Part shown: piece by piece, positions 1 through 64,000 of the stretch
Layout of the letters: each line of letters opens with the position of its first letter
Numbering within the stretch: position 1 is the stretch's first letter
Assembly: GCA_902388735.1 (NCBI GenBank)
Contig: CABMQL010000001.1
Span: 44,064 to 108,063, forward strand
Length of the DNA stretch: 64,000 nt
Source: an uncultured Eubacteriales bacterium
GTDB taxonomy: Bacteria; Bacillota; Clostridia; Oscillospirales; Oscillospiraceae
Direction of reading: 5' to 3'
Made by a program: the position numbers and the translations under genes
The notes under the pieces: generated by a model
What the model was told of the DNA's origin: nothing
Databases searched by the model: none
What the model saw: the letters and a program-made list of their open reading frames with translations, nothing else

Positions 1-122
1 AGCTTGATCACGTTGGCATAGCTTTTGCCCACCAGGGCCAGGTCACCCAAACGGACGCCGGAGGCCCGGACGGTGACTACATTGCCCACGATGGATTCGA
101 TTTTCGTGTAAACTTTCTGCAT
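1..122 (-). CDS. ntpB: V-type ATP synthase subunit B, N-terminal fragment (gene continues beyond the window edge)
   Basis: Minus-strand translation from the ATG at 122..120 gives [39 protein letters not shown]..., typical of V-ATPase B. An SD (GAGGAGGG) precedes it, and it directly follows the subunit A gene. Confidence 0.75.
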
Positions 123-135
123 ATTGCTTCCCTCC

Positions 136-1863
136 TCAGCCCTGGACCTTGCTCAGGTAAAAGTCCTTCAGCTTCTTTTCCTGGGCTTCGAACTCCGGCG
201 TGCGGAACTGGGTGTTGTGCCAGTCCAGGAACTCCTGCCGGACCTGATTGAAGAAGGCACGGATCTCTTTCTTGTCCTCCAGGACGAAGTCCCGGGTCAG
301 CACATCGTAGAGCACATCAAACTCGTACACCTGGCGATCGGGATCACAGGCGGCGTCGATGGGGTCGAAGGAGTTCTGCTGCAAATAGACTGCGTCCAGC
401 AGCTCGCCCTTTTGATAAACGATGTAGTCCTCGGCGGAGGTGCCCTCCTCACCGATGACCTTCATCATCTGGTTGATCTCGTTGCTGCGCTTGAGGATGG
501 ACCGGGCCTGTTCTACCCGATCCATGTCCACCACGCCCTTGTACTTGGACCAGGAATCGATGGGGTGGATGGCGGGGTATTTGCGGGCATCGGACCGCTC
601 GCGGGACAGGCCGTGGAACGCGCCTACCACCTTCAGCGTGGCCTGGGTCACGGGCTCCTCAAAGTTACCGCCGGCAGGGGAGACGGTGCCGCCGATGGTC
701 ACGGAGGCGATCTCGCCGCTCTTGAGGCGGACCTTGCCGGCCCGCTCGTAGAAGGAGGCGATGACGGACTCCAAATAGGCGGGGAAGGCTTCCTCGCCGG
801 GGATCTCCTCCAGACGGCCGCTCATTTCGCGCATAGCCTGGGCCCAGCGGCTGGTGGAGTCTGCCAGCAGCAGCACGTCCAGGCCCATCTGCCGGTAATA
901 TTCCGCCATGGTCACGGCGGTGTAAACCGATGCCTCACGGGCTGCCACGGGCATGGAGGAGGTGTTGCAGATAATAATGGTGCGCTCCATGAGGGAGCGG
1001 CCGGTGCGGGGATCGATCAGCTCCGGGAACTCCGTCAGCACCTCCACCACCTCGCCGGCGCGCTCGCCGCAGGCGGCCACGATGACGATGTCCACGTCGG
1101 CGTTCTTGGCCTCCATGTGCTGCAGCACGGTCTTGCCGGCGCCGAAGGGGCCGGGCACGCAGAAGGTGCCGCCCTTGGCCACGGGCAGGAAGGTGTCGAT
1201 GGAGCGGATCTTGGTCACCAGGGTCTCATCGGGGCGCAGACGCTCCTCATAGCAGCGGATGGGCTGCTTTACGGGCCAGGAGAAGACCATGGTCAGCTCC
1301 CGCTGCTCGCCCTTTTCGTTTTCCAGCACCGCCATGGTGTCCCGCACGTTGTATACGCCCTTTTCCCGGACGGATTTGACCGTCCATTCGTCCGTCAGGT
1401 CAAAGGGAACCATGATCAGATGCGTGAACAGACCCTCCGGCACGCTGCCGATGGCATCGCCTGCGGTGACCACATCACCGGGGGCGACCCGAGGGGTAAA
1501 CTCCCAGTCCCGGTCGGGGATGGGATCCAGGTACACGCCGCGCTCCAGGAAGAAGCCGCATTTTTCCGCCAGCTTGGGCAGGGGATTCTGCAGGCCATCG
1601 AACACCTGGGTCAGCAGGCCCGGCCCCAGCTCCACGCTCATGAGCTGGCCGGAGAGCTCTACCTTGTCGCCCACCTGGATGCCGTTTGTCATTTCATAGA
1701 TCTGCATGCTGGCCGTGTCGCCGTTTATGCGGATGACCTCGCCCTTGAGCCGCTCGTCACCCACCAGGACATAGCCCACTTCATTTTTTCGCACGGAGCC
1801 GGAGAAGCTGGCCGATACCAGGTTTCCGTTCACTCCGGTCACAAATCCTGTTACTTTGTCCAT
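136..1863 (-). CDS. ntpA: V-type ATP synthase catalytic subunit A
   Basis: 575-aa ORF with clear A-subunit similarity, including the P-loop GPFGAGKT. An SD (AGGAGA) lies upstream. Confidence 0.93.
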
Positions 1864-1881
1864 ATTGATTCTCCTGTTTTG

Positions 1882-2403
1882 TTATAGGCTGGAAATCTGC
1901 TGCCGGATGTTGTCCATCAGCCCGTCAAAGGCCCGCTTGCCCCGGTCATACCGGAAGGTGCGCTGGCGCTCCAGAAGCTGCAGCTTCATGGCGTAGCCAT
2001 AAAGGGCATGCTCGTCAAAATTGTGCAGGCCGATCATGTCATCCAGGCGGCGAAATTCCAGGTCCAGTAATAGACGCTCACCCTCCAGGGGGGTTTCCGC
2101 ATTTACTGCCGCCGTCACCGCCTGCACAATGCCAGCGTCCCGATCAGAGGGGACGGGGCAGGGCCGGCCCAGCTTCACACTGCGCTGATAAGTCAGCTCC
2201 CGGGAGAGAGCCCGGTAGAATTCCCCCCAGCTGGAAAGCAGCGGCCCTTTGTCAGAGCGTACCGTCAGCTCCTCCAGGGTCTTATACACCCCTTCGTTCA
2301 CCGCGGACCTGCATTGAGAGAGGAACGCGGCATAGTCCATGGGCGGCTCACCCTGGGTGCGGAGCATGGGCAGACTGGAGATGAGATAATAGTAGGAAGC
2401 CAT
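1882..2403 (-). CDS. DUF2764-like protein of Bacteroidetes-type V-ATPase operons (role unknown, possibly C/F substitute)
   Basis: 173 aa, N-terminus MASYYYLISSLPML. It sits between the E and A genes, as in Bacteroides/Porphyromonas V-ATPase operons. A strong SD (AAGGAGG) precedes it. Confidence 0.6.
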   Translation of the reverse strand: MASYYYLISSLPMLRTQGEPPMDYAAFLSQCRSAVNEGVYKTLEELTVRSDKGPLLSSWGEFYRALSRELTYQRSVKLGRPCPVPSDRDAGIVQAVTAAVNAETPLEGERLLLDLEFRRLDDMIGLHNFDEHALYGYAMKLQLLERQRTFRYDRGKRAFDGLMDNIRQQISSL

Positions 2404-2414
2404 GCGGCACCTCC

Positions 2415-2975
2415 TTACAGGCGAGTATCCCGGAAGAAGGGCATGAGCATTTCCGCGATCTCCTCATCGGAGCAGTCGAAATAACCGGAGCCGTCCTTGG
2501 CAGCCAGGCGGAAGCCGGCGTCCACCTTCTTGGAGGGGCGGATCTCCAGGCCGTTTTTCAGCTCCTGGGCAAGCTCCTGACGGATGGCGTCCGTCACCTG
2601 GCCTACCTCCACCGTGTAGGCGGATACGTCCTCACCCTGCAAAGCGGCGCGGATGAGGGTGGCCAGTGTCTGCTGATCCAGTGCCTTGCACACATCGGCA
2701 GCCAGGATCTTCTCGAATTCCTTTTGGATCTCCTGGCGGAAAGCCAGCACGGCGTCGCGCTTGGCCTGCTCGGCACTGAGACGGGCGCTGTTTTTGAACA
2801 CGTCGATCTCAGCGTTTGCATCCTGGCGCAGCTTTTCAGCCTCGGCCTTTGCCTGGGCGATGATGGAATTCGCTTGCTCCTTGGCCTGGGCTACAATAGC
2901 GGCAGCTTCCTTATTGGCGCTGTCGATGCCATCCTTTTTGATGGATGAAACGAGGTCCTGAATTTGAAGTTCCAT
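2415..2975 (-). CDS. ntpE: V-type ATP synthase subunit E
   Basis: Ala/Glu/Lys-rich coiled-coil protein typical of subunit E. The start is placed at the second in-frame ATG (MELQIQ...) because it follows SD AAGGTG; the upstream ATG at 3008 has no SD. Confidence 0.8.
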   Translation of the reverse strand: MELQIQDLVSSIKKDGIDSANKEAAAIVAQAKEQANSIIAQAKAEAEKLRQDANAEIDVFKNSARLSAEQAKRDAVLAFRQEIQKEFEKILAADVCKALDQQTLATLIRAALQGEDVSAYTVEVGQVTDAIRQELAQELKNGLEIRPSKKVDAGFRLAAKDGSGYFDCSDEEIAEMLMPFFRDTRL

Positions 2976-3103
2976 TGTGATCACCTTCTTGATTATGTTT
3001 TTGTGCATGTGCCTGTATTATAAGACTATTGTGCGCAGGTTGCAAGTGTTTTTGACGCGTGAGTCATTAAAAATGCTAATGAAAAGAGCGTATAGAGATA
3101 TAG

Positions 3104-3142
3104 ATAAACCACCGATTCCCGTGAGAGAATCGGTGGTTTGTA
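3104..3142 (-). terminator. Intrinsic terminator hairpin after the TRAP permease gene
   Basis: Arms ccaccgatt / aatcggtgg (9 bp) located just downstream of the minus-strand stop at 3163. Confidence 0.45.
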
Positions 3143-3162
3143 TAGAAAGGAGAAAAGTGTCT

Positions 3163-5214
3163 TTATGCCGCGGATGCGGTTTGCTTTTTGCTGGAGATGT
3201 ACTGGAACACGACAATGGCGCCCACCACAGCGAGACCGATCAGGTCAGAGGCCAGGCCGGGGATCATCATGCCCAGACCGCCTGCCACAAGGGCGAGACG
3301 CAGCACCATGGGGATCTTGCGGAACAGATGGCCGTTGAGAGCCGCTGCAATGCCGAACAGGCCCAGCAGAGCGGTGATGGAAATGAGCAGCACGTCATAC
3401 CATTCCACATTGCCGACAAAGAGCATGCTGGAGTTATAGGCGAATATGTATGGCACGATAAAGGCGGCTATAGCCAGCTTTGTGGCATTGATACCGGTCT
3501 TCATGGGGTTGGACTTGGCAATGGCGGAGCCGGCATAGGCAGCCAGGGCCACGGGGGGCGTGATGTCCGCCACGATGCCGAAGTAGAACACAAAGAAATG
3601 GGCGGCGACAACGGGGAAGCCCAACTGGATCAGGATGGGGGCGCAGGTGGAAGCCATGATGCAGTAGTTGGCGGTGGTAGGCACACCCATGCCCAGCACG
3701 ATGCAGCACACCATGGTCAGAACCAGGCCGATGATGGTGGCATTGCCGGCCAGAGATACGATGGCGTTGATGAGGATGGAGGCAAGACCCGTTACGGTGA
3801 TGCATCCGGCGATCATACCGGCCATGGCGCAGGCCACAGCCACGGTGATGGCGCCCTTGGCACCGGCGGCGAGAGCATCAACGGCGGACAGAAGGGAGGT
3901 CTTCACAGTCTCCCACAGGATCTTGCCAAAGCTTTGGCCCTTCATCCCCCGGATGTTGGTAGCCAGCAGATGGATGAACCCGATGACAAAGGAAGCCAGG
4001 ATGGAATAGGCGGCGGAGGTGGCCATGGTCTTTGCGCCGGAGGACACCAGCCATACCAGCAGGACCAGAGGCAGGATCAAATAAATGTTTCTGAGCAGAT
4101 AGCCCCACTTGGGCAGCTCCGTGCGGGGAATACCCTTCAGGCCCAGGCGCTTTGCCTCCAAATGGACGGCAATGAAAATGCCGGAGAAGTACAGAACAGC
4201 GGGGAGGATGGCCTTCACAGCTACCTGCGCATAGGGCAGATCCATGTATTCCGCCATCAGGAAGGCAGCGGCGCCCATGATGGGCGGCATGATCTGTCCG
4301 CCGGTGGAGGCGGCCGCTTCCACTGCACCGGCAAACTCAGGCTTGTAGCCGGTCTTCTTCATCATGGGGATGGTCACGGAGCCGGTGGTCACGGTGTTGC
4401 CCACGGAGGAACCGGACACCATGCCGCACAGGGCGGAGGAGATGACAGCCACCTTGGCGGGACCGCCGCTGGACCATCCGGCCACGCGGTTTGCAAAGTC
4501 AATGAAGAAGCTGGCGATGCCGGTGCGCTCCAGGAACGCGCCGAAGACGATGAACAGGACGATGTAAGTGAAGCACACATTGATGGGTGTGCCGATGACG
4601 CCGGAGGTGGTGTAGAACAGCTTATACACCACGTTCTTCAGGGCGTTATAGAAGCTGGGGTTGTAGCTGAGCTGGTTATAGAAGGTGTAGATCAGCAGAG
4701 CACCTACCACGCACAGAATGGGGATGCCCACGCAGCGGCGGCACAGCTCCACCAGCACCAAAATGCCGACGACGCCGATGACCACATGGATGGGCTCAAT
4801 GCGGGTGGCCAACTGGATAAGAGGCAGTGCATTGAAGGCAAAGTAGAAGAAGCAGCCTGCGCCCACCACCATCAGCACAATGTCGTACCAGGGCAGGGAG
4901 TTGACCTTCACATGGCCTTTCTTGGCCGGGTAGGTCAAAAAGCCCAGGATAATGATGCAGCCCACAAACAGGGTCAGGCGCACCTCGGGCAGAGCGGTGG
5001 AAAACAGGGTCATATACAGGCAGTACAGGGAGAAAATCGTCATGATCACCGTGATGATGATCTTGGGTACGCCCTCCCATATGCGGGTGGCGGACTCACG
5101 GTCATACTTGCGCATGACCTCGTCCAGATCGGTCTCCATATCGCTGCTGCTGTCAGCAGCGGGAGCGGTATCCACCGCGGGAGCCGTCTGGTCCTTTTTC
5201 TTAAAGATGCTCAA
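3163..5214 (-). CDS. TRAP transporter fused permease (DctQ-DctM fusion, TAXI-associated type)
   Basis: 683-aa polytopic membrane protein with TRAP 4TM/12TM fusion character. TTG start preceded by AAGGAGG at 9-nt spacing. Directly downstream of a TAXI solute-receptor gene. Confidence 0.85.
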   Translation of the reverse strand: MSIFKKKDQTAPAVDTAPAADSSSDMETDLDEVMRKYDRESATRIWEGVPKIIITVIMTIFSLYCLYMTLFSTALPEVRLTLFVGCIIILGFLTYPAKKGHVKVNSLPWYDIVLMVVGAGCFFYFAFNALPLIQLATRIEPIHVVIGVVGILVLVELCRRCVGIPILCVVGALLIYTFYNQLSYNPSFYNALKNVVYKLFYTTSGVIGTPINVCFTYIVLFIVFGAFLERTGIASFFIDFANRVAGWSSGGPAKVAVISSALCGMVSGSSVGNTVTTGSVTIPMMKKTGYKPEFAGAVEAAASTGGQIMPPIMGAAAFLMAEYMDLPYAQVAVKAILPAVLYFSGIFIAVHLEAKRLGLKGIPRTELPKWGYLLRNIYLILPLVLLVWLVSSGAKTMATSAAYSILASFVIGFIHLLATNIRGMKGQSFGKILWETVKTSLLSAVDALAAGAKGAITVAVACAMAGMIAGCITVTGLASILINAIVSLAGNATIIGLVLTMVCCIVLGMGVPTTANYCIMASTCAPILIQLGFPVVAAHFFVFYFGIVADITPPVALAAYAGSAIAKSNPMKTGINATKLAIAAFIVPYIFAYNSSMLFVGNVEWYDVLLISITALLGLFGIAAALNGHLFRKIPMVLRLALVAGGLGMMIPGLASDLIGLAVVGAIVVFQYISSKKQTASAA

Positions 5215-5248
5215 GGGGAGCGTCCTCCTTTTTTGTTATAGACAGTGA

Positions 5249-5278
5249 GGACTACGGCGGATAGGCTCCGCCGTAGTC
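5249..5278 (-). promoter_or_regulatory. Perfect 11-bp intercistronic hairpin between the TAXI receptor and permease genes (no T-tract; likely mRNA-stability or attenuation element)
   Basis: gactacggcgg-ataggct-ccgccgtagtc, read directly from the sequence. Confidence 0.4.
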
Positions 5279-5315
5279 ATTTCACTTGCGTTTCTCGTTA
5301 AGAATCCGAACAGAA

Positions 5316-6296
5316 TTACTTGCCGGCCACGGTGATGTTGTGCTCAGCGAAGTACTCCACAGCACCGGCATGATAGGGCACGGAGGTGATGGAGGAGGCA
5401 TACTCCAGGTTCAGCTCGCCGTACTTGGCGTGGCTGCTGACCAGGCTGGAGGCGTTATCAAAGATGTCGGCGCACAGAGCCTTGATGGCTTCGGCGGGCA
5501 CATCGTCACGGGCCAGGATCACAGCGCCCACGGCCACGGTGGTGGTGTCGGAATCCAGGCCGTACACATCAGCCTTGATGGTGCACTTGGAGTAGTAGGG
5601 GGAGGACTTGAGCAGAGCGTCAATGTGCTCATCATCCAGGGAAACCAGGGACACGGGCTTAGTGGTGGACAGGTCCACGATAGCGGTGGTGGGGGCACCG
5701 GCCACGATGAAGGCGGCGTCGATCTTGCCGTCCTTCAGAGCGTCAGCGCTGTCGCCGAAGGACTGGTAGGTGGCGTTGATCTTGGTGAACTTGCCGTCGG
5801 CATCCAGATCGCCGATGCCATAAGCGCTCAGGATATCCACGGCGTTGAAGTACACACCGGAACCGGCGGCGCCTACGGAGACGTTCTTGCCGGCCAGGTC
5901 AGCCACGGTCTTGATGCTGGGATCCACAGTGACGATCTGCACCTGCTCGGCATAGAGGGCAGCCACGGTGGAGAAGCAGTCGACCTTCTTGTCGAAGATG
6001 TTGGTGCCGTTGTAAGCGTAAGCCATAACGTCGGACTGGCAGAAGGCCAGCTCAGCGTTGCCGGCCTCCAGCTCCTCGACGTTGGACTTGGAGCCGTTGC
6101 CCACCAGGCCCACGACGTCGATGCCGGCGTTGTTGGTGGCGTGCTGGGCGATGACGCTGCCGAAAGCATAATAAGTACCGGATTCACCGCCGGTGACGAA
6201 GCGCATCTTGGTCTTGGCGCCGCCGCTCTTGCTGCCGCAGGCGAACAGGCTTAGGGACATGACCAGAGCCAAAAGCAGTGCGAAAAACTTTTTCAT
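5316..6296 (-). CDS. TAXI-family TRAP transporter solute receptor (lipoprotein)
   Basis: 326 aa. Lipoprotein signal (LSLFAC-GSK) and TAXI/Imp-like periplasmic binding fold. SD GGGAGA. Confidence 0.85.
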   Translation of the reverse strand: MKKFFALLLALVMSLSLFACGSKSGGAKTKMRFVTGGESGTYYAFGSVIAQHATNNAGIDVVGLVGNGSKSNVEELEAGNAELAFCQSDVMAYAYNGTNIFDKKVDCFSTVAALYAEQVQIVTVDPSIKTVADLAGKNVSVGAAGSGVYFNAVDILSAYGIGDLDADGKFTKINATYQSFGDSADALKDGKIDAAFIVAGAPTTAIVDLSTTKPVSLVSLDDEHIDALLKSSPYYSKCTIKADVYGLDSDTTTVAVGAVILARDDVPAEAIKALCADIFDNASSLVSSHAKYGELNLEYASSITSVPYHAGAVEYFAEHNITVAGK

Positions 6297-6727
6297 AGTA
6301 ATTCTCCCTTATATTTTTTTTTATCCTCTATCCGCATGGGGCGGATCACGCTGCAGCTATTGTATCGCACTTTCTTACGTTTTGCAAGTTATAATTGCAA
6401 TTTTATTATTTTTTTTCTTGTGGTGGTTTTGATCGAATGCGCTGTTTTTGGACTATATCTGTAATTATATTCAAGATAATTCGGAAAATCATAAAAATAT
6501 CACAGAATACTAAATATAAAAGTTCAAAAAATATATAAACTTTTTGCGAAAAATCTTTCATAAATTTGCAACCGAATGAAATGAATCTTGCAAAAAGCAG
6601 GCATTTATCGTTAAATGGAAGAATAATACGCTGCGGCAATTAAAATAAGGTATAAGTTTCTGCAGGAAACCCGGGGCTCAGACCGAGGGGCCTTGCCCGC
6701 GCGTGACCCGGGATGATGCATTTCCTC

Positions 6728-6756
6728 TTGACTTCCGGCAAAAGATACAGTAAAAT
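6728..6756 (+). promoter_or_regulatory. Sigma-A promoter of the valS leader (TTGACT-17-TAAAAT)
   Basis: Near-consensus hexamers with a 17-nt spacer, ~300 nt upstream of the valS ATG. Confidence 0.6.
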
Positions 6757-6764
6757 ACCGCTAT

Positions 6765-7040
6765 ATTCCAACAAACGATGAAGGAGAGCAGTACTCCCGC
6801 GCGGGATGCCAAGAGAGGAAGCGGCCGGTGTGAGCTTCCGTGACGGCGGGGAGGAAGTCGCTCCGGAGTTCTGCCGCCCAGCGAGAGCAAGCGGCAGCGG
6901 CCGGCCGCCGTTATCGGTTTTTGAGTGCGGAGGGTTCCCCCCTCCGAACACAGGTGGTACCACGGACTGTATTTATGGTTCGCCCTGTTTTGCTTTTGCG
7001 GCAAGACGGAGCGGACCTTTTGTTTTGCCGAATTTCGGAA
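6765..7040 (+). promoter_or_regulatory. T-box riboswitch leader upstream of valS
   Basis: Long GC-rich untranslated leader. Contains the T-box core caGGTGGTACCacgg at ~6953-6965, followed by hairpin/U-rich elements before the valS SD. Standard context for a tRNA synthetase in Firmicutes. Confidence 0.65.
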
Positions 7041-7054
7041 AAGGAGAGTTCACC

Positions 7055-9688
7055 ATGAGAAAAGAATTACCCAAGGTCTACGACCCCCGGGATGTGGAGC
7101 CCCGGATCTATCAGATGTGGATGGACGGCGGCTGCTTCAAGGCGGAGCCTAACCCGGACAAGAAGCCGTTTTCCATCGTTATGCCGCCCCCCAACGTCAC
7201 CGGCCAGCTGCACATGGGTCACGCCATGGACTCCACCCTGCAGGACATCCTCACCCGTTTCAAGCGGATGCAGGGGTATGAGGCCCTGTGGCTGCCCGGC
7301 ACCGACCACGCCGGCATCGCTACTCAGATCAAGGTGGAGGAGAACCTGCGCAAGGAGGAGGGCCTCACCCGCCACGACCTGGGCCGGGAGAAGTTCCTGG
7401 AGCGCGTGTGGGACTGGAAGGAGAAATACGGCAACCGCATCGTGCAGCAGCAGATGAAGATGGGCGCTTCCTGCGACTGGGACCGCAGCCGCTTCACCAT
7501 GGACGAGGGCTGCTCCAAGGCCGTGCGGGAGACCTTCTGCGAGCTGTATGACAAGGGCCTGATCTATAAGGGCAGCCGCATCATCAACTGGTGCCCCCAC
7601 TGCCTGACAGCCCTGTCCGACGCCGAGGTGGAGTACGCCGATAAGCCCGGTCACCTTTGGTATGTGCGTTATCCCCTTACCGACGGCAGCGGAGACATCG
7701 TAATTGCCACCACCCGGCCCGAGACTATGATGGGCGATACGGGCGTGGCTGTGAACCCGGAGGACGAGAAGTTCAAGCATCTCATCGGCAAGACCTGCAT
7801 CCTGCCCATTATGAACCGGGAGATCCCCATTGTGGGCGACGAATACTGCGAGATCGGCTTCGGCACCGGCGCCGTGAAGATGACTCCCGCCCATGATCCC
7901 AACGACTTCGAGGTGGGCCTGCGCCACAACCTGGAGGTCATCCGCGTTATCGCCGACGACGGCACTATCAACGAAAACGGCGGCCCCTACAACGGCATGG
8001 ACCGTTACGAGTGCCGCAAGGCCATTGTGAAGGACCTGGAGGAGCAGGGTTATCTCATTAAGTCCGAGCCCTACTCCCACAACGTGGGCACCTGCTACCG
8101 CTGCCACAACGATGTGGAGCCCTTGATCTCCGCCCAGTGGTTCGTGAAGATGGCGCCCCTGGCCAAGGAGGCCATCCGCGTGGTGGAGGACGGCACCATC
8201 AAGTTCGTGCCCGAGCGCTTTACCAAGACCTATATCAACTGGATGGAAAACGTCCATGACTGGTGCATTTCCCGCCAGCTTTGGTGGGGCCATCAGATCC
8301 CTGCCTGGTACTGCGATGACTGCGGTCACATCAATGTGAGCCGCCAGGATCCCACCAAGTGCGAGAAGTGCGGCAGCACCCACCTGACCCGGGACGAGGA
8401 CGTGCTGGACACCTGGTTCTCCTCGGCTCTGTGGCCGTTTTCCACCCTGGGCTGGCCCGATACGGAGTCGGCCGACCTGAAGTATTGGTACCCCACCTCC
8501 GTCATGGTCACCGGTTACGACATCATCTTCTTCTGGGTGGCCCGGATGATCTTCTCCGGCATGGAGCAGATGAAGAAGGAGCCCTTCAAGACCGTGTTCA
8601 TTCATGGCCTGGTCCGGGACGACAAAGGCCGCAAGATGTCCAAGTCTTTGGGCAACGGCATCGATCCCCTGGAGATGGCGGAGCAGTACGGCGCCGACGC
8701 CCTGCGCTTCAACCTCATCACCGGCAACAGCCCCGGCAACGATATGCGCTTCTATGTGGAAAAATGCGAGGCCATGCGGAACTTTGCCAATAAGATCTGG
8801 AACGCCTCCCGCTTTGTGATGATGAACCTGACCATCGACAAGGTGGAGCTGCCCGAGAAGCTGGAGCTGGAGGACAAGTGGATCCTCAGCAAGCTCAACA
8901 CCCTCATCCGGGAGGTCACGGACAATATGGACGCCTTTGAGCTGGGCGTGGCCTCTGCTAAGATCTATGACTTCATTTGGGACACCTATTGTGACTGGTA
9001 TATCGAGCTGACCAAGACCCGCCTCAACGGCGAGGATGAGGGCGCCAAGCTGGCGGCGGAGAATGTGCTGTGCTATGTGCTGCTGCGCATTCTGGAACTG
9101 CTGCATCCCTTCATGCCGTTCATTACGGAGGAGATCTGGCAGGCCCTGCCTCATGAGGGCGATTACCTGATCCGCGCCAAGTGGCCCGAGTACCATCCGG
9201 AGTTTGACTTCCGGGCGGAGGAGCAGGCCATGGAGGCGGTGAAGGACGCCATTTCCGCCGTCCGTGCCCGCCGGGCCGAGATGAACGTGCCGCCGAGCAA
9301 AAAGGCACAGATGATTATTGTCACAGACCATGCGGAAGACTATCGCCTGGGCGAGCACTTCATCAAGCGCATGGCTTATGCCAGCGAGCTCACCGTAACG
9401 GACGCGGCTCCCGCGGATCTTACGGGCCTGGTCACCGTGGTGACCCATGGCGCCAACGTTTATCTGCCCCTGGCGGAGCTGGTGGACTTTGAGAAGGAGC
9501 TGGAGCGCATCGCCAAGGAGCGGGCAAAGGCCGCTGAGAACCTGGCGCGCATTGAGCAGAAGCTCAGCAACGAGAAGTTCGTCTCCAAGGCACCCGAAGC
9601 GGTGGTGAACGCCGAGCGGGAAAAGGCGGAGAAAGCCCGGGCCCTCATTGCCAAGCTGGATGAATCCGCCGCTGCCATGAGAGGCTGA
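7055..9688 (+). CDS. valS: Valine--tRNA ligase
   Basis: 877 aa. HIGH (HMGH) and KMSKS motifs. Start [13 protein letters not shown] preceded by AAAAGGAGAG; the tool ORF's 5' extension is leader sequence. Confidence 0.95.
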
Positions 9689-9730
9689 GCGCCGGCGCAA
9701 ATCATAAGACAAGGTAATATGTAATAAGGA

Positions 9731-9762
9731 AAAGGCGGCACGAAATCGTGCCGCCCTTTCTT
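9731..9762 (+). terminator. valS intrinsic terminator
   Basis: ggcggcacg-aaat-cgtgccgcc followed by cTTTcTT. Confidence 0.7.
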
Positions 9763-9800
9763 GCTGTATAGTCTGCCGCAGGCTGTGGATAAGGAAAAAG

Positions 9801-9842
9801 AAAAATGGCCGGCACACAAGACTGTGCCGACCATTTTTCTGT
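9801..9842. terminator. Bidirectional terminator (A-tract, hairpin, T-tract) between valS and the small minus-strand membrane gene
   Basis: aaaaatgGCCGGCACAcaagacTGTGCCGaCCatttttct. Confidence 0.6.
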
Positions 9843-9878
9843 ATTGGATCTTGAGGAGAGAAAAGAAAGGTAACGTAT

Positions 9879-10103
9879 TTATGCCGCGCTGTGAGCGTTG
9901 CGGCGAGCGGCGTCTTCTTCATGACGCAACTCCAGCAGACCAGCCTTGCTGGCGGCCCAGGTGCCAATGGCGCCGAAAATCAGGGGCAGGTACATACCGG
10001 CCTCGCGGATGGGTGCGTCGGCAGCGGTCATCAGGAAAGCAGTGGCAACGACCAGGATCAGGGAAACGATAGCAGTCATAATATAAGCGTCCATGTTTTT
10101 CAT
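9879..10103 (-). CDS. Small membrane protein (74 aa, 2 predicted TM segments), function unknown
   Basis: Strong SD AGGAGG 9 nt before the ATG. Hydrophobic helices. Followed by its own terminator. Confidence 0.55.
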   Translation of the reverse strand: MKNMDAYIMTAIVSLILVVATAFLMTAADAPIREAGMYLPLIFGAIGTWAASKAGLLELRHEEDAARRNAHSAA

Positions 10104-10323
10104 AATAAATGCCTCCTAGAAAAATGGATCAACTTGAAACTTTTTCCTGTCTGTGACTGTATAGTAGGATTATTAACAAGAAAAGTAAAGCGTCAAAATA
10201 TTATAATAAATATTAGTATTACTTACAGCTAAAAACCATATAGCAAGGATCATAAAAAGCAGAGTTTTTTAACATCTGCAAGGTTCTTCGACAAAAAAAT
10301 ATCGGAGAAAAAAGTATAATCAT

Positions 10324-10352
10324 CGTAGGCTGATGCCTACGGTGATTTTTTT
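10324..10352 (+). promoter_or_regulatory. Hairpin plus T7 tract in the spoIIAA 5' leader (terminator/attenuator-like), ~18 nt before the start codon
   Basis: cgtaggc-tgat-gcctacg, then gtgaTTTTTTT. Confidence 0.35.
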
Positions 10353-10369
10353 ACGGGAAGTGATAAAAA

Positions 10370-10690
10370 ATGCAAGTAAAAGCAGAGAGCGCGGATCGCA
10401 GGCTGCGGCTGCGCCTGTCCGGCGAGCTGGATCACCATGCCGCCCGCCAGCTTATGAAAAACATCGCAAACGAACTGGAATATGCGCTGCCGCTGGAGGT
10501 TATCCTGGATTTTTCCGGCGTGACCTTCATGGACAGCTCCGGCATTGCTATAGCGCTGCACACGCTGCAGCAGGTAAAGCAGCTAGGGGGAAAAATGCGG
10601 ATCGTGAATCCATCGGCGCAGGTAAAAAAGGTGTTTTTCGCGGCCGGTATCCAAAGAATGATCGAAATGGAGGATGCAGATGAAAAGTGA
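10370..10690 (+). CDS. spoIIAA: Anti-sigma-F factor antagonist SpoIIAA (STAS domain)
   Basis: 106 aa, LSGELDHH motif, first gene of the spoIIA operon. Confidence 0.9.
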   Translation: MQVKAESADRRLRLRLSGELDHHAARQLMKNIANELEYALPLEVILDFSGVTFMDSSGIAIALHTLQQVKQLGGKMRIVNPSAQVKKVFFAAGIQRMIEMEDADEK

Positions 10691-11123
10691 AAATCAGGTA
10701 GCGCTGGAATTTCCCAGCCGCAGCAGCAATGAAGCATTTGCCCGGGTGGCAGCAGCGGGTTTTGCCATGCAGCTGGACCCCACGCTGGAGGAACTGGGGG
10801 ACATCAAAACGGCAGTCAGCGAGGCGGTGACCAACGCCATCGTTCACGGCTATCCGGAGGATTTTGGACGGATCGTTATGAAGCTGCGGATCCGGGAGGG
10901 AAACATCCTGGAGATCGTGGTCAAGGACTGGGGCGTGGGCATTGCGGATGTGGAGCAGGCCCGCAAGCCCATGTTTACCACCGGAAACGATGAGCGCAGC
11001 GGCATGGGCTTTACCATTATGGAGAGCTTCATGGATACACTGCGTGTGCGGTCTGCGCCGCAGAAAGGGACAACGGTGACCATGCGTAAGCGGATCTCCA
11101 CCCGGCTGGGGGAGCGGAAATGA
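10674..11123 (+). CDS. spoIIAB: Anti-sigma-F factor SpoIIAB (serine kinase)
   Basis: 149 aa, GHKL-type kinase motifs. Overlaps spoIIAA by 17 nt and sigF by 4 nt. Confidence 0.9.
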   Translation: MQMKSENQVALEFPSRSSNEAFARVAAAGFAMQLDPTLEELGDIKTAVSEAVTNAIVHGYPEDFGRIVMKLRIREGNILEIVVKDWGVGIADVEQARKPMFTTGNDERSGMGFTIMESFMDTLRVRSAPQKGTTVTMRKRISTRLGERK

Positions 11124-11827
11124 GTGACAGCAGACTGGCCCTGCTGGATCGGGCACAGTCGGGGGACAGCGATGCCTGCGAAAAAATGCTGATGGAAAAC
11201 AGCGGGCTGATCTGGGCCGTAGTGCGGCGATACTACGGCTGCGGGGCAGACCCGGAGGACCTGTATCAGCTGGGATGCATAGGATTCATAAAAGCTGTAA
11301 AGGGATTTGACATTACATATGGAACGCAGTTTTCCACCTATGCGGTGCCAAAGATCGCGGGAGAAATTCGGCGATTTTTACGGGATGACGGACCGGTGAA
11401 GGTAGGGCGCACACTGCGGGAGAGAGGGCAAAGTATCTGGTCGGCCCGACAGCGGCTGCGCACCGCCTTAGGGCGGGAACCGAGGTTATCAGAGGTCGCC
11501 GCCGAGACCGGATGGAGCGCCGAGGAGATCGCCGCGGCGGAACTGGCCGTCTCCGCTCCGGAATCGCTGCAGCAGGAGACGGCGGAGGGGCTGACGCTGG
11601 AATCTACCCTGGGCACGGACGCGCCGGAGGAGTCCCTGGTTGAAAAAATCGCGCTCCGGGAGGCCATACGGGCCCTTCCGGAGCGGGAACAGGAAACGAT
11701 TTATCTTCGGTTCTTCAAATGCATGACTCAGGAGCAGGCGGCGCGGATCCTGGGAGTGTCTCAGGTGCAGGTATCCCGTCTGGAGCGGAAGGGAGTGGCA
11801 CATCTGCGGGAGATGCTTCGGGAATAA
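11120..11827 (+). CDS. sigF: Sporulation sigma factor SigF
   Basis: 235-aa sigma-70 family protein. Third gene of the spoIIA operon. Confidence 0.92.
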   Translation: MSDSRLALLDRAQSGDSDACEKMLMENSGLIWAVVRRYYGCGADPEDLYQLGCIGFIKAVKGFDITYGTQFSTYAVPKIAGEIRRFLRDDGPVKVGRTLRERGQSIWSARQRLRTALGREPRLSEVAAETGWSAEEIAAAELAVSAPESLQQETAEGLTLESTLGTDAPEESLVEKIALREAIRALPEREQETIYLRFFKCMTQEQAARILGVSQVQVSRLERKGVAHLREMLRE

Positions 11828-12590
11828 AGGCGCTTTCCGACTGGAACTCCGTCATGGTAGCGCGATAGCGCTTGGGCAAAAATGTGTTTTGGCAGCGCGG
11901 GTTATACCGATCTTCAATGGCAACGGTGTCAAAAAATGTTTTCCACAGCTTGCGGTATTGCGCCTCCTGTTCGTCCGGCGGCGCAAGGGTCAGGGAATCG
12001 GCCTGCACAATGTGGGACCGGCCCCCGCTGTATAAAAGCAGCTCCCCATGCGTGCGGTCATACAGGAAAAAGGATTCGTTGGCGTAGCGGCTGCAAAAGT
12101 AACCCCTCAGAAAGGGGAGCACCCGGTTTTTGGGCTCAATCTCAGCGCCTAATATGCCGCCGAAGTCGGAGAAGCGCACAAAGCCCCGGAGCTTTTCCAG
12201 CTCGCCGGATAAATGGCGGACGGCCTTATATAGCGGGAAGCAGGCCTCACCAGAGGTGCGGTGCAAAAACTGCGGGCCATCGGCATAGAGCTTTTGGACA
12301 AAACGGTACAGACAGGCTTCCTTGTCGGCCATGCAGGTGTGAAAGGCCCGGTAAAGCAGGCGCCCCGCCCGGGCAGAGCGGCTTTCGATGCTGCGCAGGA
12401 TACGTTCGCTGTGCGTGAGGTCTGTTTCCACACAGCGGACGGGATAAAGAGTGAGAACGGGAAATTCCTCATTGCCGGCAAAGGCAATGGGGAATTCTTT
12501 ATTTACATAACTCTCATAAATGCAGCAGAGAAATCCTTCGTAGCTGCCGTCATATTCATAAACCATGTCGATCCAGGACACTGCGTTCAC
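11715..12590 (-). CDS. Probable DNA metabolism protein, TIGR03915/DUF4130 type (partner of the radical-SAM DNA repair protein)
   Basis: 291 aa. The start overlaps the stop of the upstream radical-SAM gene. The C-terminal ~37 aa are Pro-rich, low-complexity, and encoded antisense to the 3' end of sigF. Confidence 0.7.
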   Translation of the reverse strand: MNAVSWIDMVYEYDGSYEGFLCCIYESYVNKEFPIAFAGNEEFPVLTLYPVRCVETDLTHSERILRSIESRSARAGRLLYRAFHTCMADKEACLYRFVQKLYADGPQFLHRTSGEACFPLYKAVRHLSGELEKLRGFVRFSDFGGILGAEIEPKNRVLPFLRGYFCSRYANESFFLYDRTHGELLLYSGGRSHIVQADSLTLAPPDEQEAQYRKLWKTFFDTVAIEDRYNPRCQNTFLPKRYRATMTEFQSESAFIPEASPADVPLPSAPDGIPAPETLPGSAPPAPESCI

Positions 12591-13855
12591 CCCGTTGCGT
12601 CAAAGAGAGATAGCTGCTGGGCGGCCGGAACAGGCAGACTGCCGCGTTCCACAGCCTGCAGCTGAAAGGCCAGGCTATCGGCGGTAAAATGAAGTCCCTC
12701 CCGCATGCGTCCGCCGCACAGGATAAAAAATTGTGCCCGCTTGAGAACGATACCCATCTTCTTCAGGTCGTCAAAATGGAGAGGACCCGTTCGCCGGGCG
12801 GAAAGTATGCGCCGGGCGCCGGTGGGGCCGATGCCGGGGACACGCAGAAGCCGGTCTAAGCCGGCGGTCATGATCTCCACGGGAAACTGCTCCGGGTGGG
12901 TGATGGCCCAATAGCACTTCGGATCCAGCATGGGATCGAAATTCGGGTGCTGGTCATCCAGCAATTCCTCGGCCCGGAAACCATAAGACCGCAGGAGCCA
13001 ATCCGCCTGGTACAGCCGATGTTCCCGCAGAAGCGGCGGCTTGGTATGCAGTGCAGGGAGGAGGGGGTTTTCCACAACGGGCACATATGCGGAATAAAAG
13101 ACCCGTTTGAGCCGATAGCGGGCATACAGTGATTCGGTCAGATGCAGAATGTGCCGGTCACTATCCTCCGTGGCGCCCACAATGAGCTGCGTGCTCTGCC
13201 CGGCCGGGGCAAAGGCGGGGGCGTGGCGGTACTTCACCAGTTCCTCTTTATTCTGCCGGCCCTGGGCCTCAATGAGCCGCATGGGCGCAAGAATGGCGGC
13301 CTTGCTCTTGTCCGGGGCCAGGGAGGCCAGTCCCTTTTGGGACGGCAGCTCAATATTCACGCTGAGACGGTCCGCCAAATAGCCCAGCCGCTGCACCAGC
13401 TCAGGGCTTGTGCCGGGAATGGCCTTGGCGTGGATATAGCCGTTGAAGCCGTATTCCTGCCGCAGCAGCCGCAGCGACTCGATCATGCGCAGGGTGGTAT
13501 AGTCCGGGTCGCGCAGAACACCGCTGGAGAGAAAAAGTCCCTCAATATAGTTGCGGCGATAGAACTGAATGGTCAGATCGGCCAGCTCCCGGGGAGTAAA
13601 CGCGGTGCGGCGGGTATCGTTGCTGCGGCGGTTGACACAGTATTTGCAGTCGTACACACAGTAATTGGTCATGAGCACCTTCAGCAGGGAGATGCAGCGT
13701 CCGTCAGCGGAAAAGCTGTGACAACAGCCGGCAATGGAGGAGGATGTATTTCCGATCATCCCGGGACGAGAACCGCGCTTGACGCCGCTGGATGTACAGG
13801 AAGCGTCATATTTGGCGGCATCCGTGAGGATGGTCAGCTTATCCAGCAGGTCCAT
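12587..13855 (-). CDS. Putative DNA modification/repair radical SAM protein (TIGR03916 type, C-terminal HhH domain)
   Basis: 422 aa. CxxxCxxC-type cluster region (CVYDCKYC) and C-terminal helix-hairpin-helix (PGIGPTGARRIL). Conserved pairing with a DUF4130 gene. Confidence 0.85.
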   Translation of the reverse strand: MDLLDKLTILTDAAKYDASCTSSGVKRGSRPGMIGNTSSSIAGCCHSFSADGRCISLLKVLMTNYCVYDCKYCVNRRSNDTRRTAFTPRELADLTIQFYRRNYIEGLFLSSGVLRDPDYTTLRMIESLRLLRQEYGFNGYIHAKAIPGTSPELVQRLGYLADRLSVNIELPSQKGLASLAPDKSKAAILAPMRLIEAQGRQNKEELVKYRHAPAFAPAGQSTQLIVGATEDSDRHILHLTESLYARYRLKRVFYSAYVPVVENPLLPALHTKPPLLREHRLYQADWLLRSYGFRAEELLDDQHPNFDPMLDPKCYWAITHPEQFPVEIMTAGLDRLLRVPGIGPTGARRILSARRTGPLHFDDLKKMGIVLKRAQFFILCGGRMREGLHFTADSLAFQLQAVERGSLPVPAAQQLSLFDATG

Positions 13856-13856
13856 T

Positions 13857-13970
13857 TCAGGCGGCGCTGCGCCGGCTGCGGGGCTGATCCACCCGCTCGA
13901 TCAGGCGCATGAGCTGGCCGGAAAAAGCGGCTACACCGATGATTGTGATGATCCATCCGAAAGTCGTCAT
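13857..13970 (-). CDS. Candidate 37-aa small ORF (MTTFGWIITIIGVAAFSGQLMRLIERVDQPRSRRSAA) translationally coupled to the radical-SAM gene
   Basis: Found by hand; below the tool's 60-aa cutoff. SD GGAGGAA 6 nt before the ATG. The stop/start junction is TGAaATG. It is the first cistron after a consensus promoter. Confidence 0.45.
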   Translation of the reverse strand: MTTFGWIITIIGVAAFSGQLMRLIERVDQPRSRRSAA

Positions 13971-13987
13971 GGTGAGTTCCTCCAAAT

Positions 13988-14001
13988 AAAACTTTTGTTC
14001 T
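13988..14001. promoter_or_regulatory. Second, slightly degenerate LexA-like box (AAAAC-tttt-GTTC-T) at the predicted transcription start of the minus-strand operon
   Basis: One mismatch to GAAC-N4-GTTC. Confidence 0.4.
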
Positions 14002-14008
14002 ACTAAGG

Positions 14009-14037
14009 ATTATAAATCGAACAAGAGTTCTTGTCAA
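14009..14037 (-). promoter_or_regulatory. Perfect consensus sigma-A promoter (TTGACA-17-TATAAT) driving the minus-strand smallORF–radical-SAM–DUF4130 operon
   Basis: Reverse complement of 14032-14037 is TTGACA and of 14009-14014 is TATAAT, with exactly 17 nt between them. Confidence 0.7.
14018..14031. promoter_or_regulatory. LexA (Cheo/SOS) box CGAACAAGAGTTCT lying entirely inside the promoter spacer
   Basis: Exact fit to the Firmicute consensus CGAAC-N4-GTTC-T. Confidence 0.7.
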
Positions 14038-14045
14038 GAGGAAAT

Positions 14046-14059
14046 CGAACAAAAATTCT
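14046..14059. promoter_or_regulatory. Third LexA-like box (CGAAC-aaaa-ATTC-T), upstream of both divergent promoters
   Basis: One mismatch to consensus. Confidence 0.4.
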
Positions 14060-14077
14060 AATTTTTTATTTAGGCGG

Positions 14078-14106
14078 TTGACCGGAGGGGAGAATTGATA
14101 TAAAAT
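14078..14106 (+). promoter_or_regulatory. pcrA sigma-A promoter (TTGACC-17-TAAAAT)
   Basis: Hexamers read directly; ~30 nt upstream of the pcrA start. Confidence 0.55.
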
Positions 14107-14135
14107 AGGAATGAAATCAATTGAGAGAGGCCAAT

Positions 14136-16589
14136 ATGAACGAATTAGAAAGACGATTTATAGCCGCCCGGCGCAAGGCCATTGAGCTGGACTACAAGCG
14201 GCTCAATCCCATGCAGCGGGAGGGCGTGCTGACCACTGAGGGGCCGCTGCTGCTGCTGGCGGGTGCGGGCTCCGGCAAGACCACGGTGCTCATTAACCGG
14301 GTGGCAAACCTGCTGCGCTATGGCCGGGGCAGCGACACGGAGGAGATCCCCATTCCTATCTCCGAGGACGAGGTGGCGTTTCTGGAGCAGTATATCCAGG
14401 ACCCCCAGGAGGAGATGCGGCCCGTGATGCAGTATCTGTGTGCCGTGCAGCCGGCCCGGCCATGGGAGGTGCTGGCCATTACCTTCACCAACAAGGCCGC
14501 CGGGGAGCTGAAGGAGCGCCTGGAGCGGATGCTGGGGGAGGAGGCCCTGGATGTGTGGGCAGCCACTTTCCACGCGGCCTGCGTTCGCATTCTGCGCCGG
14601 GATATTGACAAACTGGGCTATGACCGCAATTTTACCATCTATGACACCGACGACTCCAAGCGAGTCATCAAGGATATTCTCAAGGACCTGGGTTTGGAGG
14701 AAAAGCAGTTTCCCACTCGAGAGCTGCTGTCGGTGATCTCCAACGCCAAGGGGGACATGCTCTCCCCGGAGGAGTTCTGCCAGCTGTGGGAGCAGCGGGG
14801 AGATTGGCGGAAAATCAGGATCGGTAAAGTATATAGGCTTTACAACCAAAAGCTCCGGGAGGCCAACGCCCTGGACTTTGACGACATCATCCTGCATACG
14901 GTGACCCTGCTGCAGAGCGACAAAGAGGTGCGCGCGTACTATCAGAATAAGTTCCGCTACATACTCATTGATGAGTACCAGGACACCAACCACCTGCAGT
15001 TCCTCCTGGCGGGTCTGCTGACGGGCCCTCACGGCAACATCTGCGTGGTGGGCGATGACGACCAAAGCATTTACCGCTTCCGGGGCGCGGATATCACCAA
15101 TATCCTCAGCTTTGAGCAGCGCTATAAGAACGCACGGACCATCCGTTTGGAGCAGAATTACCGGTCTACCCAAAACATCCTGGACGCGGCCAACGCGGTG
15201 ATCCGCAACAATGAGGGGCGCAAGGGCAAGACTCTGTGGACCCAAAACGGCGCCGGGGACCCGGTGACCATCAAGACCTGCTTCAACGAGAGCGACGAGG
15301 CCAACTTTGTGGTGGGAGACATCATGACCCGCTACAACCGGGGCGCCAACTGGCGGGACAACGCCATTCTGTACCGGATGAACGCCCAGTCCAACGCCTT
15401 GGAATATGCCTTCAAGCGCAACGGCGTGCCCTATAAGATCGTGGGCGGTGTGAAGTTCTTCGACCGGGCAGAGGTGAAGGATATGCTGGCATATCTGTGT
15501 GTGATCTGCAACCCGGCGGACGACCTGCGCCTGCGACGGATCATCAATGTGCCCTCCCGGAAGATCGGCGGGGCGTCCCTGGAAAAGGCCCAGGCTATTG
15601 CGGCGGCGGAGGGGAAGCCTCTGTTTGAGATCGTCCGCACCGCCCGGAATTACCCGGAGCTGAAGTCCGCCGCCGGGCGGATGGAGGATTTCGGGCAGCT
15701 GATTATGGAGCTGCGGGCGCTGTGCGACCAGCTGGAGCTGGTGGAATTTTACGGCAGGGTCTGCCAGATGTCCGGCTATGTGCAGATGCTGCAGGAAAAG
15801 AATGACATGGAGAGTCGGGGCCGGCTGGAGAACGTGCAGGAGTTGGCCTCCAGCATCAGCGCTTTCCTGGAAAACGACCCCGATGACCCGTCCCTGGCGG
15901 GCTTTCTCAACGATGTGGCCCTGTATACCGACTTGGACGGCCAGTCCGACAGCGACAACTGCGTGACCCTGATGACCATGCACAGCGCCAAGGGCCTGGA
16001 ATTTGACCATGTGTATGTCACCGGCATGGACGAGGGCGTGTTCCCCGGGAACCGCGCTATGGGCGAGCAGGAGGAAATGGAGGAGGAGCGCAGGCTCTGC
16101 TATGTGGCCATGACCCGGGCCCGCAAGACCCTGACCATGACCAACGTGCGCCAGCGGATGCTTTTTGGCCAAACGGAGCCGAAGATGCCCTCCCGATTCC
16201 TGGAGGAGATCCCGGCGGAGAATATGCGCTGGCTCGGAAAGCCCGAGCCGAGAAAGGCGCTCCAGTGGGACGATGACTGGAGCGATGGCTGGTCCGGCGG
16301 CTGGGGGAGCACCACGCGCGGAACATATAAAGCACAGGAGATCAAGCAGCAGACAAGGCAAAAACCTTTACAGCATTCCACAACGACCCGCCGGGTGCCG
16401 GCGGCTGCTTCCGCGCCGCTGATGCAGCTAAGCGCCGGGGATCAGGTGCGCCACAGCGCCTTTGGACAGGGTATGGTGCTCAGCGTGCGGCCTATGGGCG
16501 GCGATGCGCTGATTGAGGTGGCCTTTGACAAAGTGGGCACCAAGAAGCTGATGCTCAAGGCCGCCGGGGCACATCTGACCAAATTGTAA
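14136..16589 (+). CDS. pcrA: ATP-dependent DNA helicase PcrA (UvrD family)
   Basis: 817 aa. Walker A GAGSGKT, UvrD-type helicase motifs, C-terminal Tudor-like tail. SD GAGAGAGG. Confidence 0.92.
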   Translation: MNELERRFIAARRKAIELDYKRLNPMQREGVLTTEGPLLLLAGAGSGKTTVLINRVANLLRYGRGSDTEEIPIPISEDEVAFLEQYIQDPQEEMRPVMQYLCAVQPARPWEVLAITFTNKAAGELKERLERMLGEEALDVWAATFHAACVRILRRDIDKLGYDRNFTIYDTDDSKRVIKDILKDLGLEEKQFPTRELLSVISNAKGDMLSPEEFCQLWEQRGDWRKIRIGKVYRLYNQKLREANALDFDDIILHTVTLLQSDKEVRAYYQNKFRYILIDEYQDTNHLQFLLAGLLTGPHGNICVVGDDDQSIYRFRGADITNILSFEQRYKNARTIRLEQNYRSTQNILDAANAVIRNNEGRKGKTLWTQNGAGDPVTIKTCFNESDEANFVVGDIMTRYNRGANWRDNAILYRMNAQSNALEYAFKRNGVPYKIVGGVKFFDRAEVKDMLAYLCVICNPADDLRLRRIINVPSRKIGGASLEKAQAIAAAEGKPLFEIVRTARNYPELKSAAGRMEDFGQLIMELRALCDQLELVEFYGRVCQMSGYVQMLQEKNDMESRGRLENVQELASSISAFLENDPDDPSLAGFLNDVALYTDLDGQSDSDNCVTLMTMHSAKGLEFDHVYVTGMDEGVFPGNRAMGEQEEMEEERRLCYVAMTRARKTLTMTNVRQRMLFGQTEPKMPSRFLEEIPAENMRWLGKPEPRKALQWDDDWSDGWSGGWGSTTRGTYKAQEIKQQTRQKPLQHSTTTRRVPAAASAPLMQLSAGDQVRHSAFGQGMVLSVRPMGGDALIEVAFDKVGTKKLMLKAAGAHLTKL

Positions 16590-16599
16590 GGAGGCAGCC

Positions 16600-17466
16600 A
16601 TGCAGATAGAAGGACTGTCCTGGTATCCGGGACACATGACGAAAACCAAGCGGATGATCGTGGCGGAAATGGGCCATATGGACGCCGTATGCGAGATTTT
16701 GGACGCGCGGATCCCCATTTCCAGCCGCAATCCCGATGTGGACGAAATGACGGCAGGGAAGCCCCGGCTGGTGGTGCTGAACCGGGTGGACCAGGCCGAC
16801 CCTAAGGAGACGGCCCGCTGGGCGGCATATTTCCGGGGAAAAGGTTACGCCGTGCTGGAGTCCAATGCCAAAAACGGTGTGGGCACGGCCCAGTTCGCCG
16901 CCGCCGTGCGGGAGCTGCTGAAGGATAAGCTCCAGGCCCATGCAGACAAGGGCCAGGTGGGCCGCGTGGTGCGGGTGATGGTGCTGGGCATCCCCAATGT
17001 GGGCAAATCCACCTTTATTAATAAGGTAGCCAAGCGCAAGACCGCCAAGGCCGAGGACCGGCCCGGTGTTACCCGCAGCAAGCAGTGGGTCCCGGTGGAC
17101 AACACCCTGGAGCTGCTGGATACCCCCGGCATGCTCTGGCCGAAATTCGAGGATGTGAACGTGGGTATGCACCTGGCCTTTACCGGTGCCATCAAGGACG
17201 ATGTGATGGACATTGAGGAGCTGGGCAGCTGCCTTATGGAGTACCTGGGCAGGCACTATGCCGATGTCATTCAGGATCGGTACAAGGTAGAGCCCCAGGC
17301 GGATGAAATGGGCTACGACCTGCTGACCCGGGCCGGGCGCAAGCGGGGCTTTCTCATGCGGGGCGCCGAAGTGGACACCGAGCGCATGAGCCGGGTTTTG
17401 CTGGATGAATTCCGGGGTGGCAAGTTAGGCCGCTTTACACTGGAAACGGTGGAGGATGTGAAATAA
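16600..17466 (+). CDS. rbgA: Ribosome biogenesis GTPase A (YlqF/RbgA)
   Basis: 288 aa, circularly permuted GTPase motifs. SD AAGGAGG. Confidence 0.9.
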   Translation: MQIEGLSWYPGHMTKTKRMIVAEMGHMDAVCEILDARIPISSRNPDVDEMTAGKPRLVVLNRVDQADPKETARWAAYFRGKGYAVLESNAKNGVGTAQFAAAVRELLKDKLQAHADKGQVGRVVRVMVLGIPNVGKSTFINKVAKRKTAKAEDRPGVTRSKQWVPVDNTLELLDTPGMLWPKFEDVNVGMHLAFTGAIKDDVMDIEELGSCLMEYLGRHYADVIQDRYKVEPQADEMGYDLLTRAGRKRGFLMRGAEVDTERMSRVLLDEFRGGKLGRFTLETVEDVK

Positions 17467-18102
17467 ATGACCGAAAAAACGGACCTGTGGCAGATGGAAC
17501 GGGAGCTGATGGAGCAGGGAGCGGAGATCATCTGCGGCTGTGACGAGGCCGGAGCCGGGCCTTTGGCGGGACCGGTGTACGCCGCGGCGGTGATCCTGCC
17601 GCCCTACTGCCATATCCAGGGCCTTGACGACAGCAAAAAACTCACGGAGAGGAAGCGGGAGGCCCTGTATGAAGTCATTACCCAAAGGGCTGTCTGCTGG
17701 GCTGTGGCGCGGGTGGAAGCGGCGGAGATCGACGCCACGGATATTTTAAGCGCCCGGATGAAAGCCATGCAGCAGGCTATCGATGCGCTGGCCATCCGGC
17801 CCGAGGTGGCCCTCATCGACGGCAACCGGGACAAGGGCCGCAGCGTGGCCATCACCACGCCGCACAGGCTGGTGGTAGGCGGCGACGGCAAGAGCGCCAG
17901 CATTGCCGCCGCGTCCATCCTGGCCAAGGTGAGCCGGGACCGGTTCGTGGCCGATGAGCTGGACGAGCGCTATCCCCAGTACCAATTCGCTAAGCACAAG
18001 GGCTACGGCACCAAGCTGCACTATCAGATGCTGGATGCCTACGGCCCCTGCCCGGAGCATCGGCGCACATTCCTGAAAAAGTGGGAGGAGAAGCGCACAT
18101 GA
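17467..18102 (+). CDS. rnhB: Ribonuclease HII
   Basis: 211 aa. DEAGAGP catalytic motif. Conserved rbgA–rnhB order. Confidence 0.92.
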   Translation: MTEKTDLWQMERELMEQGAEIICGCDEAGAGPLAGPVYAAAVILPPYCHIQGLDDSKKLTERKREALYEVITQRAVCWAVARVEAAEIDATDILSARMKAMQQAIDALAIRPEVALIDGNRDKGRSVAITTPHRLVVGGDGKSASIAAASILAKVSRDRFVADELDERYPQYQFAKHKGYGTKLHYQMLDAYGPCPEHRRTFLKKWEEKRT

Positions 18103-18464
18103 GCCGCAGCGTAGGGACCTGGGGCGAGGCGCAGGTGGCAAACTACCTCCGCAGGAAAAAGCTTCGCTTGGTGGCGCACAGCTACCACTGCCGCTTCGGG
18201 GAGATCGACCTTATTGCCATGGACGGAAACACCCTCTGCTTTATAGAGGTGAAGACCCGGAGTAACCTGGCCGTGGGCCTGCCCCGGGACTATGTTACCG
18301 CCGCCAAGCGGGAGCGCATACGGAAAACGGCGCTGTTCTACCTCAGCGAGAAGGACCTGGACTGCCCGGTGCGCTTTGATGTGGCGGAGGTCTACCGGGG
18401 TGCTGACGGCGAAGCGGCGCGCATAACCTATATGAAAAACGCATTTGAGGTGGAGGCAAATTGA
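18099..18464 (+). CDS. YraN-family (UPF0102) predicted endonuclease
   Basis: 121 aa. GE-x-D...E-V-K nuclease core. ATGA overlap with the rnhB stop. Confidence 0.8.
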   Translation: MSRSVGTWGEAQVANYLRRKKLRLVAHSYHCRFGEIDLIAMDGNTLCFIEVKTRSNLAVGLPRDYVTAAKRERIRKTALFYLSEKDLDCPVRFDVAEVYRGADGEAARITYMKNAFEVEAN

Positions 18465-19447
18465 AAATACCGTATTTTGACGCCCACTGTGACACCATTT
18501 ACCGCTGCGAGGAGACCGGCTGCGGCGGGGCCCTGGAAATGAAATCTGACCGGGAGGCTCAGGAGGCGTACTACGACGCCTGTGGCTGCCTGCGGGAAAA
18601 CGGCGGACACATCGACCTGCTGCGGGGCCGGGAATTCGCCCAGTACGGCCAGTTTTTCGCCCTGTATTGGGACGCGAAAAACGCCCCGGCAGACGGGATG
18701 CCGGCCCAGTGCCAAAGACTCCATGACCGCTTTCTGCGGGAAATGGAGGAAAACAGTGACTGTATCACTCATTGCCGGACCGGTGCGGAGGTGGACGAGG
18801 CGGTGCGCCAGGGGAAGATAGCGGCCCTTTTGAGCATCGAGGGAGCCGACCTGCTGGACTGTGAGGAGCGGAACCTGGAGATGGCCCACGCCTGGGGCGT
18901 GCGGCTGCTGAACCCCGTTTGGAACCGGGCCAACAGCCTCTGCGGCACCAACTGCGAGGATCCGGACCGGGGCCTTTCTGAAAAGGGAAAAAATTTCCTG
19001 CGCCGTATGGAAGCACTGAATATTTACCCGGATATGTCCCACATCTCCGACGCGGGCTTTTGGGATACGGTCAAAACGACCCGCGGCCCGGTGGTGGCGT
19101 CCCACTCCAATGCCCGGGCCCTCTGTCCACACCGGCGGAACCTGACGGACGACCAGTTCCGGGCCATCCGGGACAGCGGCGGCGTGGTGGGTCTGAATCT
19201 CTACCGGGACTTTGTGGGCCCTCAGGGGACCATGGAGGAGCTTGTGGCCCATGTGGAGCACTTTTTGAACCTGGGCGGAGAAAAGACCCTGTGCCTGGGC
19301 GGCGACCTGGACGGCTGCGAGGCCCTGGCTGCCGGGATGCAGGGGATGCAGGATATGCCGAAGCTGTACGCGGCTTTGCGGGAGCGGGGCTACGGCCAGG
19401 CCCTGCTGGAGGACATCTTCTGGAACAATCTGCGGAGGTTATTATAA
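18461..19447 (+). CDS. Membrane-dipeptidase family protein (peptidase M19)
   Basis: 328 aa. M19 signature residues (HxD... / H...H / SD[AG]). TTGA overlap with yraN. Confidence 0.8.
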   Translation: MKIPYFDAHCDTIYRCEETGCGGALEMKSDREAQEAYYDACGCLRENGGHIDLLRGREFAQYGQFFALYWDAKNAPADGMPAQCQRLHDRFLREMEENSDCITHCRTGAEVDEAVRQGKIAALLSIEGADLLDCEERNLEMAHAWGVRLLNPVWNRANSLCGTNCEDPDRGLSEKGKNFLRRMEALNIYPDMSHISDAGFWDTVKTTRGPVVASHSNARALCPHRRNLTDDQFRAIRDSGGVVGLNLYRDFVGPQGTMEELVAHVEHFLNLGGEKTLCLGGDLDGCEALAAGMQGMQDMPKLYAALRERGYGQALLEDIFWNNLRRLL

Positions 19448-19459
19448 TAAGGAGTAAGT

Positions 19460-20152
19460 ATGGCTTTATATACCATAGGGGACCTGCACCTGTCCCTGGG
19501 CTCGGATAAACCCATGGATGTTTTCGGCGAGGGCTGGAGCAACTATGTGGAGCGGATCCGGGAGGGCTTTTCGGAGCTGGGAAGCGAGGATGTGACGGTG
19601 CTGTGCGGCGACTTATCCTGGGGCATGAGCCTGGAGGAGTCCCTGCGGGATCTGACATTTATCCACCAGCTGCCGGGGAAAAAGATCCTCATGAAGGGCA
19701 ACCACGACTACTGGTGGAACACGGCGGCGAAAATGCAGCGTTTTTTTGACGTGCACGGGCTGGACTCCCTGCAGATCCTGCACAACAACTGCGTTTTCTA
19801 CGGGGATGTGGCCCTGTGCGGCACCAGGGGCTGGTTTTACGAGCTGGAGGAGCCGGGCAGCCACACGGAGAAAATGCGTAACCGGGAGGCAGGTCGTCTG
19901 GAGACCTCACTAAAGGCCGCAGGGGAGCGGGAGAAACTCTGTTTTCTGCATTATCCGCCCCTCTACACCGGCTACCGCTGCGAGGAAATGCTGCGGCTGC
20001 TGCAGCAATACGGCGTGAAAAAATGCTATTACGGCCACCTCCACGGGGGCGCGGCCCATGGCCGGGCGGTGCAGGGAGAGCGGAACGGAACGGACTTTTC
20101 CCTGGTCTCCGCCGACTATCTGCGGTTCAAGCCGAAAAAAATTTTAGAATAG
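19460..20152 (+). CDS. Metallophosphoesterase (calcineurin-like phosphatase family)
   Basis: 230 aa. Motifs GDLH...GDL...GNHD...GH.H. Confidence 0.8.
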   Translation: MALYTIGDLHLSLGSDKPMDVFGEGWSNYVERIREGFSELGSEDVTVLCGDLSWGMSLEESLRDLTFIHQLPGKKILMKGNHDYWWNTAAKMQRFFDVHGLDSLQILHNNCVFYGDVALCGTRGWFYELEEPGSHTEKMRNREAGRLETSLKAAGEREKLCFLHYPPLYTGYRCEEMLRLLQQYGVKKCYYGHLHGGAAHGRAVQGERNGTDFSLVSADYLRFKPKKILE

Positions 20153-20244
20153 TGCAAAAAAGTGTGGAAATTGCAGAGCTTTTCTGTTATCATATTTAAT
20201 TGCATTGATTCGCATTATTAATGCTGAACGGAGGAAAAACAAAA

Positions 20245-21582
20245 ATGAGTGTAAAATCCTGTGAGAAACTGGAAAAGAGCAAGGTCGCTTTGACCATTGA
20301 AGTCAGCGCCGAGGACTTTGAGGCTGCCATCAACAAGGCTTATCTGAAGATGCGCGGCAAGATGAACATCCCCGGCTTCCGCCCCGGCAAGGCTCCCCGC
20401 AAGATCGTTGAGAGCATGTACGGTGCAGAGGTCTTCTATGAGGAGGCCGTGAATATTGTCCTGCCCGACGCCTATGAGAAGGCTGTCAACGATGAGAAGC
20501 TGGAGGTTGTGGGCTATCCTGAGGTGGAGCTGGAGAACTGCGGTAAGGATGGTGTTACCTTCAAGGCCACCGTCGCCGTATATCCCGAGGTGAAGCTGGG
20601 CCAGTACAAGGGCCTGGAGGCTCCCAAGGCCAATGTAAAGGTCATGGCCGCCGATGTGAACGCACGGCTAAAGGAAATGGCCGAGCGCAACAGCCGCCTG
20701 GTGAGCGTGGAGCGTGCTGTAAAGAAGGGCGATACCGCCAACATCGACTTTGAGGGCTTTGACAACGGCGTGGCCTTCGATGGCGGCAAGGGCGAGAATT
20801 TTGACCTGGAGATTGGCTCCGGCAGCTTCGTGCCCGGTTTTGAGGATCAGCTCATGGGCATGAAGGTGGGCGAGGAGAAGGACATTGACATCACCTTCCC
20901 CGAGGACTATACCCCGGAGCTTGCCGGCAAGCCTGTGGTATTCCATGTGAAGGTCAATGAGGTCAAGGTGAAGGAAGTCCCCGCCATTGACGATGAGTTT
21001 GCCAAGGATGTGTCCGAGTTTGACACGCTGAAGGAATTGAAGGCCGACCTGAAGAAGAAGATTACCGACGAGCGCAAGACTGCTGCCCAGCACGCCTTTG
21101 AGGATGCGCTGATGCAGAAGGTGGCCGACGGCATCGAGGCTGACATCCCCGAGGATATGGTGGTGCTGCAATCCCAGAGAATGATGGACAACTTCAAGCA
21201 GCAGCTGGCTGCCCAAGGTATCCCCTTTGACCAGTATGTGAAGATGACCGGCATGGATGAGGACGCCATTCAGAAGCAATCTATGGAGCCCGCTCTGAAG
21301 CAGGTGCGTATGGACCTGGCTGTGAGCGCCATTGTGAAGGCCGAGAATCTGGAAGCTTCCGATGAGGAAGTGGAAAATGAGATGAAGACCATCGCCGAGA
21401 AGTACGGCATGGATCTGGAGTCCATCAAGAAGTATCTGCCTGCCGCCGATGTGAAGGAGCAGGTCATCCGGGAGAAGGTCATCAAGGTCGTTGCCGACAG
21501 CGCCGTGGCCGTGGAGCCCGAGGGGAAGGCCGAGGAGAAATCCGAAGACAAGGCTGAAGAGAAGAAGGAAGACAAAGAGTAA
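20245..21582 (+). CDS. tig: Trigger factor
   Basis: 445 aa with FKBP-type PPIase core. Start MSVKSCEKLEKSKVALTIEV preceded by GGAGG. Confidence 0.93.
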   Translation: MSVKSCEKLEKSKVALTIEVSAEDFEAAINKAYLKMRGKMNIPGFRPGKAPRKIVESMYGAEVFYEEAVNIVLPDAYEKAVNDEKLEVVGYPEVELENCGKDGVTFKATVAVYPEVKLGQYKGLEAPKANVKVMAADVNARLKEMAERNSRLVSVERAVKKGDTANIDFEGFDNGVAFDGGKGENFDLEIGSGSFVPGFEDQLMGMKVGEEKDIDITFPEDYTPELAGKPVVFHVKVNEVKVKEVPAIDDEFAKDVSEFDTLKELKADLKKKITDERKTAAQHAFEDALMQKVADGIEADIPEDMVVLQSQRMMDNFKQQLAAQGIPFDQYVKMTGMDEDAIQKQSMEPALKQVRMDLAVSAIVKAENLEASDEEVENEMKTIAEKYGMDLESIKKYLPAADVKEQVIREKVIKVVADSAVAVEPEGKAEEKSEDKAEEKKEDKE

Positions 21583-21671
21583 TCTCAACTGTTAAAATCA
21601 CTTACGGGCGGGTATAATTTTGTATTATGCCTTGCAGTGCAAGGCCCCATTTGAACAGGAGGTATATTTCT

Positions 21672-22253
21672 ATGAGCTTAGTTCCTTATGTTGTGGAGCA
21701 GACCAACCGGGGGGAGCGGTCTTATGACATTTTCTCCCGCTTGCTCAACGACCGCATCGTCTTCCTGGGCGAAGAGGTGAATGATACAACTGCCAGCCTG
21801 GTAGTTGCGCAGCTGCTGTACCTGGAGGCGCAGGATCCCGACAAGGACATTCAGATGTACATCAACAGCCCCGGCGGTTCCGTCACGGCTGGCATGGCGA
21901 TCTATGATACCATGCAGTATATCAAGTGTGATGTGTCTACCATCTGCATCGGCATGGCTGCCAGCATGGGCGCGTTCCTGCTGTCCTCCGGCGCCAAGGG
22001 TAAGCGCATCGCCCTGCCCAACGCCGAGGTGATGATCCACCAGCCCTCCGCCGGTACCCAGGGTAAGGTCACCGATATGGAGATCGATGTGGAGCATTTC
22101 CTGAAGATCAAACAGCGGATGAACCGCATCCTGGCCGAGAACACCGGCAAGACGCCTGAGCAGGTGAAGCTGGACTCCGAGCGCGATAACTGGATGATCG
22201 CCGAGGAAGCCAAGGAGTACGGCCTGGTGGATAAGGTCATTTACAAGAGGTAA
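21672..22253 (+). CDS. clpP: ATP-dependent Clp protease proteolytic subunit
   Basis: 193 aa, Ser-His-Asp triad context (GMAASMG). SD AGGAGG. Confidence 0.95.
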
Positions 22254-22255
22254 AC

Positions 22256-23551
22256 ATGGCGGAAAAAAACAAAGAGCTGCACTGCTCTTTCTGCGGCAAG
22301 AGCGAAAATCAGGTGCACCGCATGATCCAGGGCCCCGGTGTCCGGATCTGCGACGAGTGCGTCCAGCTGTGTATGTCCATTCTGGAGGATGATTACAGCC
22401 CTGCTGCGGAAAACAAATTGGAAGCGCCGGACCGTCTGCCCACTCCCCGGGAGATCAAGGCGGTGCTGGACGAATATGTCATCGGACAGGAGGCGGCGAA
22501 AATCGCCCTCTCCGTGTCCGTGTACAACCACTATAAGCGCATCTTTTACGGCGGCGGCGAGGATGTGGAGCTGCAAAAGAGCAACATCCTCATGATCGGC
22601 CCCACCGGCAGCGGCAAGACTCTGTTTGCCCAGACCCTGGCCCGGGTCCTGCAGGTGCCTTTTGCCATTGCTGACGCCACTACCCTCACGGAGGCCGGCT
22701 ATGTGGGCGACGATGTGGAGAACATTCTGCTGCGCCTGCTCCAGGCGGCAGACTTTGACGTGGAGCTGGCGGAGCGGGGCATCATCTATGTGGATGAGAT
22801 CGACAAGATCGCCCGCAAGAGCGAAAACACCTCCATCACCCGGGACGTGTCCGGCGAGGGTGTACAGCAGGCACTGCTGAAGATCCTGGAGGGCACGGTT
22901 GCCAATGTGCCGCCCCAGGGCGGGCGCAAGCACCCCCACCAGGAGTTCATCCAGGTGGACACCCACAACATTCTCTTTATCTGCGGCGGCGCTTTCGACG
23001 GCCTGGAGAAAATCATCGAAAAGCGCACGGACCGCAAGGGCATCGGCTTCGATGCCGTGGTGGAGAGCAAGGCGGAGCGGCAGACCGGGGCCCTTCTCAA
23101 GGAAGTGCAGCCCCACGACCTGCTGAAGTTCGGTATCATTCCGGAGTTGGTGGGCCGCCTGCCGGTGATCGCTGCCCTGGACGGACTGACCCGGGATGAC
23201 CTGGTGCAGATCCTTACCCAGCCGAAAAACGCCCTGGTCAAGCAGTACCAAAAGCTGTTTTCCTACGACAATGTGCAGCTTTCCTTTACGGAGGACGCGC
23301 TGGAGGCCGTGGCCGACAAGGCCATCGAGCGGAACATCGGTGCCCGGGGTCTGCGTGCCGTTATGGAGGGGATCCTCACGAAGGTGATGTTCGATATTCC
23401 CTCGGATCCGACCATCCGGCGGGTGACCATTACCGCCGACTGCGTGGCCGGAAAGGCTGAGCCGGAGGTCGTACATGACACGGGAAAAGAGTCCCGTACG
23501 GCAAAACTGAAGACCGGAAAGGCAGACGATCCGTCTGCGCCGGCCTCTTAA
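22256..23551 (+). CDS. clpX: ATP-dependent Clp protease ATP-binding subunit ClpX
   Basis: 431 aa. N-terminal C4 zinc finger (CSFCGK...CDEC) and AAA+ motifs. Confidence 0.95.
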
Positions 23552-23562
23552 ATGAGCGATAG

Positions 23563-23597
23563 GGGAGAGGCGAGGATTCGTCCCTCCCCTTTTTCCC
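23563..23597 (+). terminator. clpX intrinsic terminator
   Basis: ggggagagg...cctcccc followed by TTTTTcc. Confidence 0.6.
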
Positions 23598-23633
23598 TTG
23601 CTGCGTTTGGCAGCTGAAAGGAGCGAATACCCA

Positions 23634-26030
23634 ATGGAACAAAGAACGATGAATATTCCCGTTTTAGCCCTGCGCGGGCTGACGGTTTTCCCCGGCCAGA
23701 CCACCGGGTTTGATGTAGAACGAGAGATTTCTATGCTGGCGCTGAACAATGCCATGGAGGAGGGAAAGGACATTTTCCTGGTGACCCAGCGGGAGCTGGC
23801 CGTGATGCACCCGGGGGAAGACGACCTCTACTCCATGGGCACGGTGGCCCATGTGCTGCAGATCATCAAGACCTCTGACTCCACCGTCCGGGTGGTGGTC
23901 CGGGGCATGGAAAAGGGCTGCATCAAGCGCCTGTGGCAGACGAAGCCCTTCCTGCAGGCGAATGTGATTTTGATCGAGGACGAGTTTCCCGGAAAAATGA
24001 CCAGCCGGGTAGAGGCTGTCATGCGGCAGACCTACGCCCTTTTGGGAGAGTATAAGGACATGGTGCCGGATCTGCTGGATGAGGTCATGGCCACCGTCCT
24101 GGACAGCAAGGACCCCGGCGAGATAGCCAATTATATCGCCTACAGCATTACCCTCCGGCACATGGACCGCCAGCGGATCCTGGAGGAGCTGCACCCCGTG
24201 AAACGGCTGAAGCTGGTGAATGAGATCCTCACCCGTGAGCTGGATGTGATCTCCCTGGAAGTGGAGATGGAGAAAAAGGTCCGGGACCGTGTGGGCCGGG
24301 TGCAGAAGGATATGATCCTGCGGGAGCAGGTGAAGGTCCTGCAGCATGAGCTGGGCGAGGACGGCGACGATGAAATTCAGGAGTATACCGAAAAGGTTCA
24401 GAAGCTGAAGGTCTCTGAGGAGATCGAGGAGAAGCTGATGAAGGAGGTCTCACGCCTGGCCAAGCAGCCCTACGGCAGTGCCGAGGCGTCGGTGATCCGC
24501 AATTATCTGGATACCTGCCTGGAGATGCCCTGGGGGAAAGAAACCAAGGAGCGGGCTGATGTGGAAAAGGCCCGGGCCATGCTGGATAAGGATCACTACG
24601 GCCTGACCAAGGTGAAAGAGCGCATATTGGAGTACATAGCCGTCCGGCAGATCCATCCCCAGGCCAAGGGAAAGATCATCTGCCTGGTAGGTCCTCCGGG
24701 CGTGGGCAAGACCTCCATCGCCATCTCCGTTGCCAGGGCCATGAACCGCAAGCTCTACCGCATCAGCCTGGGCGGCGTGCGGGATGAGGCGGACATCCGC
24801 GGCCACCGCAAGACGTACATAGGCGCTATGCCCGGCCGCATCATTGACGGGCTGATCCACAGCGGATCTATGAATCCCCTGCTGGTGCTGGACGAGATCG
24901 ACAAGCTGGCCAGCGATATGCGGGGCGACCCTGCCTCCGCGCTGCTGGAGGTGCTGGACAGCGAGCAGAACAGCAGCTTCCGGGATCATTTCCTGGAGAT
25001 CCCCGTGGATCTGAGTCGGGTTATGTTCATCACCACCGCCAACACCACCGACACCATCCCCCGGCCGCTGCTGGACCGCATGGAGGTCATCGAGTTGGGC
25101 AGCTATACCGACGAGGAGAAGGTGGAGATCGCCCGGCGGCATCTGATTCCCAAGCAGCTGAAGGAGCATGGTCTGCAAAAGCGCCAGCTGAGCATTTCCG
25201 ACGATGCCCTCCGCGGCATCATCAGCGGCTATACGAGGGAGTCCGGTGTGCGCGTGCTGGAGCGGGAAATTGCCGCCATCTGCCGCAAAACCGCCATGAA
25301 GATCGCCACAGAAGGTGTAAAGAAGATCGCCGTTACACCGACGGATTTGAAAGACTTTTTGGGCGTTGTCCGCTATACGGATTCGGCGCACCTGCGGCAA
25401 AACGAGGTGGGCGTGGTCAACGGTCTAGCCTGGACCCAGGTAGGCGGCGAGATACTGGAAGTGGAGGTCAACGTCATGGACGGCTCCGGCAAGCTGGAGC
25501 TGACGGGTAACCTGGGCACCGTGATGCAGGAGTCTGCCAAGACGGCCCTGAGCTGCCTGCGCAGCCGGGCTGCACAGCTGGGCATTGAGAAGGATTTCTA
25601 CAAGACCAAGGACATCCACATTCATTTCCCCGAGGGCGCCGTGCCCAAGGACGGACCCTCCGCCGGCATCGCCATCACCACCGCCATGCTGTCGGCCCTG
25701 ACGAACCGGAAGGTCCGCCGGGATGTGGCCATGACCGGGGAGGTGACCCTCCGGGGCCGTGTGCTGCCCATTGGCGGGCTGAAGGAGAAGACTATGGCCG
25801 CCCTGCGAAACGGCATCGAAACAGTGATCATCCCTCGTGAAAACGAGAAGGACCTGGAGGACATCGACCAAACCGTACGCAAAAAGCTGCATTTTGTACC
25901 CGTGGACACGGTGGAGGAGGTTTTCCCTGTAGCCCTTGTGCCGGAGGAAAGCCGAAAGGCCGAGCCTACTGCGGACAGTATGCCGCTGATTTCCGTGCAG
26001 CCCGGCCCCAGGGCGGAGCTGCGCGTATAA
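23634..26030 (+). CDS. lon: ATP-dependent Lon protease
   Basis: 798 aa. LON N-domain, AAA+ (GPPGVGKTS) and Ser-Lys protease domain (DGPSAG). Start is the ATG 10 nt after AAAGGAG; the tool ORF starts at an upstream TTG. Confidence 0.93.
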   Translation: MEQRTMNIPVLALRGLTVFPGQTTGFDVEREISMLALNNAMEEGKDIFLVTQRELAVMHPGEDDLYSMGTVAHVLQIIKTSDSTVRVVVRGMEKGCIKRLWQTKPFLQANVILIEDEFPGKMTSRVEAVMRQTYALLGEYKDMVPDLLDEVMATVLDSKDPGEIANYIAYSITLRHMDRQRILEELHPVKRLKLVNEILTRELDVISLEVEMEKKVRDRVGRVQKDMILREQVKVLQHELGEDGDDEIQEYTEKVQKLKVSEEIEEKLMKEVSRLAKQPYGSAEASVIRNYLDTCLEMPWGKETKERADVEKARAMLDKDHYGLTKVKERILEYIAVRQIHPQAKGKIICLVGPPGVGKTSIAISVARAMNRKLYRISLGGVRDEADIRGHRKTYIGAMPGRIIDGLIHSGSMNPLLVLDEIDKLASDMRGDPASALLEVLDSEQNSSFRDHFLEIPVDLSRVMFITTANTTDTIPRPLLDRMEVIELGSYTDEEKVEIARRHLIPKQLKEHGLQKRQLSISDDALRGIISGYTRESGVRVLEREIAAICRKTAMKIATEGVKKIAVTPTDLKDFLGVVRYTDSAHLRQNEVGVVNGLAWTQVGGEILEVEVNVMDGSGKLELTGNLGTVMQESAKTALSCLRSRAAQLGIEKDFYKTKDIHIHFPEGAVPKDGPSAGIAITTAMLSALTNRKVRRDVAMTGEVTLRGRVLPIGGLKEKTMAALRNGIETVIIPRENEKDLEDIDQTVRKKLHFVPVDTVEEVFPVALVPEESRKAEPTADSMPLISVQPGPRAELRV

Positions 26031-26039
26031 GGAGCCAAT

Positions 26040-26630
26040 ATGGGTATCAACTTTAACAAAGCGGAGTTTATCCTCTCCGCCGTCAAGCAGAGCACATTTA
26101 TCCGGGACGGCCGGCCCCAGGTGGCCTTTGCCGGCCGCTCCAATGTGGGCAAATCCTCGGTGATCAACCGCCTGCTGAACCGCAAAAATTTCGCCCGGGT
26201 GGGTGCCACTCCCGGCAAGACCACTCAGGTGAACTATTTTCTTATTGACGGGAAAATATACTTTACCGATCTGCCCGGCTATGGCTATGCCAAGGTATCC
26301 AAGGAGGAGCGGGACCGCTGGGGCCGGCTGATGGAGAATTATTTCCAGGAGCAGGGTCTCATTACCCTGGGCGTGCTCATTGTGGATGCCCGGCACAAGC
26401 CTACGGCGGATGATGAGACTATGTGCACCTGGTTCAAGGAGAGCGGCTGCCCGCTGATCGTTGTGGCCAACAAACTGGACAAGCTGAAAAAGAGCGAGGT
26501 GGAGCCGAATCTGCAGCGCATCCGCCAGACGCTGGAGCTGCCCGAGTCGGCACTCCTGATCCCGTTTTCCGCGGAGAAGGGAATCGGGAAAACGGAGCTT
26601 TTATCCGCCATCGAGCAATTTTGCCAATAA
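26040..26630 (+). CDS. engB: Ribosome biogenesis GTP-binding protein YsxC/EngB
   Basis: 196 aa. GRSNVGKSS G1 motif. Conserved lon–engB order. Confidence 0.9.
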   Translation: MGINFNKAEFILSAVKQSTFIRDGRPQVAFAGRSNVGKSSVINRLLNRKNFARVGATPGKTTQVNYFLIDGKIYFTDLPGYGYAKVSKEERDRWGRLMENYFQEQGLITLGVLIVDARHKPTADDETMCTWFKESGCPLIVVANKLDKLKKSEVEPNLQRIRQTLELPESALLIPFSAEKGIGKTELLSAIEQFCQ

Positions 26631-26635
26631 TAAAA

Positions 26636-26673
26636 AGAAATGTGAAGGGATATCCCTTCACATTTCTTTTTTT
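26636..26673 (+). terminator. engB intrinsic terminator
   Basis: aaatgtgaaggga-ta-tcccttcacattt followed by cTTTTTTT. Confidence 0.75.
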
Positions 26674-26716
26674 AGCGTTTATCTGAAAAAAGGAGAAGGA
26701 AAATAGAGAGAGCTTC

Positions 26717-26745
26717 TTGCAGACAAAGCGGGAATACGGTATAAT
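26717..26745 (+). promoter_or_regulatory. Sigma-A promoter (TTGCAG-17-TATAAT) for the aldehyde oxidoreductase gene
   Basis: Hexamers read directly; ~70 nt upstream of the ATG. Confidence 0.55.
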
Positions 26746-26816
26746 AAAATCGATTATAATTGCTTATATGCAGCACATAGATCCAGCGGAGTATATAGGC
26801 CGAAGGAGAAGGAAAT

Positions 26817-29507
26817 ATGGCTTCATTTTATGTCAACGGACAAGCGGTATCCACTGATAAAAATCAAAAGCTGCTGCGCTTTTTGCGGGATGAGCTGCGC
26901 CTGACCTCTGTGAAGGACGGCTGCAGTGAGGGTGCCTGCGGCACCTGCCATGTACTCATCGACGGCAAAGCCACCAAGGCCTGTGTTCCCTCCACGGACA
27001 AGCTGGAGGGGAAACATATTATCACTGTGGAGGGCCTCAGCGACACGGAAAAGGAGGTCTATGCCTGGGCCTTCGCCAAAGCCGGCGCGGTGCAGTGCGG
27101 CTTCTGCATTCCCGGCATGGTCATCTCTGCCAAGGCGCTGCTGGATGTGAACCCGGACCCTTCCCGGGAGGAGGTGGCCTTCGCCATCCGAAACAACATT
27201 TGCCGCTGCACGGGCTATAAAAAGATCATTGACGCCATTTTGCTGGCGGCCGAGATTTTCCGCAGCGGCGGAGAAATTCCCCGGGAAAAGGACTGCGCCC
27301 GGGTGGGCGAAGCCATGCCGCGTATCGATGCCCGGGAAAAGGTCCTGGGTACCGGCAAATACCCCGATGACATTTACCTGGACGGCATGATCTACGGCAG
27401 CGCTGTCCGCAGCAAGTATCCCCGGGCCCGTGTGCTGGCCATCCATAAGGAAAAGGCCGAGGCCCTGCCGGGCGTTGTGGGCGTGTACACCGCCGACGAC
27501 ATCCCGGGCAAGGTAAAGGTGGGCCACCTGATGCAGGACTGGGATACCATGATCCCCGTGGGGAAGATCACCCATTTCCTGGGTGATGCCATCTGCCTGG
27601 TGGCGGCGGAGACTCCGGAGATTTTGGAAAAAGCCAAAAAACTGGTGGAGGTGGAGTACGAGCCGCTGAAGCCGGTTTTCAGCCCCACCTATGCTGCCCA
27701 GCCCTTTGCGCCCCAGGTCCATGAATCCGGTAACCTGCTGTGCGAGAAGCACGTGTCCCGGGGCAATGCCGACCAGGCCATCCGCGATGCGGATTATGTG
27801 CTGATGTATCACTACGAGACCCCTTATACCGAGCACGCCTTCCTGGAGCCGGAGTGCGCCGTAGCCTATCGGGATGGGGACGGCGTGGCCATTCTCTCTA
27901 CGGACCAGGGCACCTACGACACCGCCCGGGAGACCTCCATCATGCTGGGCATCCCCAAGGAAAAGGTCCATGTGACCAATATGCTGGTGGGCGGCGGCTT
28001 CGGCGGGAAAGAGGATATGACCGTGCAGCACCATGCGGCGCTTATCGCGTATCTGTCCGGCCGGCCGGTGAAGGTGAAGCTCAGCCGCCAGGAGAGCATC
28101 CTTGTCCACCCCAAGCGTCATCCTATGAAGGTGACCATCACCATGGGCTGCAATAACGACGGCCTGATCCAGGGCGTCAAGGCGGAGGTCACCGCAGATA
28201 CCGGGGCCTATGCGTCCCTGGGCGGGCCTGTGCTGGAGCGGGCCTGTACCCATGCCGCGGGGCCGTATCACTACGAGAATTTTGAGATCACCGGTCGGGC
28301 GTACTATACCAATAACCCGCCTGCCGGCGCGTTCCGCGGCTTTGGCGTGACGCAGACCTGCTTCGCCATGGAGATGACGCTGACGAAAATGGCCCACGAG
28401 CTGGGTATTTCCCCCTGGGAGATCCGCTATCGCAACGCCATCCGTCCCGGTCAGGCCCTGCCCAACGGGCAGATCGCGCCGCCCTCCACAGGCCTGGTAG
28501 AGACGCTGGAGGCCGTGAAGGACATCTGCGAACAGAATAAAAACGTGGGCATTGCCTGCGCCATGAAAAATGCCGGCGTGGGCGTTGGCATCCCTGATAC
28601 CGGCCGCTGTATCGTGGCAGTGCAGGGCGGCAAAATTCACATCCGCAGCGGCGCGTCCTGCATCGGCCAGGGCCTTGGCACGGTGCTGACGCAGATCGTG
28701 GGCACCATGCTCCACTGTGATCGGGAGGACATCGTCTACCAGGCGGCCAACAATGTGGATTCGCCGGATTCCGGCACTACCTCCGGCTCCCGGCAGACCC
28801 TCGTCACCGGCGAGGCCTGCCGCCGCGCCTGCCAAAAGCTGCTGAAAGCTGCCGGTGCAGATGTGAAGGCATCTGACTATACAGGCATTGCAAATATTGC
28901 AGAAATGAAGGATTTGCCAGGTGAAAACTGCGGCGACGGCGTCGTGGGAACCGAACTGGCCGAAGATGCTCGGGTGGACTGGAAAAAGCTGGAGGGCCAG
29001 GAGTTCTACGGCGAGTACCTGGCCAAGACAGACCCCCTGGGTGCACAGAATGTGGAAAATCCCGTGAGCCATGTGGCTTACGGCTACGCCACCCAGGTCT
29101 GCGTGCTCAACGACGACGGCACCATCAAGGAGATCGACGCGGCGCACTTTGTGGGTAAGGCAATCAATCCGCTGAACTGCGAGGGGCAGATCGAGGGCGG
29201 CGTGGCCATGGCCCTTGGATTTACACTTACGGAGCACTATCCGCTGTATGACTGTATCCCCAGTGCCAAGTACGGCACCCTGGGCCTGTTCCGGGCCGAT
29301 AAAGTCCCGCCCATCAACAGCATTTTGGTGGAGAAGAAAGGCCAGGATATGGCCTGTGGCGCCATCGGCATTGGCGAGATCACCACCATCCCCACGGCTC
29401 CCGCCGTGGCCGGCGCTTACTTTGCCCTGGACGGCGAAATGCGATGCAGCCTGCCACTGATGAAAACGCCCTACGAGCGGCCTAAGATGCCCCGCTATTG
29501 GTGGTAA
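26817..29507 (+). CDS. Single-polypeptide molybdopterin aldehyde oxidoreductase (Mop-type xanthine dehydrogenase family: N-terminal double 2Fe-2S, C-terminal Mo-cofactor domain, no FAD domain)
   Basis: 896 aa. Plant-type and second 2Fe-2S cysteine motifs (CSEGACGTC, CGFC, CRCTGY) followed by the large MoCo-binding domain. Architecture matches Desulfovibrio MOP-like enzymes. Confidence 0.85.
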   Translation: MASFYVNGQAVSTDKNQKLLRFLRDELRLTSVKDGCSEGACGTCHVLIDGKATKACVPSTDKLEGKHIITVEGLSDTEKEVYAWAFAKAGAVQCGFCIPGMVISAKALLDVNPDPSREEVAFAIRNNICRCTGYKKIIDAILLAAEIFRSGGEIPREKDCARVGEAMPRIDAREKVLGTGKYPDDIYLDGMIYGSAVRSKYPRARVLAIHKEKAEALPGVVGVYTADDIPGKVKVGHLMQDWDTMIPVGKITHFLGDAICLVAAETPEILEKAKKLVEVEYEPLKPVFSPTYAAQPFAPQVHESGNLLCEKHVSRGNADQAIRDADYVLMYHYETPYTEHAFLEPECAVAYRDGDGVAILSTDQGTYDTARETSIMLGIPKEKVHVTNMLVGGGFGGKEDMTVQHHAALIAYLSGRPVKVKLSRQESILVHPKRHPMKVTITMGCNNDGLIQGVKAEVTADTGAYASLGGPVLERACTHAAGPYHYENFEITGRAYYTNNPPAGAFRGFGVTQTCFAMEMTLTKMAHELGISPWEIRYRNAIRPGQALPNGQIAPPSTGLVETLEAVKDICEQNKNVGIACAMKNAGVGVGIPDTGRCIVAVQGGKIHIRSGASCIGQGLGTVLTQIVGTMLHCDREDIVYQAANNVDSPDSGTTSGSRQTLVTGEACRRACQKLLKAAGADVKASDYTGIANIAEMKDLPGENCGDGVVGTELAEDARVDWKKLEGQEFYGEYLAKTDPLGAQNVENPVSHVAYGYATQVCVLNDDGTIKEIDAAHFVGKAINPLNCEGQIEGGVAMALGFTLTEHYPLYDCIPSAKYGTLGLFRADKVPPINSILVEKKGQDMACGAIGIGEITTIPTAPAVAGAYFALDGEMRCSLPLMKTPYERPKMPRYWW

Positions 29508-29512
29508 AAAAG

Positions 29513-29542
29513 AGATGCCCGGCAGAGACCGGGCATCTTCAC
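29513..29542 (+). terminator. Hairpin after the oxidoreductase gene (weak T-tract)
   Basis: gatgcccgg-cagaga-ccgggcatc. Confidence 0.4.
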
Positions 29543-29563
29543 TATTCATTAAAGGAGAAAACC

Positions 29564-30103
29564 ATGAAAAAACATATCCTGATCTGCGGCGAAAAGGGCG
29601 TGGGCAAGTCTACGCTGATCCGCCGCCTGGTGGAGGCAGCCCAGCTGACGGTGAGCGGATTCTGCACGAAAATGGATGAAAACGCCGGAGAGGTCATGCA
29701 CCCCATCTATATCTATCCCGCCGCGGTGCCCATGGACCAGCGCCAAAGAGGGACAGAGAATCTGGTGGGCCGCTGCGGCGATTTCGGCCGGCAAAAGGAG
29801 ATCTTTCCCGAGGTTTTTGATGCTTTGGGAACGGCCTACCTGCAAAGCCCGCAGTCCTGCCAGGTGATCCTTATGGACGAGCTGGGCTTCATGGAGTCCG
29901 GCGCCCAGGCGTTTCGCCGCGCGGTGCTGCAGACGCTGGACGGGGATACGCCGGTGCTGGCCGCCGTGAAGAACCGGATGGATGTGGAGTTTCTGCGGCA
30001 GGTGTGCGCACACCCCCGGGCCGAGGTGGTCCCTATCGACCCGAAAAACCGGGAGGAGCTGTACCGCATGCTTTTGCCCGTGGTCAGCGGATGGAAAAAG
30101 TAA
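29564..30103 (+). CDS. P-loop NTPase (THEP1/COG1618-like nucleoside-triphosphatase)
   Basis: 179 aa, Walker A GEKGVGKST, Walker B ILMDELG. SD AAAGGAG. The tool ORF's 5' extension has no SD. Confidence 0.7.
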   Translation: MKKHILICGEKGVGKSTLIRRLVEAAQLTVSGFCTKMDENAGEVMHPIYIYPAAVPMDQRQRGTENLVGRCGDFGRQKEIFPEVFDALGTAYLQSPQSCQVILMDELGFMESGAQAFRRAVLQTLDGDTPVLAAVKNRMDVEFLRQVCAHPRAEVVPIDPKNREELYRMLLPVVSGWKK

Positions 30104-30112
30104 ACTAAAATG

Positions 30113-30150
30113 TAAAACGCCCTGCTCATTTTGAGCAGGGCGTTTGTTTG
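30113..30150. terminator. Bidirectional terminator shared by the NTPase gene (+) and rpmB (-)
   Basis: aaaacgccctgctc-atttt-gagcagggcgttt followed by gTTTg. Confidence 0.7.
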
Positions 30151-30158
30151 TCCTGAAA

Positions 30159-30347
30159 TCAGATCGCTCTGGTTACTTTACCGGAACGCAGGCACCGGGT
30201 ACAAACATATACATGGCGGGGCGTGCCGTTGATGATCGCCTTGACACGCTTGACATTGGGCTTCCAGGGACGATTGGAACGCCGGTGAGAGTGGGAAACC
30301 TTAATACCAAAGGTCACGCCCTTGTCGCAAAATTCGCACTTAGCCAT
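30159..30347 (-). CDS. rpmB: 50S ribosomal protein L28
   Basis: 62 aa, MAKCEFCDKG...RHVYVCTRCLRSGKV, matching the Firmicute L28 pattern. Start placed at the second Met. Confidence 0.85.
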   Translation of the reverse strand: MAKCEFCDKGVTFGIKVSHSHRRSNRPWKPNVKRVKAIINGTPRHVYVCTRCLRSGKVTRAI

Positions 30348-30479
30348 CCGTTGCACCTCCTTGCTGTGTATGACTTACTGCTTTGCTTTCGCAAGCATTT
30401 GATAGTTTAACAGATGTTACAGAATAATGCAAGTACTTTTGATAAAAAAATGAAAAAAAATCGGATTTTTCAAAACATA

Positions 30480-30508
30480 TTGCGCAGCGGGCGGCTTTGA
30501 GCTATAAT
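30480..30508 (+). promoter_or_regulatory. hprK sigma-A promoter (TTGCGC-17-TATAAT)
   Basis: Read directly; lies in the AT-rich divergent intergenic region. Confidence 0.5.
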
Positions 30509-30587
30509 ATATTATTAATATTAGTGAAAATGGGCAATATTTTTGTGGCCGAAAGCGGCGGATGATTTTGCCCGGAAAGGATCCGAT

Positions 30588-31547
30588 ATGGATAAGGTCA
30601 AGCGCACACCGGCGAAGCTCCCGGAGCTGGTGAAGGAGTTCAATATGGAGGTCCTGAATCAGGCGCCCAATTACGCGACCCAGACGGTGACCATCTCCGA
30701 TGTGAACCGTCCGGCACTGCAGCTGGTGGGCTTTTACGAGTATTTTGAACCCATCCGCCTGCAGATCCTGGGCAAAGCGGAGATGGTTTTTCTCCAGGCC
30801 ATGGGCGCGGAGAAACGCCGGAGCGTCCTGGAGGACCTGCTGCGCTGCGAGATCCCGGCGCTGATCGTTGCCCGCAGCATGGAGGTTTTTCCGGAGCTCA
30901 TCGAGCTGGCACAGAAGCACGGCCGCACCCTGCTGCGCACGGACCGGAAAACGGTGGACGCCACCAGCGAGATCATCGACTATCTGAATAAAAAGCTGGC
31001 CCCACAGATCACCCGCCACGGCGTGCTCATGAATATCAACGGCCAGGGCGTGCTGATTTTGGGCGACTCCGGCATCGGCAAGAGCGAGACCGCTATTGAG
31101 CTGCTCAAGCGCGGCCACCGCCTGGTGGCGGACGACGCGGTGGAGATCCGCCGCATTTCCACATCCCTGTACGGCACGGCGCCGGAGCTGATCCGGCATT
31201 ATATCGAGATACGCGGCGTGGGCGTTGTGGATGTGCAGCAGCTGTTCGGCATGGGTGCAGTGCAGTTTGATACGGAGATCGACCTGGTGGTCCAGCTGGA
31301 GCAGTGGAAGGACGGCAAATTTTATGACCGCCTGGGCCTGGGAGAGGAAACCTACGAGCTGCTGGGCGTGGAGCTGCCCTATGTGACCATTCCCGTCCGC
31401 CCGGGCCGAAACCTGGCCGGCATCGTGGAGATCGCCACCATGAAAAACCGTCAGATGAAATACGGCTATAATCCCGCCCGGGATTTTGTGACCCGGCTGG
31501 ACCAGCACTACGACGCACTGAATGAAGCAAATCGGAGAAAGAAGTAA
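30588..31547 (+). CDS. hprK: HPr kinase/phosphorylase
   Basis: 319 aa. Walker A GDSGIGKSE, HprK signature. Confidence 0.93.
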   Translation: MDKVKRTPAKLPELVKEFNMEVLNQAPNYATQTVTISDVNRPALQLVGFYEYFEPIRLQILGKAEMVFLQAMGAEKRRSVLEDLLRCEIPALIVARSMEVFPELIELAQKHGRTLLRTDRKTVDATSEIIDYLNKKLAPQITRHGVLMNINGQGVLILGDSGIGKSETAIELLKRGHRLVADDAVEIRRISTSLYGTAPELIRHYIEIRGVGVVDVQQLFGMGAVQFDTEIDLVVQLEQWKDGKFYDRLGLGEETYELLGVELPYVTIPVRPGRNLAGIVEIATMKNRQMKYGYNPARDFVTRLDQHYDALNEANRRKK

Positions 31548-32509
31548 TGAAATACATTGGCATAGACATCGGCGCCACTAACCTGAAGGCCGGATTGGTG
31601 GATGACGCAGGGCAGATCCTGGCCAAGCAGAAAATGAAGATCGCGCAGATCGAGTCCCCGGACTCCCTGGCCCGCCACCTGGCCCGGATGACGGAGGAAC
31701 TGGCCCGGGAGGCCGAAGTGGACTTAGATGAGGTTTTTTCCATCGGCGTGGGCGTGCCCGGTGTGGTGGAGATCCGTTCCGGCTCCCTGCAGTATAGCTG
31801 CAACCTGCCGTTTCGCCGGGTGCCCCTGCGTCGTCTGTTCCACAAATATATGAACAAGCCTCTCTACCTGGAAAACGACGGCAACTGTGCAGCCGTGGGG
31901 GAGTATTACGCCGGGGCGGGCCGCAGCAGCAAGCGCTTTGTGACCATCACCCTGGGAACGGGCATCGGCGGCGGCATCATCCACAACGGCAAGATCTATC
32001 ATGGCTCCAACGGCATGGCCGGCGAAGTGGGCCACATGAGCATTGAGTATAACGGCCAGAGCTGTCCCTGCGGGCGCAAGGGCTGCTGGGAGCGGTATGC
32101 CTCCGCTTCGGCCCTCAAACGGCTGACCCAGCGTGTGATGGAGGAGAATCCCGAGAGCATTCTGCGCCAGGTGGTGGACGAAAACGATGGGCACGTCAGC
32201 GGTCAGTCGGCCTTCATCGCAGCCCGCCGGGGCGACCCCATCGGGCAATATGTGTGCAACGCTTACATAGACTATCTGTGCGCGGGTATTGTGAATTTGG
32301 TGAATATCTTCCAGCCGGACACGCTGGCCATCGGCGGCGGCGTAAGCAATGAGCAGGACGAACAGCTGCTGTTCCCGGTGCGGCGCATCGTGGCCCAGCA
32401 GAGCATCCCCTGTGAGCCGGAACGCCGCACCCGCATCGTCAAGGCAGAGCTCGGCTCTGCCGCCGGGATCATCGGCGCGGCGCTGCTGGGAAAGAAAAAG
32501 CGGATTTGA
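31547..32509 (+). CDS. glcK: ROK-family glucokinase
   Basis: 320 aa. ROK motifs (GIDIGAT; CPCG-x-KGCWE zinc site). Confidence 0.85.
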   Translation: MKYIGIDIGATNLKAGLVDDAGQILAKQKMKIAQIESPDSLARHLARMTEELAREAEVDLDEVFSIGVGVPGVVEIRSGSLQYSCNLPFRRVPLRRLFHKYMNKPLYLENDGNCAAVGEYYAGAGRSSKRFVTITLGTGIGGGIIHNGKIYHGSNGMAGEVGHMSIEYNGQSCPCGRKGCWERYASASALKRLTQRVMEENPESILRQVVDENDGHVSGQSAFIAARRGDPIGQYVCNAYIDYLCAGIVNLVNIFQPDTLAIGGGVSNEQDEQLLFPVRRIVAQQSIPCEPERRTRIVKAELGSAAGIIGAALLGKKKRI

Positions 32510-32520
32510 AGGAGCAAAAT

Positions 32521-33435
32521 ATGACTTGGTATGAAAAACTGGACAAAGCCATAGGGGAGTATCTGCCGGATCTGCCCGTGGAGCGGGACGCATCCATGAG
32601 CCGCTTCACATCCTTCCGCATCGGCGGCCCTGCCCGCCGGCTGGCCTGCCCGAAAAACCGGGAGCAGCTGGTGATCCTCATGGGCCTGGCCCAGGAGTGC
32701 GGGGCGCGGCCCTTCATCATGGGAAACGGGACCAACCTGCTGATTTCCGATGAGGGCCTGGACCGATTGGTCATCCGCACGGCGGGGGAGATGAGCGGCG
32801 TCAGGCTGACAGGCGAGACGGTCGTCGAGGCAGACGCCGGGATTTCCCTGGCGCGTCTTGCGCTCTTTGCCCAGAGCCAGGCCCTCACCGGGCTGGAATT
32901 TGCCCATGGCATTCCCGGCAGCCTGGGCGGCGCGGTGTTTATGAACGCCGGCGCCTACGGCGGGGAGATGAAGCAGGTGGTGCAGGAGGTCACCGTCCTC
33001 ACGGAGGACGGCATCCGGCATATTCCCGGTGAGGATTGTGCCTTCGGCTACCGAAAAAGTGCTTTTTCCGATGGGAATACGGTGATCCTCGGCGCAAAAC
33101 TGCACCTTGAAAAGGGGGACCCGGCGCAGATCGGGGCCAGGATGGCAGAACTGATGGCAAAGCGTAAGGCGAGCCAGCCCTTGGAGTATCCCAGCGCCGG
33201 CAGCACCTTTAAGCGGCCGGAGGGCTATTACGCCGGGACGCTGATCCAGGAAACGGGGCTGAAGGGCCTTACCGTAGGCGGCGCGCAGGTATCCCAAAAG
33301 CATGCGGGCTTTGTTATTAACATCGGCGGCGCCACCTGTGCGGATGTGCTGGCGCTGATGGGCCAGGTGCAGGACCGGGTGATGCAGCGCAGCGGCGTGC
33401 ATTTGGAGCCGGAGGTCCGTATCATAGAGAACTGA
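32521..33435 (+). CDS. murB: UDP-N-acetylenolpyruvoylglucosamine reductase
   Basis: 304 aa, FAD-binding MurB fold. SD GAAGGAG. Confidence 0.92.
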   Translation: MTWYEKLDKAIGEYLPDLPVERDASMSRFTSFRIGGPARRLACPKNREQLVILMGLAQECGARPFIMGNGTNLLISDEGLDRLVIRTAGEMSGVRLTGETVVEADAGISLARLALFAQSQALTGLEFAHGIPGSLGGAVFMNAGAYGGEMKQVVQEVTVLTEDGIRHIPGEDCAFGYRKSAFSDGNTVILGAKLHLEKGDPAQIGARMAELMAKRKASQPLEYPSAGSTFKRPEGYYAGTLIQETGLKGLTVGGAQVSQKHAGFVINIGGATCADVLALMGQVQDRVMQRSGVHLEPEVRIIEN

Positions 33436-33447
33436 AAGGAGACAGGT

Positions 33448-34305
33448 ATGGAGATATTGGTCATTTCCGGGCTGTCCGGAAGCGGAAAGAGCCGGGTGGC
33501 CTCCTATCTGGAGGATATCGGATATTATATCGTAGACAATCTGCCGGCGGAGATGATGGTGGTCTTTGCGGAGTTCTGCGCCGCGTCCAAGGGACGCTAT
33601 GACCGGGTGGCGCTGGTGTACGACGTGCGCACCGGCGAGCCGGCGCAAAAGCTCATCGATGCACTGGAGCATATGAAGTCCGCAGGCATCAACTGCCGGA
33701 TGCTCTTTTTGGAGGCGGATACCCAGTCCATCATCAACCGCTATAAGGAGACCCGCCGCAGCCATCCCCTGGCGGGGGATGGGGTAAGCGTGGCCGAGGC
33801 ACTGCAGAAAGAGCGCATCCTGCTGCAGCCGGTGCGGGACCACGCGGATTATGTGCTGGATACCTCCGGGTTCTCCACAACGAAGCTCCACGCGGAGATA
33901 CTGAACCTATTCAGCGACGCCACCCTGGAGGACGGGATGCATGTAAACGTGCTGTCCTTCGGCTTTAAGAACGGCATCCCGGTGGAGGCGGACCTGGTGA
34001 TGGATGTGCGCTTCATGCCCAATCCCTACTATATTGAGGAGCTCAAGCGCAAGACGGGCCTGGATGACGCGGTGCGGGACTATGTGTTCAGCTTTAGTCA
34101 GACCAACGATTTTATGAAGAAGATGGAGGATATGCTGTCCTTCCTGCTGCCCCTTTACAGCGAGGAGGGGAAGACCGTCCTGGTCCTCGGCATCGGCTGC
34201 ACCGGTGGGCACCACCGCTCCGTAGCCGTGGCCCATGCCCTCTCCGAGTATATCCAGAGCATCGGCTACCCCGTCACGGAGATCCACCGGGATATTACCC
34301 GGTAA
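33448..34305 (+). CDS. rapZ: RNase adapter protein RapZ (YvcJ)
   Basis: 285 aa, P-loop GLSGSGKS. Conserved rapZ–yvcK–whiA order. Confidence 0.9.
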   Translation: MEILVISGLSGSGKSRVASYLEDIGYYIVDNLPAEMMVVFAEFCAASKGRYDRVALVYDVRTGEPAQKLIDALEHMKSAGINCRMLFLEADTQSIINRYKETRRSHPLAGDGVSVAEALQKERILLQPVRDHADYVLDTSGFSTTKLHAEILNLFSDATLEDGMHVNVLSFGFKNGIPVEADLVMDVRFMPNPYYIEELKRKTGLDDAVRDYVFSFSQTNDFMKKMEDMLSFLLPLYSEEGKTVLVLGIGCTGGHHRSVAVAHALSEYIQSIGYPVTEIHRDITR

Positions 34306-34316
34306 AGGAGCGGCCT

Positions 34317-35363
34317 ATGGTAAGCGATTACTATCGTGTGGCGCCGGAAAACGGGCCGCGGATCGTTGTCATCGGCGGCGGGCATGGGCAATCCACCCTC
34401 TTGCGGGGATTGAAGCTCTACAGCAAGAACCTAACGGCCATCGTGGCGGTTACCGATGACGGCGGCGGCTCCGGTATGCTCCGGCGGGACTTGGGCATGC
34501 TGCCGCCGGGGGACATACGCAACTGTATGGAGGCGCTGGCCAGTGCCGAGCCGATCATGACCCGGCTCATGGGCTACCGCTTCACCGAGGGGAGCCTGGC
34601 GGGGCAGAGCTTTGGCAATCTGCTCCTGGCGGCGCTCAACGGCATCATGCCCAGCTTCGACCAGGCGGTTGCGGGGCTGAGCCAGGTGCTGGCCATCACA
34701 GGCCAGGTCCTGCCGGTGACCAACGCCAACCTCCGCCTGGAGGCGGAATTTGAAAATGGGCACACCATCCAGGGCGAATCCAGCATCTGCCAGATGAAAC
34801 GGCAGGAGGGCTGCCGCATCCGCCGGGTCCGGCTGCGTCCGGATCAGGCCAAGGCCCTGCCGGAGGCGGTGGAGGCGATCCGCCAGGCGGATCTCATCGT
34901 CCTGGCCCCGGGCAGCCTGTATACCAGCATCATCCCCAACCTGCTGGTGGACGGCATTGTGGACGCCATCGCCGCCAGCGATTCCATGAAAATATACGTC
35001 TGCAACGTAATGACGGAGAGCGGCGAGACCGAGGGGTATACCGCCAGCGACCATATCCAGGCCATATTCAACCACTCCTGTCCGGGCCTTTTTGACCTGT
35101 GCCTGGTCAATTCCGCACCGCTGCCCCGGCTGATAGCCCAGCGTTATGCCCGGGAGGGGAGCATCCCCGTGTTCTGCGATGAGCGGGCGTGCGAGCACCT
35201 GGGGGTGGAGATGATCGCCCGGCCCATCTGCGCGGTGGAAAACCAGCTTATCCGCCATAACCCCGGCCATGTGGCCGCGGAGCTGATGACTCTGTACCGC
35301 CAGCGGACCATCCGCGTGGTGGAGGAGGATACCGGCTTCGTGCGCAACCGTATGGAGAAATAG
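34317..35363 (+). CDS. yvcK: Gluconeogenesis factor YvcK (UPF0052/CofD-like)
   Basis: 348 aa, family similarity and synteny. Confidence 0.88.
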   Translation: MVSDYYRVAPENGPRIVVIGGGHGQSTLLRGLKLYSKNLTAIVAVTDDGGGSGMLRRDLGMLPPGDIRNCMEALASAEPIMTRLMGYRFTEGSLAGQSFGNLLLAALNGIMPSFDQAVAGLSQVLAITGQVLPVTNANLRLEAEFENGHTIQGESSICQMKRQEGCRIRRVRLRPDQAKALPEAVEAIRQADLIVLAPGSLYTSIIPNLLVDGIVDAIAASDSMKIYVCNVMTESGETEGYTASDHIQAIFNHSCPGLFDLCLVNSAPLPRLIAQRYAREGSIPVFCDERACEHLGVEMIARPICAVENQLIRHNPGHVAAELMTLYRQRTIRVVEEDTGFVRNRMEK

Positions 35364-35371
35364 GAGGAAGT

Positions 35372-36280
35372 ATGCAGTCCTTTGCCTACCAGGTGAAAAG
35401 TGAATTGTGCCGGGTGCCGGTGCAGCGGGGCTGCTGCGCCCGGGCGGAGGCCTATGGCGTGCTGCTCTACTGCAATACCTTCAACGCCCGGGAGATCCGC
35501 ATCATTACGGAGAATCCCGAGTTTGCCAGGCGCCTGCCCAAGCTCTTTCACCGGGCGTTCAGCCTCCGCTTCGACCGCCTGCCCCAGGAGCAGGAGGGAC
35601 GGGAGAAGCTGATTTTTCAGATCACGGATCCGGCCAAGCTGGAGCGCATCATCAGCCAGTTCGGCTATGAGGCCAAGCAGACCCTGGCTCTGCACATCAA
35701 CTTCGGCGTGCTGGAGGAGGACTGCTGCCGTACCTCGTTCCTGCGGGGGGCTTTTCTCTCCGGCGGCAGCGTCACCGACCCGGAAAAGCGCTACCACCTG
35801 GAGCTTGCCGGCAACCACCGCCAGGCCAGCCGGGAGCTGTGCGCCCTGCTGACGGAGATGGGGTTCCTGCCCCGGATGGTGACCCGGGGCGCAGCCACGG
35901 TGATCTACTTCAAGCAGAGCGAGCATATTGAGGACCTGCTGACCAAACTGGGGGCACCGGTGGCCGCCATGGACATCATGACCACTAAGGTGGACAAGGC
36001 CATCCGCAACGGCGCCAATCGCGCCATGAACTGCGACATTGCCAATGTGAATAAAATTCTGGAGGCTGCCACGGAGCAGCAGTCCGCCATTGAAGCCCTG
36101 GCCAAAAGCGGCCGGCTGGATCGCCTGCCGGAAAAGCTGCAGCAGACGGCCCAGCTTCGGCTGGAGCATCCGGAGCTGTCCCTTGCCCAGCTGGCGGAGC
36201 TGTGCGACCCGCCGGTCTCTAAATCCTGCATGAACCACCGTATGAGAAAACTCAACGAGGAGGCAAAGAAGCTGCTATGA
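35372..36280 (+). CDS. whiA: Sporulation/cell-division transcription regulator WhiA
   Basis: 302 aa. LAGLIDADG-like N-domain plus C-terminal HTH. Confidence 0.9.
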   Translation: MQSFAYQVKSELCRVPVQRGCCARAEAYGVLLYCNTFNAREIRIITENPEFARRLPKLFHRAFSLRFDRLPQEQEGREKLIFQITDPAKLERIISQFGYEAKQTLALHINFGVLEEDCCRTSFLRGAFLSGGSVTDPEKRYHLELAGNHRQASRELCALLTEMGFLPRMVTRGAATVIYFKQSEHIEDLLTKLGAPVAAMDIMTTKVDKAIRNGANRAMNCDIANVNKILEAATEQQSAIEALAKSGRLDRLPEKLQQTAQLRLEHPELSLAQLAELCDPPVSKSCMNHRMRKLNEEAKKLL

Positions 36281-36726
36281 ATAAAACGGACAAGTGTAAG
36301 GCGGCCCGGGATTATCATACCCGGGGCTGCAACTGTGCCCAAAGTATTTTGGCCGCATTCCATCAGGAGATGGGCCTGACGGAGGAGCAGTGCCTGGCCC
36401 TGGCCGGGGGCATGGGCGGCGGGATGCGCTGCGGCAGCATCTGCGGCGCTATCAGCGGCGGCATATTGGTGCTGGGCATGCTGTTTCCCGCCACGGCGGC
36501 GGAGGGTCCGGCGGGGAAGCGACGCATTACCCAGCAGACCCAGGAGTATATCCGTCGCTTCCGGGCGCGGTTTGTGGACCGCGACTGTGCCGACCTGCTG
36601 GCGCGCAAGGACCTCGATCCCACCCAGCAGGCCCGGGACCTGGGCGTAACGGACCACTGCGGTATCCTCATTGTGTCCGCCGTGGAAATATTGTGCGACT
36701 ATATTGCTGAACTAAAAGGGGAGTAA
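36277..36726 (+). CDS. C_GCAxxG_C_C family redox protein
   Basis: 149 aa containing CNCAQS and GMGGGMRCGSICGA motifs. Confidence 0.75.
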   Translation: MNKTDKCKAARDYHTRGCNCAQSILAAFHQEMGLTEEQCLALAGGMGGGMRCGSICGAISGGILVLGMLFPATAAEGPAGKRRITQQTQEYIRRFRARFVDRDCADLLARKDLDPTQQARDLGVTDHCGILIVSAVEILCDYIAELKGE

Positions 36727-36731
36727 AGCCC

Positions 36732-39700
36732 ATGTCATTTGTGCACCTTCATGTTCATACGGAGTACAGCCTGCTGGACGGCGCCTGCCGCATCCGGGAT
36801 CTTCCTCGCCGCATCAAGGAGATGGGCCAGACTGCCTGCGCCATCACCGATCACGGCGTCATGTACGGTGCCATTGATTTTTACCGGGCCTGCAAGGCCG
36901 AGGGGATCCATCCAGTCATCGGGTGCGAGGTTTATGTGGCGGCCCGGACCCGGTTTGACAAGCTCCATGAGTTCGATGCCGAGTCCCGGCACCTGGTGCT
37001 GCTGTGCAAGAATGAAACGGGCTACCGGAACCTGTCGTACATGGTGAGCCAGGCGTTTGTGGAGGGATTCTATATTAAGCCCCGCATCGACCTGGACCTG
37101 CTGCGGGAGCACGCCGAGGGGCTTATCGCCCTGTCCGCGTGCCTGGCCGGGGAGATCCCCAAGCGCATCCTCCACGGCAATTACGACGGCGCCAAGGCGT
37201 ATGCCCTGCAGATGCAGGAGATCTTCGGACCGGATAACTTCTACCTGGAGCTCCAGGACCATGGCATCCCCGAGCAGGCGGAGGTCAACCGCAGCCTGCT
37301 GAAGATCCATCAGGAGACGGGTATCCCCCTGGTCTGCACCAACGACGCCCACTACCTCCGCAAGGAGGATGCCGAGAGCCACGATATTCTTCTATGCATC
37401 CAGACCGGCAAGACCGTGGACGATGAAAACCGTATGCGCTACGAGCCCCGGAACTTCTACCTGCGCTCCACGGAGGAGATGGAGTCGCTGTTTTCCGCCT
37501 ATCCCGAGGCGGTGGAGAACACCCAGCGCATCGCCGATCGCTGCCAGCTGGAGTTTACCTTCGGCAAGTACCATCTGCCGGAGTTCAAGCTGCCCCCAGG
37601 GTACGATTCGCCCACCTATCTGCGCAAGCTCTGTGACGAAGGTTTTGTCGAACGCTACGGGCAGGAAAAGGAAAGTTATCGTAAACAGCTGACCTATGAG
37701 CTGGATATGATCGAGAAAATGGGCTTTACGGACTATTTCCTTATCGTCTCCGACTTTGTCCGCTACGCCAAGAGTGTGGGCATCCCTGTGGGTCCCGGCC
37801 GCGGCTCTGCCGCCGGGAGCATGGTGTCCTACTGCCTGCATATCACGGACATCGACCCCATGGAATATAACCTCTACTTTGAGCGGTTTCTGAATCCCGA
37901 GCGGGTGTCCATGCCCGATATCGATATGGATTTCGGCGATACCCGCCGCGAGGAAGTGGTGGATTATGTCCGTCGCAAATACGGCGACGACCATGTAGCT
38001 CAGATCGTCACCTTCGGCACCATGGCCGCCCGGGCTGCCATCCGGGACGTGGGCCGTGTGCTGAGCATACCCTATAACGAGGTGGATGCCGTGGCCAAGC
38101 TGGTGCCGGCCACCCCCCACATTACCCTGGACGATGCGCTGAAGCTGTCCAAGCAGCTGAAGGACCAGTATGAGGCCGACCCAAAGATCCGTCGGCTCAT
38201 CGACATGGCCAAGGCCCTGGAGGGCATGCCCCGTCACGCCTCCACCCATGCCGCCGGTGTGGTCATCACCAAGAAGCCGGTGTATCAGTATGTGCCCCTG
38301 GCCCGGAATGACGAGTCCATCGTCTGCCAGTACACCATGGTGACGCTGGAGGAGCTGGGCCTGCTGAAAATGGACTTTTTGGGCCTGCGAAACCTGACGG
38401 TGCTGGACGACGCCATTAAAATGCTGCCGCAGAGCGAGCATTTCGATCTGCTGAAGATCCCCATGGACGACCCGGAGGTTTTCCAGATGCTCACCCAGGG
38501 CAAGACCTCCGGCGTGTTCCAAATGGAATCCACCGGCATGACCGGCGTATGCCTGGGGCTCAAGCCCCAAAGTATCGAGGATATCACGGCTATCATAGCC
38601 CTGTACCGCCCCGGTCCCATGGACTCCATCCCCCGCTTTATCGCCTGCAAACAGGACCCGAAGCTCATCACCTATAAGCACCCATCCCTGGAGCCGATCC
38701 TGTCCGTGACCTATGGCTGCATCGTGTATCAGGAGCAGGTCATTCAGATCTTCCAGCAGCTGGGCGGGTACTCTTTGGGCCAGGCGGATATGGTGCGCCG
38801 GGCCATCTCCAAGAAAAAAGCCAAGGAGATCGAAAAGGAGCGCTACTCCTTCGTCCACGGCGACCCAGAGCGGGGCATCAAGGGCTGCATTGCAAACGGC
38901 ATCCCCGAGGCCACGGCCGAGGCCATTTACGATGAGATCTACGACTTTGCCAACTACGCCTTCAACAAGGCTCATGCCGTCAGCTACGCGGTGGTGGCCT
39001 ATCAGACGGCTTATTTCAAGTGCCATTATACCAAGGAGTACATGGCGGCCCTGCTGACCTCCGTGCTGCACAATTCGGACAAAGTGGCCGAGTATATTGC
39101 CGAGTGCCGGGACTGCGGCATCCAGGTCCTGCCGCCGGATATCAACCATTCCTATGACGGCTTCACCGTGGATGGGGAGGATATCCGCTTCGGCCTGGTG
39201 GCCATTAAGAACATCGGCCGCGGCTTTATACAGACGCTGATCCAGCGGCGTGACAAGGAAGGACCCTTTACATCGTTTTTGGACTTCTGCCAGCGCATGG
39301 ACGACTGCACGGACATGAATAAACGCGCCGTGGAGAACCTCATCCGCAGCGGTGCGTTTGATTCCCTGGGGGCAAAGCGCTCGCAGCTGGTGGCGGTGTT
39401 TGAAACGGTGATGGACAGCGTTTCCGCCTCCCGCAGGCAGAATCTGGAGGGGCAGATGGACTTCTTCAGCATGGGCCCCTCGGCCTCGGCCAAGCTCCAT
39501 CAGATTCAGCTGCCGGATATTCCGGAGTATTCCGCCGTGGAAAAGATGAACATGGAGAAGACCACCACCGGCCTGTACCTCTCTGGCCATCCCATGAACG
39601 ATTACCGGGATCTGGCCAAGGCGGCGCACGCTGTACCCATCCATGATATTCTGGAGGATTTCGAGCAGGAGGGCGGGCCCACCCGCTTTGCGGACGATCA

Positions 39701-40217
39701 GCGCATCCGGGTAGCCGGCGTGGTGACCTCCAATAAAACCCGTCCTACAAAGAACAATTCCCTCATGGCCTATGTAGTGGTGGAGGACGAGATCGCCTCC
39801 ATTGAGGTGCTGTGCTTCCAGCGCTCCATTGACCAGTGCGGGTCCTATATGCAGGTCAATCTCCCGGTGCTGGTGACCGGACGGCTCTCCGTGCGGGATG
39901 AAAAGCCGCCGCAGATCCTATGCGACACCATCTATCCGCTGGAATATCAGCAGGACCCGCTGCAGCAGCTGGCGGGCAAGGCGGATGTGAAAAAAGAGAC
40001 CTCGGTCCTGTACCTGAAGGTGCCGGGCCTGGATAGCCCGGAGTTTCGGCATCTGAAGCTGGTGATGACCATGTTTGAAGGGCAGATGCCCGTAAAGATC
40101 CGCCTGGCGGATACCGGCAAGCTGCTGGGTACCACCTGTATGAACCACCCGGCCCTTGTGCAGGAGTGCGAGGAATGGCTGGGCAAAGAAAACGTAGTCC
40201 TCCGAACAAAAACATAA
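36732..40217 (+). CDS. dnaE: DNA polymerase III subunit alpha
   Basis: 1161 aa. PHP domain start MSFVHLHVHTEYSLLDG and polymerase core motifs. Confidence 0.95.
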   Translation: MSFVHLHVHTEYSLLDGACRIRDLPRRIKEMGQTACAITDHGVMYGAIDFYRACKAEGIHPVIGCEVYVAARTRFDKLHEFDAESRHLVLLCKNETGYRNLSYMVSQAFVEGFYIKPRIDLDLLREHAEGLIALSACLAGEIPKRILHGNYDGAKAYALQMQEIFGPDNFYLELQDHGIPEQAEVNRSLLKIHQETGIPLVCTNDAHYLRKEDAESHDILLCIQTGKTVDDENRMRYEPRNFYLRSTEEMESLFSAYPEAVENTQRIADRCQLEFTFGKYHLPEFKLPPGYDSPTYLRKLCDEGFVERYGQEKESYRKQLTYELDMIEKMGFTDYFLIVSDFVRYAKSVGIPVGPGRGSAAGSMVSYCLHITDIDPMEYNLYFERFLNPERVSMPDIDMDFGDTRREEVVDYVRRKYGDDHVAQIVTFGTMAARAAIRDVGRVLSIPYNEVDAVAKLVPATPHITLDDALKLSKQLKDQYEADPKIRRLIDMAKALEGMPRHASTHAAGVVITKKPVYQYVPLARNDESIVCQYTMVTLEELGLLKMDFLGLRNLTVLDDAIKMLPQSEHFDLLKIPMDDPEVFQMLTQGKTSGVFQMESTGMTGVCLGLKPQSIEDITAIIALYRPGPMDSIPRFIACKQDPKLITYKHPSLEPILSVTYGCIVYQEQVIQIFQQLGGYSLGQADMVRRAISKKKAKEIEKERYSFVHGDPERGIKGCIANGIPEATAEAIYDEIYDFANYAFNKAHAVSYAVVAYQTAYFKCHYTKEYMAALLTSVLHNSDKVAEYIAECRDCGIQVLPPDINHSYDGFTVDGEDIRFGLVAIKNIGRGFIQTLIQRRDKEGPFTSFLDFCQRMDDCTDMNKRAVENLIRSGAFDSLGAKRSQLVAVFETVMDSVSASRRQNLEGQMDFFSMGPSASAKLHQIQLPDIPEYSAVEKMNMEKTTTGLYLSGHPMNDYRDLAKAAHAVPIHDILEDFEQEGGPTRFADDQRIRVAGVVTSNKTRPTKNNSLMAYVVVEDEIASIEVLCFQRSIDQCGSYMQVNLPVLVTGRLSVRDEKPPQILCDTIYPLEYQQDPLQQLAGKADVKKETSVLYLKVPGLDSPEFRHLKLVMTMFEGQMPVKIRLADTGKLLGTTCMNHPALVQECEEWLGKENVVLRTKT

Positions 40218-40242
40218 GGCGATAGAACAATATTTGTAGAGT

Positions 40243-40284
40243 AAAAAAGCAATCCCTCCGGCATAGCCGGAGGGATTGCTTTAG
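40243..40284. terminator. Bidirectional terminator between dnaE (+) and the ferredoxin gene (-)
   Basis: aaaaaagcaatccctccgg-cata-gccggagggattgctTTag. Confidence 0.7.
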
Positions 40285-40303
40285 CGTGCCCAAAAGCCGC
40301 AGA

Positions 40304-40492
40304 TCAGTCTTCCCAGGAGATGGCCTGCACGGGGCAGGCGTCGATGGCTTCCTGCACGGCGGCCTTGTTTTCCGGGGTGGTGTGGCCGTATGCCTCCGCC
40401 TTGCCGTCGGCATTGACCTCAAAGACCTCCGGCACGGTGCTGATGCACAGCCCGCAGCCGATGCAGGTGTCCTGATTCACTATGGCTTTCAT
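40304..40492 (-). CDS. Small single-cluster 4Fe-4S ferredoxin
   Basis: 62 aa. CIGCGLC...CP cysteine pattern. Strong SD AGGAGG. Confidence 0.8.
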   Translation of the reverse strand: MKAIVNQDTCIGCGLCISTVPEVFEVNADGKAEAYGHTTPENKAAVQEAIDACPVQAISWED

Positions 40493-40505
40493 CGGGTATA
40501 TCCTC

Positions 40506-40829
40506 CTAAAAAATTACTACCAGCAGCATCTTGAACTGCTCCTTGCCGTACACGGCATGGGGGTGCCTGGCGGGCATCACGATGGACTCCCCCTGGTGCA
40601 GTTCATACTCCACGCCGTCGATGGTAATGCGTCCAACGCCGTCTAAGCAGGTGACGAAGGCGTCGCCGCCGGACTCATGGGTGCTGATCTCCTCGTCCTT
40701 GTCAAAGGCGAACAGGGTCACGCTGACGGCGCTGTTCTGCACCAGCGTGCGGCTGACCACCTGGCCCGGCTGATACTGGATCTGTTCCTTCAGCGTCAGC
40801 ACTTCCGAAAAGGCAATGTTCTTCATCAT
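40506..40829 (-). CDS. Cupin-domain protein
   Basis: 107 aa with a conserved His/Glu cupin core. Start moved to MMKNIAF (SD AGGAGG 8 nt upstream); the tool's GTG start lacks an SD. Confidence 0.7.
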   Translation of the reverse strand: MMKNIAFSEVLTLKEQIQYQPGQVVSRTLVQNSAVSVTLFAFDKDEEISTHESGGDAFVTCLDGVGRITIDGVEYELHQGESIVMPARHPHAVYGKEQFKMLLVVIF

Positions 40830-40938
40830 AGCTTTATCCTCCTGTTGGCTCACATCATTTTTCAGTATCTGCTTGCGAGCAGAAATCTATGCATAAATCA
40901 TACACCCATTTCGGCAAATTGTATATTGCAAATGCATC

Positions 40939-40982
40939 AAAAAAGGAAACCGATGGAAAAGCTCCATCGGTTTCCTTTTATC
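40939..40982. terminator. Terminator for the Cys-rich hypothetical gene (also readable bidirectionally)
   Basis: aaaaaaggaaaccgatgg-aaaagc-tccatcggtttccTTTTat. Confidence 0.7.
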
Positions 40983-41808
40983 AGTGGCAGGCGCAGTAGC
41001 TGCGGGTGCCGTTATAATCCTTGGGCATTTCCACGGTGTTGGGCGGGAAGAATTCGTTCATGGGGAAGCATACGTTTTTGAACAGCCCGCAGGGATCCTC
41101 CGGATCGCCGCCGCTGCACTCGGATTGCGGGATGCAGTAGTCGTAGGCGGGGATCAGCAGCTGCGTATCCCGCTCCAGCCGTACCAGGGAGAACTGACCC
41201 AGGGTCACATAGTAGCGCCTGGATCCGGCCGACTCCAGGACCAGCGGACTGCTGAAGGCTGCGGCAATGGCGGCCGGGATCTCCGAAACGTTCCCCTCGC
41301 CGGTGCCGGAGGAACTGCCGCCCTCTGCAATGCGGGTGTCCAGCACGATGGGGTCCACGGCTTCTACCACAGCCGTGGGCAGACTCCTCTGCGGCGCGAT
41401 GTTTTCCGGTGCGGTACCGGAGGAGAAGGTCTTGGCGCTGCCCTCGCTGCCGAATAGAATGCAGCGCTTGTCAAATACGCATAAGCCCTCTACCTCGGTG
41501 GACCGGGGCGTCCCGGTGCCCACCTGCAGTGTCACCCGGTAGAAAAATCGCATGTCAATGGAGTAAAACCCCCGGTTAAAGGTGACCGGCTCCACATCGG
41601 TGTAAACGTACAGCAGCTCAGCGCACCCGCCCTTGATGATCTGCGCGGTGCTCAGCACCTCCTGCGCCGCCTGGGTGGGATAAAACCGCAGATCCTCGAT
41701 ACAGTCTTTGTCCCTGCAACTGTCATAGATCTTCTTGGTGTGAATACACACGGACTCTCTCACGCTGCTCAAGTCGCAGACCGGGCCCGGCATTCCGTTT
41801 TCAGGCAT
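40981..41808 (-). CDS. Hypothetical cytoplasmic Cys-rich protein (275 aa), no recognised domain; possibly sporulation-associated
   Basis: Strong SD AGGAGG 8 nt before the ATG and its own terminator. 12 Cys, clustered near both termini. A sigma-E-like -10 (CATACAcT) lies ~45 nt upstream of the start. Confidence 0.6.
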   Translation of the reverse strand: MPENGMPGPVCDLSSVRESVCIHTKKIYDSCRDKDCIEDLRFYPTQAAQEVLSTAQIIKGGCAELLYVYTDVEPVTFNRGFYSIDMRFFYRVTLQVGTGTPRSTEVEGLCVFDKRCILFGSEGSAKTFSSGTAPENIAPQRSLPTAVVEAVDPIVLDTRIAEGGSSSGTGEGNVSEIPAAIAAAFSSPLVLESAGSRRYYVTLGQFSLVRLERDTQLLIPAYDYCIPQSECSGGDPEDPCGLFKNVCFPMNEFFPPNTVEMPKDYNGTRSYCACH

Positions 41809-41964
41809 CCAGATAACCTCCTATTAAGTAATGAAAGAAGCTTCTTTCACTCCAGTGTATGCAGCGGGGGCGTGAGTGTGTGCCCGGGGAGATAGCACGA
41901 TGATTTTTCCCTGTACAAATAGGCGGTTTTGCCGTATAATAGATGGGGAAAAGGGGGCGATAGT

Positions 41965-42489
41965 ATGGACGCGTCATTCATTCATGACAAATTGGAGATC
42001 AAATTTCTGATCCTGTATATTGCTGCCCGGGTCTCGGAGCCGATCCCCATAGAGGGGATGCAGGAGCTGACTCTGTGCGACAGCGGCATTGATTATTTTT
42101 CTTTTTCCGAGTGTCTGAACGACCTGGTGCAGACGGAGCATTTGACACTCTCGCCGGAGGGGCTGTACGCCATCACGCCCAAGGGCCTGCGCAACAGCGA
42201 GATCTGCGAGAGCAGCCTGCCCATGTCCGTGCGCCTGCTGACGGACCGCAATGTGGCCGCCTATAACCAGATGCTGCTGCGCCGTGCGCAGGTCCGCTCC
42301 CGGGTCATCCCCCGGGAAAACGGCACGTTCACCGTGGAGCTGCGCTTCAGCGATGATGTGGATCAGCTGATGCACCTGGAGCTGATGGCCGCCACCGAGG
42401 AACTGGCGAAAGACCTGGCGGCCCGGTTCCAGAAAAACCCGGAGCAGGTCTATACCCAGCTTATGAACGCCTTGTTTAGCCCACAATAA
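41965..42489 (+). CDS. Conserved hypothetical protein (DUF4364-like), immediately upstream of the spoIIIA operon
   Basis: 174 aa. SD AAAGGGGG and its own terminator. The family assignment is from memory and is uncertain. Confidence 0.6.
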   Translation: MDASFIHDKLEIKFLILYIAARVSEPIPIEGMQELTLCDSGIDYFSFSECLNDLVQTEHLTLSPEGLYAITPKGLRNSEICESSLPMSVRLLTDRNVAAYNQMLLRRAQVRSRVIPRENGTFTVELRFSDDVDQLMHLELMAATEELAKDLAARFQKNPEQVYTQLMNALFSPQ

Positions 42490-42507
42490 TATATGCTGTA
42501 TGTTGCA

Positions 42508-42541
42508 ATCCCCCGTGTCTCAGGCACGGGGGATTTTTTTT
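42508..42541 (+). terminator. Intrinsic terminator after the DUF4364-like gene
   Basis: atcccccgtg-tctcagg-cacgggggat followed by TTTTTTTT. Confidence 0.8.
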
Positions 42542-42570
42542 GCATAAAAGCGGACAGCCCCTCATACAGT
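42542..42570 (+). promoter_or_regulatory. Putative sigma-E-type promoter of the spoIIIA operon (-10 CATACAgT)
   Basis: gCATAaaa ... cctCATACAGT about 25 nt upstream of the spoIIIAA start. Fits the mother-cell sigma-E -10 consensus CATACA-T. Confidence 0.35.
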
Positions 42571-42592
42571 AGGACAACCGAGAAAAGGAGGC

Positions 42593-43516
42593 GTGATCGC
42601 TTTGGTGGAACGCTATGCAATCAGTCAGTATGAGCAGGCGGCGCATTTGCTGCCGGTGCGCTGGCAGCGCATTGCCCTGCAGCTGCCGGACTGGCAGAAG
42701 GAACAGGCGGAGGAGCTGCGCCTGCGGGCGGGTCACCCCATGACGGTGCTGCTGCCCCAGGGGGAGCAGGTCATAGGGGAGGAGTCCGTGGTGACCCAGG
42801 GAGACCTGGAGCTGCTGTGCGACACGGTGACGGGTTACTCCCGCTACGCCGCCGCAGAGACCATGGCCCGGGGATACATAACCGCCAAAGGCGGCTTTCG
42901 CATAGGCTTGTGCGGCACCGCCGTCGTGCAGGAGGGCAGGAGCACCAATCTGCGCAGCCTGTCCTCCGCCTGCGTTCGCATTGCCCGGGAAATGCCGGGT
43001 CTGGCGGAGGACCTGGCGCCCCAGCTGTTTCAGGGCGGCACGTTTTGCAGCACGCTCATCATCGCCCCGCCCGGCCTGGGCAAAACTACGCTTCTGCGGG
43101 ATCTGGTGCGCTGCTTATCCGATGGATCGGAGACCGTGCCGGCCCACCGTGTCTCCCTGGTGGATGAACGGGGGGAGGTGGCGGTCATGGTGCAGGGCAT
43201 GGCGCAAATGGAGATCGGCTGCCACACGGATGTCATGGACGGTTGCCCCAAGGCTGTGGCCATTCCCATGCTGCTGCGCTCGGCCAATCCACAGATCATC
43301 GCCGTGGACGAGATCACCCAGGCGGAGGACATTTTGGCCATGGAGGAAGCCGCCCACTGCGGCGTTCGCTTTGTGGCCACCATCCATGCAGACTCGGCTG
43401 CCGACCTAAAAAAACGTCCCCTGCTGCGCAAGCTGCAGCGCACACAGATCTTTGAAAAAGCCATCTGTATCCGCCTGTCGGACAGGCTCCGCCGCTACCG
43501 GATCGAGGATCTATGA
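42593..43516 (+). CDS. spoIIIAA: Stage III sporulation protein AA (secretion-type ATPase)
   Basis: 307 aa, Walker A PPGLGKTT. GTG start preceded by AAAAGGAGG. Confidence 0.85.
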   Translation: MIALVERYAISQYEQAAHLLPVRWQRIALQLPDWQKEQAEELRLRAGHPMTVLLPQGEQVIGEESVVTQGDLELLCDTVTGYSRYAAAETMARGYITAKGGFRIGLCGTAVVQEGRSTNLRSLSSACVRIAREMPGLAEDLAPQLFQGGTFCSTLIIAPPGLGKTTLLRDLVRCLSDGSETVPAHRVSLVDERGEVAVMVQGMAQMEIGCHTDVMDGCPKAVAIPMLLRSANPQIIAVDEITQAEDILAMEEAAHCGVRFVATIHADSAADLKKRPLLRKLQRTQIFEKAICIRLSDRLRRYRIEDL

Positions 43517-43998
43517 GCAGCAAGGTGATCGGCGCGCTGCTGATCCTGTCGGCAGGCGGAGGGCTGCTTGCGCAGCTATGGCGGCAGGATCGGGCGGAGA
43601 TCCTCTTTCTGCAGGATATGGCCTCGGCGCTGGAGCAGATGGAAGCCGCCATCCGCTTCCGCCGCCTGCCCATGCCGGAGCTTTTGCGGGAACAGACGGA
43701 AAGGCCATACTGCGGGAGTGTTTTTTCCCTGATTTTACAGCATATGGAAAGGGGAGAGCCTTTACAGACTTCCTGGGCCCTGTCCGCACGGTCCATACCG
43801 TGGGCGCAGGCGGCGAATGCACTTTGCGCCCTGGAATTATCCGGCGACGGGCAGCGGCTTGGGGAAAACCTGCGTGCTTGTGCCGATTCCCTGCGCGCGG
43901 TGCTGCGGTGCAGGCAGACCGATAAGCAGCAGCGGCAGAAAATGACCCTGGCCCTGACGGCCTCCTGCTGCGGGCTGCTGGTGATTCTTTTACTGTGA
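43513..43998 (+). CDS. spoIIIAB: Stage III sporulation protein AB
   Basis: 161 aa; position and ATGA overlap. Confidence 0.8.
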   Translation: MSSKVIGALLILSAGGGLLAQLWRQDRAEILFLQDMASALEQMEAAIRFRRLPMPELLREQTERPYCGSVFSLILQHMERGEPLQTSWALSARSIPWAQAANALCALELSGDGQRLGENLRACADSLRAVLRCRQTDKQQRQKMTLALTASCCGLLVILLL

Positions 43999-44007
43999 GG
44001 AGTACAC

Positions 44008-44202
44008 ATGGATGTTGATTTGATTTTCAAGATCGCCGCCGTGGGGATCCTGGTGGCAGTGCTGAATTTGGTGCTGGCCCGCAGCGGCCGAGAGGAGCAG
44101 GCCATGATGACCACCCTGGCGGGGCTGGTGGTGGTACTGATGATGCTGGTGCGGCAGATCAGCGACCTGTTCGACCTGGTCAAGTCCCTGTTTTCCCTGT
44201 AA
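44008..44202 (+). CDS. spoIIIAC: Stage III sporulation protein AC
   Basis: 64-aa two-TM protein. Confidence 0.8.
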   Translation: MDVDLIFKIAAVGILVAVLNLVLARSGREEQAMMTTLAGLVVVLMMLVRQISDLFDLVKSLFSL

Positions 44203-44204
44203 CC

Positions 44205-44591
44205 ATGACGGAGTTGGGGAAAATAGCCGCCATCTGCCTTGTGGGCATTGTGCTGGCGCTGCTGCTGCAGAAAAATAACCCGGAGCTGGCCATTCTGCTG
44301 GCCTTGGCCGTCTGCGCAGGGGTGCTGATTTTCGGGCTGGGACATATGAAAAGCGTCCTGGCCATGCTGGAGCAGATGGCCCAGGCCGGGGGCCTGTCGT
44401 CCGATCTGCTCCAGCCGCTGCTGAAAACCGTGGGCATAGCCCTCGTCAGCCGCACAGGCGCGGAGCTGTGCCGGGATGCGGATCAGAAAGCCATGGCGTC
44501 TGTGGTGGAAGCGGCCGGCGCCTTCAGTGCCGTGGTTGTATCCATTCCGCTTTTGGGCGCGGTGTGGGAGCTGCTGCGGGGGATGCTGTGA
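44205..44591 (+). CDS. spoIIIAD: Stage III sporulation protein AD
   Basis: 128-aa membrane protein. Confidence 0.8.
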   Translation: MTELGKIAAICLVGIVLALLLQKNNPELAILLALAVCAGVLIFGLGHMKSVLAMLEQMAQAGGLSSDLLQPLLKTVGIALVSRTGAELCRDADQKAMASVVEAAGAFSAVVVSIPLLGAVWELLRGML

Positions 44592-45667
44592 TGCGGAAAA
44601 TATTGGTTTTGCTGCTGCTGATTTGGTGCATTGTTCCGGCTTGTGCCGCGGATATCCCCCAGGATCTGACGGATGCCATCCCGGACAGTGCCCGGGAACT
44701 TCTAGACGATACCGACAAGGCCGATAGCTTTACATCACTGACCGATGGTCTGTCCGGCCTGTGGAACCGAACCTGCAAGCTTCTGATAGTGACTGTGCAG
44801 GACAGCCTGGGCGGTGTGATTTTGGTGCTGTCCGCTATTTTGCTGTGTTCGGTGGCAGAGGATTGCTTCAGCGCCGCCGGCGGCAAGCTGTTTGATCCGG
44901 TGCCCCTGGTGGGCACGCTTGTGATTCTCCTGGCGGTGGGGAGCAACATGAAAAATCTCATGGGCCTGGGGGAGGAAACCATCCAGGAGCTGAATGTTTT
45001 CTCCAAGGCGCTTCTGCCTACGCTTTCCGCGGCCACAGCCGCCGGCGGGGGCGCGGTGGCCGCCAGCGTGCGCCAGGTGGCCACGGTGTTCTTTTCGGAC
45101 CTGCTCATGAGCCTGATCCATAGCCTGCTGCTGCCCCTGGTGTGGGTTTTCGTGGCCCTCTCGGCCACGGACGCCATTCTGCCCGCCGGGCGGCTGGGCG
45201 GCATCGCCCGTGGCCTGCAGAAGGGCATTACCTGGCTGCTGTCCGGGAGTCTGCTTTTGTTCACGGGTTATCTGTCCCTGTCCGGTGCCTTCGCCTCATC
45301 GGCGGATAATCTGACCCTGCGGATGACCCGCTCGGCCATCGGCGGGGCGATCCCCGTGGTGGGCAGCATCATATCCGATGCGGCGGATACCATCCTGGCC
45401 GGGGCGGGCGTGCTGAAGCAGTCTGTGGGGATTCTCGGCACACTGACTATCCTGGCGGCCTGCATCCTGCCGTTTTTGAAATTGGGTGTGCAGTATTTGC
45501 TGCTGAAGCTCTCGGCATTTTTTGCGGCCACGGTAGCGCCGGAGCCGCTGGTGAAGCTGGTAGACTCTTTAAGCACCGCCTTTGGTCTGGTGTTGGGAAT
45601 GACCGGCGCGGCGGCAGCGCTTTTGCTGATCTCCGTTGCCTCGTCTGTGATGGTGGTGAGTGTATGA
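44591..45667 (+). CDS. spoIIIAE: Stage III sporulation protein AE
   Basis: 358 aa, signal peptide plus polytopic membrane domain. TGATG overlap with spoIIIAD. Confidence 0.85.
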   Translation: MRKILVLLLLIWCIVPACAADIPQDLTDAIPDSARELLDDTDKADSFTSLTDGLSGLWNRTCKLLIVTVQDSLGGVILVLSAILLCSVAEDCFSAAGGKLFDPVPLVGTLVILLAVGSNMKNLMGLGEETIQELNVFSKALLPTLSAATAAGGGAVAASVRQVATVFFSDLLMSLIHSLLLPLVWVFVALSATDAILPAGRLGGIARGLQKGITWLLSGSLLLFTGYLSLSGAFASSADNLTLRMTRSAIGGAIPVVGSIISDAADTILAGAGVLKQSVGILGTLTILAACILPFLKLGVQYLLLKLSAFFAATVAPEPLVKLVDSLSTAFGLVLGMTGAAAALLLISVASSVMVVSV

Positions 45668-46143
45668 TGGATGCATTTCGGATTTGGCTGATAGGTCTGA
45701 TGGCGGTGGCGCTGATCCTCACGGTGCTCTCGGCGGTGCTCCCGGAGGGCAGCGTAAAGAAGATTGCCGGCGTCACCGGGGGTCTGGTGCTGCTTTTGGT
45801 CATCCTCCGGGGCGTCGGGCAGCTGGATCTGGGGCAGCTGCAGCTGTCTTATGATGACTGCTCCCGGCAGATCAACGAGCGCATCGAAGCCTTCCAGGAG
45901 AAAAGCCGCCGGGACATGGATCTGCTCATACAGGAGCGGTGCAGTGCATATATATCGGAACAGGCGCAGACGTTCGGCCTTGTGTGCAGTCCCCGGGTGG
46001 AAACGGAGCAGGCGGAAGAAAATGTTTTCATCCCGGTCTCTGTCACCATGGATATATCCTATCACGCCGGATTGTCTCAAATCATGGCGGAAAACTTAGG
46101 AATCGATGCACAGCACCAGAAATGGTTGACATCGGAAGGGTAA
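45664..46143 (+). CDS. spoIIIAF: Stage III sporulation protein AF
   Basis: 159 aa, two N-terminal TM segments. Confidence 0.8.
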   Translation: MMDAFRIWLIGLMAVALILTVLSAVLPEGSVKKIAGVTGGLVLLLVILRGVGQLDLGQLQLSYDDCSRQINERIEAFQEKSRRDMDLLIQERCSAYISEQAQTFGLVCSPRVETEQAEENVFIPVSVTMDISYHAGLSQIMAENLGIDAQHQKWLTSEG

Positions 46144-46145
46144 AA

Positions 46146-46640
46146 ATGATGGGAAAGGTAAGATGGAGCGAGCTATGGAAAAAGTACAAATTTGTTCTGC
46201 TGGTGGTGCTGGTGGGCGTCGTATTGATGCTTCTTCCGGTCTCCTCCAAGACGAAAGAACCGGCGGCGGAAACACGGACCTCAGAGGAGAGCTTCGACCT
46301 GGAGGCGGAGGAGCGGCGCATGGAGGAGCTCCTGGGCCGGATCGATGGCGTTGGGAAGCTCCGACTGATGCTGACGCTGCAAAGCGGGACCCGGCTGACC
46401 CTGGCGGAGGACAGCCAAAGGGATCAGGACCGCACGCAGCGGGAGACGGTAACGCTGAACCGGGGCAGCGGCAGCCAGGAGGTCGTGGTCACAAATCGGT
46501 ATTATCCGGTTTATCAGGGCGCGGTGGTGGTGTGTCAGGGCGCCGACAGCAGCGCCGTTCGTCTGGCCATCACGGAAACCGTGCAGGCGCTGACCGGTCT
46601 GCCGTCCGATCGGATCCAGGTGGCAAAGTGGACATCGTAA
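46146..46640 (+). CDS. spoIIIAG: Stage III sporulation protein AG
   Basis: 164 aa, single N-terminal TM plus a YscJ/FliF-like ring domain. Start inferred inside the longer tool ORF. Confidence 0.8.
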   Translation: MMGKVRWSELWKKYKFVLLVVLVGVVLMLLPVSSKTKEPAAETRTSEESFDLEAEERRMEELLGRIDGVGKLRLMLTLQSGTRLTLAEDSQRDQDRTQRETVTLNRGSGSQEVVVTNRYYPVYQGAVVVCQGADSSAVRLAITETVQALTGLPSDRIQVAKWTS

Positions 46641-46654
46641 CGGGAGGACATGGT

Positions 46655-47194
46655 ATGAAGAAGAACTGGAAAAAACGGGCTGTTGTGGGGGCAGTGCTGC
46701 TGTTCGTGTGTGCGGCGGTGTATATGAACTGGCGCTATGCCGGCTCTTTGGAGGACACCTCCAAGGTGCTGGGCGAATCCACTCTGGTGTCCGGAGAAAA
46801 GACCGGTGAGACAGCCGCCGCCGGGCAGCCGGCGGCCAATGAAAACGACTATTTTGCCACGGCCCGGCTCAGCCGCAAGCAGGCCCGGGATAACGCCATC
46901 AACATGCTCAAGGATGCGTCCACAGACGAGAACGCGGACCAATCGGTGCTCAACGAGGCCTCTGAGACGCTGCAGGTGCTGGCAGGCTATACCGTGGCGG
47001 AGTCGCAGATCGAGAACCTGGTCACGGCCAAGGGCTATGCCGACTGCGTGGCCTTCATGGGTGCCGAGAGCATCAGTGTCGTGGTGGACGATGCCGACGG
47101 ACTGGACGCCACGGACGTGGCCCGCATCATGGACATCGTGGTTCAGGAGACCGGCTATGCGCCCAATCAGATCAAGGTCCTGGAATCCGATTAA
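46655..47194 (+). CDS. spoIIIAH: Stage III sporulation protein AH
   Basis: 179 aa, single TM. SD GGGAGGA. The tool ORF 46163..47194 is a GC-frame extension across spoIIIAG. Confidence 0.8.
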   Translation: MKKNWKKRAVVGAVLLFVCAAVYMNWRYAGSLEDTSKVLGESTLVSGEKTGETAAAGQPAANENDYFATARLSRKQARDNAINMLKDASTDENADQSVLNEASETLQVLAGYTVAESQIENLVTAKGYADCVAFMGAESISVVVDDADGLDATDVARIMDIVVQETGYAPNQIKVLESD

Positions 47195-47288
47195 AGGGCC
47201 TGTAAAAAAGGGTTGTAATTTTCCTTGCGGGATGGTATACTTCTAAAGAATAGAATGTATCACTTTATTTGCAAGGAGCGCTAAATCT

Positions 47289-47648
47289 ATGGCTGAAAAT
47301 AAAGAGTATATCACCCAGCAGGAGTCTGCCGGGGCCATTCAGATCTCCGAGGATGTGGTGGCATCCATCGCCACAGCGGCCGCACTGGAGACCGAGGGCG
47401 TCAGCGCCATGATGGGTCCCACCAGCGGCGACCTGAAGCCGGCGCGCAAGATGGCCGCCAAGGGCGTTGTCATTGAGCCGGAGGAGGACGGCCTGTCCAT
47501 CACTCTGTATGTCATGATCCGTTACGGCTTTGCTATGGCCGAGGTAGCCGGCAAGGTGCAGAAGGCCGTCCTGGCCGCCCTGCACGACATGACGGGCTTC
47601 ACCATCCGCGCCGTGAACGTGATGATCGGCGGTATTTGCTTCGACTGA
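47289..47648 (+). CDS. Asp23/Gls24-family alkaline-shock protein (YqhY-like)
   Basis: 119 aa. Conserved position before nusB, as for B. subtilis yqhY. Confidence 0.85.
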   Translation: MAENKEYITQQESAGAIQISEDVVASIATAAALETEGVSAMMGPTSGDLKPARKMAAKGVVIEPEEDGLSITLYVMIRYGFAMAEVAGKVQKAVLAALHDMTGFTIRAVNVMIGGICFD

Positions 47649-47682
47649 TATCCTACAAAAGAGAGAAAAGGAACTAACCTGT

Positions 47683-48132
47683 ATGACACGAAACACAGCC
47701 AGAGAGATCGCTGTCCATCTCGCCTACGAACTCAGCTTTTCGGATCTGCCCGTGGAGGAGTTTTTGGATCAGCAGCTCTCGCCGGAGGTCTTTGCCGACC
47801 TGGCCGGGGAGTATGACCTGTATAACGAGCTGCCCAACGAAAAGCAGCGCCTCTATATCCGCCGCCTGGTCAGCGGCGTCAGTGAGCACGCGGCGGAGTT
47901 GGACTCCTACATTGAAAAATACGCCCAGGGCTGGCGCTTTGAGCGCATCAGCCTGGTGGCCTCGGCCATCATGCGCGTGGCAATGTTTGAGATCCTCTAC
48001 ATGCCGGATATCCCCCATGGTGTCGCCATCAACGAGGCGGTGACCATCGCCAAAAAGTATGACGCCCCGGAGGTCGCAAAGTTTGTCAATGGCATCCTTG
48101 GCAGCTTCCTGCGGGAGGAGATCAAGGAATAA
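47683..48132 (+). CDS. nusB: Transcription antitermination factor NusB
   Basis: 149 aa, NusB family. Confidence 0.92.
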   Translation: MTRNTAREIAVHLAYELSFSDLPVEEFLDQQLSPEVFADLAGEYDLYNELPNEKQRLYIRRLVSGVSEHAAELDSYIEKYAQGWRFERISLVASAIMRVAMFEILYMPDIPHGVAINEAVTIAKKYDAPEVAKFVNGILGSFLREEIKE

Positions 48133-48142
48133 GGCTGCATTT

Positions 48143-48176
48143 CAGGCAGGGCAGAAATGCTCTGCCTGTTTTTCGG
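48143..48176 (+). promoter_or_regulatory. Terminator-like hairpin (10-bp stem + T5) between nusB and xseA that includes the first in-frame ATG of xseA
   Basis: caggcagggc-agaaat-gctctgcctg followed by TTTTTcgg. Confidence 0.5.
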
Positions 48177-48189
48177 TGGAGGTGAGGAT

Positions 48190-49413
48190 TTGCAGCAGCG
48201 CGTTTTTACGGTCAGCGAGGTCAATCAGTATATGAAGCAGCTGGTGGACCAGCAGCCTGTCCTGGGTGACCTTCTGATCCGGGGGGAGATCTCCAATTAT
48301 AAGGTCTACCCCTCCGGCCACCATTATTTTACCTTGAAGGATGGACAGAGCGCCCTGCGCTGTGTGCTGTTTGCGGGGTCTGCCAAATACCTGCGCTTTC
48401 GCCCGGAAAACGGCATGCAGGTCATCGCCGCCGGCCGCATCAGCGTCTATCCCCGGGACGGCGCCTATCAGCTCTACTGCACCCGCCTGGTGTCCGACGG
48501 GATGGGCGATCTGCACATTGCCTTTGAACAACTGAAGCAGAAGCTCCATGCCCAGGGCCTGTTTGCACCTGAAAATAAAAAGCCCCTGCCGGCCTATCCC
48601 CGGCGCATCGCCGTGGTCACCAGCCCCGCCGGGGCTGCGGTCCACGATATGATCCGGATCCTGCGCCGCCGCTATCCGCTGAGCAAGGTACTGCTGCTGC
48701 CGGTCCGGGTGCAGGGGGAGGGAGCTGCCCGGGAGATCGCCGGCGCCATCGCCTATGCCAACCGCTTTCAGCTGGCGGATGTGCTCATTGTGGGCCGGGG
48801 CGGCGGGTCTATTGAGGATCTGTGGTCTTTTAACGAGGAGGCCGTGGCCCGGGCCATCTACGCATCGGATATTCCGGTCATCTCCGCCGTGGGCCATGAG
48901 CCCGATGTGACCATTTCCGACCTGGTGGCGGACCGCCGCGCTTCCACGCCGTCCAACGCCGCGGAGATCGCCGTGCCGGACCAGGCAGAGCTGCGGCGCA
49001 AGCTGCAAATGCTGGCCGGGCGTATGTGTAAGAGCCAGCAGCACAAAATAGATGGGTACGATCGCCGTCTCCGGGACCTGCAGCGCAAGCGAGTGCTGAC
49101 AGATCCCATGGCCTTCCTGCAGGATCGCAGCATGCAGCTGGATCTCACGCAGGAGAGACTGGTGTCCGCCATGGAGCGCATGATCGATCAAAACACCCGC
49201 CGCTTTACTCACGCGGCCGCGTCTTTGGATGCCATGAGCCCGCTGCGGGTGCTGCGCCGTGGCTACTGTGTGGCGCAAAAGGCGGACAAGACCCTTCTGC
49301 GCAGCAGCGCCCAGGTGGAGCCGGGGGAGAATATCTCTCTGCGCCTGGCAGAGGGCAGCCTGCAATGTCAAGTAACGAAAAGGGGAGAGGAACATGAAGA
49401 AAGCGACCTTTGA
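48190..49413 (+). CDS. xseA: Exodeoxyribonuclease VII large subunit
   Basis: OB-fold plus catalytic domain similarity. Start proposed at the TTG preceded by GGTGGAGGTGAGGA; the tool's ATG at 48157 lies inside the terminator hairpin and lacks an SD. Confidence 0.85.
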   Translation: MQQRVFTVSEVNQYMKQLVDQQPVLGDLLIRGEISNYKVYPSGHHYFTLKDGQSALRCVLFAGSAKYLRFRPENGMQVIAAGRISVYPRDGAYQLYCTRLVSDGMGDLHIAFEQLKQKLHAQGLFAPENKKPLPAYPRRIAVVTSPAGAAVHDMIRILRRRYPLSKVLLLPVRVQGEGAAREIAGAIAYANRFQLADVLIVGRGGGSIEDLWSFNEEAVARAIYASDIPVISAVGHEPDVTISDLVADRRASTPSNAAEIAVPDQAELRRKLQMLAGRMCKSQQHKIDGYDRRLRDLQRKRVLTDPMAFLQDRSMQLDLTQERLVSAMERMIDQNTRRFTHAAASLDAMSPLRVLRRGYCVAQKADKTLLRSSAQVEPGENISLRLAEGSLQCQVTKRGEEHEESDL

Positions 49414-49630
49414 AGAAAATATGACCCGCCTGGAGGAGATCGTGTCCCTGCTGGAGCAGGGGGACGCCCCCCTGAGCGAATCCCTGGCTCTTTTTTCCGA
49501 GGGCAGCAAGTTGCTGGCCGCCTGCCGGAAGGAGCTGGACACCGCCCAGCAAAAGGTCGTCAAGCTCTCCAAGGGCCCGGACGGCACACCTGTTGAAGAA
49601 GATTTTTTATCCGAGGAGGAAAACCAATGA
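49394..49630 (+). CDS. xseB: Exodeoxyribonuclease VII small subunit
   Basis: 78 aa, XseB family. Overlaps xseA. Confidence 0.9.
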   Translation: MKKATFEENMTRLEEIVSLLEQGDAPLSESLALFSEGSKLLAACRKELDTAQQKVVKLSKGPDGTPVEEDFLSEEENQ

Positions 49631-50499
49631 GCTATCAAGAACGCTATACCGCCTATCAGGAGGCCATCGAGGCCTATCTGGACACGATTTTTTCTGCGGA
49701 GGACAAGCCCTATGGCAAGCTCCAGGAGTCCATTCGCTATAGCCTCCTGACCGGGGGTAAGCGGATCCGCCCGGTGCTGACGCTGGAGTTTGCCCGCCTG
49801 GGCGGCATTGACTGGCACCTGGCTCTGCCCTATGCCTGTGCCCTGGAGCTGGTGCATAATTATTCGCTGATCCACGATGACCTGCCCTGCATGGATGATG
49901 ACGATCTCCGCCGGGGCAAGCCCACCAATCACAAGGTGTATGGGGAAACGCTGGCCGTCCTGGCGGGAGACGCCATGCAGCCGGAGGCGTTCCGCCTGAT
50001 CCTCCAGGCCCGGGGCCTTTCGGCCGAAAACCGTATCGAAGCGGCGCTGATCCTGGCAAAAGCCTGCGGTGCCGATGGCATGGTGGCCGGCCAGGTGCTG
50101 GACACGCTGTGCCATGTGGGGAACGAGGAGGGCCTTGCCACGCTGAACCGGCTGAAGACCGGCGTGATGATCTCCGCCGCGGCGGAGCTGGGCTGCGTGG
50201 CCTCCAAAATGCCCATGTTCTGGCGGCAGCAGGCCGTGCAGTACGCGGAACAGCTGGGCCTGGCCTTCCAGATCCGGGATGATATGCTGGATGTCATGGG
50301 CGACGAGAGCGTGTTCGGCAAGCCCATCGGCTCGGACAAGGACGAGGGTAAGATCACCTATGTCGATCTCAAGGGCCTGGACGGCTGCGCCCAGGAGGTG
50401 GAGAAATGCACCGCCGCTGCCAAGGAGGCCATCCGTGACATTCCAGACCATGAATTTCTCTGGGAGCTGGCAGACCGCATGGTGGGCCGGAACAAGTAA
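49627..50499 (+). CDS. ispA: Farnesyl diphosphate synthase (geranyltranstransferase)
   Basis: 290 aa. FARM (LIHDDLPCMDDDDLRRG) and SARM (FQIRDDMLD) motifs. Confidence 0.92.
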   Translation: MSYQERYTAYQEAIEAYLDTIFSAEDKPYGKLQESIRYSLLTGGKRIRPVLTLEFARLGGIDWHLALPYACALELVHNYSLIHDDLPCMDDDDLRRGKPTNHKVYGETLAVLAGDAMQPEAFRLILQARGLSAENRIEAALILAKACGADGMVAGQVLDTLCHVGNEEGLATLNRLKTGVMISAAAELGCVASKMPMFWRQQAVQYAEQLGLAFQIRDDMLDVMGDESVFGKPIGSDKDEGKITYVDLKGLDGCAQEVEKCTAAAKEAIRDIPDHEFLWELADRMVGRNK

Positions 50500-50515
50500 C
50501 GGAAAATCAGATTCA

Positions 50516-50552
50516 ATGCCCCCCGCACCTGCGGGAGGCATTGTTTTGTTTC
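50516..50552 (+). terminator. ispA intrinsic terminator
   Basis: aatgccccccgc-acct-gcgggaggcatt followed by gTTTTgTTT. Confidence 0.65.
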
Positions 50553-50574
50553 TGTTAGTTTTTGCATAAAACTA

Positions 50575-50603
50575 TTGTATATTTGAATGGACTGTGCTAA
50601 AAT
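50575..50603 (+). promoter_or_regulatory. Sigma-A promoter of the large ncRNA (TTGTAT-17-TAAAAT with TGn extended -10)
   Basis: Hexamers and spacing read directly; ~7 nt upstream of the 5' arm of the RNA's terminal helix. Confidence 0.55.
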
Positions 50604-50609
50604 TAGAAA

Positions 50610-51265
50610 TTACTGAATGACGGTGCAGTATCCTAGTCAGATCTGCCGTCTTGTAAGAGGGGCCTAAAAATCCCTTAAAGGGCACAACTGTGAAGCCTCT
50701 GGTGCCTGCTTCTTACGCCCAGTTTGGGGTGGGTGCTGGAGGGAGGCGCGGCCAAATACCGCGCCTGCAAAAGTAGGGCGCCTTCCAATGGCATGGAAGA
50801 CCCGACCCTGCTTTTGTGGAGACCTGCTCTTGTGCACAGGCGTACTCCCCTGGTGGTAAGCGACCTGTGTACGAAGCAGATTGAGAACCTGCAATGCGGT
50901 GCTACACGGCCCTCCGGCCGCGAACGCTGTGTGCAGAGTAGCCTGCCTTGCGTGGAGTGGGTGGATGAGGGAGCCAAGCGGAAGCATCCCCGGCCAGGGA
51001 TGCTCTCCGATATTCCTCTGAAACCCCCTCTGCAAAAGAGGCTAAGAGACGGTTTGACTGCAGTGGAAATCACCTAGGCTGTCCCACAAAGGGCGTCGAT
51101 GAGGTTGCAGTGCGGACTAAGTGGCAGTCGGGTCCTGCGGTAGGTAACGCCGCAGCTCGGGTTTTAATGGGAAACCGCCTGATCGGCAACGAGAGGTAAC
51201 CCGCGGGGAAATCCAACCCGTACCTAAGCCGTAAGATTTATCATCGGGGCTGCCGTCATTCAGTT
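50610..51265 (+). ncRNA. ole: Large (~650 nt) structured non-coding RNA; locus context matches OLE (ornate, large, extremophilic) RNA
   Basis: 790-nt gap between ispA and the next credible gene with no SD-led ORF. The 5' end CUGAAUGACGGUGCAG pairs with the 3' end CUGCCGUCAUUCAG, followed by a U-tract. Many internal GC hairpins. Own promoter. Flanked by ispA upstream and an OapA-like 4-TM protein then dxs downstream, which is the canonical OLE locus. The OLE consensus itself could not be checked here. Confidence 0.6.
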
Positions 51266-51295
51266 TTTATTTTTATATAAGCGAGGGAATCGGAT

Positions 51296-51841
51296 TTGGC
51301 TGACCATGATAAAAACAAAAAGGGCAAGGACCATTGGCCCCTGCGGGTGTTTTGGATCGCAGTCGCTCTGTCCGCCGTGATGAGTTTTTGCTCCTCGGCG
51401 GCGCTGGAGGACAGCGGCATATGGATCCCGGTCCTGGTGCTGATGATCTTCATCGCGCTGGGCATCGTGTTCGACATGATTGGCGTAGCCGTCACGGCGG
51501 CGGATCCCAGGCCGTTTCACTCCATGGCGGCCCACGGGGAAAAGGGCGGCCGGGAGGCCATCCGCCTGCTGAATAAATCCAGCAAGGTTTCTTCGATTTG
51601 CAATGACGTGGTGGGTGATATCTGCGGCATCGTCAGCGGCTCAACGGCGGCGGTGATCGTGGTGGAGCTGCAGCGCAGCTTTTCCACCACCACGATTCTT
51701 ATTTCCATCGGCGTCACGGCGCTTATCTCGGGCCTGACCATCGGCGGCAAGGCTCTTTTCAAGCGTGTAGCCATTGAGGAGTCCACCAAGGTGGTCTACC
51801 GTGTCGCCCGTATTATGAATGCGCTGCATCTGTTCCGTTGA
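51296..51841 (+). CDS. oapA: OLE-associated protein A-like small membrane protein (4 TM segments)
   Basis: 181 aa, TTG start, four hydrophobic helices with conserved Asp-containing loops (FDMIG, NDVVGD). The stop overlaps the dxs leader. Confidence 0.6.
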   Translation: MADHDKNKKGKDHWPLRVFWIAVALSAVMSFCSSAALEDSGIWIPVLVLMIFIALGIVFDMIGVAVTAADPRPFHSMAAHGEKGGREAIRLLNKSSKVSSICNDVVGDICGIVSGSTAAVIVVELQRSFSTTTILISIGVTALISGLTIGGKALFKRVAIEESTKVVYRVARIMNALHLFR

Positions 51842-51855
51842 CGGAGGGATTTACA

Positions 51856-53718
51856 TTGGTTTTAGAAAAGATCCGTGATCCGGAGGACATAAAAAATCTG
51901 AATGACGAGCAGGTAGACCAGCTTTGCCGGGAGCTTCGTGCGTTTCTCATCAAGAGCGTTGCCAAGACCGGCGGGCACCTGGCGTCCAACCTGGGCGTTG
52001 TGGAGCTGACGGTGGCCATCCACCGGGTGTTTGATACTACTAAGGACCGACTGGTCTTTGACGTAGGGCATCAGTGCTACCCGCATAAGATCCTCACCGG
52101 TCGGCAGTCGCTTTTTGGCACTTTGCGGCAGCTGGGCGGCCTTTCCGGCTTTCCCAAGCCCTATGAAAGTGCGCATGACGCCTTCGTGGCCGGCCACGCA
52201 TCCAATTCCGTGTCCGTGGCTTTAGGTATGGCCCACGCCAGAACGCTGCTCCACCAGGATTACAGCGTCATTGCTCTCATTGGCGACGGCGCCATGACCG
52301 GTGGGCTGAGCTTTGAGGGCCTCAACGACGCAGGTGCGTCGGGAGAGCCGATGATCGTCATCCTCAATGATAACGGCATGTCCATTGGCGCCAATGTTGG
52401 CGGCCTCAGCCGCCACCTGTCCCGTCTCCGCTCGGAGGAGGGGTATAATAACTTCAAAAAATGGTATAAGGAAAAGCTCCAGGGGGATTCTCCCGCCAAG
52501 CAGAATTTGTATCGGGCCAGCTCCCATGTGAAGCGCTGGCTCAAGAACACCCTGCTGCCGGAGAGCACCATGTTCGAGAAGATGGGCTTTTCCTATATGG
52601 GCCCTGTGGATGGCCACGATGTGCAGAAGCTGACTCAGATGCTCACCTGGGCCAGGGAGAAGAACGAGCCCGTGCTGCTCCACGTGCTCACGGAGAAGGG
52701 GAGAGGGTATCCCTTTGCCCAGCAGGACCCGGAGCATTTCCACGGTACACCCCCCTTTGACGCCGTCACCGGCAAGCCTTTGCGGGCGCCTGTCCGTTCC
52801 TTTTCCAATGTGTTCGGGGACACGCTGCTGGAGCTTGCCCGGCAGGATCCCCGCCTCTGCGCCATCACGGCTGCCATGACCTCCGGCACCGGCCTGACGG
52901 AGTTTTCCAAGGAGCTGCCGGACCGGTTTTTCGATGTAGGTATTGCGGAGGGGCACGCCGTGGCCATGGCCGGCGGTATGGCCAAACAGGGGCTGATCCC
53001 CGTGTTTGCGGTGTACTCCAGCTTTCTGCAGCGTGGCTTTGACATGCTCATCCATGATATATCCCTGGATGATCTCCACGCCGTTTTCTGCGTGGATCGC
53101 GCGGGTCTTGTGGGCGCGGACGGGCAGACCCACCACGGCTGCTTTGACCCGGCCTATCTCACCGAGATCCCCGGCATGACGGTTCTGTGTCCCGCCAGCT
53201 TTGCAGAGCTTCGGGATATGCTTCGGTATGCCATCTATCAGGTGGGCGGCCCCGTGGCCATTCGGTACCCCCGTGGCGGGGAAAAGGCCTATACAGCCGC
53301 GGCCGAACCCGGGTGCAGCTATACACTGTTGCGGGATGGGTCTGACTTCACCATTTTGTCCTACGGGATTCTAATTAACGAGGCCCTGCAGGCCGCAGAT
53401 TTGCTGGCGGAAAAGGGCATCTCCGTGCGGGTTTTGAAGCTCAACCGCATTGCGCCGCTGAGCAAAGAAGATGTAGCCGCCATGCTGTCCGGAACCCGGC
53501 GCCTGCTGGTGCTGGAGGACTGCATCGCAGCCGGCTGTGTGGGCGAAAAGGTCGCCTGTCTGGCGGCATTGTCGGGCATCTGTTTGGACAAGCTGGTGCT
53601 GAAAAACTGCGGGGACCGCCTGCCCAACGAGGGCAGCGTGGAGGAGTTGGATCGCGCCCTTGGGCTGGATGCGGCTTCTGTGGCCGCATCTATTGAGGAG
53701 GTGCTCCATGAGCAATAA
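51856..53718 (+). CDS. dxs: 1-deoxy-D-xylulose-5-phosphate synthase
   Basis: TPP-binding and transketolase-like domains (GDG...N motif). Start set to an in-frame TTG 6 nt after GGAGGG; the tool's own start is an upstream TTG. Confidence 0.9.
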   Translation: MVLEKIRDPEDIKNLNDEQVDQLCRELRAFLIKSVAKTGGHLASNLGVVELTVAIHRVFDTTKDRLVFDVGHQCYPHKILTGRQSLFGTLRQLGGLSGFPKPYESAHDAFVAGHASNSVSVALGMAHARTLLHQDYSVIALIGDGAMTGGLSFEGLNDAGASGEPMIVILNDNGMSIGANVGGLSRHLSRLRSEEGYNNFKKWYKEKLQGDSPAKQNLYRASSHVKRWLKNTLLPESTMFEKMGFSYMGPVDGHDVQKLTQMLTWAREKNEPVLLHVLTEKGRGYPFAQQDPEHFHGTPPFDAVTGKPLRAPVRSFSNVFGDTLLELARQDPRLCAITAAMTSGTGLTEFSKELPDRFFDVGIAEGHAVAMAGGMAKQGLIPVFAVYSSFLQRGFDMLIHDISLDDLHAVFCVDRAGLVGADGQTHHGCFDPAYLTEIPGMTVLCPASFAELRDMLRYAIYQVGGPVAIRYPRGGEKAYTAAAEPGCSYTLLRDGSDFTILSYGILINEALQAADLLAEKGISVRVLKLNRIAPLSKEDVAAMLSGTRRLLVLEDCIAAGCVGEKVACLAALSGICLDKLVLKNCGDRLPNEGSVEELDRALGLDAASVAASIEEVLHEQ

Positions 53719-54511
53719 GACCCGCCTGGATGTTCTGCTTACCGAGCGTGGGCTGCTGGATTCCCGGCATAAGGCCCAGGCCACGATCATGTCCGGCATC
53801 GTTTTTGTCAACGGCCAGCGGGTGGACAAGGCCGGCACCGCCGTGGCAAACGACGCACAGATTGAGATCCGCGGTGCAACGCTGCAATATGTGAGCCGGG
53901 GCGGCCTGAAGCTGGAAAAAGCGATGCAGACTTTCCCCCTGGATCTGCACGATAAGATCTGCGCCGACATCGGCGCCTCCACCGGCGGATTTACGGACTG
54001 CATGCTGCAAAACGGTGCAAAGAAGGTTTATGCCGTGGATGTGGGCTATGGCCAGCTGGACTGGAAGCTGCGCAATGATGCGCGCGTGGTCTGCATGGAG
54101 CGCACGAATGCCCGGTATCTGACCCATGAGGAGATCCCGGATGAGCTGGATTTTGCATCCATCGACGTGTCCTTCATCTCCCTCAAGCTGATTTTTCCCG
54201 CTCTTTATGGCCTGCTGCGGCAGGGCGGTGAGATCGCCTGCCTGATTAAGCCCCAGTTTGAGGCCGGCCGGGAAAAGGTCGGCAAAAAGGGTGTTGTACG
54301 GGATCCGGCCGTACACCTGGAGGTGTTGGAGCACTTCCTGATCCATACAAAGGAAAACCACTTTACAGTGCTTGGAATTACTTATTCACCCATCCGCGGC
54401 CCGGAGGGGAATATTGAGTATCTCGGCTTTTTGCGCAAGTCGGAGGAGCCCAGTGCAATGATCGACCTAAACGCCATTGTGGAGGCTTCACACAGCACGC
54501 TGAAGGAGTGA
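53708..54511 (+). CDS. tlyA: TlyA-family rRNA 2'-O-methyltransferase (S4 domain + FtsJ-like MTase)
   Basis: 267 aa. SD GAGGAGG. Conserved position after dxs. Confidence 0.88.
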   Translation: MSNKTRLDVLLTERGLLDSRHKAQATIMSGIVFVNGQRVDKAGTAVANDAQIEIRGATLQYVSRGGLKLEKAMQTFPLDLHDKICADIGASTGGFTDCMLQNGAKKVYAVDVGYGQLDWKLRNDARVVCMERTNARYLTHEEIPDELDFASIDVSFISLKLIFPALYGLLRQGGEIACLIKPQFEAGREKVGKKGVVRDPAVHLEVLEHFLIHTKENHFTVLGITYSPIRGPEGNIEYLGFLRKSEEPSAMIDLNAIVEASHSTLKE

Positions 54512-54516
54512 GGACT

Positions 54517-55401
54517 ATGGAAAAGAGAAAAATTATACTATGTCCCAATCCGTATCGGGATAAGGATATGCGCGTGGCGGCCCGTTCCAAGGCGATTTTG
54601 GACGAGGTGGGCTTTGAAACCGTCGTGTGTCTTCCCTTTCAAAAGGAGGGCTACGGCGCAGACCTGGGCCTGCCCATCGGCCAGCTGCCCCAGGAGATCA
54701 AGCGGGCCGACCTGCTCATCGCCTTCGGCGGCGACGGGACGATCCTGCACCTGGCAAAGACCGTTGCCATGAATAATGTTCCCGTGCTGGGCATCAATCT
54801 GGGCAGCCTTGGCTTTATGTCGGAGCTGGAGCCCAATGAACTGGACCGTCTGCGGGATCTGAGGGACTGGAACCTCACCGTGGAGGACCGCATGATGCTG
54901 GATGTATCCGTGCTGCGGGACGGCCGAACGGTTTACAGCACCGTTGCGCTGAATGACGCCGTTATCTCCAAGGGCTCCATCGCCCGTGTGGTGCGGCTGG
55001 AGATCTTCACGGAGGAGGGCTTCCTGACCCGGGTCAGCGGCGATGGCGTGGTGGTGTCCAGCCCCACCGGGTCCACCGGCTACTCTATGGCTGCCGGCGG
55101 CCCCATTGTGGAGCCTACGGCCCGCAACATTCTCATCACGCCCATCTGCCCCCATTCCACCCGTTCCAGCAGCTATGTGCTGGATCCATCCCATGTGATC
55201 CGCGTGACCGCTCCGGACGCAAACCGAAAATTTGTGTATCTGTCCTCCGACGGCGGCAAAGCATTTTCCCTGAAAAATAATGACCTGGTGCAGGTAAGCC
55301 GTTCCCGGCACACCATGAAGCTGGTGCGCCTGTCCAAAAAGAGCTTCTGCGAGATTCTCGATAAAAAAATGGCCATGGAGGCTGCGAAATATGAAAAATG
55401 A
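54517..55401 (+). CDS. nadK: NAD kinase
   Basis: 294 aa. GGDGT and NE/D motifs. Confidence 0.92.
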   Translation: MEKRKIILCPNPYRDKDMRVAARSKAILDEVGFETVVCLPFQKEGYGADLGLPIGQLPQEIKRADLLIAFGGDGTILHLAKTVAMNNVPVLGINLGSLGFMSELEPNELDRLRDLRDWNLTVEDRMMLDVSVLRDGRTVYSTVALNDAVISKGSIARVVRLEIFTEEGFLTRVSGDGVVVSSPTGSTGYSMAAGGPIVEPTARNILITPICPHSTRSSSYVLDPSHVIRVTAPDANRKFVYLSSDGGKAFSLKNNDLVQVSRSRHTMKLVRLSKKSFCEILDKKMAMEAAKYEK

Positions 55402-55843
55402 CCGTCAAAAAATGATCCTGGATATCATTGCCCAGGAGGTTGTGGAGACCCAGGAGCAGCTTCTTTCGCTGCTGCAGGAGCGGGGCTTTTCCGGCACCCA
55501 GGCCACGATTTCCCGGGACATCAAGCAGCTGCACCTGGTGAAGGCCCCGGCGGGCCAGGGAAAGTACCGCTACGCAGTGTCGGACCACGGCTCCAAGATC
55601 CATGTGGCGGACAAGCTGCAGACCATTTTCCGCGAGAGCATTGTGAATGTGGATTTTGCGCAGAACCTTGTAGTGATCCACACCATGTCGGGCCTTGCCA
55701 ACGGCGCGGCTGCTGCGCTGGACGGCATGAAGATCGACCAGCTCATCGGCACCCTGGCCGGTGATGATACGGTGCTGCTGATCATGCGCGATAATGAGAG
55801 CGCAGCTGAACTTGCCACCAGCATCAAATCGATGCTGCGCTGA
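55391..55843 (+). CDS. argR: Arginine repressor
   Basis: 150 aa, winged-helix N-domain plus arginine-binding C-domain. Confidence 0.9.
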   Translation: MKNDRQKMILDIIAQEVVETQEQLLSLLQERGFSGTQATISRDIKQLHLVKAPAGQGKYRYAVSDHGSKIHVADKLQTIFRESIVNVDFAQNLVVIHTMSGLANGAAAALDGMKIDQLIGTLAGDDTVLLIMRDNESAAELATSIKSMLR

Positions 55844-55860
55844 TACGGAGGGAACGCAAT

Positions 55861-57534
55861 ATGCTGGATCTGCTGCATATTGAAAATATTGCCATCATCG
55901 AGCAGGCGGACATTTCGTTCCGCCCGGGCTTTAACGTGCTGACGGGCGAGACCGGCGCGGGCAAATCCATTGTGATCGACGCGCTGAGCGCCGTCTTGGG
56001 CCAGCGCGCATCCCGTGAGCTGATCCGGACCGGTGCGGACCACGCCTTTGTCAGCGCTGTTTTTTCCGGGATCCCTCAGGGCCTTGGCCAGGACCTGGGC
56101 ATTGCCGATGCGGAGGAATGGCTCCTGCAGCGTGAGATATACGCCGATGGCAAAAACGTCTGCCGCCTGAACGGCCGCCCTATGACCGTAACGCAGCTGC
56201 GTACCCTGGGAAACCGACTGCTGAATATCCATGGCCAGCACGACGGCCAGCAGCTTTTGGATGAGACGCAGCACATCCTTTACCTGGATCAGTACGGAAG
56301 GTATACGCCTTTACAGTCCGCCTATCAGGAGAAATATTCCGCCCTGCAGAAGATTGAAAGCCAAATTTCTGCCCTGCAGATGGACGAGTCGGAAAAAGCC
56401 CGGCGGATCGACACCCTGCAGTTTCAGATCCAGGACCTGGATCGGGCCAACCTGCAAAGCGGCGAGGAGGAGGAGCTCCTGGAACGGAGAAACCTGCTGC
56501 GCAACAGCGAAAAATTCATCTCCGCCATCCAGGGAGCGGACTATTGCCTCAATGGGGACGACCAGCGGGAGGGCGCTCTGTCCCTGCTTCGCCAGGCACA
56601 GGAGCAGCTGACCTCTGTTCGGGGCCTCAGCGATAGCTTTGCCCAGCTGACCGAGCGGCTGGACGCCGTATACAGCGAGGTGTATGACATCGCCTATACG
56701 GTGCAGGATAAAAAGGACGAGTTCGATTTTGCCCCAGGCGAGCTGGACGCGGTGGAGGGCCGCTGCGACCAGCTCTACCGATTGAAGAAAAAATACGGCG
56801 CAACTGTGGAGGACATGCTGGCGTATCTGGAAAAATGCAGGCAGGAGCTGGATCAGATCGCATTTGCGGATGACACACTGGCACAGCTGCAAAAGCGCCG
56901 GGAAAAGGCGCTGCAGGAAGCCTTGGCCGCCGCCCGGGAGCTGTCTCAGCAGCGTAAGGCCGCCGCCCGGTCGCTTGAAAAGCAGATCCTGACGGAGCTG
57001 CGGGAACTGAACATGGGCTCCATCCGGTTCGAGGTGGCCTTTGCGGAGAAGACGCCGGATGCCAGCGGCATTGACGAGGTTCGTTTTTTGATGTCCGCCA
57101 ACGTGGGTGAGGAGCTTCGCCCCATTCAGAAGATCGCCTCCGGCGGCGAGCTGGCCCGGATCATGCTGGCTATGAAGAACGTGTTTTCCCAGCAGGAGAA
57201 GATCGGCACCATGGTCTTTGACGAGGTGGATACCGGCGTGTCCGGCCGCGCGGCGCAAAAGGTGGCGGAGAAGATGGCCAAGATCTCTCGCCAGAAGCAG
57301 GTGCTGTGCGTGACCCATCTTCCGCAGCTGGCGGCCATGGCGGATACGCATTTTTCCGTAGAAAAGGGCGTTTCCGGCGGCCGGACCTTTACCCGGGTGC
57401 AGGAGCTGACCCGGCAGCAGCGCCGGGAGGAGCTGGCCCGGCTCACCGGCGGCGGCCAGGTCTCGCAGACCATGCTGGACAGCGCCGAAGAGCTTCTGTC
57501 GGCGGCTGATGCTTTTAAAAAAACATTGGCTTAG
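55861..57534 (+). CDS. recN: DNA repair protein RecN
   Basis: 557-aa SMC-like protein. Walker A GETGAGKS, C-terminal signature/Walker B. Confidence 0.93.
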   Translation: MLDLLHIENIAIIEQADISFRPGFNVLTGETGAGKSIVIDALSAVLGQRASRELIRTGADHAFVSAVFSGIPQGLGQDLGIADAEEWLLQREIYADGKNVCRLNGRPMTVTQLRTLGNRLLNIHGQHDGQQLLDETQHILYLDQYGRYTPLQSAYQEKYSALQKIESQISALQMDESEKARRIDTLQFQIQDLDRANLQSGEEEELLERRNLLRNSEKFISAIQGADYCLNGDDQREGALSLLRQAQEQLTSVRGLSDSFAQLTERLDAVYSEVYDIAYTVQDKKDEFDFAPGELDAVEGRCDQLYRLKKKYGATVEDMLAYLEKCRQELDQIAFADDTLAQLQKRREKALQEALAAARELSQQRKAAARSLEKQILTELRELNMGSIRFEVAFAEKTPDASGIDEVRFLMSANVGEELRPIQKIASGGELARIMLAMKNVFSQQEKIGTMVFDEVDTGVSGRAAQKVAEKMAKISRQKQVLCVTHLPQLAAMADTHFSVEKGVSGGRTFTRVQELTRQQRREELARLTGGGQVSQTMLDSAEELLSAADAFKKTLA

Positions 57535-57538
57535 GCTG

Positions 57539-57567
57539 TTGACAAAGAACGAATCGTTCACTATAAT
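57539..57567 (+). promoter_or_regulatory. Perfect consensus sigma-A promoter (TTGACA-17-TATAAT) for the tyrS leader
   Basis: Read directly. Confidence 0.7.
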
Positions 57568-57574
57568 ATTTCAT

Positions 57575-57885
57575 AAGTTCATATTCTTACAGCGATGATG
57601 GGAAAAAGTAACACCGATTCTGCCTGCCAAGAGAGCCTCCGTTGGGTGCAAGGAGGAGAGGGGAGCGGCTGTGAATACATTCCGGAGCTGCCTTCCGAAC
57701 GGGTGTGTGCCTCAGTAGGGATGCGTCGGGCGCGCCCGTTACAGCGCAGGAGTGCAGCGCACTCCGTGAGGCCGCAGACCGTGAGGCTGCGGCGAATATG
57801 AGGTGGTACCGTGACATATGTCGCCCTCTGTCCAAAGAGACAGGGGGCGATTTTTTCTCCTGTCTGATCTGCATCAAAAGAAAGG
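57575..57885 (+). promoter_or_regulatory. T-box riboswitch leader of tyrS
   Basis: T-box core AAUAUGAGGUGGUACCGUG (~57795-57813). UAC-containing specifier candidate (GAAUACAUU). Terminator gtcgccctctgtc-caaa-gagacagggggcga followed by TTTTTTc immediately before the tyrS SD. Confidence 0.8.
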
Positions 57886-57894
57886 AACGAAAAA

Positions 57895-59121
57895 ATGGGA
57901 ATTTATGAAGAACTGATCACCCGCGGGCTGATCGCACAGGTGACCAACGAGGACGAGATCCGTGAGATGGTCAACAACGGCAAGGCAACCTTCTACATCG
58001 GCTTTGACTGTACGGCGGACTCCCTGCATGTAGGTCACTTTATGGCTCTGTGCCTGATGAAGCGCCTGCAGATGGCCGGCAATAAGCCTATCGCCCTTAT
58101 CGGCGACGGCACTACCATGATCGGCGACCCCTCCGGCCGGACGGATATGCGCAAAATGCTCACCCGCGAGGACATCGTGCACAATGCCGAGTGCTTCAAG
58201 CGCCAGATGGAGAAATTCATCGACTTCTCTGACGGGAAAGCGCTGATGCTCTATAATTCCGAGTGGCTGATGCCGCTGAATTATATTGAGCTGCTGCGGG
58301 AGGTAGGCGCCTGCTTCTCCGTGAACAATATGCTGCGGGCCGAGTGCTATAAGCAGCGCATGGAAAAGGGCTTGAGCTTCCTGGAGTTCAACTACATGAT
58401 CATGCAGAGCTATGACTTCTACTACATGTTCCAGCACTACGGCTGCAATATGCAGTTTGGCGGCAACGACCAGTGGAGCAACATGCTGGGCGGCACGGAG
58501 CTGATCCGCCGCAAGCTGGGTAAGGATGCCCACGCCATGACCATCAACCTGCTGCTGAATTCCGAGGGCAAGAAGATGGGCAAGACCGCCTCCGGCGCCG
58601 TGTGGCTGGATCCCAATAAGACCAGCCCCTTCGAGTTCTATCAGTACTGGCGCAATGTGGATGACGCGGATGTGATCAAGTGCCTGCGGATGCTGACCTT
58701 CCTCCCGCTGGAGGAGATCGACGCCATGGCCGACTGGAAGGATGCCAAGCTCAACGAGGCCAAGGATATTTTGGCCTATGAGCTGACGAAGCTGGTCCAT
58801 AGCGAGGATGAGGCCAATAAGGCCCGGGAGGCATCCCGTGCGCTGTTCTCCGGCAAGGGGGATACCACCCATATGCCCGCCACCGAGATCGCGGCCGACA
58901 AGCTGACAGACGGCAAGATCGGCGTCATGGCGCTGCTGGTGGAGTGCGGCCTGTGCGCATCCAACAGTGAGGCCCGGCGGCTGGTGCAGCAGGGCGGCGT
59001 CAGCGTGAACGACGCGAAGGTGGAGTCCATTGACGCCGCCTTTGACGCGGACAGCCTGGCCGGCGAGGGTGTCATCATCAAGAAGGGCAAGAAGATCTTC
59101 CACAGGGCATTTATGAAGTAA
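57895..59121 (+). CDS. tyrS: Tyrosine--tRNA ligase
   Basis: 408 aa. HIGH (HVGH) and KMGKT motifs, C-terminal S4 domain. Confidence 0.95.
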   Translation: MGIYEELITRGLIAQVTNEDEIREMVNNGKATFYIGFDCTADSLHVGHFMALCLMKRLQMAGNKPIALIGDGTTMIGDPSGRTDMRKMLTREDIVHNAECFKRQMEKFIDFSDGKALMLYNSEWLMPLNYIELLREVGACFSVNNMLRAECYKQRMEKGLSFLEFNYMIMQSYDFYYMFQHYGCNMQFGGNDQWSNMLGGTELIRRKLGKDAHAMTINLLLNSEGKKMGKTASGAVWLDPNKTSPFEFYQYWRNVDDADVIKCLRMLTFLPLEEIDAMADWKDAKLNEAKDILAYELTKLVHSEDEANKAREASRALFSGKGDTTHMPATEIAADKLTDGKIGVMALLVECGLCASNSEARRLVQQGGVSVNDAKVESIDAAFDADSLAGEGVIIKKGKKIFHRAFMK

Positions 59122-59211
59122 AAGGGTGTGTGAGGGAAACCCAAGAAGGGTGTCCCTCGCCATTGAAATCAATAGTTTTTAAAACTTTTTCAAAGTTTCA
59201 AAAACTTAGGC

Positions 59212-59241
59212 GGCGGGGCGAAAAAGACTTTTTCGCCCCGC
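59212..59241 (+). terminator. tyrS terminator 1
   Basis: ggcggggcgaaaaag-ac-tttttcgccccgc. Confidence 0.7.
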
Positions 59242-59243
59242 TA

Positions 59244-59275
59244 AGGCTCTCTGCCGCGGCAGAGAGCCTTTTTAC
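59244..59275 (+). terminator. tyrS terminator 2 (tandem)
   Basis: ggctctctgccgcggcagagagcc followed by TTTTTac. Confidence 0.75.
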
Positions 59276-59304
59276 TTGAAAAAAGCAGGATCCTATAGTA
59301 TAAT
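59276..59304 (+). promoter_or_regulatory. queA sigma-A promoter (TTGAAA-17-TATAAT)
   Basis: Read directly. Confidence 0.6.
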
Positions 59305-59348
59305 ATATCGGCGTGAATCGACACTTATACGAACAGGACTGAATCTGT

Positions 59349-60374
59349 ATGAAAACAAGTGATTTTAATTTTGACCTGCCCCAGGAGCTGATCGCCCAAA
59401 CCCCTATCGAAAAGCGGGATGCCTCCCGGCTGCTGGTGTTGGATAAGAATAGCGGCGCCTGGGAGCACCGGCATTTTTTTGACCTGCCGGAGTATCTGCA
59501 CCCGGGTGACTGCCTGATTTTGAACGATTCCCGGGTGCTGCCGGCCCGCCTTTTGGGGCAGCGCCTGCCCGGCGGCGGCGCCTGCGAGGTGCTGCTGCTC
59601 ATTGACCGGGGGGAGAAGACCTGGGAGTGCCTGGTGCGCCCCGGGAAGCACCTGCGCCAGGGCGCTAAGCTCAGCTTCGGAAATGGCGAACTGACGGCGG
59701 AGGTGACCCAGGTGCTGGAGGGGGGCAACCGCCTGGTGCGGTTTGACTACCAGGGCATTTTCCTGGAGGTGTTGGATCGGCTGGGCAAGATGCCCCTGCC
59801 GCCGTATATCAAGGAGGAGCTGCAGGATCGGGAGCGGTATCAGACCGTATATTCCAAGGTGGTCGGCTCTGCCGCCGCCCCCACAGCCGGCCTTCATTTC
59901 ACAAAGGAACTGCTGCAGAAGGTGCAGGATATGGGAGTAAAGGTCGGCTATGTGACGCTCCATGTAGGACTTGGCACCTTCCGCCCTGTAAAGGAAGATG
60001 ACATTACAGATCATCTGATGCATAGTGAATACTGCGTGATCCCCCAGGAGACGGCGGACCTCATTAATGAGACGAAGAAAAGCGGCGGCCGGGTCATATG
60101 CGTGGGAACCACATCCTGCCGCACGGTGGAATCCTGGGCGGCAGAGGACGGAACCATGAAAGCCTCCGCCGGCTGGACCGATATATTCATCTACCCCGGT
60201 TATAAGTTCAAGGTCCTGGATGCGCTCATCACCAACTTCCATCTGCCGGAATCCACGCTCATCATGCTGGTTTCGGCCCTGGCAGGGCGGGAACATGTGC
60301 TGCGGGCCTATGAGGAGGCTGTGCGGGAAAAGTACAGGTTCTTCTCCTTTGGCGATGCCATGTTCATCCATTAA
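59349..60374 (+). CDS. queA: S-adenosylmethionine:tRNA ribosyltransferase-isomerase
   Basis: 341 aa, QueA family. Confidence 0.93.
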
Positions 60375-60398
60375 AATCTGTTTTCAGCGAGGTATCAT

Positions 60399-61735
<1,337 letters not shown>

Positions 61736-61764
61736 AAAGAATCCGTGAACAACCTGAAAAACTC

Positions 61765-61793
61765 TTGCAATATTCCGCATGATTCTGTATAAT
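61765..61793 (+). promoter_or_regulatory. yajC sigma-A promoter (TTGCAA-17-TATAAT)
   Basis: Read directly. Confidence 0.6.
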
Positions 61794-61826
61794 ACAGTCA
61801 TATTGTAAAAAAGGAGATTATGCCCC

Positions 61827-62273
61827 ATGTTTGAAATCGCATACGCGTCTACTTCCGGCTCCGCCTCCAGCGGCAGCGGAATGACTTCCATTTTGATGAT
61901 CGTCATCATGCTGGCCATTTTCTATTTCCTGCTGATCCGCCCTGAGAACAAGCGCAAAAAGCAGGCTGAGGAAATGCGCAGCTCCCTGAAGAAGGGTGAT
62001 TGGATCACCACCATCGGCGGTGTGTACGGCCGCGTGGTCGGCATCACTGACCGCACCGTGGTCATCGAGACCAGCGAGGATCGCGTCCGCGTTGAGTTTG
62101 TGAAGTCCGCCATCGGTTCCGTGGGTACCCTGGAAGAGCAGGCTGCTGCTGCCGCCGCTCCCCGCCGCGGCAAGAAGGCTGCTGCCGAGGCCAAGAACGA
62201 GGCTCCCGCCGTTGAGGAAGCCCCCGCTGCCGAGGAAACCGCTCCCGCCGAGGAGAACAAGACTGAGGAATAA
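61827..62273 (+). CDS. yajC: Preprotein translocase subunit YajC with an extended Ala/Glu/Pro-rich C-terminal tail
   Basis: 148 aa. YajC core (single TM, then KGD-x-V-TxGGxxG) plus a ~55-aa low-complexity tail. Confidence 0.85.
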   Translation: MFEIAYASTSGSASSGSGMTSILMIVIMLAIFYFLLIRPENKRKKQAEEMRSSLKKGDWITTIGGVYGRVVGITDRTVVIETSEDRVRVEFVKSAIGSVGTLEEQAAAAAAPRRGKKAAAEAKNEAPAVEEAPAAEETAPAEENKTEE

Positions 62274-62289
62274 TCCTTTCATAAATCAG

Positions 62290-62336
62290 AACCTCCCCCA
62301 ATATGCTGAAACAGCATGAGTTGGGGGAGGTTTTTT
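62290..62336 (+). terminator. yajC terminator (long imperfect hairpin + T6)
   Basis: cctccccca...tgggggagg followed by TTTTTTatg. Confidence 0.6.
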
Positions 62337-62762
62337 ATGCGTATTCGGGATTGGATCAACAGGGGCGTAGGCCTGGGCCTGCTGATAAGTTTGCTCCTCT
62401 GCGCAGCCGGGGCGGCACTGGGCGCGATCTTAATAGGCCGGGAGCTTTTAACGGTGGAGTCGGCAGGGAAGTGGATGGCATTCATGTGGCTGCTGGCATC
62501 ATTTGTTGGCTGTAAATTTGCTCTGCGGGGATCGCAGGGCCGGCTTCCTCACGCCGCGGTGCAGGCAGTGCTTCTGTATTTTGTTGTATGGGCTGCAGCG
62601 CTGGCTGTCAGTGCCGTGCCGGACTTTCGGTCAAACGGATGGTATATTACGGGCGCTATCTGGGGCGGTGCGGCCTTGGCGGCATTGATGCCGGACGGCA
62701 AAAGAAAGCGCGCCAAAAGGAAACCTAAATCCCGTAGGGGGAGGGCACACAAAGGACACTAA
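62337..62762 (+). CDS. Hypothetical membrane protein with a basic C-terminal tail
   Basis: 141 aa. SD GGGGAGG. 3-4 hydrophobic helices and a Lys/Arg-rich C-terminus. Confidence 0.55.
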   Translation: MRIRDWINRGVGLGLLISLLLCAAGAALGAILIGRELLTVESAGKWMAFMWLLASFVGCKFALRGSQGRLPHAAVQAVLLYFVVWAAALAVSAVPDFRSNGWYITGAIWGGAALAALMPDGKRKRAKRKPKSRRGRAHKGH

Positions 62763-63085
62763 TAGTCAATTTTACCAAAAATGCGAAACGGTCAAATATT
62801 TTTCTCCCGCCGCCAGGATTCGATCACTTTCTTATGGGACGCAAGATGTTGTGTGGTACATCTCGGGAGGAACAATATTTGGATAAAAAACAGGCTGGAC
62901 GAACCGCTCCGCTCTCTTGTTGATGCAGTTAACATAACGCAGTTTACATAATATTTTGGCATAAATAGAGAAAATGCGGAATCTGCCGCATTTCTCTTGC
63001 CCTTTTGAGGAAAAAGGCTTATAGTATAGATGTTTTCTTCTAAAGAAGATGCTCGTCTCATAGAATATCACGAGGTGAGTATCAC

Positions 63086-63703
63086 ATGAGAAAAAGTCGT
63101 TTGCCCAGGGCTGCGAGAGTCGGGCCTCGGATCGATCCGGCGGTCTTCTTTTTTAGTGTTTCCTTTTTGCTGGGTGGTATCGCCGGATATTTTTCCTGCC
63201 GTGCCATGGGCATCGACGCGGAGATCCGGACCTATCTGACCCGGTATGCGGAGGTCCTGTCCTCCGGCGGCGCCATCACGGCCGCTTCCGTTTTAAGCGT
63301 TGCCGCCGCCTATTACCGGGTGCCCTGCGTGGTTTTTCTTTGCCGGTCATTTCGCCGCGCGTTCTATTGGCATTGCGGTGTTTTCCTGTTAGAGGGCTTC
63401 CTTCTGTCCTTTGCTGTGTCCAGCCTGACACTGGCGCTGGGCCGGACGGGCGTGCTTGTTTCTCTTTGCGTTTTCGGTGTCCGGCTTCTTTTCGTTCTGC
63501 CGGTCTCACTTTCTTTGGCCCTGCTGGGCCGTTCCGCGGGTGAGGAGAGCTCCGGGCGGCGAATGACCCGGTCCGGGCGGAAACGTGAGAGCAATCGGCT
63601 CCGCTTTTTATTTGTTTATCCCGCGCTCCTGGCGCTGGGCGTCATGGTAGAACTAACATTTGTACCCAAGCTGGCAGCCTTTGCGCTGCTGCATATTTCA
63701 TGA
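63086..63703 (+). CDS. Polytopic membrane protein, possible stage II sporulation protein M homolog
   Basis: 205 aa. Shares short motifs with B. subtilis SpoIIM (GFLLSF; C-terminal E-x-x-V-P-x-L). Precedes xerD, as spoIIM often does. Confidence 0.45.
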   Translation: MRKSRLPRAARVGPRIDPAVFFFSVSFLLGGIAGYFSCRAMGIDAEIRTYLTRYAEVLSSGGAITAASVLSVAAAYYRVPCVVFLCRSFRRAFYWHCGVFLLEGFLLSFAVSSLTLALGRTGVLVSLCVFGVRLLFVLPVSLSLALLGRSAGEESSGRRMTRSGRKRESNRLRFLFVYPALLALGVMVELTFVPKLAAFALLHIS

Positions 63704-63719
63704 AAGGGAGGTGAGAGTG

Positions 63720-64000
63720 TGACGGATTATTTGGCGCTCTACCGCAGCTATCTCACAACTGAAAAGCGCATGTCCGCAAACACTGTCAGCTCCTATATGC
63801 GGGATCTGAGTCAGTATGACCAGTGGCTCAAGCAGAAGAAGACCGACCTGAAGCGCGCCAAGAACATCCTTTTGCAGGAGTATGTGAAGCGGTTGGAGCA
63901 GTTGGGCAAGTCTCCGGCCACCATGAGCCGGTTTCTGGCCTCCTCCAAATCTTTTTATGCCTACATGTTTGCCAAGGGTTACATAAAAACCAACCCCACT
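63720..64000 (+). CDS. xerD: Tyrosine recombinase XerD/XerC, N-terminal part (continues beyond the window)
   Basis: GTG start after GGGAGGTGAG. N-terminal core-binding domain motifs (LSANTVSSY, ATMSRFLASSKSFY). Confidence 0.8.

Follow-up and report, generated by a model that had tools for sequence, protein, structure and literature searches.

The 37-codon open reading frame that precedes a radical-SAM gene on the minus strand of the 64-kb stretch of DNA analyzed here (the window) is, on the evidence of its conservation in related genomes, a real conserved gene rather than a chance reading frame. Comparison of these loci further establishes the micro-ORF, at the level of sequence, as the first cistron of an operon and as the translational gateway to the radical-SAM gene, which appears to have lost an SD sequence of its own. 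The product is predicted to be a bitopic membrane peptide of N-out/C-in orientation, and SOS control of the micro-ORF operon is well supported by inference. The best guess for its function, a tentative one that is held with less than even confidence, is that of an autonomous DNA-damage-induced membrane effector, such as an inhibitor of division or growth.

The micro-ORF as a conserved and translated gene

The elements of the locus are arranged as follows.

11715–12590, minus strand: TIGR03915/DUF4130 gene, with a GTG start that shares 4 nt with the end of the radical-SAM gene
12587–13855, minus strand: radical-SAM gene (TIGR03916, 422 aa), which lacks an SD and whose ATG is separated from the micro-ORF stop by 1 nt
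13857–13970, minus strand: micro-protein gene, ATG to TGA, 37 codons plus stop, product MTTFGWIITIIGVAAFSGQLMRLIERVDQPRSRRSAA (37 aa)
13977–13983, minus strand: SD GGAGGAA of the micro-ORF, 6 nt 5' of the ATG
13989–14000, minus strand: LexA-type box 3, GAACAAAAGTTT, one mismatch, 3' of the -10 hexamer and 5' of the SD
14009–14037, minus strand: sigma-70-type promoter TTGACA-17-TATAAT, 12/12 matches
14019–14030, minus strand: LexA-type box 2, GAACTCTTGTTC, a perfect GAAC-N4-GTTC in the spacer of the promoter
14047–14058, minus strand: LexA-type box 1, GAATTTTTGTTC, one mismatch, 5' of the -35 hexamer in the region common to the helicase gene
14136–16589, plus strand: divergent PcrA/UvrD-type helicase gene, which shares its intergenic control region with the micro-ORF operon

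The first-pass annotation had described a 37-aa reading frame on the minus strand, a GGAGGAA sequence 6 nt ahead of its ATG, a consensus promoter and a TGAaATG junction with the radical-SAM gene, and all four were confirmed, at 13970..13857, at 13983..13977, as TTGACA-17-TATAAT at 14037..14009 of the minus strand and with the radical-SAM ATG at 13855, respectively, the junction consisting of the stop codon, a single A and the ATG. The radical-SAM protein scores 631.2 bits against TIGR03916 (curated NCBIfam cut-off 343.5) and contains Radical_SAM, Fer4_12 and HhH as its only Pfam domains, while the protein encoded downstream scores 186.5 bits against TIGR03915 (curated cut-off 112.25) and is a predicted partner of the radical-SAM protein, an AF3-predicted heterodimer of radical-SAM and DUF4130 homologues having been reported (bioRxiv 10.64898/2026.08.19.745780). 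The helicase gene, which is identical in related loci L081–L086, carries the Pfam domains UvrD-helicase, UvrD_C and PcrA_UvrD_tudor. No second copy of the micro-ORF is present in the 64-kb window or in any related locus examined.

A genome scan with the radical-SAM protein yielded 80 related loci, the closest of which belong to Oscillibacter and other Oscillospiraceae. A micro-ORF of 36–43 codons, ending 1–10 nt before the start of the orthologous radical-SAM gene, occurs in 32 of these (33 loci with the window), and the related genomes hold 32 distinct DNA versions of it. An SD stands ahead of the ATG in 33/33 loci, and is of the GGAGG type with the variants GGGGG or GGAGA in two. In comparison with the three closest relatives, the micro-ORF shows synonymous and non-synonymous changes in ratios of 5/0, 4/1 and 10/2 (in sum, 19 versus 3), and dN/dS has a median of 0.41 when all pairs are taken, at a range where synonymous sites are saturated. 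The two C-terminal Ala codons also differ synonymously (GCC, GCG, GCT, GCA). Synonymous variation accompanied by few non-synonymous changes shows that selection acts on the protein, and a chance reading frame can be dismissed because the micro-ORF is conserved together with its SD and is under purifying selection. An RNA element was also considered as the cause of the conservation and was rejected: a search of the micro-ORF region against Rfam gave nothing at or above the gathering score (the sole weak match being on the opposite strand), the mRNA fold of leader plus micro-ORF is unremarkable (z = -0.89), and an RNA element fails to account for the conservation because the synonymous sites are free to change.

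Among 5.8 billion proteins, a profile search retrieved 315 clusters of the micro-protein family, all of them 37–43 aa in length or with a mis-called longer N-terminus, without any Pfam domain and, where named, called 'hypothetical protein'. An exhaustive phmmer search of 1.84 billion representatives returned only 8 matches, each a member of this family, and connected it to no larger family or protein. Neither the peptide nor its profile gave a significant match in Pfam, NCBIfam, PHROG, PADLOC or the PDB sequences, and no plasmid homologue was found by tblastn. Gene calls with exactly the window peptide as product occur in 495 blocks of the assembly collection, human-gut metagenome assemblies included.

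As an anonymous small protein, the family already figures in public annotations and catalogues, among them the human-microbiome '4k' catalogue (Sberro et al. 2019), for which PMC7324362 provides the MetaRibo-Seq validation. The supplementary sheet '623ClusterInfo' of PMC7324362 lists homologous small-protein families among 623 that were drawn from ~4,500 'high-confidence' human-microbiome families and have a ribosome-profiling signal (PMC7324362). They include family 291199 (85 members, 37 aa, Oscillibacter sp. CAG:241, RNAcode p = 0.002) and family 259710 (94 members, 39 aa, RNAcode p = 2.8e-7), which stem from Oscillibacter and Firmicutes CAG genomes, are predicted to be helical and have RBS motifs, as well as a 42-aa family similar to the version found in locus L028 (PMC7324362). 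Families were delimited by the authors of the catalogue at ~50% identity (CD-HIT 50% clustering); the window peptide is identical to the representative of family 291199 at 19/37 positions (51%) without gaps (E = 6e-14), and a profile search unites window-type and catalogue sequences in one HMM family, families 291199 and 259710 thus being the same protein family as the window micro-protein. MetaRibo-Seq values of RNA 93.2 and Ribo 333.2 RPKM for the 114-nt gene PJJNKMKO_125088_40659_40772, and of RNA 35.2 and Ribo 69.7 RPKM for HDALDHFB_201942_1442_1567, were reported (PMC7324362); the signal comes from human stool and the figures belong to homologues rather than to the window genome, and both homologous contigs lie above the threshold of at least 10 RPKM that was taken here to indicate translation. 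The micro-protein gene is translated in related organisms, and the ribosome occupancy asked for in the first-pass annotation is effectively demonstrated for homologues because the window peptide is 51% identical to family 291199.

The available parts of the catalogue text and tables do not mention a function, LexA boxes, coupling to a radical-SAM gene or phage relatives (PMC7324362). SOS and LexA are absent from the text of the Sberro preprint, and the accessible portion of its supplement text contains neither the micro-protein sequences nor the family IDs; a full-text literature search with the peptide strings gave no match in main texts.

Coupling to the radical-SAM gene and LexA-type control

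The strength of each SD was calculated as the pairing energy of the 18 nt 5' of the start codon with the 3' end of 16S rRNA. At the micro-ORF start the median is -10.7 kcal/mol. At the radical-SAM start it is -1.7 kcal/mol in loci with a micro-ORF versus -10.1 kcal/mol in loci without one (Mann-Whitney p = 2e-12); the radical-SAM start codon is ATG in 33/33 of the former, and GTG or TTG in about 13/34 of the latter. An SD is likewise missing from metagenome contig L093, in which the gap between micro-ORF and radical-SAM gene is 21 nt. With no SD at the radical-SAM gene, and with its start 1–10 nt past the micro-ORF stop, translation of the radical-SAM cistron must depend on the micro-ORF, and ribosomes terminating at the micro-ORF stop would re-initiate on it. 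The translational coupling proposed in the first-pass annotation is therefore stronger than had been supposed, since the downstream gene in these loci has no SD to fall back on.

The control region is as uniform as the junction. The three LexA-type boxes lie at about -88, -60 and -30 from the micro-ORF ATG, at positions that are fixed among the 33 loci; allowing at most one mismatch, boxes 1, 2 and 3 are present in 27, 33 and 31 of them, with box 3 between -28 and -33 from the ATG in the related loci. The promoter layout is the same in the related loci, with small variants of the hexamers in some. Box 2 is the sole perfect GAAC-N4-GTTC in the 64-kb window, and the arrangement of one perfect and two one-mismatch boxes over the promoter is that of a Cheo-type operator. 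Elsewhere, LexA regulation of the TIGR03916/03915 operon has been reported for Verrucomicrobia (PMC4951493), and putative LexA regulation for Clostridium acetobutylicum (PMC3828012). In Jannaschia, orthologues have GAAC-N7-GAAC repeats 5' of the start codon. The SOS setting suggested at first reading is thus borne out as an SOS-type promoter with three conserved predicted LexA-type boxes.

All loci with a micro-ORF fall into one Oscillospiraceae clade in a neighbor-joining tree of the radical-SAM protein, a tree without support values. Two lineages inside this clade (L026, and L027/L029/L030/L032) have no micro-ORF, and in both, a strong SD and the radical-SAM start come immediately after LexA box 3. 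The micro-ORF has apparently been lost there with the radical-SAM/DUF4130 pair left intact. As these sister lineages keep the pair without the micro-ORF, the repair pair would seem to need no peptide, and TIGR03916/03915 pairs occur in most lineages without it. Among the micro-ORF loci, the block of pcrA, micro-ORF–radical-SAM–DUF4130 and sigF is mostly syntenic (locus L028 has no pcrA upstream), and every chromosomal member of the family that was found has the radical-SAM gene 1–21 nt downstream. Because the whole block is syntenic, this strict linkage of peptide and radical-SAM gene is explicable by inheritance alone.

Predicted topology of the peptide and its phage-like relatives

Residues 1–21 of the window peptide are uncharged and the Kyte-Doolittle 19-mer maximum is 1.65, and AF2, run with a 54-sequence alignment, models one helix over residues 2–28 (pLDDT 80.6) followed by a disordered tail. 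The hydrophobic peptide with one transmembrane helix and a basic tail that had been described from the sequence is therefore supported, as a prediction, by both hydropathy and modeling; a single transmembrane helix in a small protein behind an SOS-type promoter is what is predicted here. The tail of the window peptide is Arg-rich and ends in Ala-Ala; across the family the net charge of the tail ranges from +2 to +7, and its last residue is mostly Ala (RTA, RAA, NAA, TAA and others). By the positive-inside rule, this distribution of charge places the N-terminus outside and the C-terminus inside. The window peptide contains no Cys, most family members also have none, and no Cys position is conserved.

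Residue conservation was assessed on 144 distinct family sequences, in which G12 is invariant and G5 (94%), I8 (90%), S15 (84%), N/Q19 (96%), M21 (93%), L23 (97%), D/E28 (99%) and P30 (98%) are strongly conserved. The positions G5/G12/N19 and I8/S15/R/H22 are spaced by seven, which puts them on one face of the helix. The best-conserved stretch is the juxtamembrane motif RL(I/L)DR(I/L)DxPR, predicted to be cytoplasmic, which together with the invariant Gly12 is likely to form an interaction surface. The basic, Ala-ending C-terminus is one that we take to resemble ClpX recognition motifs (ssrA-LAA, MuA-RRKKAI), and this tail may make the chromosomal form of the peptide short-lived.

A second subfamily, of 33 aa, has a different genomic setting. 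A weak tblastn match to phage records led to a homologue in MT835520.1 ('UNVERIFIED Bacteriophage sp.', from human faeces), which encodes MTVFSFIVTATGAATLAALFVRLLDRIDQPRKR, 33 aa long, with an SD of its own and no radical-SAM gene nearby. The other match in the phage database, MT835750.1, is the bacterial SOS locus itself. An HMM built from chromosomal members only scores the 33-aa subfamily at 33–38 bits (E 1e-8 to 1e-10, in 17,361 ORFs), and BLASTP aligns it with the chromosomal form over the full length, ungapped, at 45% identity. Common to both subfamilies are M1-T2, an aromatic residue 6, G12-A13 and the motif RL(I/L)DR(I/L)DxPR; the phage subfamily has not retained N19 and G5, and the long Arg-rich, Ala-ending tail belongs to the chromosomal SOS form only.

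The 33-aa subfamily comprises about 20 clusters, and its gene sits in a rightward early operon on ~80-kb contigs (mostly 74–83 kb). Upstream lie a Cro/C1-type HTH gene and then small variable genes, among them one for a protein with an AcrIC5-like anti-CRISPR domain, and an ATGA overlap often joins the preceding gene to the 33-aa gene; downstream are LPD25 or AntA/ANT genes, and Bro-N/ANT, pRha, MT-A70 and PAPS-reductase genes are found nearby. These contigs can be called phage-like on the basis of Pfam and PHROG matches and the one 'UNVERIFIED' record. No radical-SAM gene is present on the ~80-kb contigs with the 33-aa gene and no LexA boxes are found at the 33-aa loci. Since the 33-aa subfamily occurs without a radical-SAM gene, the peptide probably acts alone, independently of that gene, and members of the family have probably passed between the chromosome and a temperate phage-like element. 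Lambda Kil and SPO1 gp56 are examples of the host-takeover peptides known from phage early operons; the 33-aa peptide is like these an early-operon product, its gene being just 3' of a Cro-type repressor gene, but there is no sequence relationship.

Possible functions of the micro-protein

The occurrence of the same module in phage early operons, together with the survival of the repair pair without the peptide, makes an autonomous function at the membrane, as part of the damage response, most likely. The first-pass annotation had left three functional options side by side; the phage subfamily and the apparent losses argue against an obligate partner and a mere leader, and favor an autonomous effector. 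In the proposed sequence of events, DNA damage would lead to LexA cleavage and derepression of the promoter of an operon that is otherwise held under LexA repression, so that the peptide would be made first, followed by the TIGR03916 radical-SAM protein and then the TIGR03915/DUF4130 protein. The peptide would span the membrane, its N-terminus on the outer face and the Arg-rich tail reaching into the cytoplasm, and would act there alone, most likely by transiently inhibiting division or growth as SidA, YneA, SosA and phage early proteins do. The phage early operons, we infer, are likewise switched on after DNA damage in lysogens.

Small integral membrane proteins that block late division are a widespread SOS device (PMC13396833). 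A near counterpart is SidA of Caulobacter crescentus, a 29-aa SOS-induced division inhibitor of the inner membrane that acts on FtsW. Like the micro-protein, SidA is a tiny single-helix membrane peptide, made upon LexA derepression after damage (PMC13396833), but it comes from another phylum and has no sequence similarity, and it is the micro-protein, unlike SidA, whose gene heads a repair operon and is obligately coupled to the next cistron, and whose most conserved part lies in the cytoplasmic juxtamembrane region. YneA of Bacillus subtilis, SosA of Staphylococcus aureus and ChiZ of Mycobacterium are SOS-induced bitopic division inhibitors (PMC13396833, PMC6051672), and share with the micro-protein the Gram-positive host, SOS induction (predicted for the micro-protein) and a single transmembrane helix; they are short-lived through proteolysis (PMC13396833, PMC6051672), a parallel to the role proposed above for the Ala-ending tail. 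They differ in being 77–105 aa or longer, in having the N-in/C-out orientation and in their essential extracellular part (LysM or an extended helix), whereas only 2–3 residues of the micro-protein are predicted to lie outside and Pfam finds no LysM domain in it. No sequence similarity was found to SidA, YneA, SosA, ChiZ, TisB or DinQ. The assignment as a division or growth inhibitor is kept tentative because there is no such homology, almost nothing of the peptide is extracellular and its most conserved motif is cytoplasmic; that cytoplasmic juxtamembrane stretch would fit a cytoplasmic partner, for example the repair proteins, equally well, and the constant chromosomal linkage to the radical-SAM gene would also be compatible with a functional link.

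A more elaborate version of the effector reading, speculative and on the unlikely side, is that a phage-derived membrane peptide of 33–40 residues has been domesticated in a large clade of human-gut Oscillospiraceae as a DNA-damage checkpoint effector, in a translational relay that imposes 'arrest first, repair second' and includes an added Ala-ending degron. Were it true, the radical-SAM enzyme would be translated only by ribosomes fresh from the arrest peptide, and the degron would serve recovery from the checkpoint.

Unlikely, too, is the reading of the peptide as an accessory subunit or membrane tether of a radical-SAM/DUF4130 repair complex, in which the amphipathic cytoplasmic helix and Arg tail would bind the heterodimer and place or modulate the complex at the membrane-proximal nucleoid, with coupled translation providing a fixed stoichiometry. 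The presence of the radical-SAM gene 1–21 nt after every chromosomal member found and the obligate coupling speak for such a role, as do the position of the best-conserved motif in the cytoplasm and the predicted complex of the two repair proteins. Vertical inheritance of a syntenic block would, however, produce the same linkage, the TIGR03916/03915 pairs of most lineages, the apparent-loss sisters included, work without the peptide, and the phage-type homologues retain the motif in the absence of a neighboring radical-SAM gene. KdpF, CydX and AcrZ are examples of hydrophobic micro-subunits that serve membrane complexes, but Pfam shows only soluble-type domains (Radical_SAM, HhH, DUF4130) in both repair proteins.

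The features of the junction might also be explained by a mainly cis-acting upstream ORF, in which termination and reinitiation gate the radical-SAM gene and the peptide has little or no role in trans. The consistent want of an SD before the radical-SAM ATG in the 33 micro-ORF loci, always 1–10 nt past the stop, and the strong SD that directly follows LexA box 3 in loci without a micro-ORF, are what this explanation would predict. It is nevertheless improbable as the main role, given the purifying selection on amino acids over the entire length, the freedom of the synonymous sites with an mRNA fold of z = -0.89 and no Rfam match at or above the gathering score, and the occurrence of homologues with no radical-SAM gene downstream. 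A nascent chain of 37 residues is, moreover, still within the ribosomal exit tunnel at termination; a SecM/MifM-type arrest peptide that senses membrane insertion is excluded because the chain would not yet have emerged from the ribosome.

An SOS-induced, type I toxin-like pore-former or depolarizer of the TisB and DinQ kind, which would lower the proton-motive force and lead to dormancy, is a sub-case of the autonomous effector with another target, and is considered distinctly doubtful. Like these peptides of E. coli, which are LexA-controlled hydrophobic helices of ~30 aa with a polar stripe, the micro-protein is under predicted LexA control and forms a single hydrophobic helix in about 35 aa, and its conserved small/polar heptad stripe (G5, G12, N/Q19; I8, S15, R/H22) could drive oligomerization; the phage subfamily, however, lacks N19 and G5. 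The two systems also differ in how expression is arranged. Type I toxins are typically monocistronic with tightly repressed translation, TisB and DinQ being restrained by antisense RNAs and structured leaders, whereas the micro-protein has a strong SD, a short leader, unconstrained synonymous sites and a coupled repair gene downstream as the first cistron of the operon, and the sequence scan gave no antisense signal, the opposite strand being free of promoter-like sites in the micro-ORF and immediately beside it.

Although a short peptide gene directly 5' of a radical-SAM gene is the classical layout of a RiPP precursor and its modifying enzyme, this model is the weakest, scarcely credible, and was rejected on domain content and phyletic pattern, because the enzyme is a TIGR03916 protein with an HhH DNA-binding motif and without SPASM, twitch or RRE domains (Pfam), is paired with DUF4130 and SOS-regulated across phyla without the peptide, and has no transporter or protease gene nearby, while the peptide looks like a transmembrane helix, has no Cys in the window version and none conserved in the family, and occurs in phage homologues without a radical-SAM gene.

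As far as limited literature searches go, the LexA-type control of the micro-ORF, the loss of the radical-SAM SD with obligate coupling, the conserved juxtamembrane motif and the phage subfamily are new, and an anonymous entry of a human-microbiome catalogue is now tied to a defined regulon and operon. The locus offers a clean natural case of a repair enzyme that has, to judge from its start region, given up its own SD and relies on an upstream micro-ORF, and the phage relatives suggest traffic of such peptides between phages and host stress regulons. Any link of the peptide to the putative TIGR03916/03915 repair pair would inform on the function of that pair. Descriptions of SOS checkpoint effectors are confined to a few model bacteria and do not include the abundant, poorly tractable gut Oscillospiraceae, for which the micro-protein family, conserved, with published evidence of translation and with a clear regulatory architecture, provides a concrete candidate.

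Convergent sporulation-type neighbourhood

Directly downstream of the SOS operon, which comprises the micro-ORF, the radical-SAM gene and the DUF4130 gene, lies a converging operon of spoIIAA-spoIIAB-sigF-like organization, an arrangement that is kept in most micro-ORF-bearing loci.

Window 10370-11827, plus strand: sporulation-type operon encoding a STAS anti-anti-sigma factor, a HATPase anti-sigma factor and a sigma-70 family member
Window 11120-11827, plus strand: sigF-like sigma-factor gene, converging with the DUF4130 gene

The minus-strand DUF4130 gene, which ends at 11715, shares 113 nt of coding sequence (window 11715-11827) with the sigF-like gene, and the low-complexity tail that it encodes within this overlap is Pro-rich. 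The overlap is also present in loci L081-L086.

Phage-labelled and phage-type relatives

The record titled 'UNVERIFIED: Bacteriophage sp.' (MT835750.1 1-3740, reverse complement; L097) contains an ordinary bacterial SOS locus, with the micro-ORF, three LexA-type boxes and the radical-SAM gene (83% identity), and is probably bacterial DNA within a virome data set. A separate 33-aa subfamily of the micro-protein occurs on phage-like contigs, most of them 74-83 kb long, where its gene belongs to the early operon (L096, L098-L104).

L096 3001-3102 (MT835520.1 41546-41644), also L098-L104: 33-aa micro-protein, MTVFSFIVTATGAATLAALFVRLLDRIDQPRKR and variants
L103/L104 3484-3744 and L096 2283-2495: small protein carrying the AcrIC5 anti-CRISPR domain (PF22147, 74 bits); its gene stands two genes 5' of the one for the phage-type micro-protein

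On these contigs, a Cro-type HTH gene and the AcrIC5-like gene lie 5' of the 33-aa subfamily gene and LPD25 or ANT genes lie 3' of it; neither a radical-SAM gene nor LexA boxes are found around it in L096 and L098-L104.

Suggested origin of the micro-ORF, and putative LexA-type repeats in Jannaschia

In micro-ORF-bearing loci the micro-ORF ends in GCC GCC TGA (compared region, window 13857-13865), and in several loci that lack it (L027, L045, L046, L052, L069) the spacer that leads from the Shine-Dalgarno site to the radical-SAM start has the form ...GCCGCC or ...ACCGCC. This resemblance suggests insertion of the micro-ORF into the old spacer, the terminal Ala-Ala of the micro-protein being former spacer sequence.

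Immediately 5' of the radical-SAM start, the orthologous loci of Jannaschia (Alphaproteobacteria) carry direct repeats.

L076-L080, locus position about 3975-4000: GAAC-N7-GAAC repeats, about 10-30 nt 5' of the radical-SAM start

These repeats are consistent with cross-phylum LexA control of the radical-SAM operon.

Follow-up and report, generated by a model that had tools for sequence, protein, structure and literature searches.

The promoter of a radical-SAM operon in this genome is most probably an SOS promoter that is repressed by LexA through three operators, a reading to which we assign a probability of about 0.88. The window, by which we mean the whole stretch of 64,000 nucleotides that was analysed, carries this operon on its minus strand. 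It consists of a small ORF, a radical-SAM gene and a DUF4130 gene, and is divergent from the helicase gene pcrA. A sequence-only reading of the same DNA had proposed a LexA-repressed SOS promoter for these three genes, and the comparative evidence supports this proposal. We infer that LexA is the binding protein, that it occupies all three sites and represses the operon, that DNA damage induces it, and which roles the products play.

Read on the minus strand from 14065 to 13985, the intergenic region is TAGAATTTTTGTTCGATTTCCTCTTGACAAGAACTCTTGTTCGATTTATAATCCTTAGTAGAACAAAAGTTTTATTTGGAGG, after which comes the ATG at 13970. The -35 hexamer TTGACA (14037..14032) and the -10 hexamer TATAAT (14014..14009) are spaced by 17 nt, and the resulting TTGACA-17-TATAAT (14037..14009, minus strand) scored 12/12 in the promoter scan, exact to the base as the sequence-only reading had it. 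Hexamer geometry alone places the predicted +1 at ~14002. The spacer is filled by candidate operator O1 (14031..14018, minus strand), a perfect Cheo box AGAACTCTTGTTCG with the structure AGAAC-TCTT-GTTCG (plus strand CGAACAAGAGTTCT). O1 begins directly after the -35 hexamer, stops 3 nt short of the -10 hexamer, and is centred at ~-22.5. Candidate operator O2 (14001..13988, minus strand) reads AGAACAAAAGTTTT, i.e., AGAAC-AAAA-GTTTT, with one mismatch that gives it a GTTT arm. Its first base coincides with the predicted +1, and it spans ~+1 to +14 with its centre at ~+8. Candidate operator O3 (14059..14046, minus strand), AGAATTTTTGTTCG, has GAAT for GAAC as its single mismatch and thus an NTTC arm. 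Its edge lies 8 nt upstream of the -35 hexamer, and its centre is at ~-50.5 of the operon promoter and at ~-60.5 of the pcrA promoter.

Hence, the three boxes overlap or adjoin the core promoter in the spacer, at +1..+14 and at -50, with centre-to-centre distances of 28 bp and 30 bp, and all three have a form of the Firmicute LexA operator GAAC-N4-GTTC. O1 and O3 together constitute an 18-nt direct repeat, 28 bp apart. All three had been placed at these positions before. The two outer boxes, which had been called half-degenerate, match forms used to search for Clostridial LexA sites: among the motifs of that search are GAACnnnnGTTT, which corresponds to O2, and GAACnnnnnTTC, which corresponds to O3 (PMC4234289). 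Downstream of the boxes, the Shine-Dalgarno sequence GGAGG of the small ORF (13979..13983, minus strand) is conserved in the ortholog promoter alignment. No Rfam family reached its gathering threshold in the intergenic region.

Besides the operon promoter, the window has a second one that scores 12/12. This promoter, TTGACA-AAGAACGAATCGTTCAC-TATAAT, is located at 57539-57567 (+) and drives a T-box leader (57586-57831; Rfam 101.7 bits) and tyrS (57895-59121). Its spacer contains the 6-1-6 palindrome GAACGA-a-TCGTTC, which is GAAC-N5-GTTC and does not have the N4 spacing of a Cheo box; this palindrome may be coincidental, or it may serve some regulator as an operator. A further T-box leader at 6769-6990 (+; 108.6 bits) precedes valS (~7055-9688). 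The window also contains a full-length OLE (Ornate Large Extremophilic) RNA (50604-51272, +; 425 bits), flanked by ispA and by a CNNM-domain gene, after which comes dxs. This is a known RNA family, found here in a human-gut member of the Oscillospiraceae.

Could the boxes simply be a chance resemblance within AT-rich intergenic DNA? Counts over the whole window would permit it. GAAC-N4-GTTC was seen once against 0.55 expected, so that a single perfect box is not significant, and 14-mers with at most one mismatch were not enriched; eight such sites were present, three of which fall inside 71 bp at the operon promoter. The relevant tests are, in place of window-wide counts, shuffles of the local composition and the promoters of orthologs. 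When the 165-bp intergenic region (34% GC) was shuffled 20,000 times with its dinucleotides preserved, the probability of a perfect box was 0.0018 and that of two or more boxes 0.0011, while three or more boxes were never obtained (0/20,000).

The ortholog set contained one genome per species and comprised 80 loci with 50-99% protein identity, 71 of which belong to the Clostridia. A box with at most one mismatch was present in the 250 bp upstream of the radical-SAM gene in 67 of these 71 loci (shuffle mean 5.8, maximum 13) and a perfect box in 31 (shuffle mean 0.18), counts that overstate the number of independent observations because the loci are phylogenetically related. Expressed as densities, boxes with at most one mismatch amounted to 8.1/kb upstream versus 0.28/kb in the remaining 562 kb, and perfect boxes to 1.8/kb versus 0.011/kb elsewhere, an enrichment of 29- to 170-fold. 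The best-scoring promoters of the 71 loci were near-consensus, usually starting with TTGACA. In 67/71 loci a box centre fell within -40..+20 of this promoter, and in 45/71 within its spacer. The exact position varied by lineage (in the spacer, over the -35 hexamer or at +1). The regulatory link to the operon thus persists while the individual sites turn over.

An alignment of 27 promoters (66-99% identity) revealed a footprint. TTGACA was invariant (27/27) and TATAAT nearly so, and the GAAC and GTTC arms were conserved, while the N4 cores varied (TCTT, ATCC, GCCT, AGTT, GTTT, TGCT, CACT, GAGT and others). For O1, conservation was 80-100% in the arms compared to 30-60% at the core positions. 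Conserved arms around free cores are the signature of a protein-binding palindrome. The half-site TTTGTTCGA of O3 was nearly invariant across 31 distinct orthologous promoters, and the GAACAA half of O2 was conserved while its opposite half alternated between GTTT and ATTC. Both O2 and O3 had one mismatch in every close relative and were never perfect, and most of the distant lineages had one or two boxes. The closest genome was that of an uncultured 'Oscillibacter sp.' MAG (99% identity), and a 99% identical locus is present in CAMBKF010000001.1. An exact copy of the radical-SAM protein was found in 17 contigs from human-gut metagenomes, all with the same gene order. The shuffles, the enrichment upstream of orthologs and the footprint refute the chance explanation, and its remaining probability is close to nil.

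Which protein reads these boxes is indicated by a comparison between lineages. From 48 distinct sites outside the clade of the window we obtained the motif GAACATATGTTC, with the symmetrised consensus aaaGAACATATGTTCttt, whose ATAT centre we take to be that of the refined Gram-positive LexA consensus. The GAAC-N4-GTTC core published for Gram-positive LexA is contained in this consensus (PMC4234289). Six orthologs from Jannaschia (Alphaproteobacteria) all had GTTC-N7-GTTC at -26/-27 (6/6), and none had a Cheo box (0/6). This direct repeat has a background of only 0.019/kb and was present in 3/71 Firmicute loci; it is the alphaproteobacterial LexA motif. The upstream motif thus differs between the two phyla as LexA would predict, which is the strongest available argument for LexA as the regulator.

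A non-LexA regulator, for example another HTH or S24-family repressor, might nevertheless read the GAAC-N4-GTTC palindromes. Consistent with such a possibility, no lexA gene was found in the 64-kb window (tblastn with B. subtilis LexA, best E=1.6), and the same search across all ortholog loci matched only an XRE-HTH/S24 gene in locus L061. That gene sits directly upstream of the radical-SAM gene, and so illustrates that the operon can come under a different repressor that responds to damage. Yet, both the consensus from independent lineages and the alphaproteobacterial repeat match LexA, and we know of no other Firmicute regulator with a GAAC-N4-GTTC motif, which makes a different regulator very improbable. 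A further question is which gene the boxes serve. They might chiefly control the divergent pcrA (14136..16589, +; 817 aa), or both genes as a shared bidirectional operator region. PcrA is a LexA target in B. subtilis, and pcrA is the adjacent divergent neighbour in 30/71 loci. Furthermore, LexA control of PcrA or UvrD has been documented in other species (PMC4951493), and one subclade has an extra perfect box within pcrA codons 5-8. As had been noted earlier, pcrA has a promoter of its own some 40 nt further on: the promoter scan found a promoter-like site TTGACC-17-TAAAAT (14078..14106, +), which lies 41 nt beyond the -35 hexamer of the operon, serves here as context outside the operator set, and has a -35 (GGTCAA on the minus strand) that is conserved in the ortholog alignment. 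However, the core promoter of pcrA in the window is free of Cheo boxes, the nearest being O3 with its centre at ~-60, whereas O1 and O2 are located exactly on the operon promoter. Moreover, boxes were kept in 37 of the 41 loci that lack an adjacent, divergent pcrA, and locus L034 retained all three boxes and the small ORF although pcrA is not adjacent. This persistence indicates that the operators serve the radical-SAM operon, and on this comparative evidence the boxes belong to the operon and not to pcrA; control directed mainly at pcrA appears improbable.

If the boxes are indeed LexA operators of the operon, a plausible sequence of events can be outlined. In an undamaged cell, LexA dimers would sit on O1 in the spacer, on O2 from +1 to +14, and on O3 at ~-50, where an UP element or the alpha C-terminal domain of RNA polymerase would touch the DNA. 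The spacing of 28 and 30 bp between centres would let the three dimers lie side by side and cover ~-63 to +20. The sigma-A promoter, otherwise perfect, would thereby be closed to RNA polymerase, with both binding and initiation blocked. Upon DNA damage, RecA-stimulated self-cleavage of LexA would free a promoter of maximal strength, and the operon would be strongly transcribed. This would yield a 37-aa membrane peptide, the TIGR03916 radical-SAM/HhH protein and its DUF4130 partner, the latter two as a putative DNA repair or modification complex. The spacing of 28/30 bp counts against this model, as it is a non-integral number of helical turns. Occupancy of O2 and O3 may also be weak or dependent on cooperativity, given their consistent mismatch in relatives. 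An alternative explanation might therefore be that O1 alone is the working LexA operator, with O3 as an A/T-rich UP-like element or the relic of a 28-bp duplication, and O2 as part of a leader conserved for other reasons. UP elements sit at about -40 to -63, which is the position of O3, and the direct repeat shared with O1 fits an origin by duplication. The lack of any perfect O2 or O3 among close relatives and the sufficiency of one or two boxes in most distant lineages point in the same direction. Conversely, the conserved part of O2 and O3 is precisely a LexA half-site plus three of the four bases of the other arm, and the degenerate arm of O2 swaps between GTTT and ATTC in such a way that the form of a box is kept both ways. 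Both degenerate forms were among the motifs used to search for LexA sites in Clostridia (PMC4234289), and in DNA of the local composition chance never produced three boxes. Overall, we regard a single working operator as fairly unlikely, and prefer the model with three.

The window itself contains no further canonical SOS gene with a box. The recN gene (55861-57534, +), which follows argR, has no Cheo box upstream, and the near-matches at 57009 and 57177 lie inside its coding sequence. Since recN is an SOS gene in many bacteria, and no other boxed SOS gene occurs in the window, the window does not corroborate a working LexA regulon.

Several observations on neighbouring genes in related species deserve mention. 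In locus L061 (Oscillospiraceae MAG Gx485_bin151), a gene with XRE-HTH and S24-peptidase domains (CI/LexA-like; ~1770-2330) ends ~30 nt upstream of the radical-SAM gene and stands in place of the Cheo boxes, which suggests that in that lineage the same operon has a dedicated repressor of its own, one that is cleavable upon damage. In 8 of the 30 loci with an adjacent pcrA (L016-L019, L021, L025, L037 and L070), codons 5-8 of pcrA, which encode E-Q-R/K-F, are written as GAACAAAGGTTC or GAACAAAAGTTC and thereby create a perfect fourth Cheo box. The same peptide written with other codons does not. The window has GAAAGACGATTT at ~14148-14159 and no box. In the species that have it, the pcrA-internal box may let LexA act as a roadblock on pcrA. 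The main model alignments of PcrA in the window (TIGR01073, PF00580) start at about residue 100, which corresponds to profile position ~40. This suggests that its N-terminal region has an insertion of ~60 residues relative to canonical PcrA/UvrD. With 830.8 bits, the whole protein falls short of the equivalog cutoff (911).

The gene identities in the sequence-only reading were all right, PcrA included. The radical-SAM protein (12587..13855, minus strand) matched TIGR03916 with 631 bits against a cutoff of 343.5. It has the CX3CX2C cluster motif as CVYDCKYC at residues 66-73, a Radical_SAM match and weak helix-hairpin-helix (HhH) matches; the profile search returned no SPASM match. The adjacent, co-oriented gene (11715..12590, minus strand), whose start overlaps or follows the radical-SAM stop, encodes a 291-aa protein that matched TIGR03915 (186.5 bits versus 112.25) and DUF4130 (140 bits). 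[quoted passage not shown] A UDG fusion occurs in only a fraction of TIGR03915 members and is not obligatory. Hence, the score, the cluster motif and the adjacent partner agree with the TIGR03916/TIGR03915 putative DNA-repair pair, while the fusion is lacking. The earlier description of the products as lacking a defined function is correct in that they are experimentally uncharacterised, although existing annotation does class the pair as putative DNA repair. It has been proposed to be a base-excision or DNA-modification system linked to the SOS response (PMC4951493, PMC3765255), and a 2026 preprint predicted a radical-SAM-DUF4130 complex with AlphaFold 3 (10.64898/2026.08.19.745780).

The 3' end of the DUF4130 gene (minus strand) overlaps by 113 nt (11715-11827 of the window) with the convergent 3' end of a sigF-like gene (plus strand), which belongs to a spoIIAA-spoIIAB-sigF operon. 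Of 31 related loci, 24 share the exact length of 113 nt, four have an overlap of 80-128 nt, and four have none. The part of the DUF4130 protein encoded there belongs to its low-complexity Pro/Ala tail, the C-terminal 42 aa. Past the DUF4130 stop, the minus strand showed no terminator-like site. With the overlap and without such a terminator, SOS-induced transcription would run antisense into sigF, and it is possible that DNA damage is linked to sporulation in this way.

The first gene of the operon is a small ORF of 37 aa, MTTFGWIITIIGVAAFSGQLMRLIERVDQPRSRRSAA (13857..13970, minus strand), that is conserved in 32 loci of one Oscillospiraceae clade and absent from 39/71 Clostridia orthologs. 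The loci without it include L041 and L051, from Pseudoflavonifractor isolates, which do carry the radical-SAM/DUF4130 pair. Its stop lies 1 nt before the radical-SAM ATG in the window and 1-10 nt before it across loci, and the GGAGG upstream is conserved. The peptides share the consensus MTT.G..I.I.GA.......M.L.D....P...RRR.AA, and codon-position differences (3314/1908/5077) were most frequent at the third and least frequent at the second position. By these indications the 37-aa ORF is real, and its arrangement tells that it is translationally coupled to the radical-SAM gene. The peptide begins with a hydrophobic stretch of 20 residues and ends in a basic, Arg-rich tail. AlphaFold2 gave one continuous helix over residues 2-35, with a pLDDT of ~90 over the first 20 residues, so the product is predicted to be a single-helix membrane peptide. 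The family comprises 321 protein clusters of ~37-43 aa, all named 'hypothetical protein', and had no match to a Pfam or NCBIfam model; a divergent member occurs in the same context (pcrA<>small ORF-rSAM-DUF4130><sigF). Loci with the small ORF had on average 2.75 boxes compared to 1.44 in loci without it (Mann-Whitney p=2e-9), a contrast of roughly one clade versus the rest that is not phylogenetically independent. No convincing alternative small ORFs were found in the lineages with long leaders.

Two functions for this peptide were considered and rejected. A RiPP precursor for the adjacent radical-SAM protein is at odds with the absence of Cys from the window peptide and of any conserved Cys in the family, with the lack of SPASM and with the fact that the peptide is not obligatory. 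An attenuator or leader peptide does not agree with a distance of 1 nt to the radical-SAM ATG without a terminator in between, nor with a conserved peptide sequence. A tentative third idea is that the peptide is a new Oscillospiraceae-specific SOS effector, either the protein that halts cell division after DNA damage in these Clostridia or a membrane-active peptide resembling TisB, and that the three-operator lock co-evolved to silence a harmful product. This idea is speculative and has perhaps a modest chance of being correct. TisB is an SOS-induced small membrane protein that, like SidA, has 29 aa, close in size to the 37-aa peptide. Similarly, the SOS division inhibitors YneA, SosA and SidA are small membrane proteins under a LexA-type promoter (PMC6051672, PMC6851548, PMC4211646, PMC13396833). 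However, the peptide has no sequence similarity to YneA, SosA, SidA or TisB and lacks a LysM or extracellular domain. Furthermore, the neighbours of the small ORF are pcrA and the radical-SAM gene, not lexA, and in contrast to the YneA/SosA/SidA type it is coupled to a repair-enzyme gene. If the idea were true, a strong derepressed promoter reading antisense into the 3' end of sigF might tie DNA damage to an arrest of sporulation.

Neither the principle of this regulation nor a link between LexA and this operon is new. In E. coli, the three SOS boxes of recN and the tandem boxes of colicin promoters give very low basal expression and strong late induction. Promoter P1 of phage GIL01 likewise combines several LexA boxes on one strong promoter, but an accessory factor of the gp7 type is not implied here (PMC4551915). 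LexA motifs, spacings and cargo genes differ between these multi-operator promoters and ours. In C. acetobutylicum, LexA control of CAC3343-CAC3344 was predicted by Wang et al. in 2013 from footprinting and expression clustering (PMC3828012). That case is alike in belonging to the class Clostridia, in its operator type and in its basis in phylogenetic footprinting; it was described with a LexA site, whereas here we find three operators, a perfect promoter and an additional first small ORF. From comparative genomics, LexA regulation of the TIGR03916-TIGR03915 operon was also reported in Verrucomicrobia (PMC4951493), and another paper reports LexA control in Bacteroidetes, and in Caulobacter with reference to da Rocha 2008 (PMC8565304). 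These are the same two-gene module under LexA, read as SOS-linked DNA base repair. Their LexA motifs are different, and none of them is described with a small ORF. In addition, the TIGR03915 homologs of Verrucomicrobia all have a UDG domain (PMC4951493), in contrast to the window protein. Operators of SOS genes in B. subtilis, C. perfringens and C. difficile consist of the same palindrome overlapping the promoter (PMC4234289), but here a box exactly fills the spacer of a 12/12 promoter and has a neighbour on either side at distances of 28 and 30 bp, apparently a very tight arrangement. A study of the SOS meta-regulon in gut Firmicutes did not include the radical-SAM/DUF4130 pair among its 12 prototypical COGs (PMC3998124). 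What our comparison adds is the breadth of the link across Clostridia and the difference in motif between phyla, and a conserved, clade-specific three-operator layout with an unannotated, coupled small ORF.

Our results point to a firm place for the radical-SAM/DUF4130 pair, itself uncharacterised, in the SOS regulon of Clostridia at large, and this extends to Oscillospiraceae that are abundant in the human gut but uncultured. The difference in motif between Clostridia and Alphaproteobacteria, as LexA predicts, makes it more credible that the pair works on damaged DNA. The locus offers a clean, predicted inducible promoter for studying this pair, and flags the 37-aa membrane peptide as a candidate SOS effector.

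Follow-up and report, generated by a model that had tools for sequence, protein, structure and literature searches.

OLE (ornate, large, extremophilic) RNAs, which are among the largest conserved bacterial RNAs without a known biochemical function, have been studied in Halalkalibacterium halodurans and two Clostridium species (C. acetobutylicum and C. botulinum), and the studied RNAs are stable, abundant, membrane-bound components of ribonucleoprotein particles. The published structure consists of domain 1 (P3–P9) and domain 2 (P1, P2 and P10–P15), and P3 plus P3.1 typically total 12 bp (PMC12265935). The symmetrical loop of P9 is a kissing contact of the OLE dimer (PMC12265935), and the binding site of the protein OapB needs a GNRA loop plus a single-nucleotide bulge (PMC7936274). 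The membrane partner, OapA, has been described as showing sub-threshold similarity to the CNNM family (PMC11332333). In the literature, the protein MpfA is the all-protein analogue that anticorrelates with OLE, and it belongs to a family separate from OapA.

The window, a 64,000-nt stretch of DNA from an uncultured gut Oscillospiraceae bacterium, carries an RNA of this family. We put at about 95% the probability that the stretch between ispA and dxs is an ole gene for a full-length OLE RNA of ~660 nt, followed by oapA, the gene for its four-helix membrane partner. The Rfam OLE model RF01071 (gathering score 50 bits) matches the plus strand with a score of 425 bits (E 1.9e-121), and the match spans model positions 1–616 of 616 without truncation. 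Of the strongly conserved (upper-case) model positions, 214 of 249 (86%) are identical. The window RNA has 58 inserted nucleotides and lacks five model positions overall, none of them between positions 198 and 383, where P7, P8 and P9 are all present. The covariance model thus confirms the OLE identity that a sequence-only reading of this DNA had proposed, and no observation speaks against family membership. The transcript is predicted to run from ~50610 to 51270 (~660 nt). The coordinates of all features are collected in Table 1.

Table 1. Features of the ole–oapA–dxs region, in window coordinates.
Feature	Position	Strand	Basis or remark
ispA intrinsic terminator: hairpin 50514–50543, then UUUUGUUU	50514..50551	+	directly upstream of the OLE promoter
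OLE promoter: −35 TTGTAT 50575–80, 17-nt spacer, TG 50595–96, −10 TAAAAT 50598–603	50575..50603	+	sequence, conservation
OLE RNA (RF01071), full-length type	50604..51272	+	covariance model, conserved positions, covariation
Terminal helix (P1-like), 5' strand CUGAAUGACGG	50613–50623	+	pairs with 51253–51263
P3/P3.1-like long-range helices around domain 1	50634–38/51056–60 and 50646–52/51046–52	+	covariation
Hairpin with conserved A-rich loop CUAAAAAU	50657..50676	+	Rfam consensus pairs; 99% paired, 2 covarying pairs
Long P5/P5.1-type hairpin, conserved GCCCA loop	50696..50742	+	Rfam pairs 93–139
Clade-specific 8-bp hairpin in J5/6	50744..50766	+	insertion between consensus positions 141 and 142
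P6/P6.1, loop CAAUGGCAUG	50769..50815	+	Rfam pairs; covariation helices
Long P9-type arm ending in hairpin 50984–51003	50945..51042	+	Rfam pairs; covariation helices
P13-type hairpin, GNRA tetraloop GUAA 51144–47, 5'-side bulge; putative OapB-binding determinants	51135..51155	+	Rfam alignment
Terminal helix, 3' strand CCGUCAUUCAG	51253–51263	+	followed directly by U-tract UUUUUAUUUUUAU 51264–51276; terminator-like 3' end
oapA, 181 aa, TTG start, Shine-Dalgarno GAGGGA 51284–89	51296..51841	+	homology, motif, hydrophobic segments
dxs	51856..53718	+	TIGR00204, 672 bits

The gene order in the window is spoIIIA–asp23–nusB–xseAB–ispA–(OLE)–oapA–dxs–tlyA–nadK–argR–recN. The ispA stop (50499) and the oapA start (51296) are separated by 796 nt. 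As had been claimed for it, this spacer is the largest non-coding, GC-rich stretch: no clear internal gap is larger on a gene map that is approximate and in which the final 1.7 kb is unresolved (the gap at 11.8–12.6 kb is occupied by a minus-strand 291-aa ORF), and its G+C is 0.54 versus 0.36–0.45 in most other spacers of the window. The surroundings are those of OLE loci, with isoprenoid, DNA-repair, translation and sporulation genes (sporulation genes are present in the window) and oapA immediately downstream. OLE hosts are anaerobic or extremophilic Bacillota, and the loci closest to the window belong to uncultured gut Oscillospiraceae/Clostridiales that share the ispA–OLE–oapA–dxs arrangement. 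The best DNA identity is 83% across 8.3 kb, and hundreds of metagenome assemblies contain this organism. A full-length OLE (384–418 bits) precedes an oapA homologue in all 34 related Oscillospiraceae loci tested, so the element is not the notable find for such a genome that it had been taken for. It is an ordinary full-length member of a described family and adds little that is new beyond small lineage-specific variations. Because the biochemical function of OLE is unsolved, each well-delimited example nevertheless makes useful comparative material. No paper turned up when the literature was searched for OLE in combination with Oscillospiraceae.

The window and the 34 related loci were aligned for covariation analysis (35 clade sequences). 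The TTGTAT-17-TAAAAT promoter with an extended −10 element, which had been proposed from the letters of the window, lies directly ahead of the RNA, and the pattern TTGnnn-17-TGnTAnnnT is kept in 35 of 35 loci (the TG in 34 of 35). In all 34 tested loci of gut Oscillospiraceae, a full-length OLE comes with its own strongly conserved promoter. Across loci, the −10 element ends 7–9 nt ahead of the first base of P1. A strict consensus promoter scan of 50300–52000 returned nothing, this promoter included, since its −35 element matches the consensus at just three of six positions; the promoter is established by its conservation in the 35 loci. Judging from this anatomy, a dedicated promoter of the sigma-70 type with an extended −10 element would drive OLE, with a predicted start at ~50610–50612, 1–3 nt before the terminal helix. 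On the upstream side, the ispA terminator hairpin folds on the plus strand with −23.4 kcal/mol (the scan listed it for the minus strand). In a crude scan, a comparable upstream terminator was found in only 7 of 34 relatives, and insulation from ispA is therefore not conserved.

On the downstream side, the terminal helix is separated from oapA by 32 nt, which hold only the Shine-Dalgarno sequence and, in the consensus scan, no promoter-like site. In ~16 of the 35 loci, those most closely related to the window, the terminal helix is directly followed by a U-rich tract, which the Oscillibacter/Dysosmobacter group lacks. Some transcripts may stop at this tract. The remaining ones would read through into oapA–dxs–tlyA–nadK–argR–recN, as suggested by the short promoterless gap, and dxs seems to rely on transcription that crosses the RNA. 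Such a layout would also suit an RNA that acts mainly in cis, that is, a very long 5' leader forming a riboswitch-like attenuator for oapA–dxs instead of a free trans-acting molecule. The short gap speaks for it, as does the position of the helix and U-tract just ahead of the oapA Shine-Dalgarno sequence. We consider this very improbable. The RNA is a full-length OLE, and the studied members are stable components of a membrane-bound particle; about half of the clade lacks the U-tract but conserves the RNA equally well; and in some relatives the RNA lies 150–2400 nt from oapA, which is a misfit for an obligatory leader.

The fold of the OLE RNA is maintained across the clade. In the alignment, 88.6% of cells are paired, whereas only 38–53% are paired when the sequences are slid as a control. 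At 81 base pairs both partners have changed in a compensatory way, and none of 500 shuffles reached the observed values. About 20 helices have covariation support. This bears out the covariation that had been expected of the orthologous ispA–dxs spacers. The plus-strand fold is far more stable than its shuffles (z = −7.9), and so is that of the opposite strand (z = −8.6). Since thermodynamic stability does not discriminate between the strands, the strand is set by the Rfam match, the promoter and many invariant G·U pairs. It is hardly credible that the region codes for one of its overlapping 117–132-aa ORFs (50724–51077 on the plus strand, 50664–51035 and 50675–51073 on the minus strand). These ORFs exist, and the gene calls of some metagenome assemblies include an 81-aa gene at the corresponding position. 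However, the ORFs are in frame and open in only 2–7 of 34 orthologues, and unlike the neighbouring genes they fail a filter of G+C by codon position (GC3 − GC2 > 0.18). Pfam gives no match for the called 81-aa ORF, and substitutions track base-pairing rather than codons. The ORFs had rightly been dismissed as artefacts, and automatic gene callers now and then report a spurious ORF of 81 aa within OLE.

The closing helix followed by a U-tract, also noticed earlier, is an 11-bp terminal helix (duplex −16.9 kcal/mol) in which both sides have changed in six of 11 pairs and 89.5% of cells are paired; it is also recovered by the MFE fold. Two long-range helices of 5 and 7 bp, 12 bp in total, enclose domain 1. 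They are absent from the Rfam structure line, yet 99% of their cells are paired (32–57% in slid controls) and four of seven pairs of the inner helix covary. We infer that these two helices are the published P3 and P3.1. The hairpin with the A-rich loop would correspond to P4, the A-rich dimer contact (PMC12265935). The P5/P5.1-type hairpin has 20 pairs, with 90.9% of cells paired across the alignment, including many of the invariant G·U pairs that fix the strand. The P6.1 loop is invariant in 35 of 35 loci, and so is the self-complementary GGCC in the loop of the hairpin that ends the P9-type arm. The loop of the P13-type hairpin reads G(U/C)(A/G)A in all 35 loci. The 5' side of this hairpin carries a one-nucleotide asymmetry and, as read from the sequence, its bulge register is unlike the consensus.

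Three internal hairpins had been offered as examples, and two of them fit the family structure. The GGCGCGG/CCGCGCC hairpin at 50745–50765 (8 bp as 50744–50766, with an A–U closing pair) is the J5/6 hairpin, and the hairpin at 50984–51003, with arms GCAUCCC and GGGAUGC around CGGCCA, is the tip of the P9-type arm. The third (51027–51042; CCUCUGC and GAGGC around AAAA) was mispaired: its arms are the 3' strands of nested long-range helices with 50952–50958 and 50945–50949.

The J5/6 hairpin, at the junction of P5 and P6, is scored by the Rfam model as a 22-nt insertion and has covarying stems in 35 of 35 loci, in which it is 14–35 nt long. In the numbering of the Rfam model, which is that of H. 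halodurans and was used to place the k-turns, the OapC k-turn 1a tested here consists of C85–G144, U84·G145, a 3-nt bulge, G89·A143 and A90·A142. It is not formable from the homologous positions, because position 143 is C, not A, in 35 of 35 loci and the hairpin is inserted between positions 141 and 142. The C85–G144 pair itself is lost in three loci (the window, L001 and L002). K-turn 1a is a protein-induced alternative substructure of one species and not a criterion of the OLE family; given its loss, the particle may contain a different set of proteins here. For k-turn 1b (J4a/5 with J6/7; register tentatively read from PMC12054373), G89·A195, A90·G194, A91·G193 and C85–G196 are possible and invariant in 35 of 35 loci, while a standard 84–197 pair is found in only eight of 35. 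The variation at this junction bears on which of the three proposed alternatives (P5/P6, k-turn 1a or k-turn 1b) is generally required.

One may speculate, with little expectation of being right, that the OLE particle of this lineage differs from that of H. halodurans in two respects: the terminal helix and U-tract would form a long-range, folding-dependent terminator, and assembly would proceed without the OapC-induced switch or with k-turn 1b only, as the J5/6 hairpin and A143C leave no k-turn 1a. If so, completion of the OLE fold would set the level of transcription into the promoterless oapA and the essential dxs. That the locus is an OLE-derived relic with its function lost, as the altered k-turn 1a positions and the missing C85–G144 pair might hint, is far-fetched given the full-length model match, in which 86% of the most strongly conserved positions are unchanged, the helices maintained by compensatory changes, the conserved promoter and an intact, highly conserved oapA.

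The protein encoded directly downstream of the OLE RNA is an OapA-family member, as had been suspected for this 181-aa protein with four transmembrane segments. Over 172 aa, it is 35% identical (E 2e-30) to the OapA from the cryo-EM study of Kretsch et al. 2025 (Supplementary Table 4, PMC12286853), and it has four hydrophobic segments (~16–37, 42–68, 104–125 and 130–153). Its DxxxD motif, DVVGD at 104–108, is invariant both in a set of 16 and in a set of 55 homologues. The match to CNNM (PF01595) scores 26.7 bits, just under the cut-off of 28.4, and is listed as weak among the precomputed hits. A PDB sequence search found no relative at E up to 1, and no NCBIfam model matches the protein. The AlphaFold2 model built from 55 homologues (pLDDT 55, pTM 0.44) has long helices at the sites of the hydrophobic segments, but its confidence is too low to base a fold search on it.

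The translational linkage of dxs to oapA, also proposed, needs a minor correction. The dxs start is most likely TTG 51856, 14 nt past the oapA stop and without overlap; it stands behind GGAGGG (51843–48), and public gene calls use the equivalent position. An alternative TTG at 51838 overlaps the oapA stop. Genes for OapB, OapC and bS21 were not found in the window, in line with the earlier remark on the first two: there is no KOW/L7Ae match among the small ORFs, and tblastn with OapC and RpsU gave no hit.

By analogy with the studied species (PMC12265935, PMC11332333, PMC12286853, PMC7936274, PMC9723947), the OLE RNA of the window would fold as two domains linked by the 12-bp P3/P3.1 helix and dimerise via loop contacts that include the self-complementary GGCC loop. 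OapA dimers would bind the RNA and keep it at the cell membrane. The particle may help the cell to withstand stresses, for instance short-chain alcohols, cold, excess Mg2+ or poor carbon sources, and it would probably do so with OLE and OapA acting together as a CNNM-like divalent-cation transporter.

Compared with full-length OLE RNAs (Fernando & Breaker 2024), the window RNA shares the end-to-end model match, the conserved nucleotides and the 12-bp P3/P3.1-like connector. The A-rich loop, the invariant P6.1 loop, the GGCC loop and the GNRA hairpins of the OapB site are likewise shared with studied members, as are oapA directly downstream, the ispA, dxs, xseAB, tlyA, nadK, argR and recN neighbours, and an anaerobic Bacillota host. 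Unlike the studied RNAs, it carries the covarying 8-bp J5/6 hairpin, which interrupts k-turn 1a of H. halodurans, and C at position 143 throughout the clade; its terminal loops at 50848–61 and 50903–22 are longer than those of the OLE model. The G+C of the host genome (~59%) also differs from that of the studied OLE hosts.

The OapA of the window is sequence-divergent from the studied OapA proteins, with which it shares its 181-aa size, four predicted transmembrane helices, DxxxD, sub-threshold CNNM similarity and position after ole. Its transmembrane domain is distantly similar to those of MpfA and CorB, Mg2+ transporters of the CNNM family, but unlike these proteins it has no CBS or CorC/HlyC domains, contains DxxxD, has four transmembrane helices instead of three and stays below the Pfam threshold. 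OLE variants 1 (TANB77) and 2 (RF39) also come from gut-associated uncultured Bacillota hosts. In these variants, P7–P9 are shortened or missing and the OapB site is often lost, whereas the RNA of the window covers the model from end to end, retains the GNRA hairpins and is therefore of the full-length type.

The 796-nt spacer between ispA, the gene for farnesyl-diphosphate synthase, and the gene of a 181-residue membrane protein carries an OLE RNA (Rfam family RF01071). Across the whole window, the single outstanding match in Rfam 15 is to this family (50604–51272, forward strand; 425 bits, E = 1.9e-121, against a gathering score of 50 bits). The match is not truncated (model positions 1–616 of 616). 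Relative to the model, the window RNA carries insertions totalling 58 nt and lacks 5 positions; the two agree at 214 of the 249 consensus positions written in upper case as strongly conserved. Because the match covers the full model and most of the strongly conserved positions are kept, the sequence-only reading, which placed an OLE RNA between ispA and dxs, is correct, and its coordinates, promoter, closing helix and U-tract all hold. Two of its three example hairpins are also correct, but the third, CCUCUGC-AAAA-GAGGC, does not form in the family structure, where its arms pair instead with 50952–58 and 50945–49. The element is a rightly identified member of an already known RNA class, and a standard Rfam scan suffices to detect it.

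Features of the OLE locus (window positions)
Feature	Position	Details
spoIIIAA-AH	42593-47194	
ispA	49627-50499	farnesyl-diphosphate synthase gene
ispA terminator	50514-50551	strong, -23.4 kcal/mol; ahead of the OLE promoter
OLE promoter	50575-50603	TTGTAT-17-TGcTAAAAT
Terminal helix	50613-50623 / 51253-51263	11 bp, -16.9 kcal/mol
Long-range connector, segment 1	50646-52 / 51046-52	7 bp, 4 covarying
Long-range connector, segment 2	50634-38 / 51056-60	5 bp, invariant
Inserted J5/6 hairpin	50744-50766	8 bp
oapA	51296-51841	181-aa membrane-protein gene

Three ORFs overlap the OLE RNA. They keep their frame and stay open in just 2–7 of 34 orthologues and failed a coding filter based on G+C by codon position. 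An 81-residue ORF inside OLE is annotated in some public metagenome assemblies (2537–2782 of the related locus L081, equivalent to window 50832–51077); it has no Pfam match and has very likely been miscalled as a gene.

Relatives were collected by scanning an OapA alignment against one genome per species. This returned 80 loci, all from uncultured Clostridiales/Oscillospiraceae, Vescimonas, Oscillibacter, Dysosmobacter and their relatives. The best of them is just 83% identical in DNA over a syntenic 8.3 kb; the window's own species is therefore absent from these representatives. An Rfam scan of 34 of the 80 found a full-length OLE upstream of an oapA homologue in each (384–418 bits), which places the window OLE in a lineage where every tested locus has one. 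The 35 RNAs were aligned, and the Rfam structure was projected onto the alignment via the window row. Standard pairs occupy 88.6% of cells, versus 38–53% in controls in which the 3' partners were slid by 1–3 columns, and 81 pairs are changed on both sides; none of 500 shuffles matches the observed values. The orthologous ispA–dxs regions thus display the covariation of a conserved fold. The distance from OLE to oapA is usually 30–70 nt, but reaches 150–450 nt in several relatives (also L004, L038, L039, L045, L068 and L076); in locus L073, OLE (936–1603) lies ~2.4 kb upstream of oapA (at about 4001). Locus L010 has an upstream purine riboswitch aptamer (1775–1874; 46 bits, gathering score 37).

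Two helices lie outside the Rfam structure line. In the terminal helix, 6 of 11 pairs have substitutions in both partners within the clade, for example CUGAAUGA/UCAUUCAG, CUGAACAG/CUGUUCAG and GCUAAGC/GCUUAGC. The long-range connector totals 12 bp and is 99% paired. It appears to match P3 and P3.1, which typically total 12 bp and enclose domain 1 (PMC12265935), and we infer these names for it. The octamer CUGCCGUC occurs twice inside the OLE RNA (50643–50650 and 51250–51257), and both copies are complementary to 50619–50628 (GACGGUGCAG). The distal copy is the one used in the terminal helix; the proximal copy overlaps the P3-like helix on its 5' side, and as transcription proceeds the upstream strand of the terminal helix could pair with this copy first.

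The promoter is conserved in all 35 loci (TTGnnn, an exact 17-nt spacing and TAnnnT), with TGn in 34 of them. The -10 element stops 7–9 nt short of the terminal helix in the 35 loci, counted to the helix's first base, so the primary transcript should start at about 50610–50612, essentially at the helix. A crude scan found an upstream terminator comparable to that of ispA in only 7 of 34 relatives. Palindromes are conserved upstream of or overlapping the OLE -35 in other loci (columns 18–50 of the alignment of related loci; e.g. L004, L006, L010, L012–L015; L029, L034, L046, L052). One group has TATACAGAATATTCTGCATA (core CAGAATATTCTG); the Oscillibacter group has ATATACAAT-GAAT-ATTGTATAT, with the -35 inside the right arm. 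They are not seen in the window or its three closest relatives, and could be an operator for some regulator.

Directly 3' of the terminal helix lies UUUUUAUUUUUAU. About 16 of 35 loci, chiefly those closest to the window, have a similar U-rich tract; the Oscillibacter/Dysosmobacter group has none. Only 32 nt, containing the Shine-Dalgarno sequence GAGGGA, separate the helix from the TTG start of oapA. A promoter scan found no promoter-like site in this gap, so transcription from the OLE promoter would read through to express oapA and dxs. The dxs start is probably TTG 51856, behind GGAGGG and 14 nt past the oapA stop, in agreement with public gene calls.

The 181-residue protein contains four hydrophobic segments. 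Its DVVGD motif (residues 104–108) does not vary among 16 or among 55 aligned homologues. Its score against the CNNM domain PF01595 (26.7 bits) falls just under the 28.4-bit cut-off. This is exactly the pattern described for OapA, which ranks second to MpfA in CNNM score and has four helices and a DxxxD motif (Fernando & Breaker, PMC11332333). It is 35% identical over 172 residues (E = 2e-30) to the OapA of Kretsch et al. 2025 (Supplementary Table 4), sharing PFHxMA, CNDV[VI]GDI and GGKA. The protein collection holds >5,600 homologues. An exact copy of the protein appears in 323 assembly-index blocks, and the organism is thus common in metagenomes. No genes for OapB (KOW), OapC (L7Ae-like) or bS21 were found within the window, as had been remarked for OapB and OapC.

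By Pfam and NCBIfam, the gene order is spoIIIAA-AH, asp23, nusB, xseA, xseB, ispA, [OLE], oapA, dxs, tlyA, nadK, argR and recN, the same genes as the ole neighbours named in the literature (PMC12265935). Beyond recN, a T-box leader (57586–57831, 101.7 bits) precedes tyrS, the tyrosyl-tRNA synthetase gene (57895–59121). A second T-box above the Rfam gathering score (6769–6990, 108.6 bits) lies ahead of a long ORF listed as 6806–9688 (960 aa). At 10370–11827, consecutive genes for an anti-sigma-factor antagonist (STAS), an anti-sigma kinase (HATPase_c_2) and a sigma-70-family factor have the spoIIAA-spoIIAB-sigF arrangement, which together with spoIIIAA-AH marks the organism as a spore-former; OLE is reported to correlate with sporulation genes. 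On the minus strand (11715–13855), two ORFs of 291 and 422 aa share 4 nt, and the translation of the longer one has a radical-SAM-like CxxxCxxC motif. The last 1.7 kb (62274–64000; G+C 0.53) has no ORF in the filtered gene map and no Rfam family above threshold; frame 1 has a single open stretch of ~120 aa with hydrophobic segments.

The window OLE, whose family membership, fold, promoter and partner gene are established, would start independently at the terminal helix, end in part at the U-tract and otherwise continue into oapA-dxs. By analogy with the literature (PMC12265935, PMC11332333, PMC12286853, PMC7936274, PMC9723947), the RNA would form two domains, connected by P3/P3.1, and would dimerise, and OapA dimers would bind it and hold it at, possibly across, the membrane. 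The particle may help the cell withstand alcohols, cold, excess Mg2+ and poor carbon sources, perhaps by acting together with OapA as a CNNM-like cation transporter.

Lineage-specific traits (a J5/6 hairpin replacing k-turn 1a, a terminator-like end and a conserved dedicated promoter) are modest. Rfam numbering equals H. halodurans numbering, with U84 and C85 within AUCGAUGAAG and 187–190 as the right shoulder of P6. In that numbering, the published OapC k-turn 1a has a C helix of C85-G144 and U84.G145, a bulge at 86–88, and G89.A143 and A90.A142, with P5 extended by A91-U141 and G92.U140. Position 143 is C throughout the 35 Oscillospiraceae RNAs, and each has a covarying 14–35-nt hairpin inserted between 141 and 142. 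C85-G144 is lost in the window and in loci L001 and L002 because GG in the P6 shoulder became AA, compensated on the other side. The homologous positions in these RNAs are thus unable to make k-turn 1a, unlike those of H. halodurans. The alternative seen by cryo-EM, k-turn 1b (J4a/5 with J6/7), may form: its core is possible in 35 of 35 (G89.A195, A90.G194, A91.G193, C85-G196), but all of these positions are invariant, and 84-197 is a standard pair in only 8 of 35. Other determinants are kept, namely the self-complementary GGCC loop, the invariant loop of P6.1 and both GNRA hairpins of the OapB region.
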